From Alphaproteobacteria bacterium (GTDB lineage: Bacteria > Pseudomonadota > Alphaproteobacteria > GCA-2731375), in contig CBDDPY010000002.1 in assembly GCA_965232515.1 (NCBI GenBank), positions 6,528,001-6,592,000 on the forward strand: a DNA stretch of 64,000 nucleotides, given 5' to 3'. Positions 1-64,000 of this stretch are shown in pieces (the first letter of the stretch is position 1; each line of letters starts with the position of its first letter). The position numbers were made by a program, and so were the translations under genes. Below the pieces are notes generated by a model. The model saw nothing but the letters and a program-made list of their open reading frames with translations, had not been told where the DNA came from and did no database searches.

Positions 1-990
1 CGGCGCGAAGCCGAAGGTCTTCAGCGTCAGCGCGCCGAACCACGGCGACAGATAGACGTTGGCGAGCTTGTAGAACGCCTCGTCCATGCCGCGCCGGCGG
101 CCGCCCTTGCTCAGCATCATGACGTTGTTCCAGGTCTGGTGACCCTCCTTCATGGTGCCGTAGCGGATATCGGCCTTGTCGCCGGTCTTGGCGTTGGCGA
201 CCAGCGCCACCGGCTCCCAGCAGGACGCCATCAGCACCTCGCCGCTGGCCAGAATGCCGACGCCGTTCTGGAAGCCGTCCCAGAAGGTGCGGAACTGGCC
301 CTTCTTCTTGTGGTCGATCAGGAACTGGCAGACCGCCTTGACCTCGGCCTCGGACATGTCCGAGGGATCTGATATCTCGACCTTGCCGCTTTCCTTCAGG
401 TAAATCGCGGTCACGGTCAGCGTCGGCCCGAAATCGTTCTGCAACGCCACCCGGCCCTTGAACTGGGAATCGAACAGCACGCCCCAGCTATCGGGCTCGA
501 AGCCCAGCGTCTTGTGATCGTAGGCCAGCGAATCGGCGTTCGAAATGAACGGCACGGCATAGACGTCGCCGTCATGGCGGATGGTGTCCGCCGCCGCCCC
601 GCCCTCGGCATAGACCGGCAGGATGTTCTTGAAGTTCGGAATCTTGGCGGTGTCCAGCGGCACGATCGCTTTCTGCGAGGCGAGCGCGTCCTCCATGCCG
701 CCGCCATTGTCGGTCAGCGCGTCGAACAGCTTGTTGCCGTCGCCGACGACCATCTTCTGGATCGCCTCGTCGGCCCGCGCGCTCTTTGCTGTGACGGCGA
801 GCGACAGGCCCGACTGCTGTTCCATGGCGGTCCAGTCCTTGGCGCCGACCTTGGCGATCGCCGAGGCCCAGACCTTCAGCGCGTGGCCGTCGGCCAGCGA
901 CAGTCCCGGCACCATGCCGGTGGCGGCCGCCGCGCCCATGGCGGCGGTGCCGTGCAGAAACGCACGGCGGCTGAATTCGAGCTGGTTCAT
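1..990 (-). CDS. ABC transporter substrate-binding protein (polyamine/PotD-like family), Tat-exported; 3' end runs off the window
   Basis: Manual translation from ATG at 990: MNQLEFSRRAFLHGTAAMGAAAA... has a twin-arginine signal (SRRAFL). Later PDSWGVLFDSQFKGRVAL is typical of PotD/PotF-like proteins. GGAG RBS upstream. Confidence 0.8.
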   Translation of the reverse strand, partial: MNQLEFSRRAFLHGTAAMGAAAATGMVPGLSLADGHALKVWASAIAKVGAKDWTAMEQQSGLSLAVTAKSARADEAIQKMVVGDGNKLFDALTDNGGGMEDALASQKAIVPLDTAKIPNFKNILPVYAEGGAAADTIRHDGDVYAVPFISNADSLAYDHKTLGFEPDSWGVLFDSQFKGRVALQNDFGPTLTVTAIYLKESGKVEISDPSDMSEAEVKAVCQFLIDHKKKGQFRTFWDGFQNGVGILASGEVLMASCWEPVALVANAKTGDKADIRYGTMKEGHQTWNNVMMLSKGGRRRGMDEAFYKLANVYLSPWFGALTLKTFGFAP

Positions 991-1041
991 GTCCCCACTC
1001 CCTGTTGTTCTTTTCGGATATCCCCTGGGTCTTATCTTAGC

Positions 1042-1914
1042 TCATTCCGCCGGCTGCTGCGCCGTGAACCAGTCGGCGATTTGGCCGCCGGTCATGAACA
1101 CGGTGTCGTCGCGTGCCTGCAAGGCGTCGATGACCTGCCGCAGATAGCCGATCCGGTGCGGCACGGCGATCAAATGCGGGTGTAGGGCCAGCGTCAGCAT
1201 GCGCGGATTCTCCGCCAGCTCCGGCTCGAAGGCGGCAATGGTGTCCATCGCGCGCCGGTGCATCTCAGGCGAGGCGTGCCGCTCGACCGCGTAGATCACG
1301 CTGTCGTTCACCTCCAGCGTATAGGGCATGGACAGCAGCGGCCCGTGTTTGGTCGTGATCCAGCAGGGCAGGTCGTCCAGCACCCAGTCGAAGACGAAGT
1401 CGATGCCGGCCGCCTTCAGCAGATCCGGCGTGTCCAGGGTCTCGCGCAGGCCCGGCCCCAGCCAGCCGCGCACCGGCTGGCCGCTGAAGCCGCGCAGCTT
1501 CTCCAGCGCCAGCGCGATCAGCCCGGCCTCGTCCTCGGCCGCGTCGATGCCGCGCTGGTGGATGCCGTGGCCGACAAACTCCCAGCCTGCCTCCAGCATC
1601 GCCTCGGCGCAGGCCGGATAGGCGTCGACGACGCCGGCGTTGATGCTGGTGCTGGCCTGCAGTCCGCGCCCCGCGATCAGGTCCAGCAGCCGCGGCATGC
1701 CGCAGCGCATGCCATATTCGGCCCAAGCGAAGTTCGGCACATCTGGCACGCTGCCGCGCCCATGCGGCGGCGTCAGGATCGTCCGCGGCATCGGTTGATC
1801 GAACTGCCAGTGCTCGACATTGACCACCACATGCACGATCAACGGCTTGCCGCCGGGCGGCTCAAGGCGCGGCCGCGCGCTCGACATCTGATAGGGAATA
1901 CGCGGGTTCGACAT
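1042..1914 (-). CDS. polysaccharide deacetylase family protein (PuuE/allantoinase-like)
   Basis: VVNVEHW, EYGMRCG, WEFVGHG, RGWLGPGLRET, DWVLDDLP and LALHPHLI motifs of the CE4 PuuE-like subfamily. Confidence 0.85.
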   Translation of the reverse strand: MSNPRIPYQMSSARPRLEPPGGKPLIVHVVVNVEHWQFDQPMPRTILTPPHGRGSVPDVPNFAWAEYGMRCGMPRLLDLIAGRGLQASTSINAGVVDAYPACAEAMLEAGWEFVGHGIHQRGIDAAEDEAGLIALALEKLRGFSGQPVRGWLGPGLRETLDTPDLLKAAGIDFVFDWVLDDLPCWITTKHGPLLSMPYTLEVNDSVIYAVERHASPEMHRRAMDTIAAFEPELAENPRMLTLALHPHLIAVPHRIGYLRQVIDALQARDDTVFMTGGQIADWFTAQQPAE

Positions 1915-1979
1915 GGACGGGCTCGCGGCGGTGAAATACCGCCAGAGCTTAACGCTTCACCGCGCCGCCGCAAGTCGTG

Positions 1980-2906
1980 TCAGGCCTTGAGGTCCTCGAT
2001 GTACCGCTTCGCCTCTGTCGTGCTGAAGCCGTAGAGGCCCTTGGCGACGATCACGGCGTCGATCAAGTTGCCCTGCTGCACCATGTCCAGCAGGCGCGAC
2101 TCCTGCGCCTCGCGGTCGAGCGTCTTGGCCTGCGGCTGCTCGGTCTCCAGCGTCGGGGCCGTGCCGTAGTCTGTCGCTAGGTAGGCGAGGGTGGCTGCCA
2201 GGTTGGGCCGCAACCGCGTACCCTTGGTGTGCCAGTCGATGCGCAGGATGCCGTTGGAACGGACGCTGACAGGTGCGCCCTTGCCCTTCTGCGTCACGCC
2301 CTTGATCGGCGTCGGCACCCAGAGCCGCCGCTCGTTGCTGAGCGTCGCCTTCACCGCCGACAGGTCGTCGTCATGCAGTTGGATTTCGAGGTAGCCTTGC
2401 CGGACCAGCGTGTCGTCTTCGTGGCCGACGGTGTCGCCGCTCCGGCCGACATGGCGGGCCTTCTCGTCGTGGGCGCGGATCCAGCGCACCTCGCGCTTCG
2501 GGATGCGCAGGACGATGGCATCGCCGCGCGGCAGACGGTGGTCGGCGAAGTTGCGCAGCTTGACGTCGAGGCCGTGCGGACCGGCCCGCAGCACCCAGTT
2601 GCTCGGCTTCAGCGCGGCGAGAAAGCTGCCGAAGAATGCCAGGCCGCCGACCGCGCCGACAAGGCTGACGATCAAGCCGATGAAGGCAGCGATGCCGTAG
2701 AGGGCGATTTGAACGATCAGCGGCAGTCCGGACAGCGGCGGGTCCTGAATGGCCTCGTAACCGAGCCAAACCGGCGCCGCGCTCATCGCCAGGAGTATGA
2801 GCGCCACGACAAGACGACCGATCCAGGCCTCGCGCGCCACGAACTCGGCTGTTGTCGCGATGGCCGTATCCTCGCTGAGGAAGGTCGGGTCGGCGTATCT
2901 TCCCAC
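1980..2906 (-). CDS. hypothetical membrane protein, two TM helices, C-terminal L7/L12-CTD-like motif
   Basis: 308-aa ORF with two hydrophobic segments near the N-terminus. C-terminus is GNLIDAVIVAKGLYGFSTTEAKRYIEDL. Confidence 0.65.
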   Translation of the reverse strand: MGRYADPTFLSEDTAIATTAEFVAREAWIGRLVVALILLAMSAAPVWLGYEAIQDPPLSGLPLIVQIALYGIAAFIGLIVSLVGAVGGLAFFGSFLAALKPSNWVLRAGPHGLDVKLRNFADHRLPRGDAIVLRIPKREVRWIRAHDEKARHVGRSGDTVGHEDDTLVRQGYLEIQLHDDDLSAVKATLSNERRLWVPTPIKGVTQKGKGAPVSVRSNGILRIDWHTKGTRLRPNLAATLAYLATDYGTAPTLETEQPQAKTLDREAQESRLLDMVQQGNLIDAVIVAKGLYGFSTTEAKRYIEDLKA

Positions 2907-3083
2907 GGGCCTGTCCGAAGGGAGTGGCGGGAGGCATAAGCTCTAGCCGGCCGGCCTTAGCATTTCCTTACGTCGGGAAGGTGCGATCGAGGCATTGCGC
3001 CGCGACCGCATTCGGGCCGACAATCGGCGCATGTGCGGGGTCGTGTACAGGGGGGCAGGGGTCGTGGTCGGTTTGGGGGGCGG

Positions 3084-3560
3084 ATGACGTCACTTTTGGC
3101 GCGTGTTTTGGGCGTGTTCGTCGCGCTGGCGGCCTTCGCCATGATGCTGGTGACCTGCATCGACGTGGTCGGCCGCTACGTCTTCACGGCGCCCCTGCCG
3201 GGCGCGGTCGAGATCAACGAATTGCTGCTGGGCCTGATGGTGTTCGGGGCGCTGCCGCTGGTCACGGCCGGCCGCGAGCATGTCAGCATCGGCCTCCTGG
3301 ACGGCCTGTTTCGCGGACCGGCGGACAGGGTGCGGCAGATACTGCTCAATCTGGTCTCCGGTGCCGTCATCGGCATCACCGCCTACCGGCTCTGGCTCAA
3401 GGCCGACGAGCTGGCGGCGAACGGCGACACCACGCTTTACCTCAGGATTCCGGCCGCGCCGTTCGGCTATTTCATGAGCCTCGCCGCCGGCGTGACGACA
3501 GTGATCCTGCTGGTCGCCGTCGTCCGCGCGATTGTCCCGACCGGCCAGGGAAGGGGCTGA
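3084..3560 (+). CDS. dctQ: TRAP transporter small permease
   Basis: DVVGRYVFTAPLPGAVEI and HVSIGLL motifs, about four TM helices, upstream of DctM. Confidence 0.9.
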   Translation: MTSLLARVLGVFVALAAFAMMLVTCIDVVGRYVFTAPLPGAVEINELLLGLMVFGALPLVTAGREHVSIGLLDGLFRGPADRVRQILLNLVSGAVIGITAYRLWLKADELAANGDTTLYLRIPAAPFGYFMSLAAGVTTVILLVAVVRAIVPTGQGRG

Positions 3561-3564
3561 CGCC

Positions 3565-4857
3565 GTGCTGACCGCGCTGGCGGGGTTCGCCATTCTGTTC
3601 GTGTTGCTGTTCCTCGGCCTGCCGATCGGCTTCGGCATGATGCTGGTCGGCGTCGGCGGTTTCGCCTACCTCGTCGCCTGGGGCCCGGCGTTGGCGCTCT
3701 TGGGCCAGACCGCGTTCGACACCGTGCTGACCTACAGCCTGTCGGTGGTGCCGCTGTTCATTCTGATGGGCAAGCTGATCACCGAGGCCCGCCTGTCGGA
3801 CGAGCTCTACCGGGCCTGCTACGCCTTCCTCGGCCGCTGGCGCGGCGGCCTCGCCATGGCGACCGTCGCGGCCTGCGGCGGCTTCAGCGCGGTCTGTGGC
3901 TCCAGCCTGGCGACGGCGGCGACCATGGCCAAGGTCGCGGTGCCCTCGATGCGGCAATACGGCTATGCCGACAGCCTGGCGGCCGGCTCGATCGCCGCCG
4001 GTGGCACGCTCGGCATTCTCATTCCGCCGTCCGTGATCCTGGTGCTCTACGGCATCATGACCGAGAACGACATCGGCGCGCTGTTCATCGGCGGCATCCT
4101 GCCCGGTCTGCTCGGCATCGGGCTCTACATCCTGGCCGTCGCCACCACGACCGCGTTCAACCCCGAGGCCGGCCCGCCCGGCGAAGACGTCGCCTGGCCC
4201 GAGCGGCTGGCGGCCCTGTCGCGCATCTGGGCGATCATGCTGCTGTTCCTGGTGGTGATCGGCGGGATCTATTTGGGCGTGTTCACGCCGACCGAGGCGG
4301 CGGGCGTCGGCGCCGGCGGCGCCTTCCTGTTCGCGCTCGCCCGCCGGGCGCTGACCTGGCGCATCCTGATCGACGTGCTGGTCGATACGGCCCGCACGAC
4401 GTCAATGCTGTTCATCGTGCTGATCGGCGCGCTGATGTTCTCGAACTTCATCAACGTCGCCGGCTTTCCGGCGGCGCTCTCCGGCTGGCTCGACGCCGCG
4501 GCCTGGCCGCCGCTCGGCGTGCTGTTCGCGATCATGGCGATCTACGTGGTGTTGGGCTGCGTGCTGGAAAGCCTGTCGATGATGCTGCTGACCGTGCCGA
4601 TCTTCTATCCCATCATTGTCGGCCTCGGTTTCGATCCGATCTGGTTCGGCATCCTCGTGGTCGTGGTCATCGAGATCAGCCTGATCACCCCGCCCATCGG
4701 CCTCAACGTCTTCGTCATCAAAGCGGTGCTGCCCGACGTGCCCACCGGCCAGATCTTCCGCGGCGTGGTCCCCTTCATCCTCGCCGACCTCGTCCGCCTG
4801 GCGATCATCATCTTCGTCCCCGGCCTGGTGCTCTTCCTCCCCAGCCTGATGGGCTAG
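3565..4857 (+). CDS. dctM: TRAP transporter large permease
   Basis: VPLFILMG, GSSLATAATM, AAGGTLGILIPPS, FTPTEAA and ITPPIGLNVF motifs. GTG start 4 bp after the dctQ stop. Confidence 0.95.
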   Translation: MLTALAGFAILFVLLFLGLPIGFGMMLVGVGGFAYLVAWGPALALLGQTAFDTVLTYSLSVVPLFILMGKLITEARLSDELYRACYAFLGRWRGGLAMATVAACGGFSAVCGSSLATAATMAKVAVPSMRQYGYADSLAAGSIAAGGTLGILIPPSVILVLYGIMTENDIGALFIGGILPGLLGIGLYILAVATTTAFNPEAGPPGEDVAWPERLAALSRIWAIMLLFLVVIGGIYLGVFTPTEAAGVGAGGAFLFALARRALTWRILIDVLVDTARTTSMLFIVLIGALMFSNFINVAGFPAALSGWLDAAAWPPLGVLFAIMAIYVVLGCVLESLSMMLLTVPIFYPIIVGLGFDPIWFGILVVVVIEISLITPPIGLNVFVIKAVLPDVPTGQIFRGVVPFILADLVRLAIIIFVPGLVLFLPSLMG

Positions 4858-4886
4858 CGTGACAGGCGAACAGTCCACTCCCTTTG

Positions 4887-4959
4887 GTCATGCCCGGACT
4901 TGATCCGGGCATCCAGAGCCCCAATGCCCCTGGGTTGCCGGGTCAAGCCCGGCAACGAC
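4887..4959. repeat. REP-like double-hairpin intergenic element of the alphaproteobacterial GTCATGCCCGG...CCCGGCAACGAC type
   Basis: Two hairpins, atgcccgga-cttga-tccgggcat and gttgccggg-tcaag-cccggcaac, bounded by gtc...gac. Only one copy in the window. Confidence 0.7.
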
Positions 4960-5079
4960 GAAATGGCGAACTGATCGCCAGGCGCGATTAACCATACCGC
5001 CCGCCATCGGCGCTCGCCTGCGGGCCCGGAACCGGCGATAATGCCGGCTCGATCGATACGATGGGGAGTGACAAGGGTC

Positions 5080-6099
5080 ATGTCTGGGACCATAAGAAAA
5101 ACACTGATTGCCGGCCTGCTGGCCGCCGCCGCCATGTCCGCCACGGCCAAGGCCGAGACCGTGCTGCGGTTCTCCAACTGGGTGCCGCCGCAGCATCCGG
5201 TCTCCACCGACATCATCAACGTCTATGCCGAGCGGATCGCCGAAGCGACCGAGGGCCGGGTCAAGGTCCAGGTGCTGAGCCCTGGGCTCGGCAAGCCGCC
5301 GGCGCATCTGGACCTGGTGAAGAACGGCGTCGCCGACATCGCCTTCGCCGTGCACAGCTACAACGCCGACCGCTTCGCGCTGCCGCGCGTCGCCGAGCTG
5401 CCGTTCCTGGCCAAGGACTCGACGTCGGCGTCGGTCGCCTACTGGCGCGTGCACGAGAAATATCTGGCGCCGGCCGGCGAGCACAAGGGCGTCAAGCTGC
5501 TCGGCCTCTGGGTGCACGGTCCGGCGCACATCTGGACAATCAAGGCGCCGGTCAACACGCTTGACGACCTGGGCGGCCAGAAGATCCGCGTCGCCGGTGG
5601 CATTACCAAGGACATCGCCAACGCGCTGGGCGCGGTGCCGTTCTTCGCGCCGGCGCCGAAGACCTACGAGGCGCTGTCGAAGGGCGTCGCCGACGGCATT
5701 TTCTTCCCGTCGGAATCCGTACCGGGTTTCAAGCTCGACAAGATCATCCGCCACGGCCTGATGGTGCCGGGCGGTCTCTATCGCTCCAGCCAGTACATCG
5801 TCATGAATCAGGCGAAGTGGGACGCGCTATCGGACGCCGATAAGCAGGCCATCGACAGCGTCTCTGGCGAGGCGCTCGCCAAGCTCGCCGGCGAGGTCTG
5901 GGACCGCATCGACGCCAAGGGTATCGAGACCATGACGGCCTCGGGCATTGCCATGAAGACCGCGGACGGCGCGCTGCTCGACAGCATCAGGGCCAAGGTC
6001 GCCGGCTTCGAGGGCGAGTGGCTGGCCACCGCCAAGGCCAAGGGCGTCGACGGCGACGCCGCGCTCGCCATGCTGAAGGCCGAAATCGCCGGGATGTAG
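5080..6099 (+). CDS. dctP: TRAP transporter substrate-binding protein
   Basis: Signal peptide, ATEGRVKV, GVADIA, ELPF, DDLGGQKIRV and YEALSKGVADG motifs. Confidence 0.93.
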   Translation: MSGTIRKTLIAGLLAAAAMSATAKAETVLRFSNWVPPQHPVSTDIINVYAERIAEATEGRVKVQVLSPGLGKPPAHLDLVKNGVADIAFAVHSYNADRFALPRVAELPFLAKDSTSASVAYWRVHEKYLAPAGEHKGVKLLGLWVHGPAHIWTIKAPVNTLDDLGGQKIRVAGGITKDIANALGAVPFFAPAPKTYEALSKGVADGIFFPSESVPGFKLDKIIRHGLMVPGGLYRSSQYIVMNQAKWDALSDADKQAIDSVSGEALAKLAGEVWDRIDAKGIETMTASGIAMKTADGALLDSIRAKVAGFEGEWLATAKAKGVDGDAALAMLKAEIAGM

Positions 6100-6104
6100 T
6101 TGGC

Positions 6105-7004
6105 TCAGTCGGTCTCGGCCGAGCCGGCGTAGATTTCAACTAAACGTGTTGGATCTTCGTCGGCCTGGCCACGGCCGGCCATCACCCGCATGATCTCGGC
6201 TGTCGTACTGGCGATCGGTAACGGGGCCTGTAGTTCCTTTGCCAGGTCGGTCGCCGTGTCGACGTCCTTCAACAGCGTGTAGAGCTGGCCCAGCAGCGGC
6301 TCGTACTGCCGGGCCGCCATGCGTGGCGCGAAGGTCTGCAGCGGTTTCGAGTCGCCCCAACCGCCGGCGAGTGCTTCCGCCAGCTGCGTCGCGTCGATGC
6401 CGGCGCGTTCGGCGAAGTTGACCGCCTCCGCGATCACGGCGATTGCCGTGCCGCTGATGATCTGATTGCAGAGCTTCGTGGTTTGGCCGGCGCCGCTGCC
6501 GCCCATATGCGTGAAGCGGCCGCAGAGGTTCATGACGACAGGCCGCACGCGCTCCACGGCTTCGGCGTCGCCGCCGCACATGATGGCGAGCGTGCCGTCG
6601 GCCGCCCCCTGCACACCGCCCGACACGGGCGCGTCGATCCAGGCCATGCCGCATTTGTCGGCCAGGCGTTGGGCGATATCGCGCGTGGTATCGGGCCGGA
6701 TGCTGGAGAAGTCGACGACGATCTTGCCGGCAGCCCCGCCGTCGGCGAGACCATCCGGCCCGAAGGCGACCTGCTCGGCCGCCGCCGCGTCGGTCACGCA
6801 CATCATCACGATCTCGGCGGCGCGCGCGACATCGGCGATGGTGTCGGCCGGCGTCGCGCCGGCGGCGACCAGCGGCTCGAGCTTCGAACGCGTGCGGTTC
6901 CACACCGTGACGTCGTAACCGGCCGCCAGCAGCCGTTGCGTCATCGGCCCGCCGATCAGGCCGGTGCCGATATAGCCGAGCGTCGGCTTCCCCGCGGCGC
7001 TCAT
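6105..7004 (-). CDS. NAD(P)-dependent oxidoreductase, 3-hydroxyisobutyrate dehydrogenase/tartronate semialdehyde reductase family
   Basis: [12 protein letters not shown] Rossmann motif, [25 protein letters not shown] at 7004 overlaps the upstream stop (ATGA). Confidence 0.9.
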
Positions 7005-8734
7005 TCCGCGTCGTCCCAGGGCCACTGCACGTTGCCGGCATGCGTCACCGCGCCCAGATTGGCGGGGCCGACCTGAGCCGCGTATTTCTCCAGCGTCCCG
7101 CCCAGGCTTCGCGGGTCCGGCGGCCGCCATGTGGCGCGCCGGCGGTCGAGCTCGGCCTCGCTCAGGTCGACGTCGATGGTGCCGGCCTCGGCATCGATGC
7201 GGATGCGGTCGCCGGTTTCGATCAGCGCGATGGGGCCGCCGGCCGCCGCCTCCGGGCAGACATAGCCGATCATCATGCCGCGGGTGGCGCCGGAGAAACG
7301 GCCGTCGGTCAGCAGCGCCACCTTCTCGCCCATGCCCTGGCCGTAGAGCAGCGCGGTGATGCCCAGCATCTCGCGCATACCAGGCCCGCCGCGCGGGCCC
7401 TCGTTGCGGATCACGATCACCGCGCCCGGCTCGTAGGCCATCTCGTGTAGGGTTTCGACACAGGCCTCCTCGTTCTCGAACACCAGCGCCGGGCCCTCGT
7501 GCACCAGCGATTGCAGGCCGGCGACCTTGATCAGCGCCCCGTCGGGCGCCAGGTTGCCGCGCAGCACCACGACGCCGCCGGTCGGCATGATCGCCGCGTC
7601 GGCGGTGCGCACGATGTCGCCGTCCGGCGTCGCGGCGGCGGCCGCAACCTCGGCGATGCTGCGGCCGGTTATGGTCGGGCAGTCGCCGTGCAGGTGGCCG
7701 CCGTCCAGCAGCGCTTTCAGGATCACCGACACGCCGCCGATCTCGAACACGTCCTTGGCGAGGTATTGCCCGCCGGGCTTCAGGTTGGCTAGCAGGGGCG
7801 TGCGCTGGAACACCTCGGCCACGTCGTCCAGCGTGAAGCGGATGCCGGCCTCGTGCGCGATGGCTGGGATGTGCAGGCCGGCATTGGTCGAGCCGCCGGT
7901 GGCGGCGACAACGGCGCAGGCGTTCTCCAGGCTTTCGCGCGTCACCAGGTCGCGGGGCAGGGGGCCGCCGTCCGCCAGCACGTCGGTCACGGCCTCGCCG
8001 GCCTTGCGCGCCAACGCCATGCGCTGGGCATAGACGGCCGGCAGCATAGCCGAGCCGGGCAGGGCCAGCCCCAGGGCTTCCGAGATCATCGCCATGGTGT
8101 TCGCCGTGAACTGGCCGGGGCAGGAGCCGATGGTCGGGTTGCACACCAGCTCCATGTCGTAGAGCTCGTCTTCCGTCATCTGCCCGGACATCACCGCGCC
8201 GACGCCCTCGTACGAATCCAGCGCCGTCACGGTCTTGCCGCGCCACGGCGCCGGCAGGGTGCTGCCGCCATACATGAAGACCGACGGCACGTTGCAGCGG
8301 ACCATGGCCATCATGATGCCGGGGAGCGTCTTGTCGCAGCCGCCGAAGCCGACCAGGCCGTCATAGCAATGCGCACGCATCACGGCTTCGATGGAATCGG
8401 CGATCAGTTCGCGGCTGACCAGGCTGAACTTCATGCCCTGATGGTTCATCGAGATGCCGTCGGACACCGAGATCGTGGTGAACTCGCGCGCCGTGCAGCC
8501 GCCGACCTCGACGCCGACCTTGGCCGCCGCCGCCTGCGGCCCCAGGCTCATGGAACATGGCGTGGTCTCGTTGTGCGTGCTGACGACGCCGATCATCGGC
8601 TTCTCGATGGCCTCGTCGTCCAGGCCCATGGCCCGCATGAAGGTGCGATGCGGCGTCCTGTCGAGACCCTGCCACGTGGTCCGCGATCGGAGCGGTTTTC
8701 CGGAAAATCGGTCGGTGGCGTGCTTTCGGCGCAT
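7001..8734 (-). CDS. ilvD: IlvD/Edd-family dihydroxy-acid dehydratase
   Basis: [58 protein letters not shown] and TDGRFSG motifs. AAGGA RBS. Actual substrate is uncertain. Confidence 0.9.
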
Positions 8735-9044
8735 GGCATTCCTTCGTGAACTTGACGTCATCCTTCCGCGCATCGTTCGGCGCGCCGGCACAGTCTAGCG
8801 CGGATTGACGCGACCCGTGGATTTGCTTGGAATTCCGCCATTTAGCCCGCGTTTCGTCGGACTGGCGATCAACAGAAAATTAATGGCGACGGCTCGATAA
8901 TTGATCGGTCAAATCGATGGTCAAGTGATTGATCAGAACAGGATCTGGTATTGGAGAGAAATTATTTCCAAATACTGAGATCTTTTTCGGGATTTCTGCG
9001 GAAACGCCTCGAAAAGCGCCCAAAGCGGCCATTTCCCTTCAGTT

Positions 9045-9059
9045 TTAGTAAAATCTTAA
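9045..9059. promoter_or_regulatory. possible CtrA-like box (TTAG-N7-TTAA) upstream of the kinase
   Basis: ttag-taaaatc-ttaa, one mismatch to TTAA-N7-TTAA, in an AT-rich stretch about 30 bp before the likely start of a PleC/DivJ-like kinase. Confidence 0.25.
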
Positions 9060-9091
9060 GCGATGTCATTCGCCTCCGGTCGCGCAAGTAC

Positions 9092-11026
9092 ATGCTGGCC
9101 GGCACGGCCGTGCAGGCCCGCCAGCTCTGGTCGATGTCGCGCCGCAATGTCAGCATCCTGCTGGTCCTGGCGCTCGGCATCGGCATTACCGTGACCGGCT
9201 TTCTGGCGACCCGGGACCATTATCTCGCCGAGCGAAACCGCGCTTTCGAAAAACCGGCCACGGACTATGCCGCGGCCTTGAGCAGCACCATCGTCCAACA
9301 CCTCGAGTTCATCGGTCATAGCGGCGCCTACTTCACCTCGTCGAACGAGGTCGAGCGCTGGGAGTTCCTCGGCTTCACCGAAAAGAGCTTGCCGCGCTAT
9401 CCCGGCATCCGCGCGCTCTATTGGGTGCCGCAGGTGTCGGCAGGCGACCGCGAAGCGTTCGAAACCCGCGCCCGTAGCGACGGCCTCTACGGCTTCCGCT
9501 TTCGCGAGGCCGGTGCCGATGGCGTGCTGGCGCCGGCGACGCGCCGGCGACGGCATTTTCCGATCTATTTCATCGAGCCCTTCACCGGCAACGAGCTGGA
9601 TCTGGGTTTCGACCTGGCGTCGGCGCCGTCACTGCTGGCGGTCCTTCGACAGGCCGCCGACGAGGGACGCATGACAGCCAAGTCGCAGTTCGTGCTGCCC
9701 AGCCATGCCAGCAGTTCGGGCGAGTTGATGTTGGTCCTGCCGACCTATGAGGCCGGCAAAGTGCCCGACAGCGTCGCCGCGCGCCGGGACAAACTGATTG
9801 GCTTTATGGTCGCGTTGCTGGATGTCGCCGACATGGTTGAGGCGGCGGTGCAGGAACTGTTGGCGCCGCCCTGGCTCGATCTCTATGTCCTGGACACGAC
9901 GGTCGAGGGCGCGGCGCGGCTATTGCAGTTCCGTTCGTCGGTGCTGCAGGCCGAGCCGTTCGCAGGCGTCGACGTGCAACAGGTCTTCGACGGCATGTTC
10001 GCCGCCTCGACGCTTCAGGTTGCGGACCGCCGCTGGACAATCGTCGTCAAGCCCACGACCGATCAGTCCGGTGACGGTCTGCAGGCGGTACCTTGGGCCG
10101 TCGTGGTCGTCGGTACGATGTTGACGATTGTGCTCTTGCAGCATCTCGTCGCCTCACGAAACCGGACCCGCGAGGTCGAGCGGTCGGTCGCGGTGCGAAC
10201 GGCCGAGCTCTCGGCCGCCAATGCCGCGCTCGAGCTTGAAGTGGCGGAGCGCAAGGCGGCCGAGCGTCAGGCCCAGGCCGCGCGCGACCAGGCCGAGCTG
10301 GCCAATCGGTCGAAGTCGGAGTTCCTGGCCATGGTCAGCCACGAGCTGCGAACGCCGCTGAACGCCGTGATCGGCTTCTCGGAGCTGATGGCCAGCGAAA
10401 CCTACGGTCCGCTGGGTCATCAGAAGTATCAGGAATATGCCGCCGATATCCGCCACAGCGGCACGCATCTCCTGAGCCTGATCAACGACATTCTCGATCT
10501 GTCCAAGGTCGAGGCTAACGAGATGACGTTGTCGCGGGAAGCCGTGAACCTGTCGGAGATCATTGACGGCCTGCTGCGGATCATGCGCGAAAAGGTGAAA
10601 TCGGCCGGCCTCGACATCATCGTCGAGCTGGCGTCCGATCTGCCGCTGCTCTATGTCGACGCGCGCGCCTTGAAGCAGGTGCTGCTGAACCTGATTTCCA
10701 ATGCGGTCAAGTTTACCGAGCCTGGTGGCCGCGTCGTCATCACCGCCGCGGTGCTGCCGGGCGGCGGCATGGTGATCACGGTGGCCGACACCGGCATCGG
10801 CATCGCCGAGTCGGACCTGGCGCTGGTGTTGCAACCGTTCAGCCAGGCCGACAGCTCGCTGTCGCGGAAATACGAAGGCACGGGCCTCGGTCTGCCGCTC
10901 AGCAAGCGGCTCGTCGAGCTGCACGGCGGCGCCTTGACGCTGCGCAGCCACCTTCGGAAGGGAACGGCCGTCAGCATTACCTTGCCCCGATCCTGCATCC
11001 ATCCTTCCCGAGCAGCCGTCGCCTAG
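9092..11026 (+). CDS. CHASE-domain sensor histidine kinase, PleC/DivJ (PdhS)-like
   Basis: TM-CHASE (FPIYFIEP...GFDLAS)-TM, then H-box FLAMVSHELRTPLNAVIGFSE, YGPLGHQKYQEYA, NLISNAVKFT, DTGIGI, GTGLGL. Start could be 9092 or 9134. Confidence 0.9.
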   Translation: MLAGTAVQARQLWSMSRRNVSILLVLALGIGITVTGFLATRDHYLAERNRAFEKPATDYAAALSSTIVQHLEFIGHSGAYFTSSNEVERWEFLGFTEKSLPRYPGIRALYWVPQVSAGDREAFETRARSDGLYGFRFREAGADGVLAPATRRRRHFPIYFIEPFTGNELDLGFDLASAPSLLAVLRQAADEGRMTAKSQFVLPSHASSSGELMLVLPTYEAGKVPDSVAARRDKLIGFMVALLDVADMVEAAVQELLAPPWLDLYVLDTTVEGAARLLQFRSSVLQAEPFAGVDVQQVFDGMFAASTLQVADRRWTIVVKPTTDQSGDGLQAVPWAVVVVGTMLTIVLLQHLVASRNRTREVERSVAVRTAELSAANAALELEVAERKAAERQAQAARDQAELANRSKSEFLAMVSHELRTPLNAVIGFSELMASETYGPLGHQKYQEYAADIRHSGTHLLSLINDILDLSKVEANEMTLSREAVNLSEIIDGLLRIMREKVKSAGLDIIVELASDLPLLYVDARALKQVLLNLISNAVKFTEPGGRVVITAAVLPGGGMVITVADTGIGIAESDLALVLQPFSQADSSLSRKYEGTGLGLPLSKRLVELHGGALTLRSHLRKGTAVSITLPRSCIHPSRAAVA

Positions 11027-11041
11027 ATCAGCGGATATAAG

Positions 11042-12283
11042 ATGATGCACAGCGCCCCCAATCGAAATTCGATCGAGCCCTGGCCGGCATTCGGTCGGCC
11101 GAGCATTCTGCTTGCCGCCGTCGTGCTGGCTCTGGCGGGATGCCTCACGCGGCCGCATTCGCCACCGCCGACAACGCCGGCGCCGGTCGTCGCCGCGCCC
11201 GAGTGGCCGGTAATTGTCGCGGCGCCGGACGTCGTCGTCGATGACCCGTCCCGGGAAACCGTGCTGATGGTGCAGACGCGGTTGCGCGAACGCGGCTACG
11301 ATCCGGGCCCGCTTGACGGGCTGCTCGGCCCCCGCACGCGCGTGGCGCTTGATGCGTTCACAAGAGATGCCGGATTGCCATCGACGTCCGGCGCTATCAC
11401 CGAACGGCTGCTGGCCGAGATCGATATCGCCGCGCCCTCGACGTCCGGCGTCGAACCGTCGGACGAAGCGCCGACATCCCTGCCCGGCGATATCGAGCCG
11501 GCTTATTCAAGGGGCGACGCCTATGTCTACTCCGATGGGCGTGTGGAGACCGTCGACGCCGTTGACGGCGACGTGGTGATCTGGCGGACGCGCGAGGACA
11601 TGCGATACCGCGCCAGCCGCAATTTCGTGCTGCCACAGACGGGCTGGCGTTCCGGCGGTCGGGTCGGTCAACGGCGACTCACCGCGTCGGCCGGTACGCT
11701 TTGGCCGCTGTCTGTGGGTCGCCGGGTGCAGTTCTCGGCGGCGGCGGTATTGATGCGCGACAGCGACCGACAGGACCAAACCAAGTGGCGCGAGACCTGG
11801 GACTGCGAGGTGGCGGCTGTCGAAACGGTGGCCGTCCCGGCCGGCCGCTTCGACACCTTCAAGCTGGTGTGCTTTCGCCAGACAGATCCGGCGGGCATTG
11901 CCTGGCGCCGCGTCTGGTACTACGCGCCGGCGGTTCGGCATTACGTCCGGCGCATCGACAGTTACGCCGACGACACGCCGCCCCGCGTGGTCGATCTGGT
12001 GGCCGTCCGCCTGGGCGGCGCCGGTTGGCCGCCGGCCGCGCGTACCGGCCTGGAATGGGCGCTGGCCGATGGCCTTGACAACCGCGTGGATGGTGAGGAA
12101 TTCACCTGGCAAAGTTCCGCGGTCGACGGCGATGTGCGCATCGAGATCGGCACCACCTCGCGAAACGCCGACGGCGCGGCCTGCCGCAGCTATGTCCAGG
12201 TTCTTACGACAGCGGCCGGCGAACGCCGTTATCCGGCACTGGCCTGTCGCGATTCCGGCGGCGCCTGGAACGTCCCGGGCTAG
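11042..12283 (+). CDS. lipoprotein with peptidoglycan-binding domain and C-terminal 17-kDa-antigen (RT0821/Lpp0805)-like domain
   Basis: Lipobox LAGC, PG_binding_1-like VQTRLRERGYDPGPLDGLLGPRTRVAL, central VAVPAGRFDTFKL...WYYAPAV, C-terminal CRSY...ACRDSGGAW. Confidence 0.75.
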   Translation: MMHSAPNRNSIEPWPAFGRPSILLAAVVLALAGCLTRPHSPPPTTPAPVVAAPEWPVIVAAPDVVVDDPSRETVLMVQTRLRERGYDPGPLDGLLGPRTRVALDAFTRDAGLPSTSGAITERLLAEIDIAAPSTSGVEPSDEAPTSLPGDIEPAYSRGDAYVYSDGRVETVDAVDGDVVIWRTREDMRYRASRNFVLPQTGWRSGGRVGQRRLTASAGTLWPLSVGRRVQFSAAAVLMRDSDRQDQTKWRETWDCEVAAVETVAVPAGRFDTFKLVCFRQTDPAGIAWRRVWYYAPAVRHYVRRIDSYADDTPPRVVDLVAVRLGGAGWPPAARTGLEWALADGLDNRVDGEEFTWQSSAVDGDVRIEIGTTSRNADGAACRSYVQVLTTAAGERRYPALACRDSGGAWNVPG

Positions 12284-12507
12284 TGCTCACGCCGCAATTG
12301 TGGATGCGGCGAATGGGCCAGCTGCCGCAGTTCGGTTTCGAGGTCGGCCAGATCCTGGTCAAGTCTCGCCAGCGCCTGGGTGTGCACGAGCATGTGGGCG
12401 CGCATGCGCCGCACCCGGCCGCGGAGGTCGTCCAGATTTCGCTGCAAGCCTGGGCTGTCAGGACGTTTGTCGTCGGCCCGGATCGGGCCCGGATCGATAT
12501 TGTGCAT
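12280..12507 (-). CDS. small hypothetical coiled-coil protein
   Basis: 75-aa ORF with an AAGGAAGG-type RBS and heptad pattern LARLDQDLADLETELRQL. Confidence 0.5.
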   Translation of the reverse strand: MHNIDPGPIRADDKRPDSPGLQRNLDDLRGRVRRMRAHMLVHTQALARLDQDLADLETELRQLAHSPHPQLRREH

Positions 12508-12779
12508 TTCAAACGCTTCCTTCCTTGGCTTACGTTGCAACCAGAGATAGGAGCGTTGCCGTCGCGTTAAATCCGTAATTGCCCTTGGGTGAAACTACCC
12601 AGGCCTGAGACCGAAATATCCCGCAAAAAGAACCGAAATATTACAGAGGAAACCTCAGGCACGCGATTAAAGAAGGTATGCCTTATCTCCACGTTGACAT
12701 GGGCCATCCGCCAATTCGCCGAAATCGGGTGGCGGCCAGCATTTACGACTTATACACAATACTGGTGTTCGATGCTTTG

Positions 12780-13304
12780 ATGCCGAAACGCCGCAAATCC
12801 GCCGCCCGGCGAGCGGCAGCGAAATCGACCCTGGCCGGCCTCCAGAAGGCCGCCCGCAAGGGCGATAGCAATGCGATCTTCAAGCTGGCCGTGCACTTGC
12901 TCGACGGCGGCGACGGCGATGCCGACGCGGTGGCGGCCGCCACCTGGCTGCAGGTCGCGGCCCGGGCCGGCCATGCCGAGGCCCAGCTGAGGCTTGGGAC
13001 GCTCTATGCCACTGGGCAAGGGGTGGAGCTCGAGTTGGCGGAAGCCGCCAAGTGGATGTGCCTGGCGGCCGAGCAGGGCGTCGCGAGAGCGCAATATTGG
13101 ATGGCGAAGGCCTGCTTTCTCGGTACCGGCGTTCCCCGCGATCCAACCGCCGCCTATCGCTGGGCCACCGCCGCCGTCGCTCAGGGCTTCGGCGATCCCG
13201 GCGAGATACGAGCTGCCGCCAGGCCGTACATCAGCGACGCGGAGCTTGCCCGGATCGAGCGCGATGCGGTGCCGCCATCGGCCGCGAAGTCGGTCACCGG
13301 TTAA
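12780..13304 (+). CDS. Sel1/TPR repeat protein
   Basis: Three Sel1-like repeats, e.g. GHAEAQLRLGTLYATGQGV...AAKW...AAEQG. Confidence 0.85.
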   Translation: MPKRRKSAARRAAAKSTLAGLQKAARKGDSNAIFKLAVHLLDGGDGDADAVAAATWLQVAARAGHAEAQLRLGTLYATGQGVELELAEAAKWMCLAAEQGVARAQYWMAKACFLGTGVPRDPTAAYRWATAAVAQGFGDPGEIRAAARPYISDAELARIERDAVPPSAAKSVTG

Positions 13305-13491
13305 CAACCTTCACCAACGCCTCACGGCAATCTCATTTCCAGTTGATTGGACCTCGGGCGCGCCGGGGCCTAGGTGATTGGCGTGGGGCCGCCGTCAAAG
13401 GCGGTGTTGCGAAGCATCGGCGATCGTGACCGGCCGAGGAACATGCGGGTCGGCTCGCATCGTCTAATCGAATCGAATGGAGGTTCAACAG

Positions 13492-13740
13492 ATGATCAAG
13501 CAGATCCTGACCAGCGCCGCAATCGCGACCATGGCGGCCACGGCGGTCGTTCCGGCGGCAGTCGCCGCTTGTGCGCCGAGGGCGGTGAACAATCCTTGCG
13601 CGGCCAAGGCCTGTAATCCGTGCGCGGCCAAGGCCTGCAATCCGTGTGCGGCCAAAGCTTGCAATCCGTGCGCGGCGAAGAACCCTTGCGCGGCGTCCAA
13701 TCCTTGCGCGGCCAAGAACCCCTGCAAGCCGAAAGGCTGA
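13492..13740 (+). CDS. small exported Cys-rich peptide with NPCAAK(AC) repeats
   Basis: Strong GGAGGT RBS, signal-like N-terminus, 7 NPC units, 11 Cys in 82 aa, followed by a hairpin. Confidence 0.85.
   Translation: MIKQILTSAAIATMAATAVVPAAVAACAPRAVNNPCAAKACNPCAAKACNPCAAKACNPCAAKNPCAASNPCAAKNPCKPKG
13591..13725 (+). repeat. coding tandem repeat: 3 x 24 bp (NPCAAKAC), 3 x 18 bp (NPCAA[K/S]), then NPC
   Basis: aatccttgcgcggccaaggcctgt / aatccgtgcgcggccaaggcctgc / aatccgtgtgcggccaaagcttgc; differences are at synonymous positions. Confidence 0.9.
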
Positions 13741-13766
13741 GTCCACCTCACGCGATATAGATCGTT

Positions 13767-13796
13767 CGGCCCGTGCCGGTTCGCCGGCGCGGGCCG
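13767..13796. terminator. GC-rich hairpin between convergent genes (possible bidirectional terminator)
   Basis: cggcccgtgccgg-ttcg-ccggcgcgggccg, 13-bp stem with TTCG loop; weak U-tracts. Confidence 0.6.
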
Positions 13797-13810
13797 CATT
13801 CATGTCGGAA

Positions 13811-16654
13811 CTAGCCTTCGGAAAGCTGTTCCAGCAGAGCCTTCGCCTCGTCGGCGATGTCGCCGCCACGTCCGCTGTTCAACAAGGCCTGCAGTTTTTC
13901 CCTGGCCTCCGCCGTCCGGCCGAGTTTGCTAAGCGCCACGGCCAGATGGTAGTTGATGTTGGGATCGCCGGCGGCCCGTGCCTGCGCGTCGCGCAACAGC
14001 GTCAGCCCGCGGCTGACCTCGCCGCGCTGCACGAGGATCCAGCCGAGGGTATCGATCGCGTTGGCCTGGTTCGGGGCCAGCGCATAGGCCCGTTCCGCAT
14101 ATTCGAGGGCATCCGGATTGCCGGTCTTCTGGTAGAGCCAGGCGAGGTTGTTCAACACCACCGGATCGTTCGGTTGCAGTGCCAGCAGCTCTTCATTCAA
14201 GCTTACGGCTTCGTCGAGACGGTCGAGGCGGGCGTACTCGCCTGCCAAAGTGCGTTTGACGACCATGTCGTCGGGATGGCGATCCAGCCAATCCTGCAGC
14301 AGCTCCAGGGGCGGCGCGTTTCCGTCGGCGTCCCGCCGGGCGAGGTAAAGCCGCAATACCAGCACGCCGTCTTCCTGCTTCTTCAGGCCGCGTTCGTAGG
14401 CCACGGCGGCCTCCGCCGGGCGTTTCGCCCGCATCAGCACATCGCCCGCCAGCAGGTCGCCGGTCGCCAGTTCCGGATGCATCGTGCGGATGTCGTTGGC
14501 CCGCGCCAAAGCCTTGTCGATCTCACCCATACCGGCCTCCAGGCGGGTGATGCTGGCCTGTGCCGGCAGATATGTCGGATCGACAAAGACGGCGCGGCTG
14601 AGACTGTCGTAGGCGCCTTTGTTATCGCCCGCCTGCTGCTGCATCTGGGCAATGCGGTTCAGGTCCCGCGGCGACTCCCGCGCCACGTCCATCATGCGGC
14701 GGAGCTTGAGGATCGCCATGTCGATTTCATTGCTGGCAAGCGCCGCTCGGCTGACGGCCTCCAGCACCGCAAGGTTTTCCGTATTGTTGGCTTCCAGGCT
14801 GCGTGCCAGATGCAGCGCTTCCCGATAGTTCTTGGCGCGAATGTGCAGATCGACCAGTTGGATCTGCACCCGGAGCCCGCCCTGCGGCGTCGGACGAACC
14901 CGCTGCAGCCACTGGATGGCATCGGCCAGATCGCCACGGCGCTCGGCGATGTTGGCCAGCGCCAGCAAAGGGCCGTTTTCACCCAGTTGCCGATCGACCA
15001 GCGACAACAGGCGGGTCTCGGCGTCATTGAGATTGCCGCCGCGTATGTCCAGTTTCGCCAGATTGATATGCGCCGGCACGTAGTCCGGGTCGAGATCGGT
15101 CGCGGCCTCGAATCTTCGGCGAGCGGCATCCTCTTCGCCTTGGCCCCAGAGCGCGGCGCCGGCCAGGTTGAGACCGAACGGGTTGTCTGGATGGCGGTTC
15201 TGCAGGTCTTCGGCGATCGCCAGGGTTTGATCGTATTCGCGCCGTCTCAGCTGCATCAATCCGAGCATCATGGCGTGCTGCATGGAATCCGGCTCGCGGG
15301 CCAGCGCGGCCTCCAGACCGGCGATCGCCTGGTCCGGCTTTCCGGCCGCGATCTCGTTCAGGGCCAGCCGCGTGCGGAGCTGGTCCAGGTCCGGCGCCAG
15401 CTCGATCGCCCGCTCGAAGGCGGCGCTGGCTTCGGCATGTTCGCCGTTGCGCATCAAGGCGGTGCCGAACTGAGCCAGCAGGCGGGCGTCCTGGGTCTTC
15501 GGCCCGCTGATGGGCCGCAATACGCCGACGGCCCGATCGTTGTCGCCGCGCCTCATATAGAGCGAGGCCAGCATCCGGCGCGCCCCGACATGTTGCGGTT
15601 CCAGGTTCAAATACTGCTCGAGGTAAAACAGCGCGTCGCTCACCTCCTGCTGCGCGAAGTTGATCACGCCGGCCAGCAGCAACGTCGGCAGATGGCGGCG
15701 GATGAAGGCGGTGTCGTAATTTCGGATGATGTTGTCCGCCCGGCGCAGCGCTGCCTCGGCGCCGCGCGTGTCACCGGCGGCGCCCAGAATCAGTGAGTTG
15801 AAATAGATCGCCTGCGGATCGTCGGGCAGCAGCTCCAAGACGAAATCGATGTCCGCCTGGGCCTCGGCGTGACGGTTCAGGTCGATCAGCGCCGCCGCCC
15901 GGTTCCGGCGGGCGTCCAGATGATATGGTTGAATTGTCACGGCCTTGCCGTAGCTGGCGACGGCGCCGGCCAGGTCGCCCAAGCCGCGTTTGAGGTCGCC
16001 ATCCAGGCTCCAGCCGTCGGCATTGTCCGGTTCGAGCGCCAGGGCTTCGTCGATCTGCGCGCGGGCGCCGGCGAGGTCGCCACGGAAGATGGCAACCTCG
16101 GCCAATCCAAGCAGCGGGCTGGAGCTGCCGGATTGCAGACCGGCGGCGGCCATGTAGGCCATCTTTGCGGCATCCAGGTCGCGGATCGCGATATAGGCGG
16201 CGCCGCGCATGCTGTGAACCTGCTCCTCGATTTCAGGGCTACGCAGCCCCGACCTCACGATCTCCAGGACCTCTTCGTACTTGTGTTGCAGAATCAGCGC
16301 CTGCCCGAGGGGCACGACGATAATCGCTTCGTCACCACCGCCGCGCAGCGCCGCGATCAGCTCTTTTTCCGCCGTGGGGCCATCGCCGACTTCAAGATAG
16401 GCCCGGCCGATCAGGATCCGGGCGGCGAGGTTGCCGGGCTGATTCTTGAGGATGTTCTTGAGCTGGATGATGGCGCCGGGATAGTCGCCGTTGGCGAAGC
16501 GGACGGCGGCATCCTCGTAAAGGCTCGAGGCCGCCGCTTCGTCGCCGGCGTCCGATGTGTTGGCGACGGTGGCTGCGGGCATCGCGACACCGCCGGCGAG
16601 CAGGCCGGCGACGATCGCGGTGCGCAGCCATGCCGAAATCGAGAATCTAACCAT
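13811..16654 (-). CDS. prsT: PEP-CTERM system TPR-repeat protein PrsT (paralogue 1)
   Basis: About 950 aa of TPRs. N-terminal AIIQLKNILK...ARILIGRAYL...AEKEL and C-terminal LNNLAWLY...A...AERAY...DTLGWIL. Lies directly downstream of the PEP-CTERM gene. Confidence 0.88.
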   Translation of the reverse strand: MVRFSISAWLRTAIVAGLLAGGVAMPAATVANTSDAGDEAAASSLYEDAAVRFANGDYPGAIIQLKNILKNQPGNLAARILIGRAYLEVGDGPTAEKELIAALRGGGDEAIIVVPLGQALILQHKYEEVLEIVRSGLRSPEIEEQVHSMRGAAYIAIRDLDAAKMAYMAAAGLQSGSSSPLLGLAEVAIFRGDLAGARAQIDEALALEPDNADGWSLDGDLKRGLGDLAGAVASYGKAVTIQPYHLDARRNRAAALIDLNRHAEAQADIDFVLELLPDDPQAIYFNSLILGAAGDTRGAEAALRRADNIIRNYDTAFIRRHLPTLLLAGVINFAQQEVSDALFYLEQYLNLEPQHVGARRMLASLYMRRGDNDRAVGVLRPISGPKTQDARLLAQFGTALMRNGEHAEASAAFERAIELAPDLDQLRTRLALNEIAAGKPDQAIAGLEAALAREPDSMQHAMMLGLMQLRRREYDQTLAIAEDLQNRHPDNPFGLNLAGAALWGQGEEDAARRRFEAATDLDPDYVPAHINLAKLDIRGGNLNDAETRLLSLVDRQLGENGPLLALANIAERRGDLADAIQWLQRVRPTPQGGLRVQIQLVDLHIRAKNYREALHLARSLEANNTENLAVLEAVSRAALASNEIDMAILKLRRMMDVARESPRDLNRIAQMQQQAGDNKGAYDSLSRAVFVDPTYLPAQASITRLEAGMGEIDKALARANDIRTMHPELATGDLLAGDVLMRAKRPAEAAVAYERGLKKQEDGVLVLRLYLARRDADGNAPPLELLQDWLDRHPDDMVVKRTLAGEYARLDRLDEAVSLNEELLALQPNDPVVLNNLAWLYQKTGNPDALEYAERAYALAPNQANAIDTLGWILVQRGEVSRGLTLLRDAQARAAGDPNINYHLAVALSKLGRTAEAREKLQALLNSGRGGDIADEAKALLEQLSEG

Positions 16655-16818
16655 GCGGGATTCCTTGATTCTGGACCCGGTCATCGAATTTCACGCGAAG
16701 ATTTTCGCGTCAATATAGGCTCAATTTCTTTCGAAAATCGTGCCAACTCGATTGGCTGGCGACCGTCGTCGCGTCGGTTGGCGGCTGGATCGCCGTCGGA
16801 AATCGGCGTCCAAACGGA

Positions 16819-16846
16819 AACCGGCGCCGCGAGGGCGGCGCCGGTT
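16819..16846 (-). terminator. intrinsic terminator after the PEP-CTERM gene
   Basis: aaccggcgccgc-gagg-gcggcgccggtt inverted repeat; followed on the minus strand by tttccgttt. Confidence 0.7.
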
Positions 16847-16880
16847 CGTGCGTAACGATGCGGAAAGGACTGCCGATCGG

Positions 16881-17657
16881 TCAGGCCTTCTGGCGCCGGC
16901 GCCGGTAAAGCGCCAGCCCGGCGAGACCGGTCAGCAGGATCGCCAGGGACTGCGGCTCGGTCACCCGCGTGGTCTTTTCGTACCCCATCAGGTTGTCCAC
17001 CGCGCCAGAGCCCTTGAACTTGACCTTCAGCTTGGCGACGTTCTTGCCAAGGTCGCCGAAGGTGAAGACACCGTGCTTGTGGTTGCCCGTCGGCGCCAGC
17101 TGCTGGGTCACCATCGGCGAGCCGTCGGCGTAGTAGATCTTCAGATAGGCGCGCTGGCTGTAATAGTTCTCGATGTCGAAGTAGTCGATCGACTTCAGGT
17201 GAGCCGGCGTGTCTTCGAAATCGAATGTCAGCCAGCTGCCGACGTCGTCATCCGGAATGATCGGGTCGTTGATACAGGTCGCGCTGCCGCCCGGACCGCA
17301 GGACGTGGTTCCGGATGTCGCTTGTTCCTGCACGATCAGGATATTGCCGAAATTCGTCGGGTTGTTCAGGAACGGGTGCGCGAGGTCGCTGTCGCCGTCG
17401 TTTGAGCCGCCGGGCGCGCCGGTGGTCGCGTTGTTGGTGTCAAAGGCCACGGCCAGGTTCGAGCCGTCGATACCGCCGATCGCGCTGATCACAACGCTGG
17501 TCGAACTGGCGCCCGGGATGCCCGACGCATACTGGTTGTTGACGATTTCGCCGCGCTGCAGCTCATTGAAATCGAGTGTCCAGTTGGCCGCCTGGGCCGA
17601 CGACGCCGCACCGGCGATCAAGCCCGCTGCCGCTACAAAACCAATCCACGTCCGCAT
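16881..17657 (-). CDS. PEP-CTERM-type sorting domain protein (VTEP variant)
   Basis: Signal peptide ending AQA, Gly/Asn/Asp-rich body, C-terminal VTEPQSLAILLTGLAGLALYRRRRQKA (motif, TM helix, basic cluster). Confidence 0.9.
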   Translation of the reverse strand: MRTWIGFVAAAGLIAGAASSAQAANWTLDFNELQRGEIVNNQYASGIPGASSTSVVISAIGGIDGSNLAVAFDTNNATTGAPGGSNDGDSDLAHPFLNNPTNFGNILIVQEQATSGTTSCGPGGSATCINDPIIPDDDVGSWLTFDFEDTPAHLKSIDYFDIENYYSQRAYLKIYYADGSPMVTQQLAPTGNHKHGVFTFGDLGKNVAKLKVKFKGSGAVDNLMGYEKTTRVTEPQSLAILLTGLAGLALYRRRRQKA

Positions 17658-17727
17658 CGGAAACCCCTCTTGGGAACTACATTACGCACAGGCGGACACA
17701 GAACGGTCACGCCACTGGCGATATTAA

Positions 17728-17743
17728 AGCAAATTCCGGGCCA
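17728..17743 (-). promoter_or_regulatory. sigma54 (-24/-12) promoter of the PEP-CTERM gene
   Basis: Minus strand TGGCCCGGAATTTGCT = GG-N10-GC with TTGCT, about 70 bp upstream of the ATG. Confidence 0.85.
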
Positions 17744-17761
17744 GGCAAGAAATTCTATTCA

Positions 17762-17774
17762 ATTCAATGGTTTA
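17762..17774. promoter_or_regulatory. IHF-like binding site
   Basis: attcaa-tggt-tta resembles WATCAANNNNTTR and lies between the sigma54 promoter and the enhancer-like sites. Confidence 0.55.
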
Positions 17775-17806
17775 GAAAATCCCGCATCGGGGAGCGGTTT
17801 GAAACT

Positions 17807-17958
17807 TGTAAAGTTTTCCGACACCAGATGTGACAGGTGCGTGTCCAAACGACGAAGGTAAGCTTAGCGGGTGGACACTAAGTTATTGTTCCTCAGATAA
17901 GTTTACATTCGTTAACCATATTTTTCGGTCCCGGATTCCGGTGTAAGAGAATCCGTCA
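17807..17958. promoter_or_regulatory. cluster of candidate PrsR enhancer sites (TGT-N11-ACA type)
   Basis: tgtaaagttttccgaca (17807-17823), half-degenerate cctcagataagtttaca (17891-17907) and tgtaagagaatccgtca (17942-17958). They resemble the TTTACA-containing motif described upstream of PEP-CTERM genes. Confidence 0.65.
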
Positions 17959-18055
17959 CAGCCGGAGCGTCGGCTGACACGGCCCCGGACGGATCATCCC
18001 GAATTGGGACGACCTGAGCCAGCTGTCTCGATTTGACGCAAATTTGCCGAAAATC

Positions 18056-18131
18056 TGGTAGGCGCGGAGAGGAATCGAACCTTCGACCTCTGCCATGTAA
18101 TGGCAGCGCTCTGCCACTGAGCTACGCGCCT
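18056..18131 (-). tRNA. tRNA-Val(UAC), atypical (extra nucleotide in T-arm, A32/U38)
   Basis: Cloverleaf: acceptor AGGCGCG/CGCGCCT, A73, encoded CCA; D-stem GCTC/GAGC; anticodon stem CTGCC/GGCAG with loop ATTACAT; T-loop TTCGATT; T-stem GAAGG versus CCTCTC. Confidence 0.85.
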
Positions 18132-18228
18132 CTGAGGCGGAATTTAGCGTCGTCTCCGCTGCGGGTGCAATGTCAATTCGACGACGGAATTGGCGCCGGC
18201 ATCACCTCGTTCGACCGCAGGGGCCGGA

Positions 18229-19023
18229 TCAGGGGTTCGGCGCCGGGAAGACCTCGTCCATGCGATCGAGCAGATGGTACGCAACCATGCCGATCCATTC
18301 ATGGGTGGCAAAATGCAGCATGCTGAGCCCGCCGGAGAGGCTGAACCGCATGCGAGGCCGCCGCCGCGATTTGTAATCCACCGGATACGGCTGGACTATC
18401 CAGCCGGCCTTTCGGAAAACCCCCATGGCGCGCGGCATATGAAATGCCGAAGTGACCAGCAGCCAACGTTCATCGTCCGTCGGTGCGACGAGGCGTTTGC
18501 TGTTCACGGCGTTTTCGAAGGTATTGCGCGATTCCGATTCGTAAATCACCCGGTCCGGCGGCGGGCCGATGGTTTCGAACAGGAAGCGCGCCACATCGGC
18601 CTCCGTCACCTTGCCGTTACCCAGCAGGGTCGCGTTGCCGCCGGTGAAGACGAGCTTGGCCTTGGGGTATCTGCGCGCCAGCGCGATGAATTCGGTCATC
18701 CGTTCGGCATGGCCGTTCAGCGCCGGCCGGCCATATTCGACCGTGCCCGCGACTCCGACCGCGCCGCCGAGGACGATGACGCCATCGACCTGGTCCGGCA
18801 GCGCATCCGGTGCCGGGAAACGCTGCTCCAGCGGCTGTATTAGCCAGTCGCCGAGCGGCAGGATCGCGATAACGACAAAACACAGCGTCACGACGGTCAT
18901 CAACCATTGGCCAATGCGACGCCAGGGGGTCAGGGCGAGCAGCAAGCCCAGCAGCAGCAGGAGCAGCAGAAGGTTCGCCGGCTGTGCGACGAGCCAGAAG
19001 ATCTTCGAAAGCGCGAACGTCAT
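18229..19023 (-). CDS. YdcF/ElyC (DUF218) family envelope protein
   Basis: PLEQRFP, VIVLGGA, FTGG, ESESRNTFENA, LVTSAFHMPRA and PYPVDY motifs. Confidence 0.92.
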   Translation of the reverse strand: MTFALSKIFWLVAQPANLLLLLLLLGLLLALTPWRRIGQWLMTVVTLCFVVIAILPLGDWLIQPLEQRFPAPDALPDQVDGVIVLGGAVGVAGTVEYGRPALNGHAERMTEFIALARRYPKAKLVFTGGNATLLGNGKVTEADVARFLFETIGPPPDRVIYESESRNTFENAVNSKRLVAPTDDERWLLVTSAFHMPRAMGVFRKAGWIVQPYPVDYKSRRRPRMRFSLSGGLSMLHFATHEWIGMVAYHLLDRMDEVFPAPNP

Positions 19024-19137
19024 GAGGCCGGTTTGTACTCGTCGCCGGACCGGTCCGCCAAGGCGAATTCGGCCGCCCGGTCAACGCTGGGTGCCGGGAT
19101 GGACCGGACCGGGACCGTCTGATATGTCGGGCCGACC

Positions 19138-20322
19138 ATGCGTCTCCTGACCTATTCAACGCTTTATCCCAACGCCGCACAGCCGAGCCACGGGGTTTTC
19201 GTCGAAAACCGCCTGCGGCATTTGATTGCGAGCGGCGAGGTCGAAAGCCGCGTTGTGGCGCCCGTGCCGTGGTTTCCCTCGGCGGCCGCGGGCTTCGGCC
19301 GCTATGCCAGCTATGCCGCCGCGCCGGACCGGGAGCAACGAAACGGCCTGACGATCGAGCATCCGCGATACCCGGTGATCCCGAAGATCGGCATGAGCGT
19401 GGCGCCGGGCCTACTCTATCGGTTCAGCCGCGCGGCGCTCGAGCGGCAACGCCGAGACGGTTTCGATTTCCAGCTCATCGATGCGCATTACTTCTACCCC
19501 GACGGCGTGGCCGCGGTCCTGCTCGGCCGCTATTTCAAGCGGCCGGTCGTGATTACGGCGCGCGGCACGGACCTCAACCTGATTCCAGACTATGCGCTGC
19601 CGCGGCGCATGATCCTATGGGCCGCGTCCCAAGCTGCCGGTATCGTCGCCGTCTGCCAGGCGCTGAAAGACCGGTTGGTCGAGCTCGGCGCCGACGCGGG
19701 CCGCATCACCGTGCTGCGCAACGGTGTCGATCTCGAGCTCTTTCGGCCGGTCGACCGGACCGCGGCGCGGCAGGCGCTCGGCCTGCAACGGCGTACGCTG
19801 CTGTCGGTTGGCGGGCTTATCCCGCGCAAGGCAAACGAGATTGCCATCCAGGCTCTGCCTGCGCTGCCCGATGTCGATTTCCTGCTGGCCGGCGAGGGCC
19901 CTGAGCGCGACGCGCTGACTCAGTTGGCGGCGAGCTTGGGTGTCGCCGATCGGGTGCGGTTTTTGGGCGCTGTCGCGCATGCCGACCTGCCGCGGATCTA
20001 TTCGGCCGCCGATGCGCTGGTTCTGGCTTCCAGTCGCGAGGGCTGGGCGAATGTGCTGCTCGAGGCCATGGCCTGCGGGACGCCGGTGATCGCATCCGAC
20101 GTCTGGGGCACGCCGGAGGTCGTGGCCGCGCCCGCCGCCGGCGTGCTGATGCCGTCGCGAACGCCGGCCGGCCTGTCGGCCGCGTTCGACCAGCTGTTTG
20201 CGGACCAGCCGTCACGGTCCGAAACCCGGGCTTATGCCGAGCAGTTTGACTGGGAGGCGACGACGAGGGGGCAGCTCGGCCTGTTCGACGGCATCCTTCG
20301 GCGTGCGGCGGAGACCGGTTAA
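19138..20322 (+). CDS. glycosyltransferase family 4 (TuaC-like)
   Basis: YSTLYPN...HGVFVENRL, IDAHYFYPDGVAA, TARGTD, SSREGWANVLLEAMACGTPV. Confidence 0.92.
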   Translation: MRLLTYSTLYPNAAQPSHGVFVENRLRHLIASGEVESRVVAPVPWFPSAAAGFGRYASYAAAPDREQRNGLTIEHPRYPVIPKIGMSVAPGLLYRFSRAALERQRRDGFDFQLIDAHYFYPDGVAAVLLGRYFKRPVVITARGTDLNLIPDYALPRRMILWAASQAAGIVAVCQALKDRLVELGADAGRITVLRNGVDLELFRPVDRTAARQALGLQRRTLLSVGGLIPRKANEIAIQALPALPDVDFLLAGEGPERDALTQLAASLGVADRVRFLGAVAHADLPRIYSAADALVLASSREGWANVLLEAMACGTPVIASDVWGTPEVVAAPAAGVLMPSRTPAGLSAAFDQLFADQPSRSETRAYAEQFDWEATTRGQLGLFDGILRRAAETG

Positions 20323-21632
20323 ACCGACGTTCGCGCCGTTCCTGGCACCGGCGTCGGCGGCATGGCGGGATGCACGAAGGCCCTGGTCTTCGCCTTCAGC
20401 TCTTTCGATACGATCACCCGCACGATAGCCGTGATCGCGACCAGCGCCAGATACATGTCGTAGTAGGCCAGCGACAAGGCGGCGCCGGCAACCAGATAGC
20501 CGGCCAGGCTCACCTCCATCATGCGCCCGAGATCGTGCGCCCAGGCGAGTTCCGGACTGCCGCGGGTATGCTTGACGATCCAGCGGCTGTTGCGCCAGGT
20601 CATGAAGGCGATCGACATGAACAGGATCAGGCCGGGATACCCATGGTCGGCGAGTGCTTCGAAGTAGATGCTGTGGATCGCCCGCGCGCGCGTCACCACG
20701 TCGCTGTATTTCGCAAAGACCTCTTGCCGCTCGTATGAGCGGAATCCGACCCCGGTCAGTGGCTTCCTCTTGGCGATTTCGATGGCCGTATCCCACATCA
20801 CCAGCCGGCCCTGGAATGACGAGTCCTCCTCGGTATTGCCGATCGTGTTGATGCGGTCGAAATACTTCTGCGGCATGGCCAGCAGGCCGACAATCACGAC
20901 GAGCGCAATAACCAGCGCGCCGATGAACTTACCCTTCGATCGCCACCAATAGACCATGCCCATCATCGTCAGGCCGATGAAGCCGCCGCGCGAATAGCTG
21001 CCGATGACGGCGAAAATGGTCATGAACATGACCGCCACCAGCGCCAGGCGGACCCATTTGTTGGCGGAATGCAGACGCAGATAGTTGATCAATGGGATCG
21101 TCATGATCAACGCCGCGGCCAGATGGTTGTTGTCGTAGATCATCGAGTTCGCGGGGCCGAAGATGGCGTATTTGCCGCCCGACAGGATCATGAAACCGCT
21201 GCCCTTAACCGACCAGTAGCAGAGCGACACCACGATCACCCAGATCATGGCGTGCACGCGGATACGGTTGTTCATCAGGCCCAGGATCGCCATCACCAGG
21301 ACCATCGATTTCATGGTGCGGTCCCAGATCGCATAGGCCGACCGGTCATACTCAGCCAGATAGGTGGTCAGGGACATATGCAGGGCGAAAATGATCAGCA
21401 GGAACGTGATCGGCGTCTTCGGTACTTTCAGCGGCTCTTTCGAGAACAGCCAGGCGCCCAGCGTGACCACGGCGATGATCATGTTGAACTCGAAGTGCGT
21501 GGTGCCGCCCCAGGCCTCGCGATGCGGGTTCATGAAGGCGAGCCAGCTCCAGATCATGACGCCGATCTGCGGCATCTTCAGCGCCGGCAGCACCATCACG
21601 AAAAAGGCCATCATCAATAGGATGCTGCGCAT
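20319..21632 (-). CDS. putative O-glycosylation ligase, exosortase A system-associated (O-antigen ligase family)
   Basis: W..FMNPHREAWG, SVKGSGF...GG, DNNHLA, GSYSRGG, DSSFQGR..MW, AIHSIYFEALADHGYPGL; many TM helices. Confidence 0.88.
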   Translation of the reverse strand: MRSILLMMAFFVMVLPALKMPQIGVMIWSWLAFMNPHREAWGGTTHFEFNMIIAVVTLGAWLFSKEPLKVPKTPITFLLIIFALHMSLTTYLAEYDRSAYAIWDRTMKSMVLVMAILGLMNNRIRVHAMIWVIVVSLCYWSVKGSGFMILSGGKYAIFGPANSMIYDNNHLAAALIMTIPLINYLRLHSANKWVRLALVAVMFMTIFAVIGSYSRGGFIGLTMMGMVYWWRSKGKFIGALVIALVVIVGLLAMPQKYFDRINTIGNTEEDSSFQGRLVMWDTAIEIAKRKPLTGVGFRSYERQEVFAKYSDVVTRARAIHSIYFEALADHGYPGLILFMSIAFMTWRNSRWIVKHTRGSPELAWAHDLGRMMEVSLAGYLVAGAALSLAYYDMYLALVAITAIVRVIVSKELKAKTRAFVHPAMPPTPVPGTARTSV

Positions 21633-21828
21633 CTGCGAACTCGTCTCCGCTTGCGGTGCCGCTTCTGCCCGCCTGCGGGCATGGTCAAGCGGCGGCGGCA
21701 CACCAATATACTAACAAACCGGCGGACTGCCGTCGTCTGATCGTCGTGTCGTGCCTGTCTTCGCCTGGAATATGGTTCTGACATTATTAACGCATTGAAA
21801 AGATGATCGTTGTCACAGGCGATGCCGG

Positions 21829-22875
21829 TTGATCTCGATGCGTCGAGGCGGCAGGTTAGGGTTGTCCGAACAACGAGGCGCGAGTTTCCCATTGCTGTTC
21901 ATTTTCGGCGCACCACGCTCCGGCACCTCGTGGTTGGCGAAGATTTTCGACAGTCACCCGGATGTTATCTACCGCCACGAGCCGGACTCGCAGGTCCGCC
22001 ACGCCGATATCCCCTATCTGTGCAGCGCTGACGACAACGAACGGTTAAGGGGCGCCGCCCACACCTATCTGAGCGACCTGCTGCGCGTGCGGACGCTGAA
22101 GTCGGCCGGTTCGCTGCCCGTGTTTCCGAAGAACTACCACGACCAGGCGCGTCACTATCTGCGCACCGGGGTGATCGCCGCGATCCGGGTGGCTGAGAAG
22201 CTCGGCGCCCGAAGGCTGGCGGCGGAGAAGCTGCAGATTCCCGACATGCTGAGGCCGGGCGCGTCGCCTTACGTCGTAATGAAGTCGGTCAGCGCCCTGG
22301 GCCGGGCGCGGTTGTTCCGCGATGCCATGCCGGCGAGCAAGATCATCCTGATCGTGCGCCATCCGTGTGGGCAGGTGTCCTCGACGCTACGTGGCATGGC
22401 GACGAACAAGTTGTCCAAATACGTGCCCGTCGCGGCGATGAGCGTGACGCCGCAGGCGCAGCGCCGTGGTTTGACGCACGACAAGCTTGAAGGCATGGAG
22501 GTCGTCGAGGCGCTTGCCTGGCATTGGGCGCTGCTGAACGAGATGGCGATGGACGATCTCGATGGAGCCGACGGGGTGCGGTTGCTGCGCTACGAGGATC
22601 TGTGCGAGCGGCCGATGGAGGTCGCCCGCGATCTCTTTGCCTTTGCCGGGATCGACATGCACGCCGAAACCGAGCGTTTTCTGCAGCAGAGCATCTCCTA
22701 CGAGGGCAAGGAGCGCTATTTCCAGGTTTTCCGGAATCCGCTGCGCTCGGCCAACAAGTGGCGCGAGGAGCTGAGCGAGGACGAAATCGGTCGGATCCTC
22801 GAGATCGTCGGGCAAACCCGGCCGGGCCAGCTGTTTGTCGAGGATGCCGCGATCAATCGGGCGGCGCGGCGCTGA
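21829..22875 (+). CDS. sulfotransferase family protein
   Basis: 5'-PSB motif FIFGAPRSGTSWL, HEP, 3'-PB motif LIVRHPCGQVSS, LRYEDLC..P, NKWREEL. Start codon uncertain. Confidence 0.88.
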   Translation: MISMRRGGRLGLSEQRGASFPLLFIFGAPRSGTSWLAKIFDSHPDVIYRHEPDSQVRHADIPYLCSADDNERLRGAAHTYLSDLLRVRTLKSAGSLPVFPKNYHDQARHYLRTGVIAAIRVAEKLGARRLAAEKLQIPDMLRPGASPYVVMKSVSALGRARLFRDAMPASKIILIVRHPCGQVSSTLRGMATNKLSKYVPVAAMSVTPQAQRRGLTHDKLEGMEVVEALAWHWALLNEMAMDDLDGADGVRLLRYEDLCERPMEVARDLFAFAGIDMHAETERFLQQSISYEGKERYFQVFRNPLRSANKWREELSEDEIGRILEIVGQTRPGQLFVEDAAINRAARR

Positions 22876-22953
22876 CGGTCGGGCCATGATGTCGACCTCG
22901 CGCCAATCGCCGGCTGAAAGACGCCGCGACGGCCATCTGAAAGGAAGCCCCCG

Positions 22954-23130
22954 ATGATCGCCAGTTTCATCTTTCTCTGCGCGCTTATCGCCATGGTCAT
23001 GCTTGTCGCCTGGGTCATAAAGAACGACGGCGCCGGGTTGACCGGCAAAACGACTGGCTTGCTGGCCATGAAAGAGCCGGAAGAGCCGGAACAGGCGGCG
23101 AAAAAGAAACCGCCGCCCTATGCCGGCTGA
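22954..23130 (+). CDS. small (58 aa) single-TM membrane protein, absent from the ORF track
   Basis: AAGGAAG RBS. MIASFIFLCALIAMVMLVAWVIKNDGAGLTGKTTGLLAMKEPEEPEQAAKKKPPPYAG. Confidence 0.7.
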   Translation: MIASFIFLCALIAMVMLVAWVIKNDGAGLTGKTTGLLAMKEPEEPEQAAKKKPPPYAG

Positions 23131-23522
23131 GCCGCGCCCGGCGAAGCCGTGGCAGCCAGCGCCGCCAGAGCGCAGAGGTCAGCCTCGGTGCGGGCCAAAA
23201 GCCAGCCGCCGACGCTGATCACGTCTCCGGCCGCGAACTCGCGACGGCACTGCCGGGTGATGGCGCGGCCCAATGTGGTCCGTGACAAGCCTGAGCCTTT
23301 CGGTATGCCGAGGCTTTTCACCAGGCCGGCTGACAAATCTGCTGCCGGCTCAGAGAGCGTTTGCTGCGCAAGGTAGGCGCGTCCGATGGCCACCGCGTCG
23401 TTGCGGTCGGCGAAGCCGGCCAGCAACGCGACGTCGGTCTCCGGATCCTTCCGGCCAAGCAGGCCGGGTGCCAAACCGGCAAGTGCAATGCCGGCCAAAA
23501 CCGCGCGGCGTGGCAGGTTCAT
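23118..23522 (-). CDS. hypothetical exported protein with RR-type signal
   Basis: MNLPRRAVLAGIALAG signal; AIGRAYL and EFAAGDVISVGGWLLARTEADLCAL motif. Confidence 0.65.
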   Translation of the reverse strand: MNLPRRAVLAGIALAGLAPGLLGRKDPETDVALLAGFADRNDAVAIGRAYLAQQTLSEPAADLSAGLVKSLGIPKGSGLSRTTLGRAITRQCRREFAAGDVISVGGWLLARTEADLCALAALAATASPGAAQPA

Positions 23523-23751
23523 GAGGCCGCTGTTCCTTCGTCCGATTGCCATGCGGCGGTTCGTCCACGTTTTCGCATGTGCGGCCGGCATTTCCGTTAA
23601 CGGCCGGTGGTGAAATCTGGACCCGCTGTCGTTCTCGCTGGATTTGACGTTCCTTTACCATTATTCCGTTATGGCGGGCTGACAAGCCCTCTCTGCCGTC
23701 GGTCGCGGGCGCCGACGTCCTCGAGTTTCGTTGATGCCGCCAGGCGTACCA

Positions 23752-25248
23752 ATGACCCCAGACGACGAGTCGAAGCCCGTCACGGAAGCCGAGATGCGAC
23801 CCCATATGATCCGGGGGTCGATCTGGATGGTCGCGATGCGCTGGACCATCAAGGGCATCGGCATCGTCAGTACGGTCATCCTGGCCCGCCTGCTCGTGCC
23901 GGAGGATTTCGGCATTGTCGCCATGGCGATGCTGGTCGTCGGCATCATCGAGCTGTTCAACCTCGTCGGCACCGATCTGGCGCTGATCCGCCACAAGAAC
24001 GCGACCCGCGAGCATTTCGACTCGGCCTGGACGATCGGCGTGATCCAAAGCCTGATCCTGGGCACCTGCGTCCTGCTCGCCGCGCCGTTGGGCGAAACCT
24101 TCTTCGACGAACCCCGCGCCGTGCCGGTGATCCAGATCCTGTCGCTTCGGGTCTATGCGCAAGGCTTCGAGAATATCGGCACCGTCCTGTTCCTGAAGGA
24201 ATTGGACTTCGCCAAGGAGTATCGCTTCCGCATCGCCCGGAAGGTGACGACGTTCATCGTCACGCTGGTCCTCGCGCTCTCGATCCAGAATTACTGGGCG
24301 TTGGTCGCCGGTATCGTCAGCGGTCAGGTGTTCTTCGTGATCCTCAGCTACATCGTGCATCCCTACCGCCCGCGCCTCTGCTTCACGAAGATTCCGGAAC
24401 TATGGTCGTTCTCGATGTGGGCGCTGGTTTACTGGATCGGTCACTACGCCAGCCTGCGCATGGACGAGATCATCGTCGGGCGGATCTCCAACAGCCAGGC
24501 CATGGGCCACTATTATGTCGGCTCGGATGTGGCGACGACGCCGACGGCCGAGATGATCGCGCCGCTGGGCCGGGCCCTGTTCCCATCCTATTCGCGTCTG
24601 CAGGACAATCCGAAGCAGCTCTACGACGCCTATCTCAACGTCCTCTCGGCGGTAACGTTGATCTGCTTCGCCACCGGCACCGGACTGGCGCTGGTCGCCC
24701 ACGATCTGGTTGTCGTTTTTCTGGGCGCAAAATGGGTCGAGTCGATCCCGATCATGTTCTGGATCGCCTTTGCCGCCGCCGTGTTCGTTTACAGCAACAC
24801 CGCCATGACCGTGTTGCTGGCCGCCGGCTTTGCGCGCCGCGCCGCCGTCCAGATCTGGCTGCGTAACGGTCTCCTGCTGGCGGCGCTGATCTATGCCGGC
24901 ATGCAGGGCGATCTGACGGATATCGCCGCCATGCGCCTGTTGATGACGCTGCTGTTCGTGCCGGTGTTCTTCATCAGCTTGCGCGTGGTGATTCCGATCA
25001 AGCTCCGGGACATCCTCGACGTCACCTGGCGGCCCGCCATTGCCGCTGCGGCGATGGCCGGCGTGCTGCACGTCATTCCGGATGACATCTTCGGCAACCT
25101 GATCGCGTTGCGGCTGTTTGTCGACGTCGCGATGGGCGGCGCGGTCTACGGGCTCACGGTGTTGGGCCTGTGGTATGCCGCCGGCCAGCCGCCCGGAAGT
25201 GAGCGCGCGGCCATGCGCGCCGTTCGCGGCAGGCTGAAAATCGCTTAG
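23752..25248 (+). CDS. wzx: Wzx-type polysaccharide flippase (PST family)
   Basis: ILARLLVPEDFGIVAMA, FENIG...KELDF, NYWALVAG, about 12 TM helices. Confidence 0.9.
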   Translation: MTPDDESKPVTEAEMRPHMIRGSIWMVAMRWTIKGIGIVSTVILARLLVPEDFGIVAMAMLVVGIIELFNLVGTDLALIRHKNATREHFDSAWTIGVIQSLILGTCVLLAAPLGETFFDEPRAVPVIQILSLRVYAQGFENIGTVLFLKELDFAKEYRFRIARKVTTFIVTLVLALSIQNYWALVAGIVSGQVFFVILSYIVHPYRPRLCFTKIPELWSFSMWALVYWIGHYASLRMDEIIVGRISNSQAMGHYYVGSDVATTPTAEMIAPLGRALFPSYSRLQDNPKQLYDAYLNVLSAVTLICFATGTGLALVAHDLVVVFLGAKWVESIPIMFWIAFAAAVFVYSNTAMTVLLAAGFARRAAVQIWLRNGLLLAALIYAGMQGDLTDIAAMRLLMTLLFVPVFFISLRVVIPIKLRDILDVTWRPAIAAAAMAGVLHVIPDDIFGNLIALRLFVDVAMGGAVYGLTVLGLWYAAGQPPGSERAAMRAVRGRLKIA

Positions 25249-25255
25249 CGCGACG

Positions 25256-26413
25256 CTATGGGGTTGCGGCGTCCCCCGTCGCGACCCGCTTCAGCGCCCG
25301 CAGCACATCTTTAAGCCTGACCTTCAGTGTCGGCCGCTCCAGCACAATCGCCAGCATGTCGGCGCCGGGCGATCCGAGACTGGTCTTGTAGCGGTTTTCG
25401 CCGGCCATGAAATCATAGGTGTCGGCGCCGGCGGCCAGGTGACGGTCGATGCACAGATAGTGGCTGACCATGCCGGGTTTCAGCTTCGGGTCGGCCTCGT
25501 AGGCAAAGCCGCTGAGATAGTAGTAGACGCGACCGCGATAGATGAAGTTGTACAGGTAGCCGATCGGTGCGCCGCCGGCCGAAATACGCACGACCTCAAC
25601 CGTGCCGGCGGGCAGGCAATGCGCGATCAAGGCGCGATGGAAGCGCACGAAAAACGGATAGGCGAAAGCGCCCGGCTCACCGCGGCCGGTCCAATAGCGT
25701 TGATGCAGAACGCTGAGTTCGTCCAGGAAGCCGAGCGCTTCGTCGATGCCGCTGGCGCAGGTCAATTCCAACGGACCGCGTTCCTCGTACAGACGCATGG
25801 CCCGCCGGATCTGATAGCGCGTATTCGCGCTCAGATGCTCGAGGTAGGGCTTGCCGGACCGGCGCACGGCCGTCAGGTCGACGGCGCCCGAAGGGTCGTG
25901 CGCCAGCAGCCGCACCCGATAACCAAGGTCCCGGGCCAGATCGCGATAGGATGCCGGCACGCCACGGATGCACAACTCGTCCCAGTGGACCGAACGGTGC
26001 ACCGGCGAGGCGCCGTCGTTGAATGCTTTCAGACAGGCGCGAGTCACCTCGGCGGCCACGTTGCGGTCGGCGAGAATACCGTTGTATTCGATGGTTATGA
26101 TGTCTTTTTGCGGGTCTCCGGTTTCGTTCACGAACAACTCGGTCGAGGTGAACCAGCCGAACCGACGTGTCGTCGAGACCAAAAGCGCCAGCCCGACGAT
26201 CGTGCCGCCCTGCCGCGCCGTCAGCAGCTGCGGTCGATCGTCGATCGTCGACAGCCAGCAGTCGACCCATTGCCATGAATGAAAGAACGTCGTGTCGGCC
26301 CGCGCTTCCAGGTCTTGCCAATCGGTCGCCAGCGCTGCCCGATCGGTGAGGGGCGCCACGGACACGATTATCTCCGCGCTATCCTCGGCCGACATTTGTT
26401 GCGGAGTTGCCAT
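25256..26413 (-). CDS. GNAT-fold acyltransferase (CelD/BcsL-like)
   Basis: WQDLEARA..TFFHSWQW, YLEHLSANTRYQIRRA, YYLSGF, KPGMVSH, YDFMAGENRYK. Confidence 0.85.
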   Translation of the reverse strand: MATPQQMSAEDSAEIIVSVAPLTDRAALATDWQDLEARADTTFFHSWQWVDCWLSTIDDRPQLLTARQGGTIVGLALLVSTTRRFGWFTSTELFVNETGDPQKDIITIEYNGILADRNVAAEVTRACLKAFNDGASPVHRSVHWDELCIRGVPASYRDLARDLGYRVRLLAHDPSGAVDLTAVRRSGKPYLEHLSANTRYQIRRAMRLYEERGPLELTCASGIDEALGFLDELSVLHQRYWTGRGEPGAFAYPFFVRFHRALIAHCLPAGTVEVVRISAGGAPIGYLYNFIYRGRVYYYLSGFAYEADPKLKPGMVSHYLCIDRHLAAGADTYDFMAGENRYKTSLGSPGADMLAIVLERPTLKVRLKDVLRALKRVATGDAATP

Positions 26414-26730
26414 GACGATTATGGGTTGTGGGATCGGCCCATTCGTTCGGGCGGCCGCGGGCAGGGTCTATGCAAGGGGCCGCAGGAGACCGGCGTCGCG
26501 CGCCTCGATCAAGACTGCAGCGCGACGCGTCCACCTTACCGGCGTGGGGTTTGCGGGAATGTTACTCAATTTCGTAAATTTGAACTTGGCTGCGGTTTTC
26601 GTTGGACCATTGTTGGCTTGATTGACGTTGCTCGCCATCTTAGCCCTGCAACTGACATTCGTCTCGAACATACACACCGCCGACAATTGCAGATCGACAC
26701 CAATTTATTGGTGCGTTATTGGAGCGAAAT

Positions 26731-27894
26731 CTAGTTAATTGAACGCGCTGCCGAAAACAACGAGTCATATCGGTCGAACATTCGGGCTTGGGCGAAGTCC
26801 TCGAGCGCCCGGGCGCGGTTGGCCAGCCCCAGCCGTCGGCGCTCGTCCGGCGCGTCCAACAGCCTCTCCAATGCATCCGCCAGGCCGGCCTCGTCTTCCT
26901 TCGCCACGATATAGGGCTGATTCTCGGCCGCGACGATCGCCCTGACATCGCCGACGTCGACGCCGGCCACGGGCCGCGCCGCCGCCATGGCCTCCAGGAC
27001 CGACAGCGGCATTTGCTCGGTATCGGACGAGATGGCGAACACGTCGAGCAGTCCCAACAGCTTGTCCGGCGGCTGATGGCCGAGGAAATGCACCCGGTCC
27101 GTCAGGCCCATCTTCCGGCTCAGCGCCATCAGACGGTCCTTCTCGCCGCCGTCCCCGGCGATGACGAGCCGGGCGCGCGGTCTGGTGCGTTGCACTTCCG
27201 CGAACACGCGCAGCAGCCGATCGATGTTCTTTTCCGGCCGCAACGTCGCCACCGTGCCGATCAGCAGCTCGTCGGGCTCGCGGTCGATATCGGTCAGGAT
27301 TCCCGGTTCCGGTGGCTGGGCGAATTTCTCGCAGTCGATACCGTTCGGCAGATAGACGATGTGACCGTCGGAGAACCCCCAGATTCGCGTGGCGATCCGC
27401 TGCAGCGTCAGGGACGGCATGACGATGGCGTCGGCGCGGCGCAGGGCCAGGCGCCGAAGATGAACGCGTCGCCGCAATTGTCCGTCGGCTTCCTCCGGCC
27501 CGAACCCGTCTTCGATGTGGATATGGCGGCAGACCCGCCAGAGGCTGTTGACGAAGGCCCATTCGACGGCGCCCCAGTTATAGGTCACCAGCAGGTCGGG
27601 CCGGATCTCCCGCAGCAGGGCATGAAACCGGAACAGATTGGCCGCGGTCCTGTGCTTCTCGACTTGCAGCGTTTGGAAGGCTGCATCGACCGTCGGTGCC
27701 AGATGGCCGCGGCAATCGTGGTTGTCGTCCATGGCCAGCACGGTGTGACGGTACTTGCCGCCCAGCGCCTCCGTGATCTGACAGAAACGAACCTGCGGTC
27801 CGCCCACGGCGAAGGTGGAAAACACATGCAGGATGTGGACGGGCGATCGTCCCGAGCCGGCCGTCGGCGTTCGAGACTGCCCGGCCGTCGGCAT
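26731..27894 (-). CDS. glycosyltransferase family 4, PEP-CTERM/XrtA-associated type
   Basis: HVFSTFAVGGPQVR, TYNWGAVEW, HIEDGFGPEE, GTVATLRPEKN, SSDTEQMPLSVLEAMA. ATG overlaps the upstream stop (TGATG). Confidence 0.9.
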   Translation of the reverse strand: MPTAGQSRTPTAGSGRSPVHILHVFSTFAVGGPQVRFCQITEALGGKYRHTVLAMDDNHDCRGHLAPTVDAAFQTLQVEKHRTAANLFRFHALLREIRPDLLVTYNWGAVEWAFVNSLWRVCRHIHIEDGFGPEEADGQLRRRVHLRRLALRRADAIVMPSLTLQRIATRIWGFSDGHIVYLPNGIDCEKFAQPPEPGILTDIDREPDELLIGTVATLRPEKNIDRLLRVFAEVQRTRPRARLVIAGDGGEKDRLMALSRKMGLTDRVHFLGHQPPDKLLGLLDVFAISSDTEQMPLSVLEAMAAARPVAGVDVGDVRAIVAAENQPYIVAKEDEAGLADALERLLDAPDERRRLGLANRARALEDFAQARMFDRYDSLFSAARSIN

Positions 27895-30020
27895 CAGTTG
27901 CCGCCGTGCACCCCGATCGCGCGGCTGATGAACGTCTTCCGATCCGCTTCCGGCCGCCAATCGAGATCCCGTTTGATGTCGCTGCAATCGAACCGCGCCG
28001 GCATGCCGCGCGATTTCAGGTCGCGGTAGCTGGGGAAGGGCGCGTCGCGCCTGCCCGTGGCGATCTTCACGCACCACTTGAACAGCTCGACCGCCTGCAG
28101 CCTGGGCAGGTACTGGCCGTGATAGCGCAGCGGCCGGCCCAGCGTGCGGGCGAGCGCGGCGATGTATTGCCGCGCCGTCAGGTCGACATCGCCGACCAGG
28201 TTGTAGCGCTTGCCGGCCGCCTTGTCGGGCGCCGCCAGCGCCAGCGCGATGGCGTCGGCGACGTCCTCGACCAGCACGAAGGGCAGGGGATTGTTGCCCG
28301 CGTTCCAGCCCATGCAATGACGTTCGCGGTTGAAGAAGCCGAGGCCGCTGTGAAATGCCGGGCCGCCGCCGCCGACAACGACGCCCGGCCGGACAATGCA
28401 AACCGGCAGGTCGCGTTCGCGATGCAGCGCCATCAGCGCCGCCTCGCTCGCCGCCTTGGCTTGCGAGTACTCGCCGCGCTGTTCGCTTTCCGGATCGGTG
28501 GGCGTCGCGCCGGTGATCGTCTCTTCGGGGTCGCCCAGATAGAGCGCGGCGATGGTGCTGGCGTGGACAAGCAGATCGACGCCGGCCTCGCGGCAGGCCT
28601 CGGCCACTGTCGTCGAGGAATCGACCATCGAGCGGACGACATCGTCGCCGCTGGCGCCTTGCGCCAGGTTGACCACCAGCTTGGCGTCGCCGATGGCGCG
28701 GCGTACGTCGTCGCGGTCGGCGACGTCGCCGCGAACGACGGCGACATGCGGATCGTCCAACGGCGGCGGCAGAATGGCCGTGCCGCGTGCCAGCACGCAG
28801 ACCTTTTGGCCGTCGCGCAGCAATCGCGCGACCAGGTGACGGCCGATGAACCCGGTCCCGCCCAGCACCGTCACGTCCCAGGTGTCGGTTTTCTCGGCGG
28901 CCGCTGCCGGTGGCGACGGCGCGAACGCCACCTTGCCGGCAATGCGCTCGCACAGGTCCACGATGTCGCCGCCGAATTCGCCGTCGATATCCGTGCCGCC
29001 CGACGGCAGAGCCGCGTAGAAGGCGGCGATGCTGGCTTTCATGCTCTGGAAGAACGCGTCCGACCGGCCTTTCAACTTCAGCGTCGACAGAACATAGCTC
29101 GCCGCGTTGCCGGTGCCCTGCCACAAAAGCGAACCGGCCGCGCCGGCGCCGCTTAGGAAGCCATCGTAAAAGTCAGGCCAGCGGCTCGCTTCCTGAAGGA
29201 CCAGCCGGTCGTTGATCATGTCGGCGGTCGCCGTCCCGTCCTGACAGATCGCGGTGATCTGCCAGGACGGGAAGTCCTGTCCGAAGGACATGAAGAGCTG
29301 CGCCGTCGCCCGCTCGCATTGCAGCGAGACCTGCCAGGTGTCGACGAAGTCGATGCCGGGCGCCAGCTTGCGCGGCGCGCTGGTCAACGCATCCACCTCA
29401 CCGATCGGGCCCGCCAGATGCTGGATCTGCGACAGCGGGTGAACGGCCTGCTCCAGCAGGATGTTCTGCGGCTGCCGGAACATCCAATGGCCGAACTGAC
29501 CGGCCGAAAGCTGTCGCAACGGCATGTTGAACACGACGATCAGGTGATGCAGCCGGCCAAGCCGGCCGGTTTCCAGCACCGTCTGCAGCTTGCGGTGGGC
29601 GCCGTGAAACACGAAGTTCTGGTTCACGCCGAAAACCACGCCGGCCTCGGCGGCCGCGGCGGTCAGGGCCCGGCAGTCCTCGCCGCTGGCCGCCATGGGC
29701 TTTTCGACAAAGACATTCAGTCCGGCCCGCAGCAGCGGCTCCGCGACGGCGCGGTGCAAATCCGGCGGCACCAGCACATGCACCGAATCGCAGAGTTGCG
29801 CCTCGATCAGCTCGTCCGTGTTCGCCAGCACCTTGCCGGCGCGCCACTTCGCGGCGAACGCGCGCGCCTTGTCCTGGTCGGGGTCGACCACGGCGGTCAG
29901 TCGGATTGTCTTGAGGCCACGCAGCGCCTCGGCGTGCGCTTCGGCGATGTTGCCGGCGCCGACCAGGGCGACGCGGTAGGGCGGACGGCTGCCCGTGGCT
30001 GGTTTCGTCATATCGGCCAT
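27894..30020 (-). CDS. fusion of Gfo/Idh/MocA oxidoreductase and NAD-dependent epimerase/dehydratase
   Basis: N-half VGAGNIA...H, VFVEKPMA; C-half VLGGTGFIG, YSQAK (YxxxK), VRPGVVVG. Confidence 0.85.
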   Translation of the reverse strand: MADMTKPATGSRPPYRVALVGAGNIAEAHAEALRGLKTIRLTAVVDPDQDKARAFAAKWRAGKVLANTDELIEAQLCDSVHVLVPPDLHRAVAEPLLRAGLNVFVEKPMAASGEDCRALTAAAAEAGVVFGVNQNFVFHGAHRKLQTVLETGRLGRLHHLIVVFNMPLRQLSAGQFGHWMFRQPQNILLEQAVHPLSQIQHLAGPIGEVDALTSAPRKLAPGIDFVDTWQVSLQCERATAQLFMSFGQDFPSWQITAICQDGTATADMINDRLVLQEASRWPDFYDGFLSGAGAAGSLLWQGTGNAASYVLSTLKLKGRSDAFFQSMKASIAAFYAALPSGGTDIDGEFGGDIVDLCERIAGKVAFAPSPPAAAAEKTDTWDVTVLGGTGFIGRHLVARLLRDGQKVCVLARGTAILPPPLDDPHVAVVRGDVADRDDVRRAIGDAKLVVNLAQGASGDDVVRSMVDSSTTVAEACREAGVDLLVHASTIAALYLGDPEETITGATPTDPESEQRGEYSQAKAASEAALMALHRERDLPVCIVRPGVVVGGGGPAFHSGLGFFNRERHCMGWNAGNNPLPFVLVEDVADAIALALAAPDKAAGKRYNLVGDVDLTARQYIAALARTLGRPLRYHGQYLPRLQAVELFKWCVKIATGRRDAPFPSYRDLKSRGMPARFDCSDIKRDLDWRPEADRKTFISRAIGVHGGN

Positions 30021-30372
30021 GTCAGGTTCGGCTCGGTTCTTTCGTTCGAACGACATACAGCTAAGGTCCGAGCGGTCCCGACTGGGCCGGCGCCGCGAAC
30101 TGATCGCGACGCCGCCGGAAAGGACCTGATGATTCTCAACTTGGCAGGCGTGTGGCCGCTAGATATTAAAACAAAGCTTCCAACACAATGATCTTTCGAA
30201 TAGATGAAGATCGTTCCAATAACCACCCTCCATTGGCGTTGATGCTGCGGGTCCCCTGGGCGCGCACGACGAGCGGTCAGATGAAACAGTCTCCGGTAAG
30301 TATTGGGCCAGGTAGCGCCGTGAACGCGGATCGCCGTTGGCCGGCTCGCAACCGTCAGTCAGGAACCGTTTG

Positions 30373-31698
30373 ATGATCGAGCAGCAACGACAACGGATTG
30401 ACAGCGGCGACTATACCGTCGGTGTCGTCGGCCTGGGCTATGTCGGCCTGCCGTTGACGCAGGCCTTCGTCCGGCAGGGCCTGCCGATCATCGGCTTCGA
30501 TGTCGACGCGGACCGGGTGGCCGAGCTCAATGCCGGCCGCTCATACCTGAAGCATATTCCGAGCGCCGCCATCGAGCGTATTGTCGCCGACGGCCTGTTT
30601 CAGGCAACGACCGATTTCGCGCGGCTGGGCGAGGCCGACGCGGTTCTGCTCTGCATTCCGACGCCGCTCACCCGATATCGCGAACCCGATATGTCCTTCG
30701 TCGAGGCGACGGCGGCGACGGTCGCGGAGCATCTGCGCCCCGGCCATCTGGTGGTGCTCGAATCGACCACCTATCCCGGCACGACCGCCGAACTGGTGAA
30801 ACCCATCCTCGAGGGGAGCGGACTCGTCTGCGGCCGGGACTTCTACCTCGCCTATTCGCCCGAGCGCGAGGATCCGGGGAATATCGACTTCGAGACGTCA
30901 ACCATTCCGAAAGTCGTTGGCGGCCACGATGCCGCCTCCTTCGAGCTGGCAGAGGCGCTCTATAGCCGGATCGTGCCGCAGGTGGTGCCGGTGTCGTCGC
31001 TCGCCACGGCCGAGGCCGTGAAGCTGACCGAGAATATCTTCCGCGCCGTGAATATCGCGCTGGTCAATGAATTGAAGGTCGTTTTCGACAGCATGGATAT
31101 CGATGTTTGGGAGGTCATCGAGGCGGCGAAAAGCAAGCCTTTCGGCTACATGCCGTTCTACCCGGGCCCCGGACTCGGCGGCCATTGCATCCCGATCGAC
31201 CCGTTCTATCTGACCTGGAAGGCGCGCGAATACGACGTCGCGACCCGCTTCATCGAGCTGGCCGGCGAGGTCAATACCGGCATGCCGGCCTACGTCGTCG
31301 ACCGGCTGGCGACGGCCCTCGACATGAAGTTCTCGACCCCGCTGAACGGCGCGCGGATCCTGGTGCTGGGGTTGGCCTACAAGAAGAACGTCGACGACAC
31401 GCGTGAAAGCCCCGCCTTTCGGATCATCGCCACGTTGGAGGCGCGCGGCGTGAAGGTCGACTACTACGACCCGCATGTCGCCGAAATCCCGAGAACGCGC
31501 GAGCATCCGACGCTGGCCGGGCGGCAGGGCATCGCCTGGTCGGCGGAGGCCCTGCGCGACTATGACGCGGCGCTGATCTGCACCGATCATGACGATGTCG
31601 ACTACGCCGCGCTTGTCGAAAACTGCCGTTTGGTTGTCGATACCCGCAATGCCACCCACCCCTGGCGCGAAGGGCGGTCCAATGTGGTGATGGCGTGA
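30373..31698 (+). CDS. UDP-N-acetyl-D-hexosamine dehydrogenase (WbpA/WecC family)
   Basis: VVGLGYVGLPL, CIPTPL, LESTTYPGTT, SPEREDPGN, PGPGLGGHCIPIDP, GLAYKKNVDDTRESP. Confidence 0.92.
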   Translation: MIEQQRQRIDSGDYTVGVVGLGYVGLPLTQAFVRQGLPIIGFDVDADRVAELNAGRSYLKHIPSAAIERIVADGLFQATTDFARLGEADAVLLCIPTPLTRYREPDMSFVEATAATVAEHLRPGHLVVLESTTYPGTTAELVKPILEGSGLVCGRDFYLAYSPEREDPGNIDFETSTIPKVVGGHDAASFELAEALYSRIVPQVVPVSSLATAEAVKLTENIFRAVNIALVNELKVVFDSMDIDVWEVIEAAKSKPFGYMPFYPGPGLGGHCIPIDPFYLTWKAREYDVATRFIELAGEVNTGMPAYVVDRLATALDMKFSTPLNGARILVLGLAYKKNVDDTRESPAFRIIATLEARGVKVDYYDPHVAEIPRTREHPTLAGRQGIAWSAEALRDYDAALICTDHDDVDYAALVENCRLVVDTRNATHPWREGRSNVVMA

Positions 31699-31789
31699 AT
31701 TGTGCATTGATCTTCGAAATCCGAACCAACGAACCCAAGGCCTGTCGCGAAATCGCACAGCCCGGGTCAGATAGTGAAACGGCGAGAAG

Positions 31790-33106
31790 ATGAGAGTTTC
31801 GATTTTCGGTATGGGCTATGTCGGCGCCGTATCGGCCGCCTGCTTCGCCAAGCTCGGCCACGACGTCATCGGCGTCGATGTCGATCCGCGCAAGCTCGAG
31901 ATGTTGCGGGCAGGGACGTCGCCGATCGTCGAAGACGACATCGACGACCTGGTCAAGCAGGGCGTCGACAGCGGTCGCCTACGGGTCTCGAGCGATACCG
32001 CCGAGGCGGTCGCCGATACCGATGTCACGCTGATATCCGTCGGCACGCCGAGCGCGCGCAGCGGCGCGCCCTCGCTCAATGCCATTGACGCGGTCAGCCG
32101 CGATATCGGCTTGGCGTTGCGCGACAAGACCGCGCCGCACGTTGTCGTTGCCCGCAGCACCATCCCGCCGGGCACGACCGAAGATCGCATCGCCCCGGCT
32201 CTGGTCGAGCACTCCGGCCGGGCGCTCGGCGACGGGCTCGACGTCTGCTTCAACCCGGCATTCCTGCGCGAGGGCCGATCGGTCCGGGACTTTCACGAGC
32301 CGCCGTTCACGATCATCGGCGCAGACACCGACGCCGCCTTCGATGCCGTCGAAGCGCTCTATCGGGGTGTCGACGCGCCTGTCGTCCGCACCAGCTTTCG
32401 CATCGCCGAAACGGTCAAGTATCTCTGCAACGTCTACCACGCCTTGAAGATCGCCTTTGCCAACGAAGCCGGCTCGCTGTTGAAGTCGCTCGGCATGGAC
32501 GGACGCGAGGCAATGGAGATCTTCTGCCGCGACACCGAGCTGAACATCTCGCCGGCCTATCTGCGTCCCGGCTATGCCTTCGGCGGTTCCTGCCTGCCGA
32601 AGGATCTGCGCGGGCTGCTTGCCTTTGCCCGCGAGGCCGAGCTGCAGTTGCCGCTGCTGGGCCAGGTGTTGGCCAGCAACGACGCCCACATCGACCGGGC
32701 GTTCGACATGGTCACCCGCCGCGGGCGGCGCAAGGTGGCGCTGTTCGGTCTCGCCTTCAAGCCGGGCACCGACGACCTGCGGGAATCGCCGCTGGTGACG
32801 CTGGCCGAGCGGCTGATTGGCAAGGGTTACGAGTTGGCGATTCACGATCCGCATGTCGAGACCAGCCGCCTGATGGGCGCCAACCGGGATTTCATCGACC
32901 GGGAAATTCCCCACGTCGAGCGGATGCTGGTCGCCGATCCCGCAGCGGCGCTCGCCGGCGCCGGAACGATTGTTGTCGGCCATGCCGATCGGCAGGCCAT
33001 CGACGCGATTGCCGCCGACCATAACGGCCGCACGATCGTCGACCTGCAAGGCGTCAAGGATCTCGAGTCCCTGGACGGCGCCGATTACGAAGGCGTTTGC
33101 TGGTGA
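31790..33106 (+). CDS. GDP-mannose/UDP-glucose 6-dehydrogenase family protein (AlgD-like)
   Basis: IFGMGYVGAV, VGTPS, RSTIPPGTT, LNISPAYLRPGYAFGGSCLPKD, GLAFKPGTDDLRESP. The conserved NPEFLRE reads NPAFLRE. Confidence 0.9.
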   Translation: MRVSIFGMGYVGAVSAACFAKLGHDVIGVDVDPRKLEMLRAGTSPIVEDDIDDLVKQGVDSGRLRVSSDTAEAVADTDVTLISVGTPSARSGAPSLNAIDAVSRDIGLALRDKTAPHVVVARSTIPPGTTEDRIAPALVEHSGRALGDGLDVCFNPAFLREGRSVRDFHEPPFTIIGADTDAAFDAVEALYRGVDAPVVRTSFRIAETVKYLCNVYHALKIAFANEAGSLLKSLGMDGREAMEIFCRDTELNISPAYLRPGYAFGGSCLPKDLRGLLAFAREAELQLPLLGQVLASNDAHIDRAFDMVTRRGRRKVALFGLAFKPGTDDLRESPLVTLAERLIGKGYELAIHDPHVETSRLMGANRDFIDREIPHVERMLVADPAAALAGAGTIVVGHADRQAIDAIAADHNGRTIVDLQGVKDLESLDGADYEGVCW

Positions 33107-34404
33107 CCGCACGCCCGCGGCTGCTGTTTATTTCACCGCAGTTCCTGTTTCCGACCGACGCCGGCGGCAAGATCCGCACCACCAATGTCCTGCGGGGCAT
33201 GAAGGGTGGCAGCTTCGAGATCACGCTGGCCTCGCCGGCCCAACCCGATGAGGCGGCGCGTCACGCCGACGATCTGGCGGCCGTCTGCGACCGGTTTGTC
33301 GATTGGCCGTTTCATCGCCAAGGCAAGTCGTTCGGCTTGCGGCGGCTGTCGTTCTTGTTGTCGTCCCTGCCTGTCGCGGTGGCCTGCGACCGTTCCGCCG
33401 CCGGCATGGCGGCGATCCGGGCCGAGCTGTCGCGTGGATACGATCTGGTTGTCACCGACTTCGTGCACGCGGCCGTGCTGACGCCACCCGAACTGTCGGC
33501 CGCGTCGGTACTGTTCACCCACAATGTCGAGGCCGAGATCTTCGCCCGGCATGTGGATGTTGCCGACAATCCTGTCAGCCGCGCGGTCTGGCGCGACCAG
33601 TGGCGCAAGATGAAGCGGTTCGAGCAGTCGGCGTTGCGGCGGTTCGATACCGTGATCGCGGTCTCGGAACGCGATGCCGCGCAGTTCCGGGAACACTATG
33701 GCGTGTCGTCGGTGGAGCCGATCCCGACGGCCGTGGACCTGGACTTCTTCGATTTCCGGGCGCCGCCGGACGGTCCGCCCCAGGGCGGCACCATCGTCTT
33801 CACCGGATCGATGAACTGGGCCGCCAATATCGATGGCATCGAGTTCTTCATGGACTCGATCTGGCCGGCGATTGCGCAGGCAGCACCGGCGGCGAACGTC
33901 GTCGTGGTCGGCCGCAATCCGCCGACCCATCTGGTCGAGCGGGCGAACAAGCGCGGCTTGCCCTGGACCTTCACGGGTTTCGTCGACGACATCAGGCCCT
34001 ATGTGCACGACGCGCAGGTCTATGCCATTCCGCTGCGGGTTGGTGGCGGCACCCGGATCAAGGTCTACGAAGCCATGGCCATGGGATGCCCGGTGGTCTC
34101 GACCACGATCGGCGTGGAGGGGCTGCCGCTCGATGACGGTCGGCACTACACCTGCGCCGATACGGCCGATGCCTTCGCCGCCGAAGTGCTGCGTCTGCTG
34201 GCCGACGCGGACTTGCGCCAACGCTTGGCGACGACCGCGCGGGCCTATGTCGAGGAGAACTTCAGCGCGCCCGGCGTCGCCCGCATTTTCGAGCGCATCT
34301 GCGAACAGACCATGGAGCTTCGGCGTATCAGCGCGGGTGGCGGCGCAGCAGATCTTTTAGCGCCGGGCCTAGCAGGTGCCGCGCGGCGGCAGCCAGACCT
34401 CTGA
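33103..34404 (+). CDS. glycosyltransferase family 4
   Basis: PTDAGGKIRT, FTHNVEAEI, FTGSMNWAANIDG, PLRVGGGTRIKVYEAMAMG. GTGA overlap with the upstream stop. Confidence 0.9.
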   Translation: MTARPRLLFISPQFLFPTDAGGKIRTTNVLRGMKGGSFEITLASPAQPDEAARHADDLAAVCDRFVDWPFHRQGKSFGLRRLSFLLSSLPVAVACDRSAAGMAAIRAELSRGYDLVVTDFVHAAVLTPPELSAASVLFTHNVEAEIFARHVDVADNPVSRAVWRDQWRKMKRFEQSALRRFDTVIAVSERDAAQFREHYGVSSVEPIPTAVDLDFFDFRAPPDGPPQGGTIVFTGSMNWAANIDGIEFFMDSIWPAIAQAAPAANVVVVGRNPPTHLVERANKRGLPWTFTGFVDDIRPYVHDAQVYAIPLRVGGGTRIKVYEAMAMGCPVVSTTIGVEGLPLDDGRHYTCADTADAFAAEVLRLLADADLRQRLATTARAYVEENFSAPGVARIFERICEQTMELRRISAGGGAADLLAPGLAGAARRQPDL

Positions 34405-35542
34405 ACCGACGGGGATTGCACGCCAGGATACCCCAGCGCTCGCGGCGCTCGGACAGCCAGTCCTGCTTGTAGCCGTCGTCGCCGCGGCCGAAATCGACTT
34501 CCGCCACGCGGTCGACCTCCAAGGCATGCCGCATCATCCGTGCCGTCAGCACAGTGCCAAGCGAAAGCCGGCGGTACCGCTCGACGTAGGCCAGCTTGAA
34601 GATGGTTGAACGACCCTCGTGGGTCAGCCAGATTTGCGCCGCCGCGGGTGCGCCGTCCAGATGGCAGATCCCCAAACGCAGCACGCCGTTGGCCGCCGCA
34701 TGTCGCGCCAAACCTGGCGTGAACTCGGGGAACGGCTCCGCCGTCTTCCAGCTCGCCGCGTAAATCGCATCGTAGCTCGCCATCGCCGTATCGAGCTCGG
34801 CCGGCGTCTGACAGATGTCGACGCGGACGTCGTGGGCTTTCGCCAGTTGCCGCTGCTTGCGCAAGATCGTGTTGCGCAGGCGCGACGGCCGCCGCGCGAG
34901 ATAGTCGTCAAAGCTCAGCTCGGCGACATCTTCGAACCAGTTACCGAAGTGGAAGTACGGCCGCGACGGCCAGCCGCGTGCGCGGATCGCCGCGACCAGC
35001 GCGTCGAAAAGCGGCGCCTCGCGGGGCAGGGTATCGAGCTGCAGGACGTCCGGCTTGCTGGCATCCGTCGTCATCGCGTCGACCAACTGACGGCACGCCC
35101 GCGCGATGTCGACGCCGGGTCGCGTCAGGGCCTCGAAGCTGCAGGAATAAAAGTTCGTCAGGCCCGAGATCGCCCGGGCGCCGGGAAACAGATTCGATGC
35201 GGTATGGCGCTTGGCCGGCAGGGCCGCAAATGTGGTCCCGTCGGCCTCCCTCGCGCTGAAGACCACAGCGTCTTCGCCGGCCGCCAGGCAGGTCTCGGAC
35301 AGGTTCCGAAACCAGTCGGGATGCGCATAGTAGGTGGGCGCGGCACACTGCGCGAAGAGCGGCGCATAGACGGATGCCAACGCCGTCAAATCATCCTGTG
35401 GCGTCGTTCCCGGCGGAGATGGCGGGTGCGGACTCGCGTTGCTGGAAATCAATTCGTCGTCGTCCGCTGCCGATTGCAATCGCGCCAGCTCGGTCAGGTA
35501 ACGCCATCGGGTGCGGCCGGCACGGCTGGCCCGGATACGCAA
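34328..35542 (-). CDS. GNAT-fold acyltransferase (CelD/BcsL-like); true start probably downstream of 35542
   Basis: GLTNFYSC, YFHFGNW, YLARRPSRLRNTI.RK, YAASWK..EPFPEF, AAAQIW, FKLAY, VDFGRGDDGYKQDW. Confidence 0.82.
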   Translation of the reverse strand: MRIRASRAGRTRWRYLTELARLQSAADDDELISSNASPHPPSPPGTTPQDDLTALASVYAPLFAQCAAPTYYAHPDWFRNLSETCLAAGEDAVVFSAREADGTTFAALPAKRHTASNLFPGARAISGLTNFYSCSFEALTRPGVDIARACRQLVDAMTTDASKPDVLQLDTLPREAPLFDALVAAIRARGWPSRPYFHFGNWFEDVAELSFDDYLARRPSRLRNTILRKQRQLAKAHDVRVDICQTPAELDTAMASYDAIYAASWKTAEPFPEFTPGLARHAAANGVLRLGICHLDGAPAAAQIWLTHEGRSTIFKLAYVERYRRLSLGTVLTARMMRHALEVDRVAEVDFGRGDDGYKQDWLSERRERWGILACNPRRFRGLAAAARHLLGPALKDLLRRHPR

Positions 35543-35708
35543 ATATCGCCTGACAAACGCGATTTAAGAGGTTAAACAATTGCTTAGTTCAAAGCACATA
35601 GGTTGCGGTGTTGGCAAGTTGCTGTTGGTCGACCGGTCACCCGATCGCTGACGCGTTGGCATCGGCATCTATTGCGCAAAACTTAATGCGACCTCGAGGT
35701 AGGGGGCG

Positions 35709-36329
35709 ATGACGAAAACTTCTTTCTTCTCTGGCCGTGGCCTGGTGCTGGCGGCGGTCGTTATGTTGGTCGCGGCCTGTTCGGGCCGGGAATTGGCGCC
35801 AACGATCACCGAAGAGCAGGCGACGCCCGATTATCTGATCGGCGCTGGCGACAACTTGAGCGTTTTCGTCTGGCGCAACCCGGAGTTGGGCATTTCGCTA
35901 CCCGTGCGGCCGGACGGAAAGATTTCCTCGCCGCTGATCGAGGACCTGCAGGCGGCCGGCAAGACGCCGACGCAGCTGGCTCGGGATATCGAGGAGGAGC
36001 TCAAGAAGTTCATCCAGGACCCGATCGTCACCGTTATCGTGACCGGCTTTGTCGGTCCCTTCGACCAGCAGGTGCGCGTCGTGGGCGAGGCGGCCCAACC
36101 GGCGGCCATTCCCTATCGGGACGACATGACCGTCCTTGACGTCATGATCTCCGTTGGCGGTCTGACCCAGTTCGCCGCCGGCAATCGGACCGTGGTCGTG
36201 CGGCAGATCGAAGGCCAGAACAAGAGCTTCCGGGTGCGGCTGGACGACCTGTTGAAGGACGGCGATGTCAGCGCGAATGTGGAAATGCTGCCCGGCGACG
36301 TGGTGATCGTGCCCCAGAGCTTTTTCTAA
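35709..36329 (+). CDS. polysaccharide export lipoprotein (Wza-like), XrtA/PEP-CTERM system
   Basis: Lipobox VAAC, YLIGAGDNLSVFVWRNPEL, VRPDGKIS.PL, GGLTQFAAGN, PQSFF end. Confidence 0.92.
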   Translation: MTKTSFFSGRGLVLAAVVMLVAACSGRELAPTITEEQATPDYLIGAGDNLSVFVWRNPELGISLPVRPDGKISSPLIEDLQAAGKTPTQLARDIEEELKKFIQDPIVTVIVTGFVGPFDQQVRVVGEAAQPAAIPYRDDMTVLDVMISVGGLTQFAAGNRTVVVRQIEGQNKSFRVRLDDLLKDGDVSANVEMLPGDVVIVPQSFF

Positions 36330-36383
36330 AAGCGCTTAAAGACATCATTTATGTGTGTGCGGTAGCGTGATCACTTTGTGTGA

Positions 36384-36399
36384 TGTGATTGCTGTCACA
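36384..36399. promoter_or_regulatory. CRP-family consensus box TGTGA-N6-TCACA
   Basis: tgtga-ttgctg-tcaca, an exact core match in the AT-rich intergenic gap; a -10-like TATAAG lies at 36423-36428. Confidence 0.6.
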
Positions 36400-36477
36400 T
36401 TAATGCCTAACTGACTTTGGATTATAAGTTCCCTTTCCGGCGCCGGCCGGACCGAACCGATCCAAGGAAAGATTGAG

Positions 36478-38094
36478 ATGGGTGATCTGCGAACGCAAAT
36501 TCTGGCCATTTTGCGGGCCGTCTGGCGCCGGCGTTGGATTATCGCCGGCATTGCCTGGGGCCTGTGCCTGGTCGGCTGGTTCGTGGTCCTGCATATGCCC
36601 GACCGCTATCAGTCCCGGACACGCATCTACGTCGATACCCAGACCATGCTGGCGCCGTTGCTGCGCGGCCTGACCGTGGCGCCGAACCTGAACCAGCAGG
36701 TCGCGTTCATGAAGCGGACCCTACTCAGCCGTCCGAACATGCTGGAAATCATCCGCATGACCGATCTCGACCTGACGGTCGAGAACGATGCGGAAATGGA
36801 CGCGCTGATCAAGAGTGTGGCCGAACGGATCTCGATCAAATCCCAGGGCCGGGATCTGTTCACGATCGCGTACGAGAGCGAGGACCCGAAGCTGGCCCAG
36901 CGGGTCGTGCAGTCGTTGGTCAACATCTTCGTCGAGAACAATCTCGGCGAGAACCGATCCGACATGGAGAAGGCCCGCGCCTTCCTGGAAGCGCAGCTCG
37001 CCGTGTACGAGCGGCAGCTTCAGGAAGCGGAACGCCGTCTCGCGGACTTCAAGGCCAGCAATCTCGAATTCGGCCGCGGCGCCGGCGGCTATGTCAAAAA
37101 GCGGCAGGGCGCGAACGCGGCTTTGGAGCGCGCGGAAGCCGACTACCAGGATGCGCTTGCGTTGCGCGACCAGCTGCGTGAGCAGATCGCGACCGTCCCG
37201 CAATACCTCGAAGTCGATGCCGCGCCCCAGGTGATCTTCAACAACGGCGGGGCGGCAAATTCACCGATCGCCGAGCTGGAGCGGCGGATCAAGGATACGG
37301 AACGGCAGATCGTGCTGCTGCTCGGCAAGTATACCGAGGCGCACCCCGACGTGATCGCGTCCCGCCGCCAGATCGAGTACCTGAACGAGCAGCTGGCTCA
37401 GGAAGAGGAAAAGCTGCTGGCGGCGGCCGAGGGCGAAGGCGACGATTTCGGCGGCGAAGGCGCCAAGACGAAGGTGCCGAACGCGCTCTATGAGCATATC
37501 AAGTTGCGATTGGTCGACGCCGAGTCCCAGGTCACCACGCGCGAGCGGCAGTTGAAGCGGGCCCGCGAGGAACGCGATTACTTCGAGAAGATGGCGACGA
37601 CGGCGCCCCTGGTCGAAGCGCGCCTGGCCGGCTTGAACAGAGACTATTCCGTCATCAAGAAGAACTACGAGCAGCTCCTGTCCCGGCGCGAGTCGGCCAA
37701 GATTGCGCAAGCCGTCGACGCGGAAACCGACATCCAGTTCCGGATCGTCGATCCGCCCGAGGTGCCGACCATTCCGGTTGGGCCGAACCGGCCGTTCTTC
37801 ATGTCGATCGTTCTCGCCGCTGGTCTGGGGTCTGGCATAGCTTTTGCTTACCTGTTGTCCCAGATGGATGTTTCCTTTCACAACGCGGCCAGCCTGCGGG
37901 ACACGTTTGGATTGCCCGTACTGGGCGCGGTTTCGGCCCTCGTGTCGAACAGCAACCGCAGGCGGCAGCATGCCGGCCTTGCCGGATTCGCAGTCGCCTG
38001 CGCCTGTCTCTTATTGGTTTTTGGCGGACTGATCGTTTTTGAGACACCTTTACGCCAAAACATGTCCCAACTTGAGTTAACGCGACTGCTATGA
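36478..38094 (+). CDS. polysaccharide chain-length determinant, XrtA system
   Basis: VWRRRW, PDRYQS..RIYVDTQTML.PLL, LLSRPN, YTEAHPDV, LNRDY, FRIVDPP..P..PVGPNR; two TM helices and coiled coils. Confidence 0.92.
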   Translation: MGDLRTQILAILRAVWRRRWIIAGIAWGLCLVGWFVVLHMPDRYQSRTRIYVDTQTMLAPLLRGLTVAPNLNQQVAFMKRTLLSRPNMLEIIRMTDLDLTVENDAEMDALIKSVAERISIKSQGRDLFTIAYESEDPKLAQRVVQSLVNIFVENNLGENRSDMEKARAFLEAQLAVYERQLQEAERRLADFKASNLEFGRGAGGYVKKRQGANAALERAEADYQDALALRDQLREQIATVPQYLEVDAAPQVIFNNGGAANSPIAELERRIKDTERQIVLLLGKYTEAHPDVIASRRQIEYLNEQLAQEEEKLLAAAEGEGDDFGGEGAKTKVPNALYEHIKLRLVDAESQVTTRERQLKRAREERDYFEKMATTAPLVEARLAGLNRDYSVIKKNYEQLLSRRESAKIAQAVDAETDIQFRIVDPPEVPTIPVGPNRPFFMSIVLAAGLGSGIAFAYLLSQMDVSFHNAASLRDTFGLPVLGAVSALVSNSNRRRQHAGLAGFAVACACLLLVFGGLIVFETPLRQNMSQLELTRLL

Positions 38095-39182
38095 GTTCGG
38101 AAGCCAGAGTGCCAGGCTTGATCCAGCGGGCCGCCGACCACGTTCGGTCCGGCGGCGGCGCGTCGCTGGTCGAGAAAGCGGCAAAGCGAATTGCCGCATC
38201 GGGCGGACCGCAACCCGTGACGGCCGATGCCGCGGCCGCGCCGGCGGTGCCGGCCGCGCCGCTTCCGACCGAGCCGGCCACCGTACCCCGCCCGCCCGTG
38301 GCCGAGGTATCGCCGCCGGCGAATGAGGCGCCGCAACCCGCGGCCGCGAAGCCGCGCCCGGCCGCCCCTGCCGACGAGCCGACGCCGTTCACGCCCGAGC
38401 GGACCGCGGCGGCGCCTGCGAGGGAGAGCCAGGGCGGCCGCCGGGCCGATGTGGTGCAGATCGATCAGGTACGCCTGCAGCTCGCCGGCTGCATCGTGCC
38501 GTCGGGCGAACGCACCCGCATTGTCGAAGAGTTTCGCATCGTCAAGCGGCCGCTTCTGCTCAAGGCGTTTGCGACCGGCGATCAAAGAACGCGCAACGGC
38601 AACCTGATCATGGTGACCAGCGCCCGTCCGGGCGAGGGCAAGTCGCACACGGCGGTCAATCTGGCCATGAGCATGGTCTCCGAGCGCGACCTGAACGTTC
38701 TTCTGGTCGATGCCGACATGCACAACACCAGCGAATACTCATCGATGGGCATGATGGGCGTGAACGCGGAGAAGGGCCTGCTCAATGTGGTCGCGGATCC
38801 CTCCACGGATCTTGCCGACGTCCTGCTCAGGACGGATATCCCGAACCTGACGTTGCTGCCGGCCGGGACGAACGTGATGAACCCGACCGAGCTGCTGGCC
38901 AGTAACCGTATGGGTCAGCTCGTCGAGGAGCTCGCCGAACGTTATCCGGACCGGGTCATCATTATCGACACCCCGCCGGTCCTGGCGACCAGTGAGCCGA
39001 GCGTGCTCGCCATGCATGTCGGCCAGCTTCTGTTTGTGGTCGAGGCAGAGAAGACCAGCCAGAAGGCCATCGAGTCGGCGTTGGCGCTATTGGGTGGCTG
39101 CCAAAACATCAACCTCGTGTTAAATAAAGCCAAGATGGAGGTCGGCGGCGACCGGTTCGGCGCCTATTCGTATTACTATTGA
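38091..39182 (+). CDS. XrtA-associated tyrosine autokinase (split Wzc kinase)
   Basis: EEFRIVKRPLL, Walker A TSARPGEGKS, VLLVDAD, IIDTPPVL, C-terminal Tyr cluster YSYYY. Confidence 0.92.
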   Translation: MSSEARVPGLIQRAADHVRSGGGASLVEKAAKRIAASGGPQPVTADAAAAPAVPAAPLPTEPATVPRPPVAEVSPPANEAPQPAAAKPRPAAPADEPTPFTPERTAAAPARESQGGRRADVVQIDQVRLQLAGCIVPSGERTRIVEEFRIVKRPLLLKAFATGDQRTRNGNLIMVTSARPGEGKSHTAVNLAMSMVSERDLNVLLVDADMHNTSEYSSMGMMGVNAEKGLLNVVADPSTDLADVLLRTDIPNLTLLPAGTNVMNPTELLASNRMGQLVEELAERYPDRVIIIDTPPVLATSEPSVLAMHVGQLLFVVEAEKTSQKAIESALALLGGCQNINLVLNKAKMEVGGDRFGAYSYYY

Positions 39183-39241
39183 CTTCCCGCGGCCGCTGAG
39201 TGAAGTTGCGCGTTAATCTATCAGTCGGGTGTCATTGGACA

Positions 39242-40726
39242 ATGCTGGGTCGTTCCGTCATTCGGCGGCAGATATTTTCATTAGTCGGCCTGGCCTTGGT
39301 TCTTTCACCGATACCTTCCGTTCATGCGGGCGATTGGCGAATTACGCCGCGCGCTCAATCCGAAACTTCCTATACCGACAATGTGCGCGGCGTCGCCGAT
39401 GGCAAGGAAGGCGACGTCTTCCATTCCGGCTCGTCCGGCGTCAGCATACGGGGCCGGGGCGCACGGCTTAATCTGAACCTCGACTACACGCTCAGTTACG
39501 AGGAATATCTCGCTGAATCCGAGCTCAGCAGCCGCACCCACCGGCTGCTCGGTTCCGGCAACACCGAGCTGATCCGCGAACATCTCTTTGTCGACGCCCA
39601 GACCTCGTTCAACCGGGTTACCGACGACCGGACCGGCGCCATATCGAGCATTGACCGGAACCTGGGCGACAATCAGACCGAGGTCTTCAACTACCGCATC
39701 AGCCCGCGCTATCTTTTCAACATCGGCGGCTTCGCGCGGTCGACCACGCGCTACACCTTCAGCGAAACCGTGTTCGATCCGCTGAACGACGATTCCGACA
39801 ACAACGACAGTCCGTCGGACACGACGACGAACCGGATTTCGCAGGTCTTCAGCAGCGGCGCAGATTTCACACAGCTGTCGTGGGCCCTGACCGCCCAATA
39901 CCGCCGGTCCTCGCGCGGCGACAGCGACGACAACTTCACCACCAAGTCGGGCGAGGCGAGCGCTGAATATGCGATAAACCGAGTGTTTTCGGTGCTCGGC
40001 AGTGCCGGTTACGAAGACCTGGCGGACAATTCGGTGACCGACGACGACGAGTTGTTCGGCGAGATCTGGACCGTCGGCGCCCGATTGCGGCCGGGACCCC
40101 GCACCAATCTCAGCTTCGAATACGGCCGCCGATACGACGACGATTTCTATCGCGGCAACGGCAGTTTCGCCATCACGCCCACCTTGCGGGCGAACGTCTC
40201 CTACAACATTACCGTCGATATCGAACAGTCCGCCGCCGACAATGCGTTTCTGTTCATCGGGCAGGACGAGGATGGCAACTTCATCGATACCCGCACCGGC
40301 TTGCCGATCGATGTCGTCGATTCCGATTTCGACCTGACGGATCAGGACACGGTCCTGCGGAACGAGTCCTTCTCCGCCTCGCTGTCGGGCAGCCGTGGCC
40401 GCAATCGTTATGGCCTGCGGCTGGCGCACACCAAGCGTACCACCGAGCCGGAAGCGCGTGAGCAGACCGTTATCAGCGGGTCCATCAATTTCAGCCGCAC
40501 GTTGCGGCCGGGCATGAACTTGGCGCTTAACGCAAGATTTACCGACGCGGAGGACGATGCCAGTGACGATACCAGCACGTTCCGCTTTAGCGCTTCGCTC
40601 GGGTATGACGTCGGCCGGACGGTTCGAGCCACGTTTCGGGTGAACCATCTGCGTCGCAACACGGACGCCAATGAATCCGACCTGACCGAGAACGTTGCTT
40701 CGGTGCGGCTGGTAAAAACCTTTTAG
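39242..40726 (+). CDS. PEP-CTERM system-associated outer membrane beta-barrel protein
   Basis: Signal peptide then AGDWRITP...SYTDNV, PGPRT....EYGRRY, C-terminal EN.ASVRLVKTF. Start 39200 or 39242. Confidence 0.85.
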   Translation: MLGRSVIRRQIFSLVGLALVLSPIPSVHAGDWRITPRAQSETSYTDNVRGVADGKEGDVFHSGSSGVSIRGRGARLNLNLDYTLSYEEYLAESELSSRTHRLLGSGNTELIREHLFVDAQTSFNRVTDDRTGAISSIDRNLGDNQTEVFNYRISPRYLFNIGGFARSTTRYTFSETVFDPLNDDSDNNDSPSDTTTNRISQVFSSGADFTQLSWALTAQYRRSSRGDSDDNFTTKSGEASAEYAINRVFSVLGSAGYEDLADNSVTDDDELFGEIWTVGARLRPGPRTNLSFEYGRRYDDDFYRGNGSFAITPTLRANVSYNITVDIEQSAADNAFLFIGQDEDGNFIDTRTGLPIDVVDSDFDLTDQDTVLRNESFSASLSGSRGRNRYGLRLAHTKRTTEPEAREQTVISGSINFSRTLRPGMNLALNARFTDAEDDASDDTSTFRFSASLGYDVGRTVRATFRVNHLRRNTDANESDLTENVASVRLVKTF

Positions 40727-40738
40727 TTTCAGCCCGCT

Positions 40739-41923
40739 ATGTATACCGAATTCTATCGGCTGCAGGCGTTGCCGTTCCAGCTAACGCCGGACCCAAGTTT
40801 TTTCTTCGCCAGCAGCGTCCATAACAGCGCCATGGCGCACCTGACCTATGGTCTGAGCCAGGGCGAGGGCTTCATCATAATCACCGGCGAGATCGGCGCC
40901 GGCAAGACCACGCTGGTCGGCCATCTGCTCGCCACGCTCGACAAGGAGCACTACCTGGCGTTGAACATCGTCAGCACGCAGCTGAACGCCGACGAGATGC
41001 TGCGGATGGTCGCTTCGGCCTTCAACATTCCGACCGAGAATGTCGACAAGGCGACACTGCTGCGGAAGATCGAGGCTTTTCTCACCAGCCTGCACGAGTC
41101 CGACAAGCGGGCCTTGCTTCTGGTCGATGAAGCTCAGAACCTCACCGCCGGCGCGCTTGAGGAATTGCGCATGCTGTCGAACTTCCAGGTCGGTTCGCGC
41201 ACGCCGCTGCAGTGTTTTCTGCTCGGCCAGCCACAGTTCCGAACCACCCTGGCGATGCCGGAACTCGAGCAGTTGCGGCAGCGCGTGACGGCGTCATACC
41301 ACCTCGGCCCGTTGTCCATGGACGAGACCCGATACTATATCGAGCACCGCCTGCACATGGCCGGCTGGAACCGGGATCCGGAGTTCGCCGACGAGGCCTT
41401 CCAGCAGATTTTCGACTACACGAAGGGCGTGCCGCGCCTGATCAACATGCTGTGTTCACGGTTGCTGCTGTATGGTTTTCTCGAAGAGCTGCACAAGATC
41501 GACGGTGTCGTTGTCGAGCGTGTCGTGACCGAGCATGCCGAGGAGACCCGTCAGGTCATGGCGCCGGAGGCCCAGAAGCCGGTGGCGACGACGGGCGCCG
41601 CGGCGGCCGCGACGACCGGCGACGCGCCGGTCGCGGTACCGACGGACGCCGCGCCCGCCGGCACGCCGGCGGGCTACGACGAGGTTATAAAACGTCTCGG
41701 CGCGGTCGAGGATCATGTGAAGCTGCACGAGCGAACCATGAACCGGGTGCTACGGGTTCTGGTGCAGCAGATGGAAGGAGCGACGGACGATGTCCCAGCC
41801 GCAGATGAAGGTGAAGGCGACGCCCGACCCCAGCGTCGGCACAGCCGCCTCGCCGCGCGCCGACGCCGGCGCCGCGGTCGCGGCCGCCGGCCATTCGCCG
41901 ATTACCAACGCGCTGACAGTTGA
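40739..41923 (+). CDS. XrtA/PEP-CTERM system-associated ATPase (ExeA-like)
   Basis: MYTEFY.L...PFQLTPDP.FFF, GEIGAGKTT, VDEAQNL, LEELRMLSN, LLGQP, GVPRLIN. Confidence 0.92.
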   Translation: MYTEFYRLQALPFQLTPDPSFFFASSVHNSAMAHLTYGLSQGEGFIIITGEIGAGKTTLVGHLLATLDKEHYLALNIVSTQLNADEMLRMVASAFNIPTENVDKATLLRKIEAFLTSLHESDKRALLLVDEAQNLTAGALEELRMLSNFQVGSRTPLQCFLLGQPQFRTTLAMPELEQLRQRVTASYHLGPLSMDETRYYIEHRLHMAGWNRDPEFADEAFQQIFDYTKGVPRLINMLCSRLLLYGFLEELHKIDGVVVERVVTEHAEETRQVMAPEAQKPVATTGAAAAATTGDAPVAVPTDAAPAGTPAGYDEVIKRLGAVEDHVKLHERTMNRVLRVLVQQMEGATDDVPAADEGEGDARPQRRHSRLAARRRRRRGRGRRPFADYQRADS

Positions 41924-42746
41924 CGTCGAGGACTATTTCCAGGTTCAGGCGTTTGCCGATCGCATCAGCCGCGACGATTGGGACAGCCTGGAGTGCCGGG
42001 TCGAGCGCAACACTGACAGGGTACTGCAGCTATTCGCGGATGCCGGCGCGCGGGGCACGTTCTTCACGCTGGGCTGGGTGGCCGAGCGCTATCCCGCGCT
42101 GATCGGGCGCATCGTCGCCGGCGGGCACGAGCTTGCCAGTCATGGGTATGCGCACATCCGGGCGGACTCGCAGACGCCCGATGAGTTCCGCGCCGATATC
42201 CGCCGCACCAAACAGCTGCTCGAGGATATCGGTGGCGTGCCGATCAAGGGCTATCGCGCCGCCACCTTCTCGATCGGCGGCGGCAATATGTGGGCCTACG
42301 ACGTGCTCGCCGACGAAGGCTACGTCTACAGTTCGAGCATTTATCCGGTCCGCCACGATTTCTACGGCATGCCGGACGCGCCCCGGTTCCCGTTCTATCC
42401 GTCCGGCCCGGGCGGCACTTACGAAATCCCGATGACGACCATCCGGATGTTCGGCCGCAACCTGCCCTGCAGCGGCGGCGGCTACTTTCGCCTGCTGCCC
42501 TACGGCGTATCGCGTTGGCAGATGCGGCGGGTTAACCGCGAAGACCGACAGCCCGGCATCTTCTATTTCCACCCCTGGGAGGTCGATCCCGAACAGCCGC
42601 GCCAGACCGGCATCTCGGCCAAGACCCGGGTGCGGCACTACACCGGCCTCGGGCGGATGCAGGGCCGGCTACGCCGCCTGCTGGCGGACTTCCCTTGGGG
42701 GCGCATGGACGAGGTGTACCGGATCGGCGCCGGCGAGACCGGGTGA
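41790..42746 (+). CDS. XrtA-system polysaccharide deacetylase
   Basis: NALTVDVEDYFQV, TFFTLGWVAERYP, HELASHG, GGGYFRLLPY, FYFHPWEVDPEQPR. Confidence 0.93.
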   Translation: MSQPQMKVKATPDPSVGTAASPRADAGAAVAAAGHSPITNALTVDVEDYFQVQAFADRISRDDWDSLECRVERNTDRVLQLFADAGARGTFFTLGWVAERYPALIGRIVAGGHELASHGYAHIRADSQTPDEFRADIRRTKQLLEDIGGVPIKGYRAATFSIGGGNMWAYDVLADEGYVYSSSIYPVRHDFYGMPDAPRFPFYPSGPGGTYEIPMTTIRMFGRNLPCSGGGYFRLLPYGVSRWQMRRVNREDRQPGIFYFHPWEVDPEQPRQTGISAKTRVRHYTGLGRMQGRLRRLLADFPWGRMDEVYRIGAGETG

Positions 42747-43795
42747 GTGCCGGCATGTCGGCCGTTACCGTACATGGGCTGAAGGATGCCGGCACATCGC
42801 GTTGGGACGCCTTCGTGGACGCCACGCCGTCCGCGACCTTTTTCCATCGCGCCGGTTGGCGGCGGGTGATCGAAGAGTCCTTCGGCCATCGCTGCTATTT
42901 CGCCTATGCGGAAAAGGACGGCGAGATTTGCGGCGTCCTGCCGCTGGTACACGTGAACAGCCGGATCTTCTCGAACGGCCTGATCTCGAACGCCTTCGGC
43001 GTCTATGGCGGACCGGCCGTCAGCGATCCTGCCGCGGCGGCCGCGCTCGACGCCTACGCCATCGATCTGATGGACAAAGTCGGCGCCGATTTCGTGGAGT
43101 ACCGCTGCCGCGAGCGCAGCCGTGCCGATTGGCAGTGTAAGGACGATCTCTACGTCACCTTCCGGCGGCCGATCGAACCGTCGTCGGAGGCCAACCTGAA
43201 GGCGATCCCGCGCAAACAGCGCGCCGTCGTGCGCAAGGCGCTGAAGGCGGGCCTGCTCAGCGACGCGCTCGACGACGATGTCGAGCGGCTCTACCGCGTC
43301 TACGCGACAAGCGTCCGCAATCTCGGCACGCCGGTTTTCTCGAAGCGCTATTTCCGCATTCTGAAAGAAGAGTTCGACCAGGACTGCGAAGTTCTGACCG
43401 TCACCGGACCGGACGGCCAACCCGTCGCGGCGGTCATGAGCTTTTTCTTCCGCGACGAGGTGCTGCCTTATTATGGCGGCGGCACGGCCGAGGCTCGCCG
43501 TTATGGCGCCAACGACTTCATGTATTGGCGGGTCATGGAACGATCGCTCGAGCGCGGCTGCCGCCTGTTCGACTTCGGCCGCAGCAAGGCCGGCACCGGG
43601 TCGTTTTCATTCAAGAAAAACTGGGGCTTTGTGCCCAAACCGCTTCACTACGAATTCAGCCTGCGGAATGGCGGCGAAGTTCCCGACGTGAACCCGCTGA
43701 ATCCCAAATACCAGCTTTTTATCGCCCTCTGGAAGCGCCTGCCGCTGCCGGTCGCGAACGCTTTCGGTCCTTTCATCGTTCGTAACTTGGGATGA
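42743..43795 (+). CDS. FemAB-related protein, XrtA/PEP-CTERM system
   Basis: WDAFV....ATFFHRAGW, GVLPL, YGGP, IPRKQRAVVRKA, SVRNLGTPVF, FDFGRSK..TG...FKKNWGF.P. Start 42743 (GTG) or 42755. Confidence 0.92.
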   Translation: MSAGMSAVTVHGLKDAGTSRWDAFVDATPSATFFHRAGWRRVIEESFGHRCYFAYAEKDGEICGVLPLVHVNSRIFSNGLISNAFGVYGGPAVSDPAAAAALDAYAIDLMDKVGADFVEYRCRERSRADWQCKDDLYVTFRRPIEPSSEANLKAIPRKQRAVVRKALKAGLLSDALDDDVERLYRVYATSVRNLGTPVFSKRYFRILKEEFDQDCEVLTVTGPDGQPVAAVMSFFFRDEVLPYYGGGTAEARRYGANDFMYWRVMERSLERGCRLFDFGRSKAGTGSFSFKKNWGFVPKPLHYEFSLRNGGEVPDVNPLNPKYQLFIALWKRLPLPVANAFGPFIVRNLG

Positions 43796-43799
43796 TGCG

Positions 43800-44996
43800 T
43801 TGCAGGACCTGGTTTTCGTCTCTCAGCGCATCCCCTATCCACCGAACAAGGGCGACAAGGTCCGCTCTTGGAACGTGTTGTCGCGTCTGGCCGAGGATTA
43901 TCGCGTGCATCTGGCGAGTTTTGTGGACGATCCCGCCGACTGGCAACACGAGCAGGTATTGCGTGACCTCTGCGCCTCCTGCCTGCTGCGGCCGCTGAGG
44001 CCGCTTCTTGCCAAGCTGCGCAGTCTTCCGGCCTTCATCGGCCGCGACCCGCTCACCCGCCGCTACTTTCACGATGGCCGTATCGCCGCATGGCTTGACG
44101 AGCTGGCCGCGCGGCAGAAGCCGGACAAAGTGTTTGTCTTTTCCTCCGGTGTCGCCGACTACGTGATGGGCCCGCGCTGGGCCGGCGCGCGGCGGGTCAT
44201 CGATATGGTCGATGTCGATTCCGACAAATGGCGCCAATATGCGGCCGCGAAGTCAGGCGTCAGCCGTTGGGTCTATGGCCGCGAAGCCCGGACATTGGCT
44301 GATTTCGAGCGGCAGGCGTCGGCGGCGTTCGATGCCACGCTGTTCGTCTCGGAGGCCGAGGCGGATCTCTTCCGCACGCTGTCGCCGGCGACGGCCGCCA
44401 AGGTGCATGCCGTGGGCAATGGCGTCGATTGCGCGTTCTTCGATCCGGCAATCGGATTTGCCGATCCGTATCCGGCTGGCGTCACGCCGCTGGTCTTCAC
44501 CGGCGCCATGGACTACTGGCCAAATGCCGATGCGGTGATCTGGTTCGCCGAGCAGGTCCTGCCCAGGGTGACGGCCAGTCTGCCGAATGCGGCGTTGTTT
44601 ATCGTCGGGGCCAATCCCGACCGGCGGGTCCAGGCCCTCGGTGCAAGGCCGGTGATCACGGTCACAGGCAGGGTCGACGACATTAGGCCATACATTGCCC
44701 ATGCCCGGGTCGTGGTCGCCCCTTTGCAAGTGGCCCGTGGCGTGCAGAATAAGGTTCTGGAAGGCATGGCGATGGCGAAGCCCGTCGTCGCCAGTCCGAT
44801 GGCGTTGGAAGGCCTGGATGCGGCCCCCGGTCGGGAGGTGTTGGTTGCAGAAAGCCCCGATGAATACGCTCAAATCGTGCTCGATGCGGTTTCCGGCGGG
44901 TACCCGGATATCGGCGGCCTGGCCCGAGACCGCGTACGCCGGTCGTACAGCTGGCAGGCGAGCTACGAAAAAGTGTTGTCTATCCTTGAGCGTTAA
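43800..44996 (+). CDS. PEP-CTERM/XrtA system glycosyltransferase (family 4)
   Basis: RIPYPPNKGDKVRS, DMVDVDSDKWRQYA, FTGAMDYWPNADAV, ARGVQNKVLEGMAM. Confidence 0.93.
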   Translation: MQDLVFVSQRIPYPPNKGDKVRSWNVLSRLAEDYRVHLASFVDDPADWQHEQVLRDLCASCLLRPLRPLLAKLRSLPAFIGRDPLTRRYFHDGRIAAWLDELAARQKPDKVFVFSSGVADYVMGPRWAGARRVIDMVDVDSDKWRQYAAAKSGVSRWVYGREARTLADFERQASAAFDATLFVSEAEADLFRTLSPATAAKVHAVGNGVDCAFFDPAIGFADPYPAGVTPLVFTGAMDYWPNADAVIWFAEQVLPRVTASLPNAALFIVGANPDRRVQALGARPVITVTGRVDDIRPYIAHARVVVAPLQVARGVQNKVLEGMAMAKPVVASPMALEGLDAAPGREVLVAESPDEYAQIVLDAVSGGYPDIGGLARDRVRRSYSWQASYEKVLSILER

Positions 44997-45052
44997 AGTC
45001 GCGGAAAACGTGTTTTGTTAGTGTTGCGTTCCTGTCGGGCAGGAGAACTGGT

Positions 45053-46624
45053 TTGAGTATCAAGACGGCAAACGATCCCGTGACGTCGCCGGCTTTTGGC
45101 GTTGATCCGGCGCTCCGGGCGGCCTGGTGGAAGGCCGGGGCGGCAACCGTCGTCGTGCTGATGTTTCTGCTCGGCCTCTACGCGGACGAAGTCGTCAGCG
45201 CAGTGCGGGTGTGGAATTCCTCGCCGACCTATACCCACTGCTATCTGATCCTGCCGATCACGCTCTACCTGATCTGGGAACGGCGGTCGCTGTTTTCGCG
45301 CATGTGGCCCCGGCCGACGCTGTGGCCGCTGCTCTTCCTGCCGCCGGCCGGGATGGTCGGCATGATCGCCGAGGTCGCCAGCATTCAGGAAGCGCAGCAT
45401 TTCGTGCTGCTCGGCATGATCCAGATCGTGCTTTTCAGCATGCTTGGCTGGCGCGTCTATAAGGCGCTGCTGTTCCCCTTCCTTTATCTGTTTTTCCTGG
45501 TGCCGAGCGGTGAGTTCATGGTGCCGGCGCTGCAGGACTTCACCGCCGAGTTCGCGGTGCTGGCGCTGCAGATGATCGGGATTCCGGTCTACAAGGACGG
45601 CATCTTCATTTCGATCCCGAACGGCAACTTCGTGGTTGCCGAAGCCTGCGCCGGCCTGCGCTTCCTGGTGGCCGCGCTCGCCTTCGGCTTCCTGTTCGCC
45701 AACATGACCTATCGCAGCTACGGCCGACGGGTGACGTTCGTGGCCCTGTCGATCGTCGTGCCGATCATCGCCAACGGCTTCCGGGCCTTCGGTCTGATCA
45801 TGATCGCCCATCTCAGCGACCACCAGCTCGCAGTCGGCGTCGATCATCTGGTCTATGGCTGGCTGTTCTTTTCGCTTGTGATCGTGCTGCTGATCGTCAT
45901 CGGCATGCAGTTCCGCGAGGACAAGGCCGACGACGACGATGTCGACACGCCGCCGCCGCCGGTGGCCGGGGGCCGCATCGGACGTTTCGGCGCGGTCACG
46001 ACCGCCGTGCTGATTGCCGCCGCCATCTCCATCGCGCCGGCCTATGCCGGCTATGTCCGTTCGCTGGAACCGGCCGTCGATCTCACGGCGCTGACGCCGC
46101 CGACGGCGGGCGGCGATTGGCGGATGGTCGAGACGACCGGCGACTGGCAGCCCCGGTTCCCCGGCGCCGACGCCATCATGCATCAGGTCTATCGCGGCGC
46201 CGGCGGCGAGGTCGATCTGTTCGTGGCGTTCTATGGGCGACAGCGCACCGATGCCGAGGTCGTGTCGCACGACAACCGCTTCTATGACGACGAATTCTGG
46301 AAGCGCGCGGGCCATCGGCGTGCAACCGTCGAGCTGGCAGGCGAACGGCAACGGGTGATCCTGACGCAGGTCCTGTCGCACAACCGCAAGCGCCTTGTCG
46401 TATCGCGGTACTGGATCGATGATACGTTCACCGCGAGTGGACTGGAGGCGAAGCTGCTGCAGGCGAGAGCGGAATTGCTGTCGGGTCAACGGCCGGCGGC
46501 CGTTGTCGCCGTCTCGGCCGAATACGATCTGGATGAGGCCGACGCGCTGGCCGCCATAGATTCCCTGCTGCGCGGCGTGGGCCCGTTGACGCCGATCCTG
46601 CGCGCCGCGGCGCGTTTCGACTGA
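45053..46624 (+). CDS. xrtA: exosortase A with fused C-terminal EpsI domain
   Basis: TYTHCYLI.P, catalytic Cys in VAEACAGLRF, Arg in ANGFRAF, His in VDHLVYGWLFF; periplasmic EpsI-like tail (WQPRFPGAD...YWI...AKLLQA). Confidence 0.93.
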   Translation: MSIKTANDPVTSPAFGVDPALRAAWWKAGAATVVVLMFLLGLYADEVVSAVRVWNSSPTYTHCYLILPITLYLIWERRSLFSRMWPRPTLWPLLFLPPAGMVGMIAEVASIQEAQHFVLLGMIQIVLFSMLGWRVYKALLFPFLYLFFLVPSGEFMVPALQDFTAEFAVLALQMIGIPVYKDGIFISIPNGNFVVAEACAGLRFLVAALAFGFLFANMTYRSYGRRVTFVALSIVVPIIANGFRAFGLIMIAHLSDHQLAVGVDHLVYGWLFFSLVIVLLIVIGMQFREDKADDDDVDTPPPPVAGGRIGRFGAVTTAVLIAAAISIAPAYAGYVRSLEPAVDLTALTPPTAGGDWRMVETTGDWQPRFPGADAIMHQVYRGAGGEVDLFVAFYGRQRTDAEVVSHDNRFYDDEFWKRAGHRRATVELAGERQRVILTQVLSHNRKRLVVSRYWIDDTFTASGLEAKLLQARAELLSGQRPAAVVAVSAEYDLDEADALAAIDSLLRGVGPLTPILRAAARFD

Positions 46625-46670
46625 CGGTCGTCGAGCCCACTGGTCCGGTCGCCTCGGGGATGATGAGCGC

Positions 46671-48617
46671 ATGTGCGGCATAAGCGGAATATTCGATACC
46701 CGCGACCGGTCCGAGATCAATCAGGCGCTGCTCCGGCGGATGACCGACAGCATTGCGCACCGGGGGCCGGACGGCGATGGGTATCATATCGGACCGGGCA
46801 TTGGCCTCGGCCACCGGCGCCTGGCGATCATCGACCTGGTTAGCGGCGATCAGCCGATCTACAACGAAGATGGCAGCGTCGCCATCGTCTACAACGGCGA
46901 AATCTACAATTTCCAGGCCTTGATGGCCGAGCTCGAGGCCTTGGGGCATAAGTTCAGCACGCGCTCCGACACTGAAACCATCGTGCATGCCTGGGAGGAG
47001 TGGGGCGAGGCCTGCGTCGAGCGCCTGCGCGGCATGTTCGCCTTCGCGCTTTGGGACGAGAAGGCGCAGACCCTGTTCCTGGCCCGCGACAGGCTGGGCA
47101 AGAAGCCGCTCTACTACGCCTTGCTGTCGAACGGCTTTCTGGTCTTTGGCTCCGAACTGAAGTCGCTGCTCGTACACGAGAACCTGCCGCGCGAACTCGA
47201 CGCGAGCGCGGTCGAGGACTACTTCGCCTACGGCTACGTTCCCGACCCCAAGGTGATCTATCGCGGGGTCCGCAAGCTGCCGCCCGCGAGCACGCTTTGC
47301 CTGCGGCGTGGCGTCGGCGCCGCGCTGCCGGCGCCGAAGTCTTACTGGCGGGTGCGCTTCGACGCATCGGCGCTGGGCGATGAAGCGGCGCTGGGCGGCG
47401 AATTGATCGACCGCCTGCGCGAAGCCGTCGATATCCGCCGGATCTCGGACGTGCCGATCGGCGCCTTTCTGTCGGGCGGCGTTGATTCCAGCGCCGTTGT
47501 GGCGCTGATGTCGGAGCTGTCGCCGGAAGCGGTCAACACGTTTTCGATTTCTTTCAAGCAGCGTGAGTTCGACGAGTCGGCCTATGCGGCCGAGCACGCC
47601 GAACGCTACGGCACACGTCATTTCGTGCGACAGGTCGACGCCGACGAGTTCGACCTGGTGGATCAACTCGCGACGATCTACGACGAACCGTTTGGCGACA
47701 GTTCGGCGATTCCGACCTATCGCGTCAGCGCTATCGCCCGCGAGGAAGTGACGGTGGCGCTGTCAGGCGACGGTGGCGACGAATTTCTTGCGGGCTATCG
47801 ACGCTATCCCTGGCATTTGGCGGAAGAACGGGTCCGCCGTGCCATGCCGGCCGGGATGCGGCGATCCCTCTTCGGCCTGCTCGGCCGGGCCTATCCCAAG
47901 CTCGACTGGGCGCCGCGGCGGCTGCGTGCGAAGTCGACGTTCCAGGAACTCGCCCTCGATACGGTCCCGGGCTACTTCGCCAGCGTCTCGAAGCTGAACG
48001 ATCAAATGCGCGAGCGGCTCTATAGCGATCGCTTCAAACGCGCGCTTGGCGGCTATCATGCCGTCGAGGTGTTGCAGGCGGAGTTCCGATCGGCCGATTC
48101 CGACGACCCGCTGCTGCAGGCGCAGCATGCCGATATCAGAACCTGGCTCGCCGGCGGGATCCTGGTCAAGGTCGACCGCGCCAGCATGGCCAATTCGTTG
48201 GAGACACGCGCGCCGATCCTCGACCATCAGTTCGTCGAATGGACGGCCACGTTGCCGCCGGCGTTGAAGTTGAACCGGCACGGTGGGAAATACCTGTTCA
48301 AGCGGGCGTTGGAACCGCATGTCAGCGCCGATATTCTCTACCGGCCGAAGATGGGTTTCTCCGTGCCGCTGGCTAAATGGTTCCGCGGCCCGTTGCGCCA
48401 GCGTCTGCGCAACGCGATATCGAGCCAGGCGCTACGCGAAACCGAGATTTTCGACATGCCGTATTTGTCGTCGCTGGCGGAGCAGCACATCGCCGGCCGC
48501 CGCGATCACAGCGCGGCATTGTGGAGCGTGCTGATGTTCGAGTCGTTTCTGCGCCAGGTGCACGGTGTTGGCGTGTCGACCCCGGACAATACGGTCAGGG
48601 CGGTGTCGGTCGGGTGA
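46671..48617 (+). CDS. XrtA/PEP-CTERM system amidotransferase (AsnB-like asparagine synthetase family)
   Basis: MCGISG N-terminal nucleophile, HRGPD, HRRLAIID, NGEIYN, FLSGGVDSS, LSGDGGDE, KVDRASMANSLE. Confidence 0.93.
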   Translation: MCGISGIFDTRDRSEINQALLRRMTDSIAHRGPDGDGYHIGPGIGLGHRRLAIIDLVSGDQPIYNEDGSVAIVYNGEIYNFQALMAELEALGHKFSTRSDTETIVHAWEEWGEACVERLRGMFAFALWDEKAQTLFLARDRLGKKPLYYALLSNGFLVFGSELKSLLVHENLPRELDASAVEDYFAYGYVPDPKVIYRGVRKLPPASTLCLRRGVGAALPAPKSYWRVRFDASALGDEAALGGELIDRLREAVDIRRISDVPIGAFLSGGVDSSAVVALMSELSPEAVNTFSISFKQREFDESAYAAEHAERYGTRHFVRQVDADEFDLVDQLATIYDEPFGDSSAIPTYRVSAIAREEVTVALSGDGGDEFLAGYRRYPWHLAEERVRRAMPAGMRRSLFGLLGRAYPKLDWAPRRLRAKSTFQELALDTVPGYFASVSKLNDQMRERLYSDRFKRALGGYHAVEVLQAEFRSADSDDPLLQAQHADIRTWLAGGILVKVDRASMANSLETRAPILDHQFVEWTATLPPALKLNRHGGKYLFKRALEPHVSADILYRPKMGFSVPLAKWFRGPLRQRLRNAISSQALRETEIFDMPYLSSLAEQHIAGRRDHSAALWSVLMFESFLRQVHGVGVSTPDNTVRAVSVG

Positions 48618-48925
48618 CCGGCCCCGATGCGCCGACATTGTCGCATTTACCATAAGTTGAAACTTTGGCTTGTCCGCGCCGCCGCCAACGGTCGAATCCG
48701 TCCCGACATCGTCGGGCGCGCAAAATCAAGCAAAGCTGATTCGATTGGGCTATAATCGGTCGGTCGCAGAAGCGCCAACAAACAGTCATATTGAGAACAA
48801 GCTAGCGGTTTTCTGCTACCAGTTAACGCCCCCGGACACCGTCTTACTATTTAAGGTTAACGCCATTCGCGGGCGTCGATGTCGGAGATGTCTTTGCCAG
48901 CAATAGGTAACAACAGAGACATTTG

Positions 48926-49963
48926 ATGCCAAGCGGCATTGCTTTATTCGCTCTTGTCATGGTCATCCTGCAGTTGGGTGATCTTGGCGCACGGTCGGCA
49001 CAGGCCATGCCGGTGAAGCCGCGCGCCGAGGCGGCGGCCGACATACCGGCGATGACCGACGCCGCGCCGCCGGAGGCTGAAAGCCACGAATGGCCGGCCG
49101 GCGAGCGCGCCGGACCGCTCTACCCATTTCTGCCCGAACTGGACGATCAGGCATTTCGAACGAACGGCGATCAGGCCTCATCGATGGCCTATCGGCGCTG
49201 GCTGGTGCGCCATCGTCAATGGCTACAGTCGTTTCGCGCCGGTCTGGTGCCTGTGCGGCGTTTTGGGCCGGGCCCGACAGGAGCGACCGGCGGCGATCGG
49301 GCCGACGCGAACGAGCTGGCCGCCGGCGGCATGCCCTACGCGGCCGAATTGGAGTTCGTTTTCGTCCCACTCGGCCCGGCTGCCACCAAAAGGTCATCGG
49401 ATGACGCGGGTAGCCCAGTCTATGAAACAGCATTTGTTGGCTGGCTGGCGGCGCATTTCACGGATGCCGGCGGCGTTGGCGAAGAGCCTGAGTTCATGGG
49501 TAAAGTCGGCCTGAATCTGGTCGGATCCTTCTTCGATTTATTTGCCGAGGACGATGAGCTGGCGCTGATCGAAGATCGCATCGTTAAGGTCGTTAAGGTC
49601 AGAATTCCGGTTGAGCAAAAACACTTGATTGTTGACATCGGTCACTTTCCCGACGCTCTGAATGGGCCATTCTTGCTGCCGGGAATGGACTTCGGGAAGA
49701 TTGGCTCGAATGTCCTGCACGGGCAGATTGGCAATGCGTCATCGCCGGGTCAGGCGCTTGCGGGTGCGGGCGCCGAACGGCCTCAGAAAACGAGTCCGCA
49801 GGAGGAGGAACTTGAGGAGGAACCGCGGCAGCAACGCACCCTGATCGGCTTTTTTCTCTCGATTGTTACCGATATTGCGACGGCACCGATGACCTACCTT
49901 GTGCTTGTTGTACTGCTGTGCCTGTGGCTCGTGTCGCGGCAGAGAACGGCGTCCGGACACTAG
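48926..49963 (+). CDS. hypothetical exported protein with C-terminal TM helix and basic tail
   Basis: Signal ending SAQA; C-terminus APMTYLVLVVLLCLWLVSRQR. No family recognised. Confidence 0.6.
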   Translation: MPSGIALFALVMVILQLGDLGARSAQAMPVKPRAEAAADIPAMTDAAPPEAESHEWPAGERAGPLYPFLPELDDQAFRTNGDQASSMAYRRWLVRHRQWLQSFRAGLVPVRRFGPGPTGATGGDRADANELAAGGMPYAAELEFVFVPLGPAATKRSSDDAGSPVYETAFVGWLAAHFTDAGGVGEEPEFMGKVGLNLVGSFFDLFAEDDELALIEDRIVKVVKVRIPVEQKHLIVDIGHFPDALNGPFLLPGMDFGKIGSNVLHGQIGNASSPGQALAGAGAERPQKTSPQEEELEEEPRQQRTLIGFFLSIVTDIATAPMTYLVLVVLLCLWLVSRQRTASGH

Positions 49964-50107
49964 CTGCATGTGTTTGTCGAAGATCCTGAGCGGCTTTGTG
50001 TGGCCTGCCGGGGTGGCCGGTCAGCCGTTGGAGGTATTGAAACTGCGCCGCCGCATGTCCGGGACGCGTGTTTGTCGGGCCGGTCTGCCTGAGGGGGGCG
50101 GGCTCGC

Positions 50108-51529
50108 ATGATTTATCCCCGCGTCAGGATCTTTGGTCACTACATCTCGCGGGCTTCCCTGCTGCTTGGCCTGATCGAAGGCCTGATGCTGTTCGCCGTC
50201 GCGCACATCCTGTTGTCGACGCAGACCAGCGCTCAGGAAGCCGGACGCTTCAGCTTTTCCTATTTCTCGACGTTCGTTGCACTTTTTTGTGCAACGGTCT
50301 TTTTCTCGCTCGGATTATACAATCGAAACATCATCTCCAATGTACAGATAATGATCATCAGGATGTTTATTGGCCTGGTGATGGTATCGATAGCCAGCTA
50401 TCTTTTGATAAAATTCTATTTTTACGTATATCCTGTCGAGAAATACCCGCCGAGACACTATTTTTACCTGCCTGCTGGGATCGCTTTGGCGATCGTCGCA
50501 ATCCTATGCACACGAATTTTATTTATCATGATCGCCGATCTCGGCATGTTCCATCAGCGGATCATCGTGATCGGCAGTTTCGACCGCGCGTCCCAACTCA
50601 GGCAGAGCATTCTCGGTGACCAGGCCGAGGGCTTCGAGGTCGTCGGTCTGGTCGATCTGACCGGCAGGGCGGCGCATGCCATCCCCGACGTGCCCGTGCC
50701 GGTCCTGAATGCGGACCTCAACGATCTCTGGCCACTGGTCGAAGCCTACGACATTGACGAAATCGTCGTCGCGGAAGACGACCCCCAGACGCTGCCGGTG
50801 CATGCGTTGTTGAATTGCAAATTGCAGGGCGTTCGCGTGACCGGCTACCTCAGCTTTGTCGAGCGCGAGCTGGGCCGGATCGTGCTCGACGATCTCGATC
50901 CCAACTGGCTGATTTTCTCCGAAGGCTTCGACAAGAGCCTGTTCCGCGACGCCGCCAAGCGCACCTTCGACCTGATTGTCAGTCTGCTGTTGTTGATCTT
51001 CACCCTGCCGATCACGGCGGTCGCGGCGCTGCTGATCAAGCTCGACAGCCCCGGGCCGGTGTTCTACCGGCAGGAGCGGGTGGGCCGCGACGGCCGCACC
51101 TTTACGCTGACCAAGTTTCGCAGCATGCGGGTCGATGCGGAGCAGCAGGGCGGCCCGCGCTGGGCTGCCGAGAAAGACGATCGGATCACCGAGGTCGGCG
51201 CCTTTATCCGGCAGACCCGGATCGACGAGCTGCCGCAGATCATCAACGTGCTCCGCGGAGAGATGAGCATCATCGGTCCGCGGCCCGAGCGGCCGTTTTT
51301 CGTCGATACGCTCAGCGACGCGATTCCCTATTACGGCGAGCGTCATCGGGTGAAGCCGGGGATCACCGGCTGGGCGCAAATCAATTATCCCTATGGCGCC
51401 TCGATCGAAGACGCCAAGGAAAAGCTCTCCTACGACCTGTATTATGTGAAGAACACCAGCCTGTTCCTGGATGTTATTATTCTGCTGCAGACGGTTCGGG
51501 TCATCCTGTGGCCCTCCGGTGTGCGCTAA
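50108..51529 (+). CDS. PEP-CTERM system priming sugar transferase (polyprenyl-phosphate glycosylphosphotransferase)
   Basis: WLIFSEGF, KRTFDL, FYRQERVG, KFRSM, RIDELPQ..NVLRGEMS..GPRPERP, VKPGITGWAQINYPYGAS, YDLYYVKN. Directly upstream of prsK. Confidence 0.93.
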   Translation: MIYPRVRIFGHYISRASLLLGLIEGLMLFAVAHILLSTQTSAQEAGRFSFSYFSTFVALFCATVFFSLGLYNRNIISNVQIMIIRMFIGLVMVSIASYLLIKFYFYVYPVEKYPPRHYFYLPAGIALAIVAILCTRILFIMIADLGMFHQRIIVIGSFDRASQLRQSILGDQAEGFEVVGLVDLTGRAAHAIPDVPVPVLNADLNDLWPLVEAYDIDEIVVAEDDPQTLPVHALLNCKLQGVRVTGYLSFVERELGRIVLDDLDPNWLIFSEGFDKSLFRDAAKRTFDLIVSLLLLIFTLPITAVAALLIKLDSPGPVFYRQERVGRDGRTFTLTKFRSMRVDAEQQGGPRWAAEKDDRITEVGAFIRQTRIDELPQIINVLRGEMSIIGPRPERPFFVDTLSDAIPYYGERHRVKPGITGWAQINYPYGASIEDAKEKLSYDLYYVKNTSLFLDVIILLQTVRVILWPSGVR

Positions 51530-51550
51530 GATGAGCCCAGAGGCACGGCC

Positions 51551-53656
51551 ATGAGCGCAACGGTTGCGAGCCACGCGGCCGCAGTGTTTGCCTATCTGGT
51601 GCTGACCCTGCTGCTGCTGTTTTCGCGCAGTTCGACCGCGCTGGGTCGCTTGCTGCTCGTCACCTGCGGGTTGACGACGCTTTGGGCGGCGCTCGTCGTC
51701 TATCACGACCTGGTGCCTTATCGGTTCCCGCTGGCGGTCGAACTGGCCGAGATCGCCCGCACGGCCTCCTGGCTGATTTTCCTCGGCGGTTTGATCGTGC
51801 CGACGGCGGCATGGCTGGCGCCGATGTGGCGGCGGCGGTTTCTTGCGCTGTTGCTGGCCGGGCTGGTCGGCGGCTTGGCGCTGATCGAGGTTCTGGTCGA
51901 CCCGCAGATCGGATTGCTGGCCGGTGGCGCCCTCAGCCAGACCCTGCAGACGCTGCGGATCATTGGCTATCTGTCGCTCGCGGTGCTGGGGCTGGTCTGC
52001 GTCGAGAACATATTTCGCGGCGCCTCGACGGATTCGCTCTGGGCCCAGAAGTTCCTGGTGATCGGCGCCGGGCTGATCTTCGTCTACGACTTCTTCATCT
52101 ACTCCGATGCATTGCTGCTGAACCGGTTCGACGACAAGCTGTTCGACAGCCGCGGCGTCGTGAACGCCCTGGCGGTGCCGCTGATCGCGGTCGCGGCCAG
52201 CCGAAACCGGCAATGGTCGGTCGAGATCCATGTTTCACGCGGCGCCGTGTTTCACACCGCGGCAATCATCGGCAGCGGTGCCTACCTCGTCGCCATGGCC
52301 CTGGTGGGCTATTACCTGCGCACCCGGGGCGGCGCCTGGGGCGTCCTGTTCCAGACGGCGTTCCTGTCGGCGGCCTTTGTGTTCATGCTGCTGGCGCTGT
52401 TCTCGGAGGCCGTACGGGCGCGGATCCGCTTGTTCATCGCCAAGAACTTCTTTTCCTACAGCTACGACTACCGGCTTGAATGGTTGCGCTTCCTCGAAAC
52501 CATTTCGGGCGGGATCGGCAACCTGCACGACCGAGCCATCCGCGCCATGGCCGACGTGGTCGACAGCGCCTCGGGCGCGATTTGGGTCCGGGGCGTGGAT
52601 GACGAGGCCTATTATCCGGCGGCCCGTTGGAACTTCGGTGGCAAGCTGCCCTTCGTCGGCGCCGACACCCCGCTGATCGCCTTTCTGGAGCAGAATAATT
52701 GGATCGTCGATCTTAACGAATACGCGAACCGTCCCGATCTATATAAGGAACTGCAATTGCCGCGCTGGTTGCAGGAACTGTCGAAGGCATGGCTGGTTTT
52801 GCCGCTCCGGCGCCGGCAGCGTCTGGAAGGCTTTCTTGTCCTTGGCCGACCTCGGGCGTCGCGTCGCCTCGATTGGGAGGATTTCGATCTGTTGAAGACG
52901 ATGGGGCAACAGGTTGCGAGCTATCTGGCCGAGGAGGCCGCGCTGCGGGCGTTGGTCGACGCGCAGCAATTGCAGCAATTCAACCGTAGGTTTGCTTTCG
53001 TCATCCACGACATCAAGAATATCGCCAGCCAGCTTTCCCTGGTGCTGTCGAACTCCGAACGTCACGGCGACAATCCGGAATTCCAGCGCGATGCCATGCG
53101 CACCGTGCGCAACGCCGTGCAGAAGATGGGCGGGCTATTGGGGCAGTTGAAGCTGGACGAGCGCGCCGGCGCGTCCGCCGTGCGGCCGCTGGCCCTGGCG
53201 CCGGTGATCCGCGATGTTGCCCGGCCCTGGCTCAACGCCGCGCCGCCCGTGACCCTGAAGATCAACGACGAACATATCGAGGCGATGGCGGAGGAGGAGC
53301 GGTTGTCCGCGGTCATCGGCCATCTGTTGCAGAATGCAGTCGAGGCGGTGGACGCCGACGGCGTGATCACCCTGTCGCTGGACCTGGACGGCGATACGGC
53401 GGTGATTTCGGTCGCCGACAATGGGCCGGGCATGGATGCCGAGTTCATCCGCGACGAGCTGTTCCGGCCGTTGCACACCACCAAGCGCACGGGCTCGGGT
53501 CTCGGCGCCTATCAGACGCGCGAGCTGGTCCGGGAAATGGGCGGCCGGCTGGACGTGATCAGCGCGCCCGGCGCCGGCACCACGGTCAAGGTCCTGCTGT
53601 CGACGGTCAGCGAGTTTGTCGAGCCGGCCGCCGCGCAGGCCGGACGGAGAGGCTAG
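51551..53656 (+). CDS. prsK: PEP-CTERM system histidine kinase PrsK
   Basis: Multiple TM helices, YDFFIYSDA, KNFFSYSYDYR.EWL, GAF region LDWEDFDLLKT, H-box FVIHDIKN, DNPEFQ.D, DNGPGM, G.GLGAYQ.RE. Confidence 0.93.
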   Translation: MSATVASHAAAVFAYLVLTLLLLFSRSSTALGRLLLVTCGLTTLWAALVVYHDLVPYRFPLAVELAEIARTASWLIFLGGLIVPTAAWLAPMWRRRFLALLLAGLVGGLALIEVLVDPQIGLLAGGALSQTLQTLRIIGYLSLAVLGLVCVENIFRGASTDSLWAQKFLVIGAGLIFVYDFFIYSDALLLNRFDDKLFDSRGVVNALAVPLIAVAASRNRQWSVEIHVSRGAVFHTAAIIGSGAYLVAMALVGYYLRTRGGAWGVLFQTAFLSAAFVFMLLALFSEAVRARIRLFIAKNFFSYSYDYRLEWLRFLETISGGIGNLHDRAIRAMADVVDSASGAIWVRGVDDEAYYPAARWNFGGKLPFVGADTPLIAFLEQNNWIVDLNEYANRPDLYKELQLPRWLQELSKAWLVLPLRRRQRLEGFLVLGRPRASRRLDWEDFDLLKTMGQQVASYLAEEAALRALVDAQQLQQFNRRFAFVIHDIKNIASQLSLVLSNSERHGDNPEFQRDAMRTVRNAVQKMGGLLGQLKLDERAGASAVRPLALAPVIRDVARPWLNAAPPVTLKINDEHIEAMAEEERLSAVIGHLLQNAVEAVDADGVITLSLDLDGDTAVISVADNGPGMDAEFIRDELFRPLHTTKRTGSGLGAYQTRELVREMGGRLDVISAPGAGTTVKVLLSTVSEFVEPAAAQAGRRG

Positions 53657-53657
53657 G

Positions 53658-55031
53658 ATGGCGGTCGATCAGCTTGAGCTTCTGATCGTCGAGGACGATC
53701 CCGGACTGCAGAGCCAGCTCCGCTGGGCAATGTCGGAGCACAACGTGCATCTGACCAGCGACCGCGAGTCGGCGGTCGACGCGATGGAGCGGCACGGCCC
53801 GGCGGTGGTCGTTCTCGACCTCGGCCTGCCGCCCGACGCCAACGGCGCGACCGAAGGTCTGGCCACGCTCGATGCCCTGCTGTCGATGCGGCCGGAGACC
53901 AAGGTCATCGTCGCCAGCGGCAACGAGGAGCGCGCCAACGCCGTGCGCGCGATCAGCCTTGGCGCCTACGACTTCTGCGCCAAGCCCGTCGACATCGACA
54001 TGCTGCGGCTGATCATCGAGCGGGCCTGGCACGTCTACAAGCTGGAAGCCGAGAACCGCAAGCTGATGCAGGTCGGCGAAAGCGCGCCCTTCGGCGGCAT
54101 CATCACCGCCGACAGCGAGATGATGGCCGTCTGCCGGACCGTCGAAAAGATCGCGCCGACCGACGTCACGCTGCTCATTACCGGCGAAAGCGGCACCGGC
54201 AAGGAGCTGCTGTCGAGCGCGCTTCACGCCGCCAGCCAGCGCGCCGGCAACAGCTTCGTCGCGATCAATTGCGCGGCGATTCCCGAGAACCTTCTGGAGA
54301 GCGAGCTCTTCGGCTTCGAGAAGGGCGCCTTCACCGGAGCCGCCAAGCAGACCGTCGGCAAGATCGAGCTGGCGGACGGCGGCACGCTGTTTCTTGACGA
54401 GATCGGCGATTTGCCCGCCAGCCTTCAGGCCAAGCTGTTGCGGTTCCTGCAGGACCGCACGATCGAGCGCCTGGGCGGCCGCAAGTCGATCTCCGTCGAT
54501 GTGCGGATCGTCTGCGCCACCAATCAGAATCTGGAGGCGATGATCGAGGAGGGTACCTTCCGCGAAGACCTCTATTATCGCCTGAAGGAGATCAGCGTCG
54601 AGATCCCGCCGTTGCGGTCCCGCCGGGGCGACAGCATATTGCTGGCGAAGTTTTTCCTCGAACGCTTCAACACCCAGTACAGCAAGTCCCTTCGCGGCTT
54701 CTCCGACGACGCCATCCAGGCCGTTTCGCGTTATTCCTGGCCCGGCAACGTGCGCCAGCTCGAGAACAACGTGAAGAAGGCCGTGATCATGGCCGAGGGC
54801 AAGACGGTCACGGCCGAGGATCTCGATCTGGAAAACCTGATCCGCAATGCCAGCGACAACCGCCCGCACACGCTGAAGGAGGCGCGCGAGTATGCCGAGC
54901 GCCAGCTTGTCGAAGAAGTGCTGATCGCCACCGAGGGCAACATTTCCAAGACGGCCAAAATGCTGGGCGTCAGTCGACCGACGTTATATGACCTGATGCG
55001 TAATCTGGGGATGCGTACGGACGACGAGTAG
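53658..55031 (+). CDS. prsR: PEP-CTERM-box sigma54-dependent response regulator PrsR
   Basis: [23 protein letters not shown]...[31 protein letters not shown], Fis-type [14 protein letters not shown]. Confidence 0.95.
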
Positions 55032-55085
55032 TCGGCGGCACAGCGATCCGCCGCAGCAACATCAATGGATTGAGAGACTGGAACT

Positions 55086-57908
55086 ATGCCCAAGCGCAAG
55101 AGATCATCTCGCAGCTTCTTTCGGAGCAAGGGATTTATCGCGCTGATCGTGCTGGTCGTGGTGATCGCGGCCGCGGCGCCATTCGTTTTTCAGCGGCTGA
55201 TGGAGCGTGGTAGCGAGTCCTACATCGCCGAGGCCAAGTCCTATGCCGAGGGCGGCGACATCGCGGCCGCCATCATTCAGCTCAAGAATGCCGTCCGGGA
55301 CGATCCGGATGACGCTAATGCGCGCCTGATGCTGGGCAAGGCCTACCTGCAGACCCGCAAATACGCCGACGCCGAGAAAGAGCTGCGCGCGGCGCTGTCG
55401 CGCGGCTCGACCGAGGCGGAGCTGGCGGCCCTGCTGGCCCGCGCCTACTACCATCAGGGCAAGTTCGACGAGATCCTGAATGATGTCGCCAGCGGCGACC
55501 GCGGCGCCGAGGTCGAGTCGCAGATCCTGAGCTATCGCGGCCACGCCTATCGCGGCAAGCGGGAGTTCGAGAAGTCCGAGGAGGCCTTCCTCAAGGCCCT
55601 TGAACTGACGCCGGGCGACACGCTGGCGAACTATGGCCTGGCGCTGCTGTTTCAGCAGCAGAACGAGCTGGAGAAGGCAGAAGCCGCGGTCGACGAGGTT
55701 CTGGCGGCCAATGCCGACTCGGTGGAAGCGATGAATCTCAAGGGCCAGCTCCGCCGCCGCGCCGGTGACGCCGATGGCGCGCTCGTTCAGTTCGACCGCG
55801 CGCTTGCCGTCAATGCCGAGAGCATGGCGGCCAACCTGGGCCGCGCCGCCATTCTGGTGGCGCGCGGCGAGGACGCCGACGCCAAGGGCAACATCGACGC
55901 CGTCCTCGCGCGGCAGCCGAAACATCCGGTGGCGAACTATCTGATCGCCGTCAAGCAGGCCCGTGACGGACTGAACCAGGAAGCCATCAACACCCTGCAG
56001 CGGTCCGGCGAATTCCTGCGCAACTATCCGGCCGGGCTCCTGCTGATGGCCTATCTCAACACCCGCGAGAACCAGCTCGAGCAGGCCGAACAGCACCTGC
56101 GCACCGCCATGGGACTGGTGCCCGACAACCCGGCGGTACGCAAGCTGCTGGCGAATGTCTATCTGCGCAAGGGAACGCCCGACAAGGCCGTCGGACTGCT
56201 GAAGCCGGTGGCCGAGCAGGGAACCCAGGATCTCCAGCTGCTGTCGTTGCTGGCGAACGCCTATCTGCGCGACCGTAAGCCGGCCGAGGCGGCGCAGCTT
56301 CTGGAGCAGATCGCCGCTGTCCAGCCCGAGAACGCGCAGCTGGCGACGCAACTCGCCCTCAGCCGGCTCCAGACCGGCCAGTCGGACGAAGCGGTCGCCG
56401 AGCTGCAGCAGATTCTCGAGACCGATCCCGACGCGACCCAGGCCGGCATCCTGCTCGTCCTGACCCACCTGCGAGAGAACCGCTTGGACGACGCCGAAAC
56501 CGCGGCGACCGATCTAAAGACGTCAATGGCCGACAGTCCGCTGCCGGACAACCTGCTGGGCGGGATCAGTCTGCGCCGCCGGGACCTGGCCGCGGCCCGA
56601 ACAAATTTCGGCGCCGCCCTTGAGGTCGACTCGCGCTTCGTGCCGGCCCACCTGAATCTGGCGCAGATCGATCTGGCGGAAGGCAAGGTCGACGACGCCA
56701 AGTCGCGCTATGAGCGGATCCTGAACATCAATGGCACGAATGTCGCCGCCATGATGGCGCTCAGCCGTCTGGCGTTTCAGGAGCAGAAGGCGGAGGAGGG
56801 CGTCAACTGGCTCGACAAAGCCATCGAGGCGCAGCCGCAGGCGGTGCAGCCGCGGCTCCGTCTCGTCGACTATCATCTTTCGGCCGATAACTCCTCGGCG
56901 GCGCTGACCGTCGCCCGCGCCATGGTGCAGGAGATGGCCGACAATCCGCTCGCCGTCGATGCGCTCGGCCGTGCGCAGTTCGCCGCCGGCCAGACGGCCA
57001 GCGCGGTGACGGCCTTCCGTCGCGTCGTTTCGCTGGCGCCCAACTCGCCGGTGGCGAGACAGCGCCTGGCGCAGGTGTTGGTGTCGGTCGAGAACTTCAA
57101 CGATGCCCGAGACACGCTGAAGCAAGCGATCGAGCTTGCCCCCCGCTACGTGCCGGCCTATCTCAACCTGATCACACTCGAGGTGAATCAGGACAATCAC
57201 GACCAGGCGATTGGCATTGTCGAGCAGCTGCGCAAGGCGATGCCGGATTCGCCCGTCGCGGATCTGGCGCTCGGCGACATCAAGGCCGAGCAGGGTGCCT
57301 ACGAGGAGGCGATCGACGCCTACAACGCCGGTCTGGCGGTGGAATCGAACAGCCGCATCGTCGCCCGCCGCTACCGCGCCCGCGTGAACATGGGACAGCG
57401 CGACGTGGGCTTCCAGGAGCTGCGCGATTGGCTGACGGCCAACCCCGAGGACGATGCCATTCGCTTCACGCTTGCCAGCGACCTTTTGGCGAACGGCGAA
57501 TCCGACGAGGCCCTGGCCGAGCATGAGAAGCTGTTGGAGCGGCAGCCCGGCAACAACATCATACTGAACAACCTGGCCTGGCTGTACGACCAGAGAGGCG
57601 ACCCGCGGGGCCTTGAGTATGCCGAGAGAGCCTATGAGGGCGCGCCGCAATCGCCGGCGATCAAGGACACGCTGGGCTGGGTTCTGCTGCGCAACGGCCA
57701 GACCGAGCGGGCATTGACCCTGCTGCGCGAAGCCGCCGAGATCCTGCCCGACAATGCGGAGATCCAGTATCACTTCGCCGCCGCGCTGGAGAAATCCGGC
57801 GACCGGGATCAGGCCAAGGAGATCCTTCAGCGCATTCTGACGGCGGACGCCAACTTCGCCGGCATGGAAGACGCGCGCCAGCTGCTGGACAGCTTGTCGG
57901 GCGGATAA
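55086..57908 (+). CDS. prsT: PEP-CTERM system TPR-repeat protein PrsT (paralogue 2)
   Basis: AIIQLKNAV...ARLMLGKAYL...AEKEL, TPR array, LNNLAWLY...DTLGWVL...IQYH; follows prsK-prsR. Confidence 0.92.
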   Translation: MPKRKRSSRSFFRSKGFIALIVLVVVIAAAAPFVFQRLMERGSESYIAEAKSYAEGGDIAAAIIQLKNAVRDDPDDANARLMLGKAYLQTRKYADAEKELRAALSRGSTEAELAALLARAYYHQGKFDEILNDVASGDRGAEVESQILSYRGHAYRGKREFEKSEEAFLKALELTPGDTLANYGLALLFQQQNELEKAEAAVDEVLAANADSVEAMNLKGQLRRRAGDADGALVQFDRALAVNAESMAANLGRAAILVARGEDADAKGNIDAVLARQPKHPVANYLIAVKQARDGLNQEAINTLQRSGEFLRNYPAGLLLMAYLNTRENQLEQAEQHLRTAMGLVPDNPAVRKLLANVYLRKGTPDKAVGLLKPVAEQGTQDLQLLSLLANAYLRDRKPAEAAQLLEQIAAVQPENAQLATQLALSRLQTGQSDEAVAELQQILETDPDATQAGILLVLTHLRENRLDDAETAATDLKTSMADSPLPDNLLGGISLRRRDLAAARTNFGAALEVDSRFVPAHLNLAQIDLAEGKVDDAKSRYERILNINGTNVAAMMALSRLAFQEQKAEEGVNWLDKAIEAQPQAVQPRLRLVDYHLSADNSSAALTVARAMVQEMADNPLAVDALGRAQFAAGQTASAVTAFRRVVSLAPNSPVARQRLAQVLVSVENFNDARDTLKQAIELAPRYVPAYLNLITLEVNQDNHDQAIGIVEQLRKAMPDSPVADLALGDIKAEQGAYEEAIDAYNAGLAVESNSRIVARRYRARVNMGQRDVGFQELRDWLTANPEDDAIRFTLASDLLANGESDEALAEHEKLLERQPGNNIILNNLAWLYDQRGDPRGLEYAERAYEGAPQSPAIKDTLGWVLLRNGQTERALTLLREAAEILPDNAEIQYHFAAALEKSGDRDQAKEILQRILTADANFAGMEDARQLLDSLSGG

Positions 57909-58049
57909 CTCCAATGGTCAGGTATCGGCCTCTACGCCCGATGGCATAAGGCTTTCGTGACGCATCATGCCGGGCCGCTCGCGGCCCGGCGATAGAAGTG
58001 CGGTTGACGGCCGACGACGGTCGGCGTTCGCTGTCCGCCCGGATCCGGG

Positions 58050-58391
58050 TTAGCTTTTGCTGCCTTTCAGCCAGGCGCCGGCCATGGTGCGGTGATCGGC
58101 ATCGGCCGAGTTGGCGTAGATGTGCGCCTGTTCGAGACAGTTTACCGGTTCGTTGCCGAGCCGCTCGACCAGGATGCGCACGAACTGGGGGAACACCTCG
58201 CAGAAGACGGTGAAGTCCCGGAAGTCGTCGCGCAGTTGGTCGTGCATCTCCTTCAGGGCGATCAGGCGGTCGGGCCAGGATAGCGCCCGCAATGGCCCCA
58301 GACACCGATTCGCCCATTCTTCGGCCAGCAATTCAGGCGGCGTGTCGCCGGTGGCGGCTGGATTGTTGGCGCCGGTTGGCTCTTTACCCAT
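58050..58391 (-). CDS. hypothetical protein
   Basis: 113-aa ORF with GC3-rich codons and AGGTGG RBS; no family recognised. Confidence 0.65.
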   Translation of the reverse strand: MGKEPTGANNPAATGDTPPELLAEEWANRCLGPLRALSWPDRLIALKEMHDQLRDDFRDFTVFCEVFPQFVRILVERLGNEPVNCLEQAHIYANSADADHRTMAGAWLKGSKS

Positions 58392-58897
58392 TACAACCAC
58401 CTGATCCTAGGCCTCTGTCGATCCGCCTATCGGCATTGGAGAACAACTGCGGTATCCGGGACGTTCCGATCAACCTCGCGCCCCAGAAATCGTAGGCTTT
58501 TCGAACATCTGCGGCCAGTGCTTCAGCGGTCCGACAGTCTGTGATTCGATATGCGATATCCGAGTCTCGATTACGAATTCTAACACAAGCACCTGCCCAG
58601 CGGCAGACTGGCGATATCCCCAGTATTTACATCCCCGCGTTACTTCAGCATGATCTATGACAAACAGACGTTAACGCGCCACAAGCTGAATAGTCGATTG
58701 TACAAATATGAAAAACAGGTTGGTGCGGTGGGTTGAATAAGGAAAAAGTTTCGTCGCCATCTTTGCCAGCGTGACTCAAACATCCCGAATTCCCAAGCCA
58801 ACAGTCCAAAATCCGACAGAGGTATCTGCAGCGCGCGTTGTCGTAACAGAGGGGTCGACCTGAAATCGTTGTCCGTTTGACTTTCTTGGGGGGAGCT

Positions 58898-59059
58898 ATG
58901 AACGGATTAAGTGCTGTAACGCGTTTCGGGGGTAGCCAGGATCTCGATCCGCAACCGCGATCGAAAATGAGCAAACGTCGGTCGATAGGCCTCATCGGCA
59001 TGTTGTCGTTCCTCGGGTGGATCGGCATTGTCGGCGTGGTCGCCGCGCTGATCTACTGA
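58898..59059 (+). CDS. small (53 aa) protein with C-terminal TM helix
   Basis: GGGAG RBS. MNGLS...KMSKRRSIGLIGMLSFLGWIGIVGVVAALIY. Confidence 0.5.
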   Translation: MNGLSAVTRFGGSQDLDPQPRSKMSKRRSIGLIGMLSFLGWIGIVGVVAALIY

Positions 59060-59101
59060 TCGCCGCTCTTCCCGAGCGGTTGCGCGCCGGAACATCCGGC
59101 C

Positions 59102-59626
59102 CTAGTTGGCCGTGTCCAACATCTCGTGCGCGCGCAGGAGTTGCCGATAGTTGTTCAGTGCGTCGCCAAATCCATCGAGGCCGATCTGCGTGTCGTGTGG
59201 CAACCCGTCGGGTGACGTCTGCACGCGATAGACCAGGCGGCTGCCGGCCACCATCTCATTCAGGATGCTCGTCGCGTCGGCCCCGATCCAGCGGGCAAGG
59301 CCGGCGTCGACATTTGTCTCATGCACGCTTTGACCGTCGATCCGCAGGAAAGCCGGCAGGTCCGGCACGACATCGTCGCGGACCTCGATGGCGATCTGGA
59401 ACTGCTCGGGCGCGTATTCGTGCACCAGGATGACGTTTTGGCGGGTGGTGTGGTCGAGCGATGCGCTGGGCGCGCTGAACCGGCAGCGCTTGCTGCCGTC
59501 ATCGACCACTTCCCGCCAGCAGACGATCGACCAGTCGCCATAGCTGCGGAAATAGAACACATAGGCGGCGAGGGTTTCCGTCGCCGCGGCAATCAGTACA
59601 AGTCCGGCTAGCAGAACTGCCCGCAT
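59102..59626 (-). CDS. invasion-associated locus B (IalB)-like exported protein
   Basis: Signal peptide, YGDWSIVC...C, LRIDG, ILNEMVAG..L, IGLDGFGDAL. Confidence 0.7.
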   Translation of the reverse strand: MRAVLLAGLVLIAAATETLAAYVFYFRSYGDWSIVCWREVVDDGSKRCRFSAPSASLDHTTRQNVILVHEYAPEQFQIAIEVRDDVVPDLPAFLRIDGQSVHETNVDAGLARWIGADATSILNEMVAGSRLVYRVQTSPDGLPHDTQIGLDGFGDALNNYRQLLRAHEMLDTAN

Positions 59627-59683
59627 TTCAATGCTCTAGCACCGCAACCTATGCTGCGGGTGTAGCAAAATTGGGCGGTGCTG

Positions 59684-60142
59684 TCAGTTCCGCGTTTGGC
59701 CGGTGCTGTCGCTGAGGGCGAATTCGCCCTGCCAGAGGCCGCGCCGGCGCGCCTTCGAGTCGGTCTCGAACCGTTGGTATCGCGCGCTGACCGCGCGCGC
59801 CCAACCGGTATAGACCATGCCCTCGGACAGGTCGTAGCCATTCGCCCGGCAAACCGCCGTCGTCTGGCCGTGCGCGTCCTCGCCCACGGTCGTGCAGCGT
59901 ACGCGCGCGCCGGCCGTCAGGTCCAGCAGGGCCGATCGCGCGACCCGCCCGCAGGGGATGGTCTTTTGCCGGAACGCGCACTGCGCGTCGGGCGCCGGCG
60001 TCCGGATGCCATAGAGCCGCACCTCTTGGCCGGCGATGGCGATCGTGCTGGCATCGACGATCTCGAACGGGCCACTCAGTTCCGCCGCCATGGCGGTGCC
60101 CGGCAGCGCCAGACCGGCAATCAGGATCAACCGTTTCAACAT
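59684..60142 (-). CDS. thermonuclease (SNase)-family exported protein
   Basis: IVDASTI...VRLYGIRTP...C...CG, DAHGQTTAVC, MVYTGWA, RRGLWQG. Catalytic motifs (DGDT, D.PE, DRYGR) look degenerate. Confidence 0.8.
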   Translation of the reverse strand: MLKRLILIAGLALPGTAMAAELSGPFEIVDASTIAIAGQEVRLYGIRTPAPDAQCAFRQKTIPCGRVARSALLDLTAGARVRCTTVGEDAHGQTTAVCRANGYDLSEGMVYTGWARAVSARYQRFETDSKARRRGLWQGEFALSDSTGQTRN

Positions 60143-60353
60143 GGGCCAATGATAGCTTTTGCGTTGGCCGGCTGGCCATTCACGCTACCGCGAGATGTGT
60201 TATCAACAATTCCCCGGGGGTGCCGCCGCATGTCTGGATTTCGGCGTCCGCCGCGCTATGTCATGTTGCCGTACGCTATGATAGGGGGTGGCGATCACGC
60301 GGGGGACGCATGGTCGCGGGCCACGGGGCATAGTAGGCTGTCAGGGGAACGAC

Positions 60354-61010
60354 ATGAACGACATTGCGGGCATGGGGGTCAGCAACTTGACCGAAAGCCT
60401 GGAGAAAGAACGGACCGAAGCCATCGCTCGCCGGCCGAGCCGGGACGAGGCCGAGGAGGCCGTGCGGACGTTGATCCGTTGGGCCGGCGACGATCCGGCC
60501 CGCGAGGGACTGCTCGGGACACCGGACCGGGTCGTACGCAGCTTCGAGGAGTTTTACGCCGGCTATACCTCCGATCCGGTGGAATTGCTGCAGCGCACCT
60601 TCGAGGAGACCGACGGCTACGACGAAATGGTCGTCCTGCGCGATATCCGGTTCGAGAGCCATTGCGAGCACCACATGGTGCCGATCATCGGCGTCGCCCA
60701 TGTCGGCTATCTGCCGCGGCACCGGGTCGTCGGCATCTCCAAGCTGGCGCGTGTGGTCGAGGTCTATGCCAAGCGGCTGCAGATTCAGGAGAAGATGACC
60801 GCGCAGATCGCCAACACGATTAACGATGTCATGCAGCCCTACGGCGTCGGCGTCGTCATCGAGGCGGCGCATCAATGTATGACCACCCGCGGCGTGCACA
60901 AGCCGGGCGTCGACATGGTGACCAGCCGCATGCTCGGCGATTTCCGCGACAATCCGACGACCCGCCGCGAGTTCCTCGCGATGATCGGCCGACCCGGGCA
61001 CGTCGGCTAG
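60354..61010 (+). CDS. folE: GTP cyclohydrolase I
   Basis: [51 protein letters not shown]. Confidence 0.96.
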
Positions 61011-61029
61011 ACCGGAAAGATTCCGCGCC

Positions 61030-61056
61030 TGTCGATTCCGTCGCCGATCGTTCGTC
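61030..61056 (+). promoter_or_regulatory. ECF42-type promoter (TGTCGA-N17-CGTC)
   Basis: tgtcga-ttccgtcgccgatcgtt-cgtc, 45 bp upstream of the DGPF/YciI gene, matching the ECF42 autoregulatory motif as I recall it. Confidence 0.7.
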
Positions 61057-61101
61057 TCTGTTCCGTTAGGGCATTGAACATCGCAACGGAGGAGCAAGGC
61101 G

Positions 61102-61452
61102 ATGCCGAAATTCATGCTGTTGTTGCACGAACGGGCCGGCGAGGAGAGTGACCTGTCGCCGGAGGAAATCCAGGGCATCATCCAGAAGTACCGCGACTGG
61201 AGCCAGCAGATGGGCGAGGCCGGCAGGCTCGTCGGCGGCGATAAGCTGACCGATGACAACGGCAAGGTCCTGCGGCCGGGCGCCGGCGGTGTCTCGGTTA
61301 CCGACGGACCCTATGCCGAGACCAAGGAGGTCATCGGCGGCTACTTCCAGATCGAGGCCAGCGACTACGCCGAAGCGGTCGAGATCTCCAAGACCTGCCC
61401 GCACCTCGCCTACGGCGGCAACATCGAGATCCGGCAGGTTGACGACGTCTGA
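61102..61452 (+). CDS. YciI/DGPF family protein
   Basis: MPKFMLLL, TDGPYAETKEVIGGYF, CPH...G.IEIRQV. Confidence 0.92.
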   Translation: MPKFMLLLHERAGEESDLSPEEIQGIIQKYRDWSQQMGEAGRLVGGDKLTDDNGKVLRPGAGGVSVTDGPYAETKEVIGGYFQIEASDYAEAVEISKTCPHLAYGGNIEIRQVDDV

Positions 61453-61461
61453 CGCCTCCAT

Positions 61462-62736
61462 ATGACGACGCCCAGGACATCCCCCGGCGTCGACGGATTG
61501 GTCGACCATCTGTTCCGCCAGCAGGCGGGGCGGATGGTCGCCGTTCTCACCCGCACGCTCGGGCCGGAGAACCTGGATCTCGTCGAGGACGTGGTCCAGG
61601 AGGCGCTGACCCGGGCGCTCCGGCACTGGCCGTTCCGCGGCGTGCCGGACGATCCGGCGGCTTGGCTCTATCGCGTGGCCCGCAATCGGGCGCTGGATGT
61701 CCTGCGGCGGCGGGCGCGATTTCCCGATGCGCCGGTCGAGGTGCTGGACCTTCTGGAAGCCCGCCTCGAGAAGTCCCCCGACACCGCCTTCGCCTCGGAG
61801 ATCGCCGACGACGAGCTGCGGTTGATTTTCACTTGCTGCCACCCCGAGGTGCAGGCCGAGGCGCGCGTGGCGCTGACGCTCAAGACCGTCTGCGGGTTCG
61901 GCGTGCGCGAGATCGCGCAGGCCTTCCTGGTCGACGAGACGACGATTGCCCAGCGTCTGGTCCGGGCCAAGCGCCGGCTGCGCGACCGGCGCATCGGCTA
62001 CGCCGTGCCGGCGCCGGCCGAGCTGCCCGAGCGCCTGCGCTCGGTGCTGGACGTGGTCTATCTGTTGTTCAACAAGGGCTACGCGGCAACCGGTGGCGGC
62101 GCCCTGGTCCAGGCCGATATCTGCCGGGCGGCAATCCGCCTCGCCGAGCTGGTGGCGGCCCATCCCGTGACCGGCGGACCCGTGGCGCATGCGCTCGCCG
62201 CCCTGCTGCAGTTCCACGTCGCGCGCCTGCCGACCCGGCTCGACGACGAGGGCGAATTGCTGCTGCTCGAGGATCAGGACCGCCGCCAATGGGACCGGCA
62301 GGCAATCTCGACCGGGTTCGTTCACCTTGAGCAGGCCGGCCAGGGCGAGGATGTCAGCGATTTCCATCTTCAGGCCGGCATCGCCGCCTGCCATGCCGCG
62401 GCCGAGGACTTCGCGGCGACCGACTGGTCCGCCATCCTCGGCTACTACGACCAACTGGTCGCCCGCAACCCATCGCCCGTGCTGGCGCTGAACCGCGCGG
62501 TCGCCGTCGCCATGCTTGACGGCCCCGCCGCCGGCCTCGACGCCCTTGCCGGGCTCGAAGATCAGCCGGCGCTCGCCCGCTATTACCTGTTGCCGGCCAC
62601 ACGGGCCGAACTCCTGCGCCGCCTTGGTCGCGATGTGTCGGCAAGCGACGCTTGGCGCGCGGCCCTCGATCTCGATCCCCCGGCGCCCGTACGCCGCTTC
62701 ATCGAACGGCGGTTGGCGGCGCTGGGCACGGCCTGA
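61462..62736 (+). CDS. ECF42-group sigma factor with DUF6596/TPR extension
   Basis: EDVVQEAL..AL..WP..GVP..PAAWL..VARNRALD, DDELRLIFTCCHP, AQRLVRAK, QDRRQWD, TDWSAILGYY, LNRAVAV. Confidence 0.92.
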   Translation: MTTPRTSPGVDGLVDHLFRQQAGRMVAVLTRTLGPENLDLVEDVVQEALTRALRHWPFRGVPDDPAAWLYRVARNRALDVLRRRARFPDAPVEVLDLLEARLEKSPDTAFASEIADDELRLIFTCCHPEVQAEARVALTLKTVCGFGVREIAQAFLVDETTIAQRLVRAKRRLRDRRIGYAVPAPAELPERLRSVLDVVYLLFNKGYAATGGGALVQADICRAAIRLAELVAAHPVTGGPVAHALAALLQFHVARLPTRLDDEGELLLLEDQDRRQWDRQAISTGFVHLEQAGQGEDVSDFHLQAGIAACHAAAEDFAATDWSAILGYYDQLVARNPSPVLALNRAVAVAMLDGPAAGLDALAGLEDQPALARYYLLPATRAELLRRLGRDVSASDAWRAALDLDPPAPVRRFIERRLAALGTA

Positions 62737-62800
62737 AATAGCCGCATTTCCGTGTCGCCGGCCTTGAGTTTGCCGCCGGCTTCGCCCTTAATTCGGACCC

Positions 62801-63427
62801 ATGTCGAACAATGACTTCAGTGCCCGTCGGCACGCGCCGGCGACGGCCCGCAATCGCCAATTTATCCGCGACGTATTGCGCGACGCATTGCCGGCGCGCG
62901 GCACGGTGTTGGAGACCGCCAGCGGCAGCGGCGAGCACGCCGTCTATCTGGCCGAGCAACTGCCGGCGCTCCATTGGGCGCCTAGCGACCGCGAGGATGA
63001 GAACCTCGCCAGCATCGCCGCCTGGTCGGCGGAGGCCCGATTGCCGAACCTGTTGGCGCCGCGCCGGATTGACGTGACCGCCGACGACTGGGGCGTTGCT
63101 GACATCGCCGCCGATCTCGCGGCGGTGATGAACGCGAACATGATCCACATCGCGCCCTGGGCGGTCTGCGAGGGCCTGATGGCCGGCGCCGGCCGGCTGC
63201 TGCCATCGGGCGGTTTGCTCTACATGTACGGGCCCTATTTCCGCGATGACGTGCCGACGGCGGAAAGCAATCTCGCCTTCGATGCCTCGCTGCGGCAGCG
63301 GAACCCGGCCTGGGGCATCCGCAACCTGGCCGACGTCGGCGCCTGCGCAACGGCCAACGGCCTGCGGCTGGCCGAAGTTGTCGAGATGCCGGCCAACAAT
63401 CTGTCGGTGCTGTTCCGACGCGACTGA
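62801..63427 (+). CDS. DUF938 family SAM-dependent methyltransferase
   Basis: APATARNR, VLETASGSGEH, NMIHIAPW, YGPY, SNLAFDASL..RNPAWGIR, MPANN. Confidence 0.92.
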   Translation: MSNNDFSARRHAPATARNRQFIRDVLRDALPARGTVLETASGSGEHAVYLAEQLPALHWAPSDREDENLASIAAWSAEARLPNLLAPRRIDVTADDWGVADIAADLAAVMNANMIHIAPWAVCEGLMAGAGRLLPSGGLLYMYGPYFRDDVPTAESNLAFDASLRQRNPAWGIRNLADVGACATANGLRLAEVVEMPANNLSVLFRRD

Positions 63428-63459
63428 TTGTCCGTAACAGAAGAGTGGGGAGGAAACGC

Positions 63460-64000
63460 ATGAACGACGCCGCGACGGACGGCCGCATCACATCAGAGGC
63501 CGATGGCCGCATCCTGCGCATCGGCATCGACCGGCCGGCCAAGCTGAACGGCTTCACGCCGAAGATGCAGGCCGAACTCGCTGCCGCCTATACCGAGCTC
63601 GAGCATAACGATGACTACTGGTGCGGGCTGCTGTTCGCCCATGGCGACCATTTCACCGCCGGCCTCGACCTCGCCAAGATGGCGCCCCTGCTGGAAGCCG
63701 GCGAGCGGGAATGGTCGGCCGACCAGGTCGATCCGCTCGACCGCTACCCACCGCGCCGCAGCAAGCCCGTGGTCGCGGCCGTCAAGGGCATCACGTTTAC
63801 CATCGGCATCGAGCTGATGCTGGCCGCCGACGTCGTCGTCGCCGCCGACGATTGCCGCTTCTCTCAGCTCGAGGTCAAGCGCGGCATCATGGCCGCCGGC
63901 GGCGCCACGATCCGCATGGTCGAGCGCGCCGGCTGGGGCAACGCCATGCTCTATCTGCTGACCGGCGACGAGTTCGACGCCGCGACGGCGCTCCGCCTCG
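63460..64000 (+). CDS. enoyl-CoA hydratase/crotonase family protein (partial, runs off the window)
   Basis: GGAGG RBS; IDRPAKLNGF, HFTAGLDL, KPVVAAVKG...GIELMLAAD, QLEVKRGI, GWGNAM.YLLTGDEF. Confidence 0.92.
   Translation, partial: MNDAATDGRITSEADGRILRIGIDRPAKLNGFTPKMQAELAAAYTELEHNDDYWCGLLFAHGDHFTAGLDLAKMAPLLEAGEREWSADQVDPLDRYPPRRSKPVVAAVKGITFTIGIELMLAADVVVAADDCRFSQLEVKRGIMAAGGATIRMVERAGWGNAMLYLLTGDEFDAATALRL

Follow-up and report, generated by a model that had tools for sequence, protein, structure and literature searches.

The window analyzed here, a 64,000-nucleotide stretch of alphaproteobacterial DNA from genome G000, holds an extra tRNA-Val-like gene. It lies inside an XrtA/PEP-CTERM locus, in line with the PEP-CTERM context given in the original prediction. 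The markers of this system, namely XrtA, PrsK, PrsR, two PrsT proteins, EpsB_2, the export protein, the deacetylase, the amidotransferase and TIGR03019, all scored above their NCBIfam cut-offs. On the forward strand, the head of the XrtA exopolysaccharide (EPS) operon (35709–41923; Pfam, TIGR03027) encodes the export protein, a chain-length determinant, an AAA_31 kinase-like protein, an outer-membrane barrel and an AAA_22 ATPase. The XrtA-system polysaccharide deacetylase gene (41790–42746; TIGR03006, 440.8 bits) lies directly upstream of the gene for the FemAB-family XrtA/PEP-CTERM protein (42743–43795; TIGR03019, 477.8 bits), the candidate user of the tRNA. The same strand carries exosortase XrtA with an EpsI domain and the XrtA-system amidotransferase (45053–48617; TIGR03109, TIGR03108), as well as the EpsB_2 priming glycosyltransferase, PrsK, PrsR and PrsT (50108–57908; TIGR03013, TIGR02916, TIGR02915, TIGR02917). 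On the reverse strand are a PrsT paralog, a TPR lipoprotein of XrtA systems (13811–16684; TIGR02917, 634.8 bits), an exosortase A-associated putative O-glycosylation ligase (20319–21701; TIGR03097, 433.6 bits) and two Fem-like GNAT paralogs, one at 25256–26413 (PF13480, 120 bits at G000:C2:6553385-6553825) and one, divergent from the export gene, at 34328–35542 (PF13480, 105 bits).

The tRNA gene occupies 18056–18131 on the reverse strand. Just upstream on the same strand lies a DUF218/ElyC-like gene (18229–19023; PF02698, with a weak match to the ElyC model), and on the forward strand at 19138–20322 a GT4 glycosyltransferase gene, GT4a, whose ortholog adjoins the tRNA in G001, G002, G019, G061/G369 and metagenome loci. 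Downstream of the tRNA, again on the reverse strand, is a 258-amino-acid ORF (16881–17657) that is syntenic and 88% identical in G001. Its residues 208–255 weakly match the end of the XDP1 model, and because its C terminus resembles a PEP-CTERM tail this ORF is likely to encode an exosortase substrate. In G002 the tRNA is followed by a SprA-related ORF, which shows no similarity to this 258-amino-acid ORF. The tRNA thus adjoins a glycosyltransferase gene rather than a Fem gene, with 24.6 kb separating it from the TIGR03019 gene. In agreement with the original prediction, no integrase families were found among the flanking ORFs scanned, and the 3′ 26 nt of the tRNA have no second copy in the window at up to three mismatches, so that the gene does not resemble the integration site of an island. 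A scan around the tRNA found no sigma-70-like promoter or terminator. The sigma-54 −24/−12 pattern was no more frequent in the window than expected (66 matches vs. 72), with no site upstream of the tRNA and one upstream of the PEP-CTERM ORF.

ARAGORN annotated the gene as a 76-nt tRNA-Val(tac), and the Rfam RF00005 covariance model matched 18060–18130 on the reverse strand with 48.3 bits (gathering score, 29); the three canonical tRNA-Val genes of G000 score 66.9–68.9 bits. Its 5′ half reads AGGCGCG UA GCUC AGUGGCA GAGC G CUGCC AUUACAU GGCAG and continues as AGGUC GAAGG UUCGAUU CCUCUC CGCGCCU A CCA, with A1-U72, A73 and an encoded CCA. The anticodon loop AUUACAU (18095–18101, reverse strand; anticodon UAC at 18097–18099) comprises A32, U33, U34-A35-C36, A37 and U38. 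The predicted tRNA-Val(UAC) cloverleaf with A73, CCA and the A32/U38 combination is borne out by the sequence. The minor valine identity element G20 is missing in the tRNA family, which has C or U at this position.

In its T-stem, 6 nt of the 3′ strand (CCUCUC; 18067–18072, reverse strand) face the 5 nt of GAAGG, and the regular 5-bp T-stem of a canonical elongator tRNA-Val is therefore absent. We position the bulged base at C 18069, between pairs 51-63 and 50-64, which upholds the earlier proposal of a bulge in the 49-65/50-64/51-63 region. In this model 99.6% of T-helix cells are paired, compared to 93.5% for an extra nucleotide at the junction of T-stem and acceptor, which was rejected for this reason; both models fit the AGGGG and GGGGG subgroups because of G-U pairs. 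The extra nucleotide is kept in G002 and G019, where GAAGG/CCUCUC is replaced by GACGG/CCGCUC through the compensatory exchange A51C/U63G beside the extra base. In ViennaRNA, the window tRNA taken by itself has a minimum free energy fold other than a cloverleaf (−32.9 kcal/mol); the bulged cloverleaf reaches −26.6 and the junction model −25.7 kcal/mol. We took the minimum free energy of a single tRNA as uninformative, and the structure rests on comparative pairing counts.

The sequence of the gene is supported independently. A 26-kb Logan contig from run X1, which may be the source sample, extends across 17500–18700; the one insertion in this region, at 17982, lies outside the tRNA. For a related strain, an RNA-library contig of 189 nt (run X4) contains positions 18051–18239, and its tRNA is identical. 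The latter contig counts as sequence support only, since contigs reveal neither transcription nor transcript starts and ends. Portions of the window are represented in RNA-library contigs of both X4 and X8; within 17500–18700, coverage by runs X3, X4 and X8 is incomplete.

The genome also carries a canonical tRNA-Val(UAC) at C2:1478497-1478572, adjoining tRNA-Asp, in addition to canonical Val(CAC) and Val(GAC). As the idea of a specialized tRNA presupposes, the gene in the window is hence not the sole Val(UAC) gene; beside this complete proteogenic set (CAC, UAC, GAC) it is a spare, an extra paralog. In genomes G049–G053, too, Val(CAC) and Val(GAC) occur in canonical form, as identified by BLAST with a Val(GAC) query at E ≤ 0.01, which was used instead of a canonical Val(CAC) query at E ≤ 1e-5 that gave almost no matches in these genomes.

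Relatives of the tRNA were collected with a pattern fixing only nucleotides 1–25 at the 5′ end and then parsed, and those with another acceptor or D-arm are therefore invisible to it. This 5′ 25-nt search found at least 82 relatives with an abnormal T-stem, not counting three rows labeled "atyp?" because of cut or unparsed 3′ ends. Class A is defined by a T-stem 3′ strand of 6–7 nt and comprises the subgroups A_hk and A_other; class B is the third subgroup. By definition of the class, the extra T-stem base is present in 62/62 class A relatives among the matches listed. Several bacterial families and many metagenome contigs share the same T-stem irregularity. Under the bulged cloverleaf, 99.9% of 1156 stem cells are paired among the matches listed, and there are double changes at all five anticodon-stem pairs and at T-stem pairs 49-65 and 51-63. 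The observed pairing was reached by 0 of 500 shuffles, and slid controls gave 42–64%. Such intact pairing, kept up by compensatory changes while only the loop varies, does not match a tRNA pseudogene. The structure of the window tRNA gene is under purifying selection.

The anticodon loop behaves differently. Among the matches listed, it has 7 nt in 79 of the 82 atypical members and 8 nt in three. Within these 79 7-nt loops, A35 and C36 are kept without exception (79/79 each), whereas positions 32, 33, 34, 37 and 38 vary: U33 is kept in only 39/79, N34 is C in 49, U in 22 or A in 8, giving the anticodons CAC, UAC and AAC, and position 37 is a purine in 72/79. In the remaining loops listed, position 33 is G in 19, C in 17 and A in 4. 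Among the matches listed, 8 of 42 tRNA bodies are paired with two to four different loops, and A73 is invariant across 56 distinct sequences. The copy in G001, from the same genus, differs from the window tRNA only at positions 33-34 (UU to GC), which gives G33. The family thus fails to constrain U33 and purine 37, though in the window copy these positions are U and A. In our comparison, "canonical" Val(GAC) tRNAs were defined by U33 plus GAC, so that U33 in 38/38 of those listed follows from the definition; a further three Val(GAC) tRNAs, out of the 41 listed that are otherwise regular, have C33 and were grouped as "other". We conclude that the anticodon loop of this tRNA family is not under decoding constraint. 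A35, C36 and A73, all kept among the matches listed, are described as the main valine identity elements (PMC9976931). A chargeable, non-decoding tRNA would fit their invariance together with free variation at positions 32-34 and 37-38.

An XrtA-system marker was present on the same contig piece in 16/20 class B and 8/19 A_other loci, compared to 0/38 regular Val(GAC) loci in the same scan, all among the matches listed. In class B, the tRNA is flanked by EpsB_2 and by the export gene where the operon starts, and the operon contains the deacetylase, FemAB and XrtA genes in the two loci long enough (L190 and L241). The largest subgroup, A_hk, was in an XrtA locus in 0/43 cases and beside canonical tRNA-Val(CAC) in 22/43 of the loci listed. 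An MBL-fold gene after the A_hk tRNA was considered as RNase Z and rejected, having weak lactonase matches and no match to an RNase Z model. Conservation of both bulge and XrtA linkage in relatives, as originally envisaged, was therefore borne out in part: the same bulge recurs in XrtA loci, but the A_hk subgroup lies outside such loci.

The tRNA pattern was carried by 5/401 genomes of the class sample, and all five have TIGR03019 on the same contig, 21–42 kb away (fragmented in G240 and G369). Of the 396 non-carriers, 47 have TIGR03019. The base rate of TIGR03019 is 51/401 genomes, including G275 (flagged unpublished), on which nothing else here depends, and the tRNA is present in at least 5/52 TIGR03019 genomes, a lower bound given the fixed 25-nt pattern. 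G049, G050, G051 and G053 have TIGR03019 and an exosortase alongside the tRNA. Among the 13 carrier genomes examined, 10 had a TIGR03019 match; the others were G019 (95% complete) and G002 (83% complete), where TIGR03019 and a strong PF13480 gene are absent, and G052, a fragmentary genome in which TIGR03019 was not found. The tRNA was missing within 20 kb on either side in nine of 10 XrtA/TIGR03019 loci inspected, and likewise from those of G003 and G008. Related loci are not independent, and the counts consequently overstate the support. The tRNA family is associated with XrtA/TIGR03019 loci, and its co-occurrence with Fem genes is one-sided and imperfect. The proposed tie to the FemAB-like gene thus held for all carriers in the class sample, but not for G002 and G019, nor for most TIGR03019 loci.

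The protein encoded at 42743–43795 exceeded the TIGR03019 cut-off of 260 bits and had a PDB sequence match to Staphylococcus aureus FemX (6snr). A single-sequence AlphaFold model was poor (pLDDT 36.6), and an alignment-based AF2 model (pLDDT 94.9) was used instead. The best 15 Foldseek matches in the PDB are all aminoacyl-tRNA-dependent transferases (FemX, FmhB, Sba18/Sbb17, FemA and MprF/aminoacyl-PG synthases), with TM scores of 0.63–0.69, E values of about 1e-15 and 12–18% identity for FemX/FmhB and Sba18/Sbb17. The protein thus belongs to the FemAB family model and, as modeled, has a dupli-GNAT fold like that of FemX and the Sba18/Sbb17 peptide synthases, the PDB entries of the latter being complexes with streptothrisamine. 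It folds like an aminoacyl-tRNA-dependent transferase and is a candidate for such an enzyme, with a putative use of aminoacyl-tRNA. Our literature search, which covered papers without their supplements, found none linking PEP-CTERM or exosortases with tRNA or FemAB, and none on the TIGR03019 subfamily. The words "tRNA" and "aminoacyl" are absent from the main text of the founding PEP-CTERM paper.

The closest known parallel is provided by the staphylococcal "non-proteogenic" tRNA-Gly species, which are described as binding EF-Tu poorly and being preferred by FmhB, FemA and FemB (PMC7826273). According to the same account, these tRNAs (NP1-3) are extra paralogs beside the proteogenic set that keep synthetase identity, have altered D and T arms and are tied to Fem-family transferases building a surface polymer, all of which resembles the situation here (PMC7826273). 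They have an extra anticodon-stem pair that leaves a 5-nt loop (PMC7826273), and A32-U38 could do so in the window tRNA. Unlike the staphylococcal tRNAs, the tRNA described here is predicted from its identity elements to be specific for valine, has a Gram-negative, alphaproteobacterial host and an exopolysaccharide/exosortase locus instead of peptidoglycan, and carries a bulged T-stem nucleotide while the T-loop TTC is kept and the anticodon loop itself drifts; its function is predicted from sequence. The cloverleaf, A73, A35-C36 and G45 are shared with canonical bacterial tRNA-Val, and the acceptor stem resembles those of Val(GAC) and Val(CAC) of G000. The tRNA departs from canonical tRNA-Val by A1-U72, by a D-loop of 7 nt that lacks G20 and by the additional nucleotide in the 3′ strand of the T-stem; in the family, moreover, U33 and R37 are not conserved and AAC anticodons occur. 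Another likeness is to the valine-accepting tRNA-like structure of TYMV, reported to be charged by ValRS through A35/C36-type elements and not to decode (PMC9976931); unlike the window tRNA, such structures are pseudoknotted 3′ ends of viral genomes and not free-standing bacterial cloverleaf genes.

Based on these comparisons, we propose with middling confidence that the gene encodes a functional, specialized valine-accepting tRNA of XrtA/PEP-CTERM exopolysaccharide systems that would serve not ribosomal decoding but the Fem-like transferases of the locus, as their valine donor. In the mechanism we infer, the tRNA would be transcribed together with the glycan locus and charged by ValRS, as is proposed because the valine identity set is kept. 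The T-stem pairs 49-65, 50-64 and 51-63 are reported to set EF-Tu specificity (PMC3239215). The mid-T-stem bulge in this EF-Tu-read region and the unconstrained loop would keep Val-tRNA off EF-Tu and the ribosome, and the TIGR03019 dupli-GNAT, or one of the two PF13480 paralogs, would take the valyl group and pass it on to a glycan amine or another surface acceptor. The XrtA/PEP-CTERM systems of some Alphaproteobacteria might even be the Gram-negative equivalent of the tRNA-Gly/FemXAB/pentaglycine/sortase pathway of staphylococci, an extension that we offer tentatively and consider rather doubtful. In it, a dedicated, ribosome-avoiding valyl-tRNA would feed the FemAB-like enzyme, the valyl group would be placed on a sugar amine freed by the deacetylase, and its amino group would act as the exosortase nucleophile for PEP-CTERM proteins.

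Several other explanations, taken here in descending order of probability, have to be weighed against the donor role. It is unlikely, in our judgment, that the gene specifies an ordinary if odd minor isoacceptor for translation, for example of rare GUA/GUG codons, placed in the locus by descent or, in the manner of bldA, to tie expression of the locus to tRNA supply. The window copy has U33, anticodon UAC, A37, A73 and CCA and passes the Rfam threshold; with U33 and A37 its own sequence is compatible with decoding, and the three listed Val(GAC) tRNAs without U33 indicate that this base is not absolute. Against decoding stand the G33 of the otherwise identical same-genus copy, the loss of U33 in about half of the listed loops together with anticodon drift and three 8-nt loops, a T-stem irregularity that is conserved and not repaired, and the presence of all canonical Val tRNAs. 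It is also quite unlikely that this tRNA-shaped RNA acts in the XrtA system in a capacity other than that of a donor, for example as an RNase P/Z processing site by which the operon transcript is shaped or as a valine-charging sensor or regulator that couples EPS synthesis to nutrient state. The leader position of class B, with the export gene on the same strand within about 100–250 nt downstream in 16/20 loci listed, would suit such a role, as would the location of the window copy, with the DUF218 gene on one side, the PEP-CTERM ORF on the other, all three on one strand, and neither a sigma-70-like promoter nor a terminator of its own, and the retention of the tRNA in G019 and G002 without a Fem gene. 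A processing signal, however, has no need of invariant A35, C36 and A73 or an encoded CCA, the position within the locus varies between subgroups, and one subgroup lies wholly outside the XrtA locus.

Donation of valine to an aminoacyl-tRNA-using activity other than TIGR03019, or charging with another amino acid, appears improbable. The tightest neighbor in the window's subgroup is GT4a and not a Fem gene, the locus holds two further PF13480 paralogs, and the two carriers G002 and G019 do without TIGR03019; yet no other known family of aminoacyl-tRNA users was found among the locus ORFs scanned, and the conserved identity elements are those of valine. A decaying tRNA or a base-call error, either of which the original prediction had considered equally possible, is now largely refuted and highly improbable. 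Although the Rfam score is well below those of canonical Val tRNAs and some copies have 8-nt loops, the independent assembly and the contig of the related strain show no indel in the tRNA, the stems are almost completely paired with compensatory changes, and substitutions cluster at five loop positions instead of being scattered. Read support, covariation and recurrence across bacterial families and metagenomes led us to reject both.

In conclusion, we describe a conserved tRNA-Val-like gene that is probably charged yet kept from decoding, and which would in this respect be a natural example relevant to the engineering of orthogonal tRNAs. One account names S. aureus and S. epidermidis as the sole species in which ribosome-bypassing tRNAs for surface polymers have so far been detected (PMC7826273). 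If our reading is true, a second lineage would have arrived at this solution, which would then have evolved more than once, here in exopolysaccharide loci of Gram-negative bacteria, with a different amino acid and with a T-stem bulge plus a freely varying anticodon loop. It would also provide a handle on the role of the PEP-CTERM FemAB-like protein and on the chemical group to which the exosortase attaches its substrates, which is predicted to be valine on an amino sugar.

The tRNA gene at 18056-18131 on the minus strand (76 nt; ARAGORN; Rfam RF00005) encodes a 7-bp acceptor stem opening with A1-U72 and followed by A73 and an encoded CCA, a 7-nt D-loop, a 5-nt variable loop, and an anticodon stem CUGCC/GGCAG with the loop AUUACAU, giving anticodon UAC with A32 and U38. 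In its T-arm, GAAGG is faced by six nucleotides, CCUCUC (18067-18072). The original prediction had described the gene in these terms, and the sequence, ARAGORN, and Rfam all agree with it. A base-call error, which it had left open, is excluded by two assemblies: an independently built 26-kb contig from sequencing run X1, perhaps the source sample itself, covers 17500-18700 and contains one insertion there, at 17982, outside the tRNA, and a 189-nt contig from X4, an RNA library of a related strain, holds an identical tRNA. The X1 insertion, one extra C behind 17982, is intergenic, between the PEP-CTERM ORF and the tRNA. Runs X1 and X3 also contain a second 76-nt homologue, whose depth is about 19-fold that of the window's contig. 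It differs from the window tRNA at seven positions, without gaps, and its flanks are different, so a second, more abundant organism in these samples has this tRNA family too. ARAGORN further called a 90-nt tRNA-Thr(ggt) at 7854-7943 (plus strand), which is probably a false positive because it lies inside an ORF (7001-8791, minus strand) and has no Rfam tRNA match.

The host genome (7.39 Mb, 65.5% G+C, 58 ARAGORN tRNA calls) possesses a canonical Val(UAC) beside tRNA-Asp, as well as Val(CAC) and Val(GAC). These score 66.9-68.9 bits against the Rfam model, versus 48.3 for the window tRNA, which is thus a fourth, spare valine-type gene. The distance from canonical tRNA-Val(UAC) to tRNA-Asp is only about 470 nt in the host; at locus L307 of G008, a genome of the same family, a second XrtA paralogue lies between these two tRNAs (G008:C5, locus positions 10183-15514).

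A BLAST search of the 76 nt against 41 related genomes identified full-length close copies in G001 (same genus, 97%), G002 (92%), and G019 (90%), and a copy is present in four of the 33 genomes of the whole family. The three are nearly identical to the window tRNA outside the anticodon loop, and the loops of all four copies differ (AUUACAU, AGCACAU, UUUACCU, and the 8-nt CGUUACUC). The bulge is conserved: G002 and G019 have the T-stem GACGG/CCGCUC, a double change in pair 51-63 relative to the window's GAAGG/CCUCUC, and keep the adjacent extra C. A wider search of metagenome contigs, keyed on the first 25 nt only and therefore not selecting for the odd features, returned at least 118 stretches; a second scan of species-representative genomes used both acceptor-stem ends as pattern. 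Among the matches listed in the two scans, 127 tRNAs were parsed: 38 regular Val(GAC), defined by U33 and GAC; three more with GAC and C33; 63 of class A (window copy counted), with a T-stem 3' strand of 6 or 7 nt; 20 of class B, with T-stem GGGGG/CCUUC, two of whose pairs are G-U, and a variable loop that is often 4 nt long; and three not fully parsed. The three C33 tRNAs, otherwise regular Val(GAC), come from metagenome contigs L199, L232, and L263.

The 56 distinct atypical (class A or B) sequences among the matches listed were aligned, columns 1-25 being fixed by the search pattern. A cloverleaf with the extra nucleotide between pairs 51-63 and 50-64 places 99.9% of 1156 cells in standard pairs; none of 500 shuffles reached the observed pairing, and slid partners gave 42-64%. 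A model with the extra base at the T/acceptor junction fits less well, pairing 93.5% of T-helix cells versus 99.6% for the bulge. In this alignment all five anticodon-stem pairs vary on both sides, pair 49-65 is either GC or AU, and pair 51-63 is GC, AU, or CG; the bulged base itself may be C, U, A, G, or two U's. Leaving out the window's own copy, the matches listed include 82 atypical genes, of which 79 have seven-nt loops. In these loops A35 and C36 are invariant, whereas position 33 is occupied by U (39), G (19), C (17), or A (4) and position 34 by C, U, or A. Of the 42 tRNA bodies, eight were found with two to four different loops. A73 is invariant in the 56 sequences. According to PMC9976931, valine identity depends mainly on A73, A35, and C36, with G45 as a minor element; of the minor elements, G45 is kept in at least 90% of the aligned sequences and G20 is absent. 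On this comparison, the simplest reading is that the atypical tRNAs are selected for folding and recognition by ValRS, with codon-reading constraints lifted. Viral tRNA-like structures that can be valylated follow the same logic of ValRS recognition without codon reading (PMC9976931).

The window contains a complete XrtA/PEP-CTERM exopolysaccharide system, with XrtA, amidotransferase, deacetylase, the FemAB-family protein TIGR03019, export protein, EpsB_2, PrsK, PrsR, two PrsT (13811-16684, minus; 55086-57908, plus), and O-glycosylation ligase all above curated cut-offs. Two Fem-like PF13480 genes (25256-26413; 34328-35542) accompany TIGR03019 (42743-43795), the third. The tRNA is flanked on the same strand by a DUF218 gene and by an ORF that ends in a PEP-CTERM-like tail, and a GT4 glycosyltransferase gene adjoins. 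A sigma-54-like -24/-12 match with one mismatch (17729-17743, minus strand) precedes the PEP-CTERM-tailed ORF (16881-17657) by about 72 nt; across the window this pattern is not enriched (66 matches, 72 expected). In G002 and G019 the place of that ORF is held by a conserved SprA-related (PF12118) and VanZ-like gene pair (locus L150, 10711-12768; locus L151, 9251-11220).

When the window's proteins were compared with every locus by tblastn, among the matches listed 16 of the 20 class B loci had an XrtA-system marker, as did 8 of the 19 class A loci with T-stem types GAAGG, GACGG, GGAGG, and GGCGG; no such marker turned up in the 43 class A loci with types AGGGG, AAGGG, AGAGG, and GGGGG or in the 38 regular Val(GAC) loci. 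Class B tRNAs head the operon, between a divergent EpsB_2 gene and the export gene, and in the two loci long enough (L190, L241) the operon continues through deacetylase, TIGR03019, and XrtA. GGAGG-type tRNAs lie between EpsB_2 and PrsK, and window-type tRNAs adjoin the orthologue of the window's GT4 gene. The subgroup without markers adjoins canonical tRNA-Val(CAC) in 22 of 43 loci among the matches listed, the nearest at 28 nt, and three of four genomes of this subgroup nevertheless have both TIGR03019 and an exosortase at another site.

Sequence comparison links TIGR03019 to a single solved structure, S. aureus FemX (6snr, E 1.5e-5). In a Foldseek search of the PDB with a structure model built from 54 homologues (pLDDT 94.9), the best 15 matches were all aminoacyl-tRNA-dependent transferases (TM 0.53-0.69), including Weissella and S. 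aureus FemX, FemA, MprF-type aminoacyl-phosphatidylglycerol synthases, and the Sba18/Sbb17 peptide synthases, whose structures contain the amino-sugar compound streptothrisamine. The gene overlaps the end of the XrtA polysaccharide deacetylase gene, which suggests that an N-acetyl sugar may be deacetylated and then N-aminoacylated. Of 401 genomes sampled evenly across the class, five have the 25-nt tRNA pattern (the host, three species of one genus, and G203), and all five carry TIGR03019 on the same contig, 21-42 kb away, as compared with 47 of 396 non-carriers at E<=1e-40; the sample total of 51 counts one unpublished genome, G275. As the five carriers represent three lineages, the statistical weight is modest. 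In two carriers of one genus the TIGR03019 reading is broken, into two frames in G369 (G369:C9:155642-156626) and four in G240 (G240:C3:216712-217674), which could reflect assembly frameshifts or gene decay.

Staphylococci have three extra tRNA-Gly species that bind EF-Tu and the ribosome poorly and are preferred by FmhB, FemA, and FemB, with determinants in the D and T arms and an extra anticodon-stem pair (PMC7826273). Sequence-specific EF-Tu contact involves T-stem pairs 49-65, 50-64, and 51-63 (PMC3239215), amid which the bulge sits. Given this precedent and this position, we rate as most likely, at about even confidence, that the odd tRNA would be charged by ValRS, would escape EF-Tu and the ribosome once charged, and would donate valine to a Fem-like transferase of the locus. 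Against this, the window tRNA's own loop is compatible with decoding, as a minor decoding isoacceptor would require, although the host has a canonical valine set and position 33 varies freely in the family. Two genomes with the tRNA, G019 (95% complete) and G002 (83%), also speak against it: they have neither TIGR03019 nor a strong PF13480 gene, and their anticodon loops are the most aberrant. Less probably than the main reading, the tRNA could instead supply a different enzyme or act as a tRNA-like element in processing or regulation; a pseudogene is very unlikely. The family retains its pairing and its principal valine identity elements.

Most XrtA/TIGR03019 loci, moreover, lack the tRNA. 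It is absent from those of G003 and G008 (same family) and, within 20 kb either side, from nine of ten other genomes inspected, while in the tenth, Met and His tRNAs of regular appearance lie at a distance of 14-20 kb. The odd tRNA is thus accessory, resembling in this the special tRNA-Gly among Fem-using bacteria; according to PMC7826273, S. aureus and S. epidermidis were the only species in which tRNAs of that kind had been detected. The original observation stands, and its interpretation has partial support: the tRNA exists, is conserved, and has a link to XrtA loci; donation of valine to a Fem-like transferase is a proposed role, the best explanation but unproven.

In the articles searched, supplementary files aside, we found no literature tying PEP-CTERM or exosortase systems to tRNA or FemAB, and the main text of the founding PEP-CTERM paper does not mention tRNA. 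If the proposed function is true, non-ribosomal donor tRNAs would have evolved independently a second time, in a lineage whose amino acid, structural signature, and biological setting would all be new.
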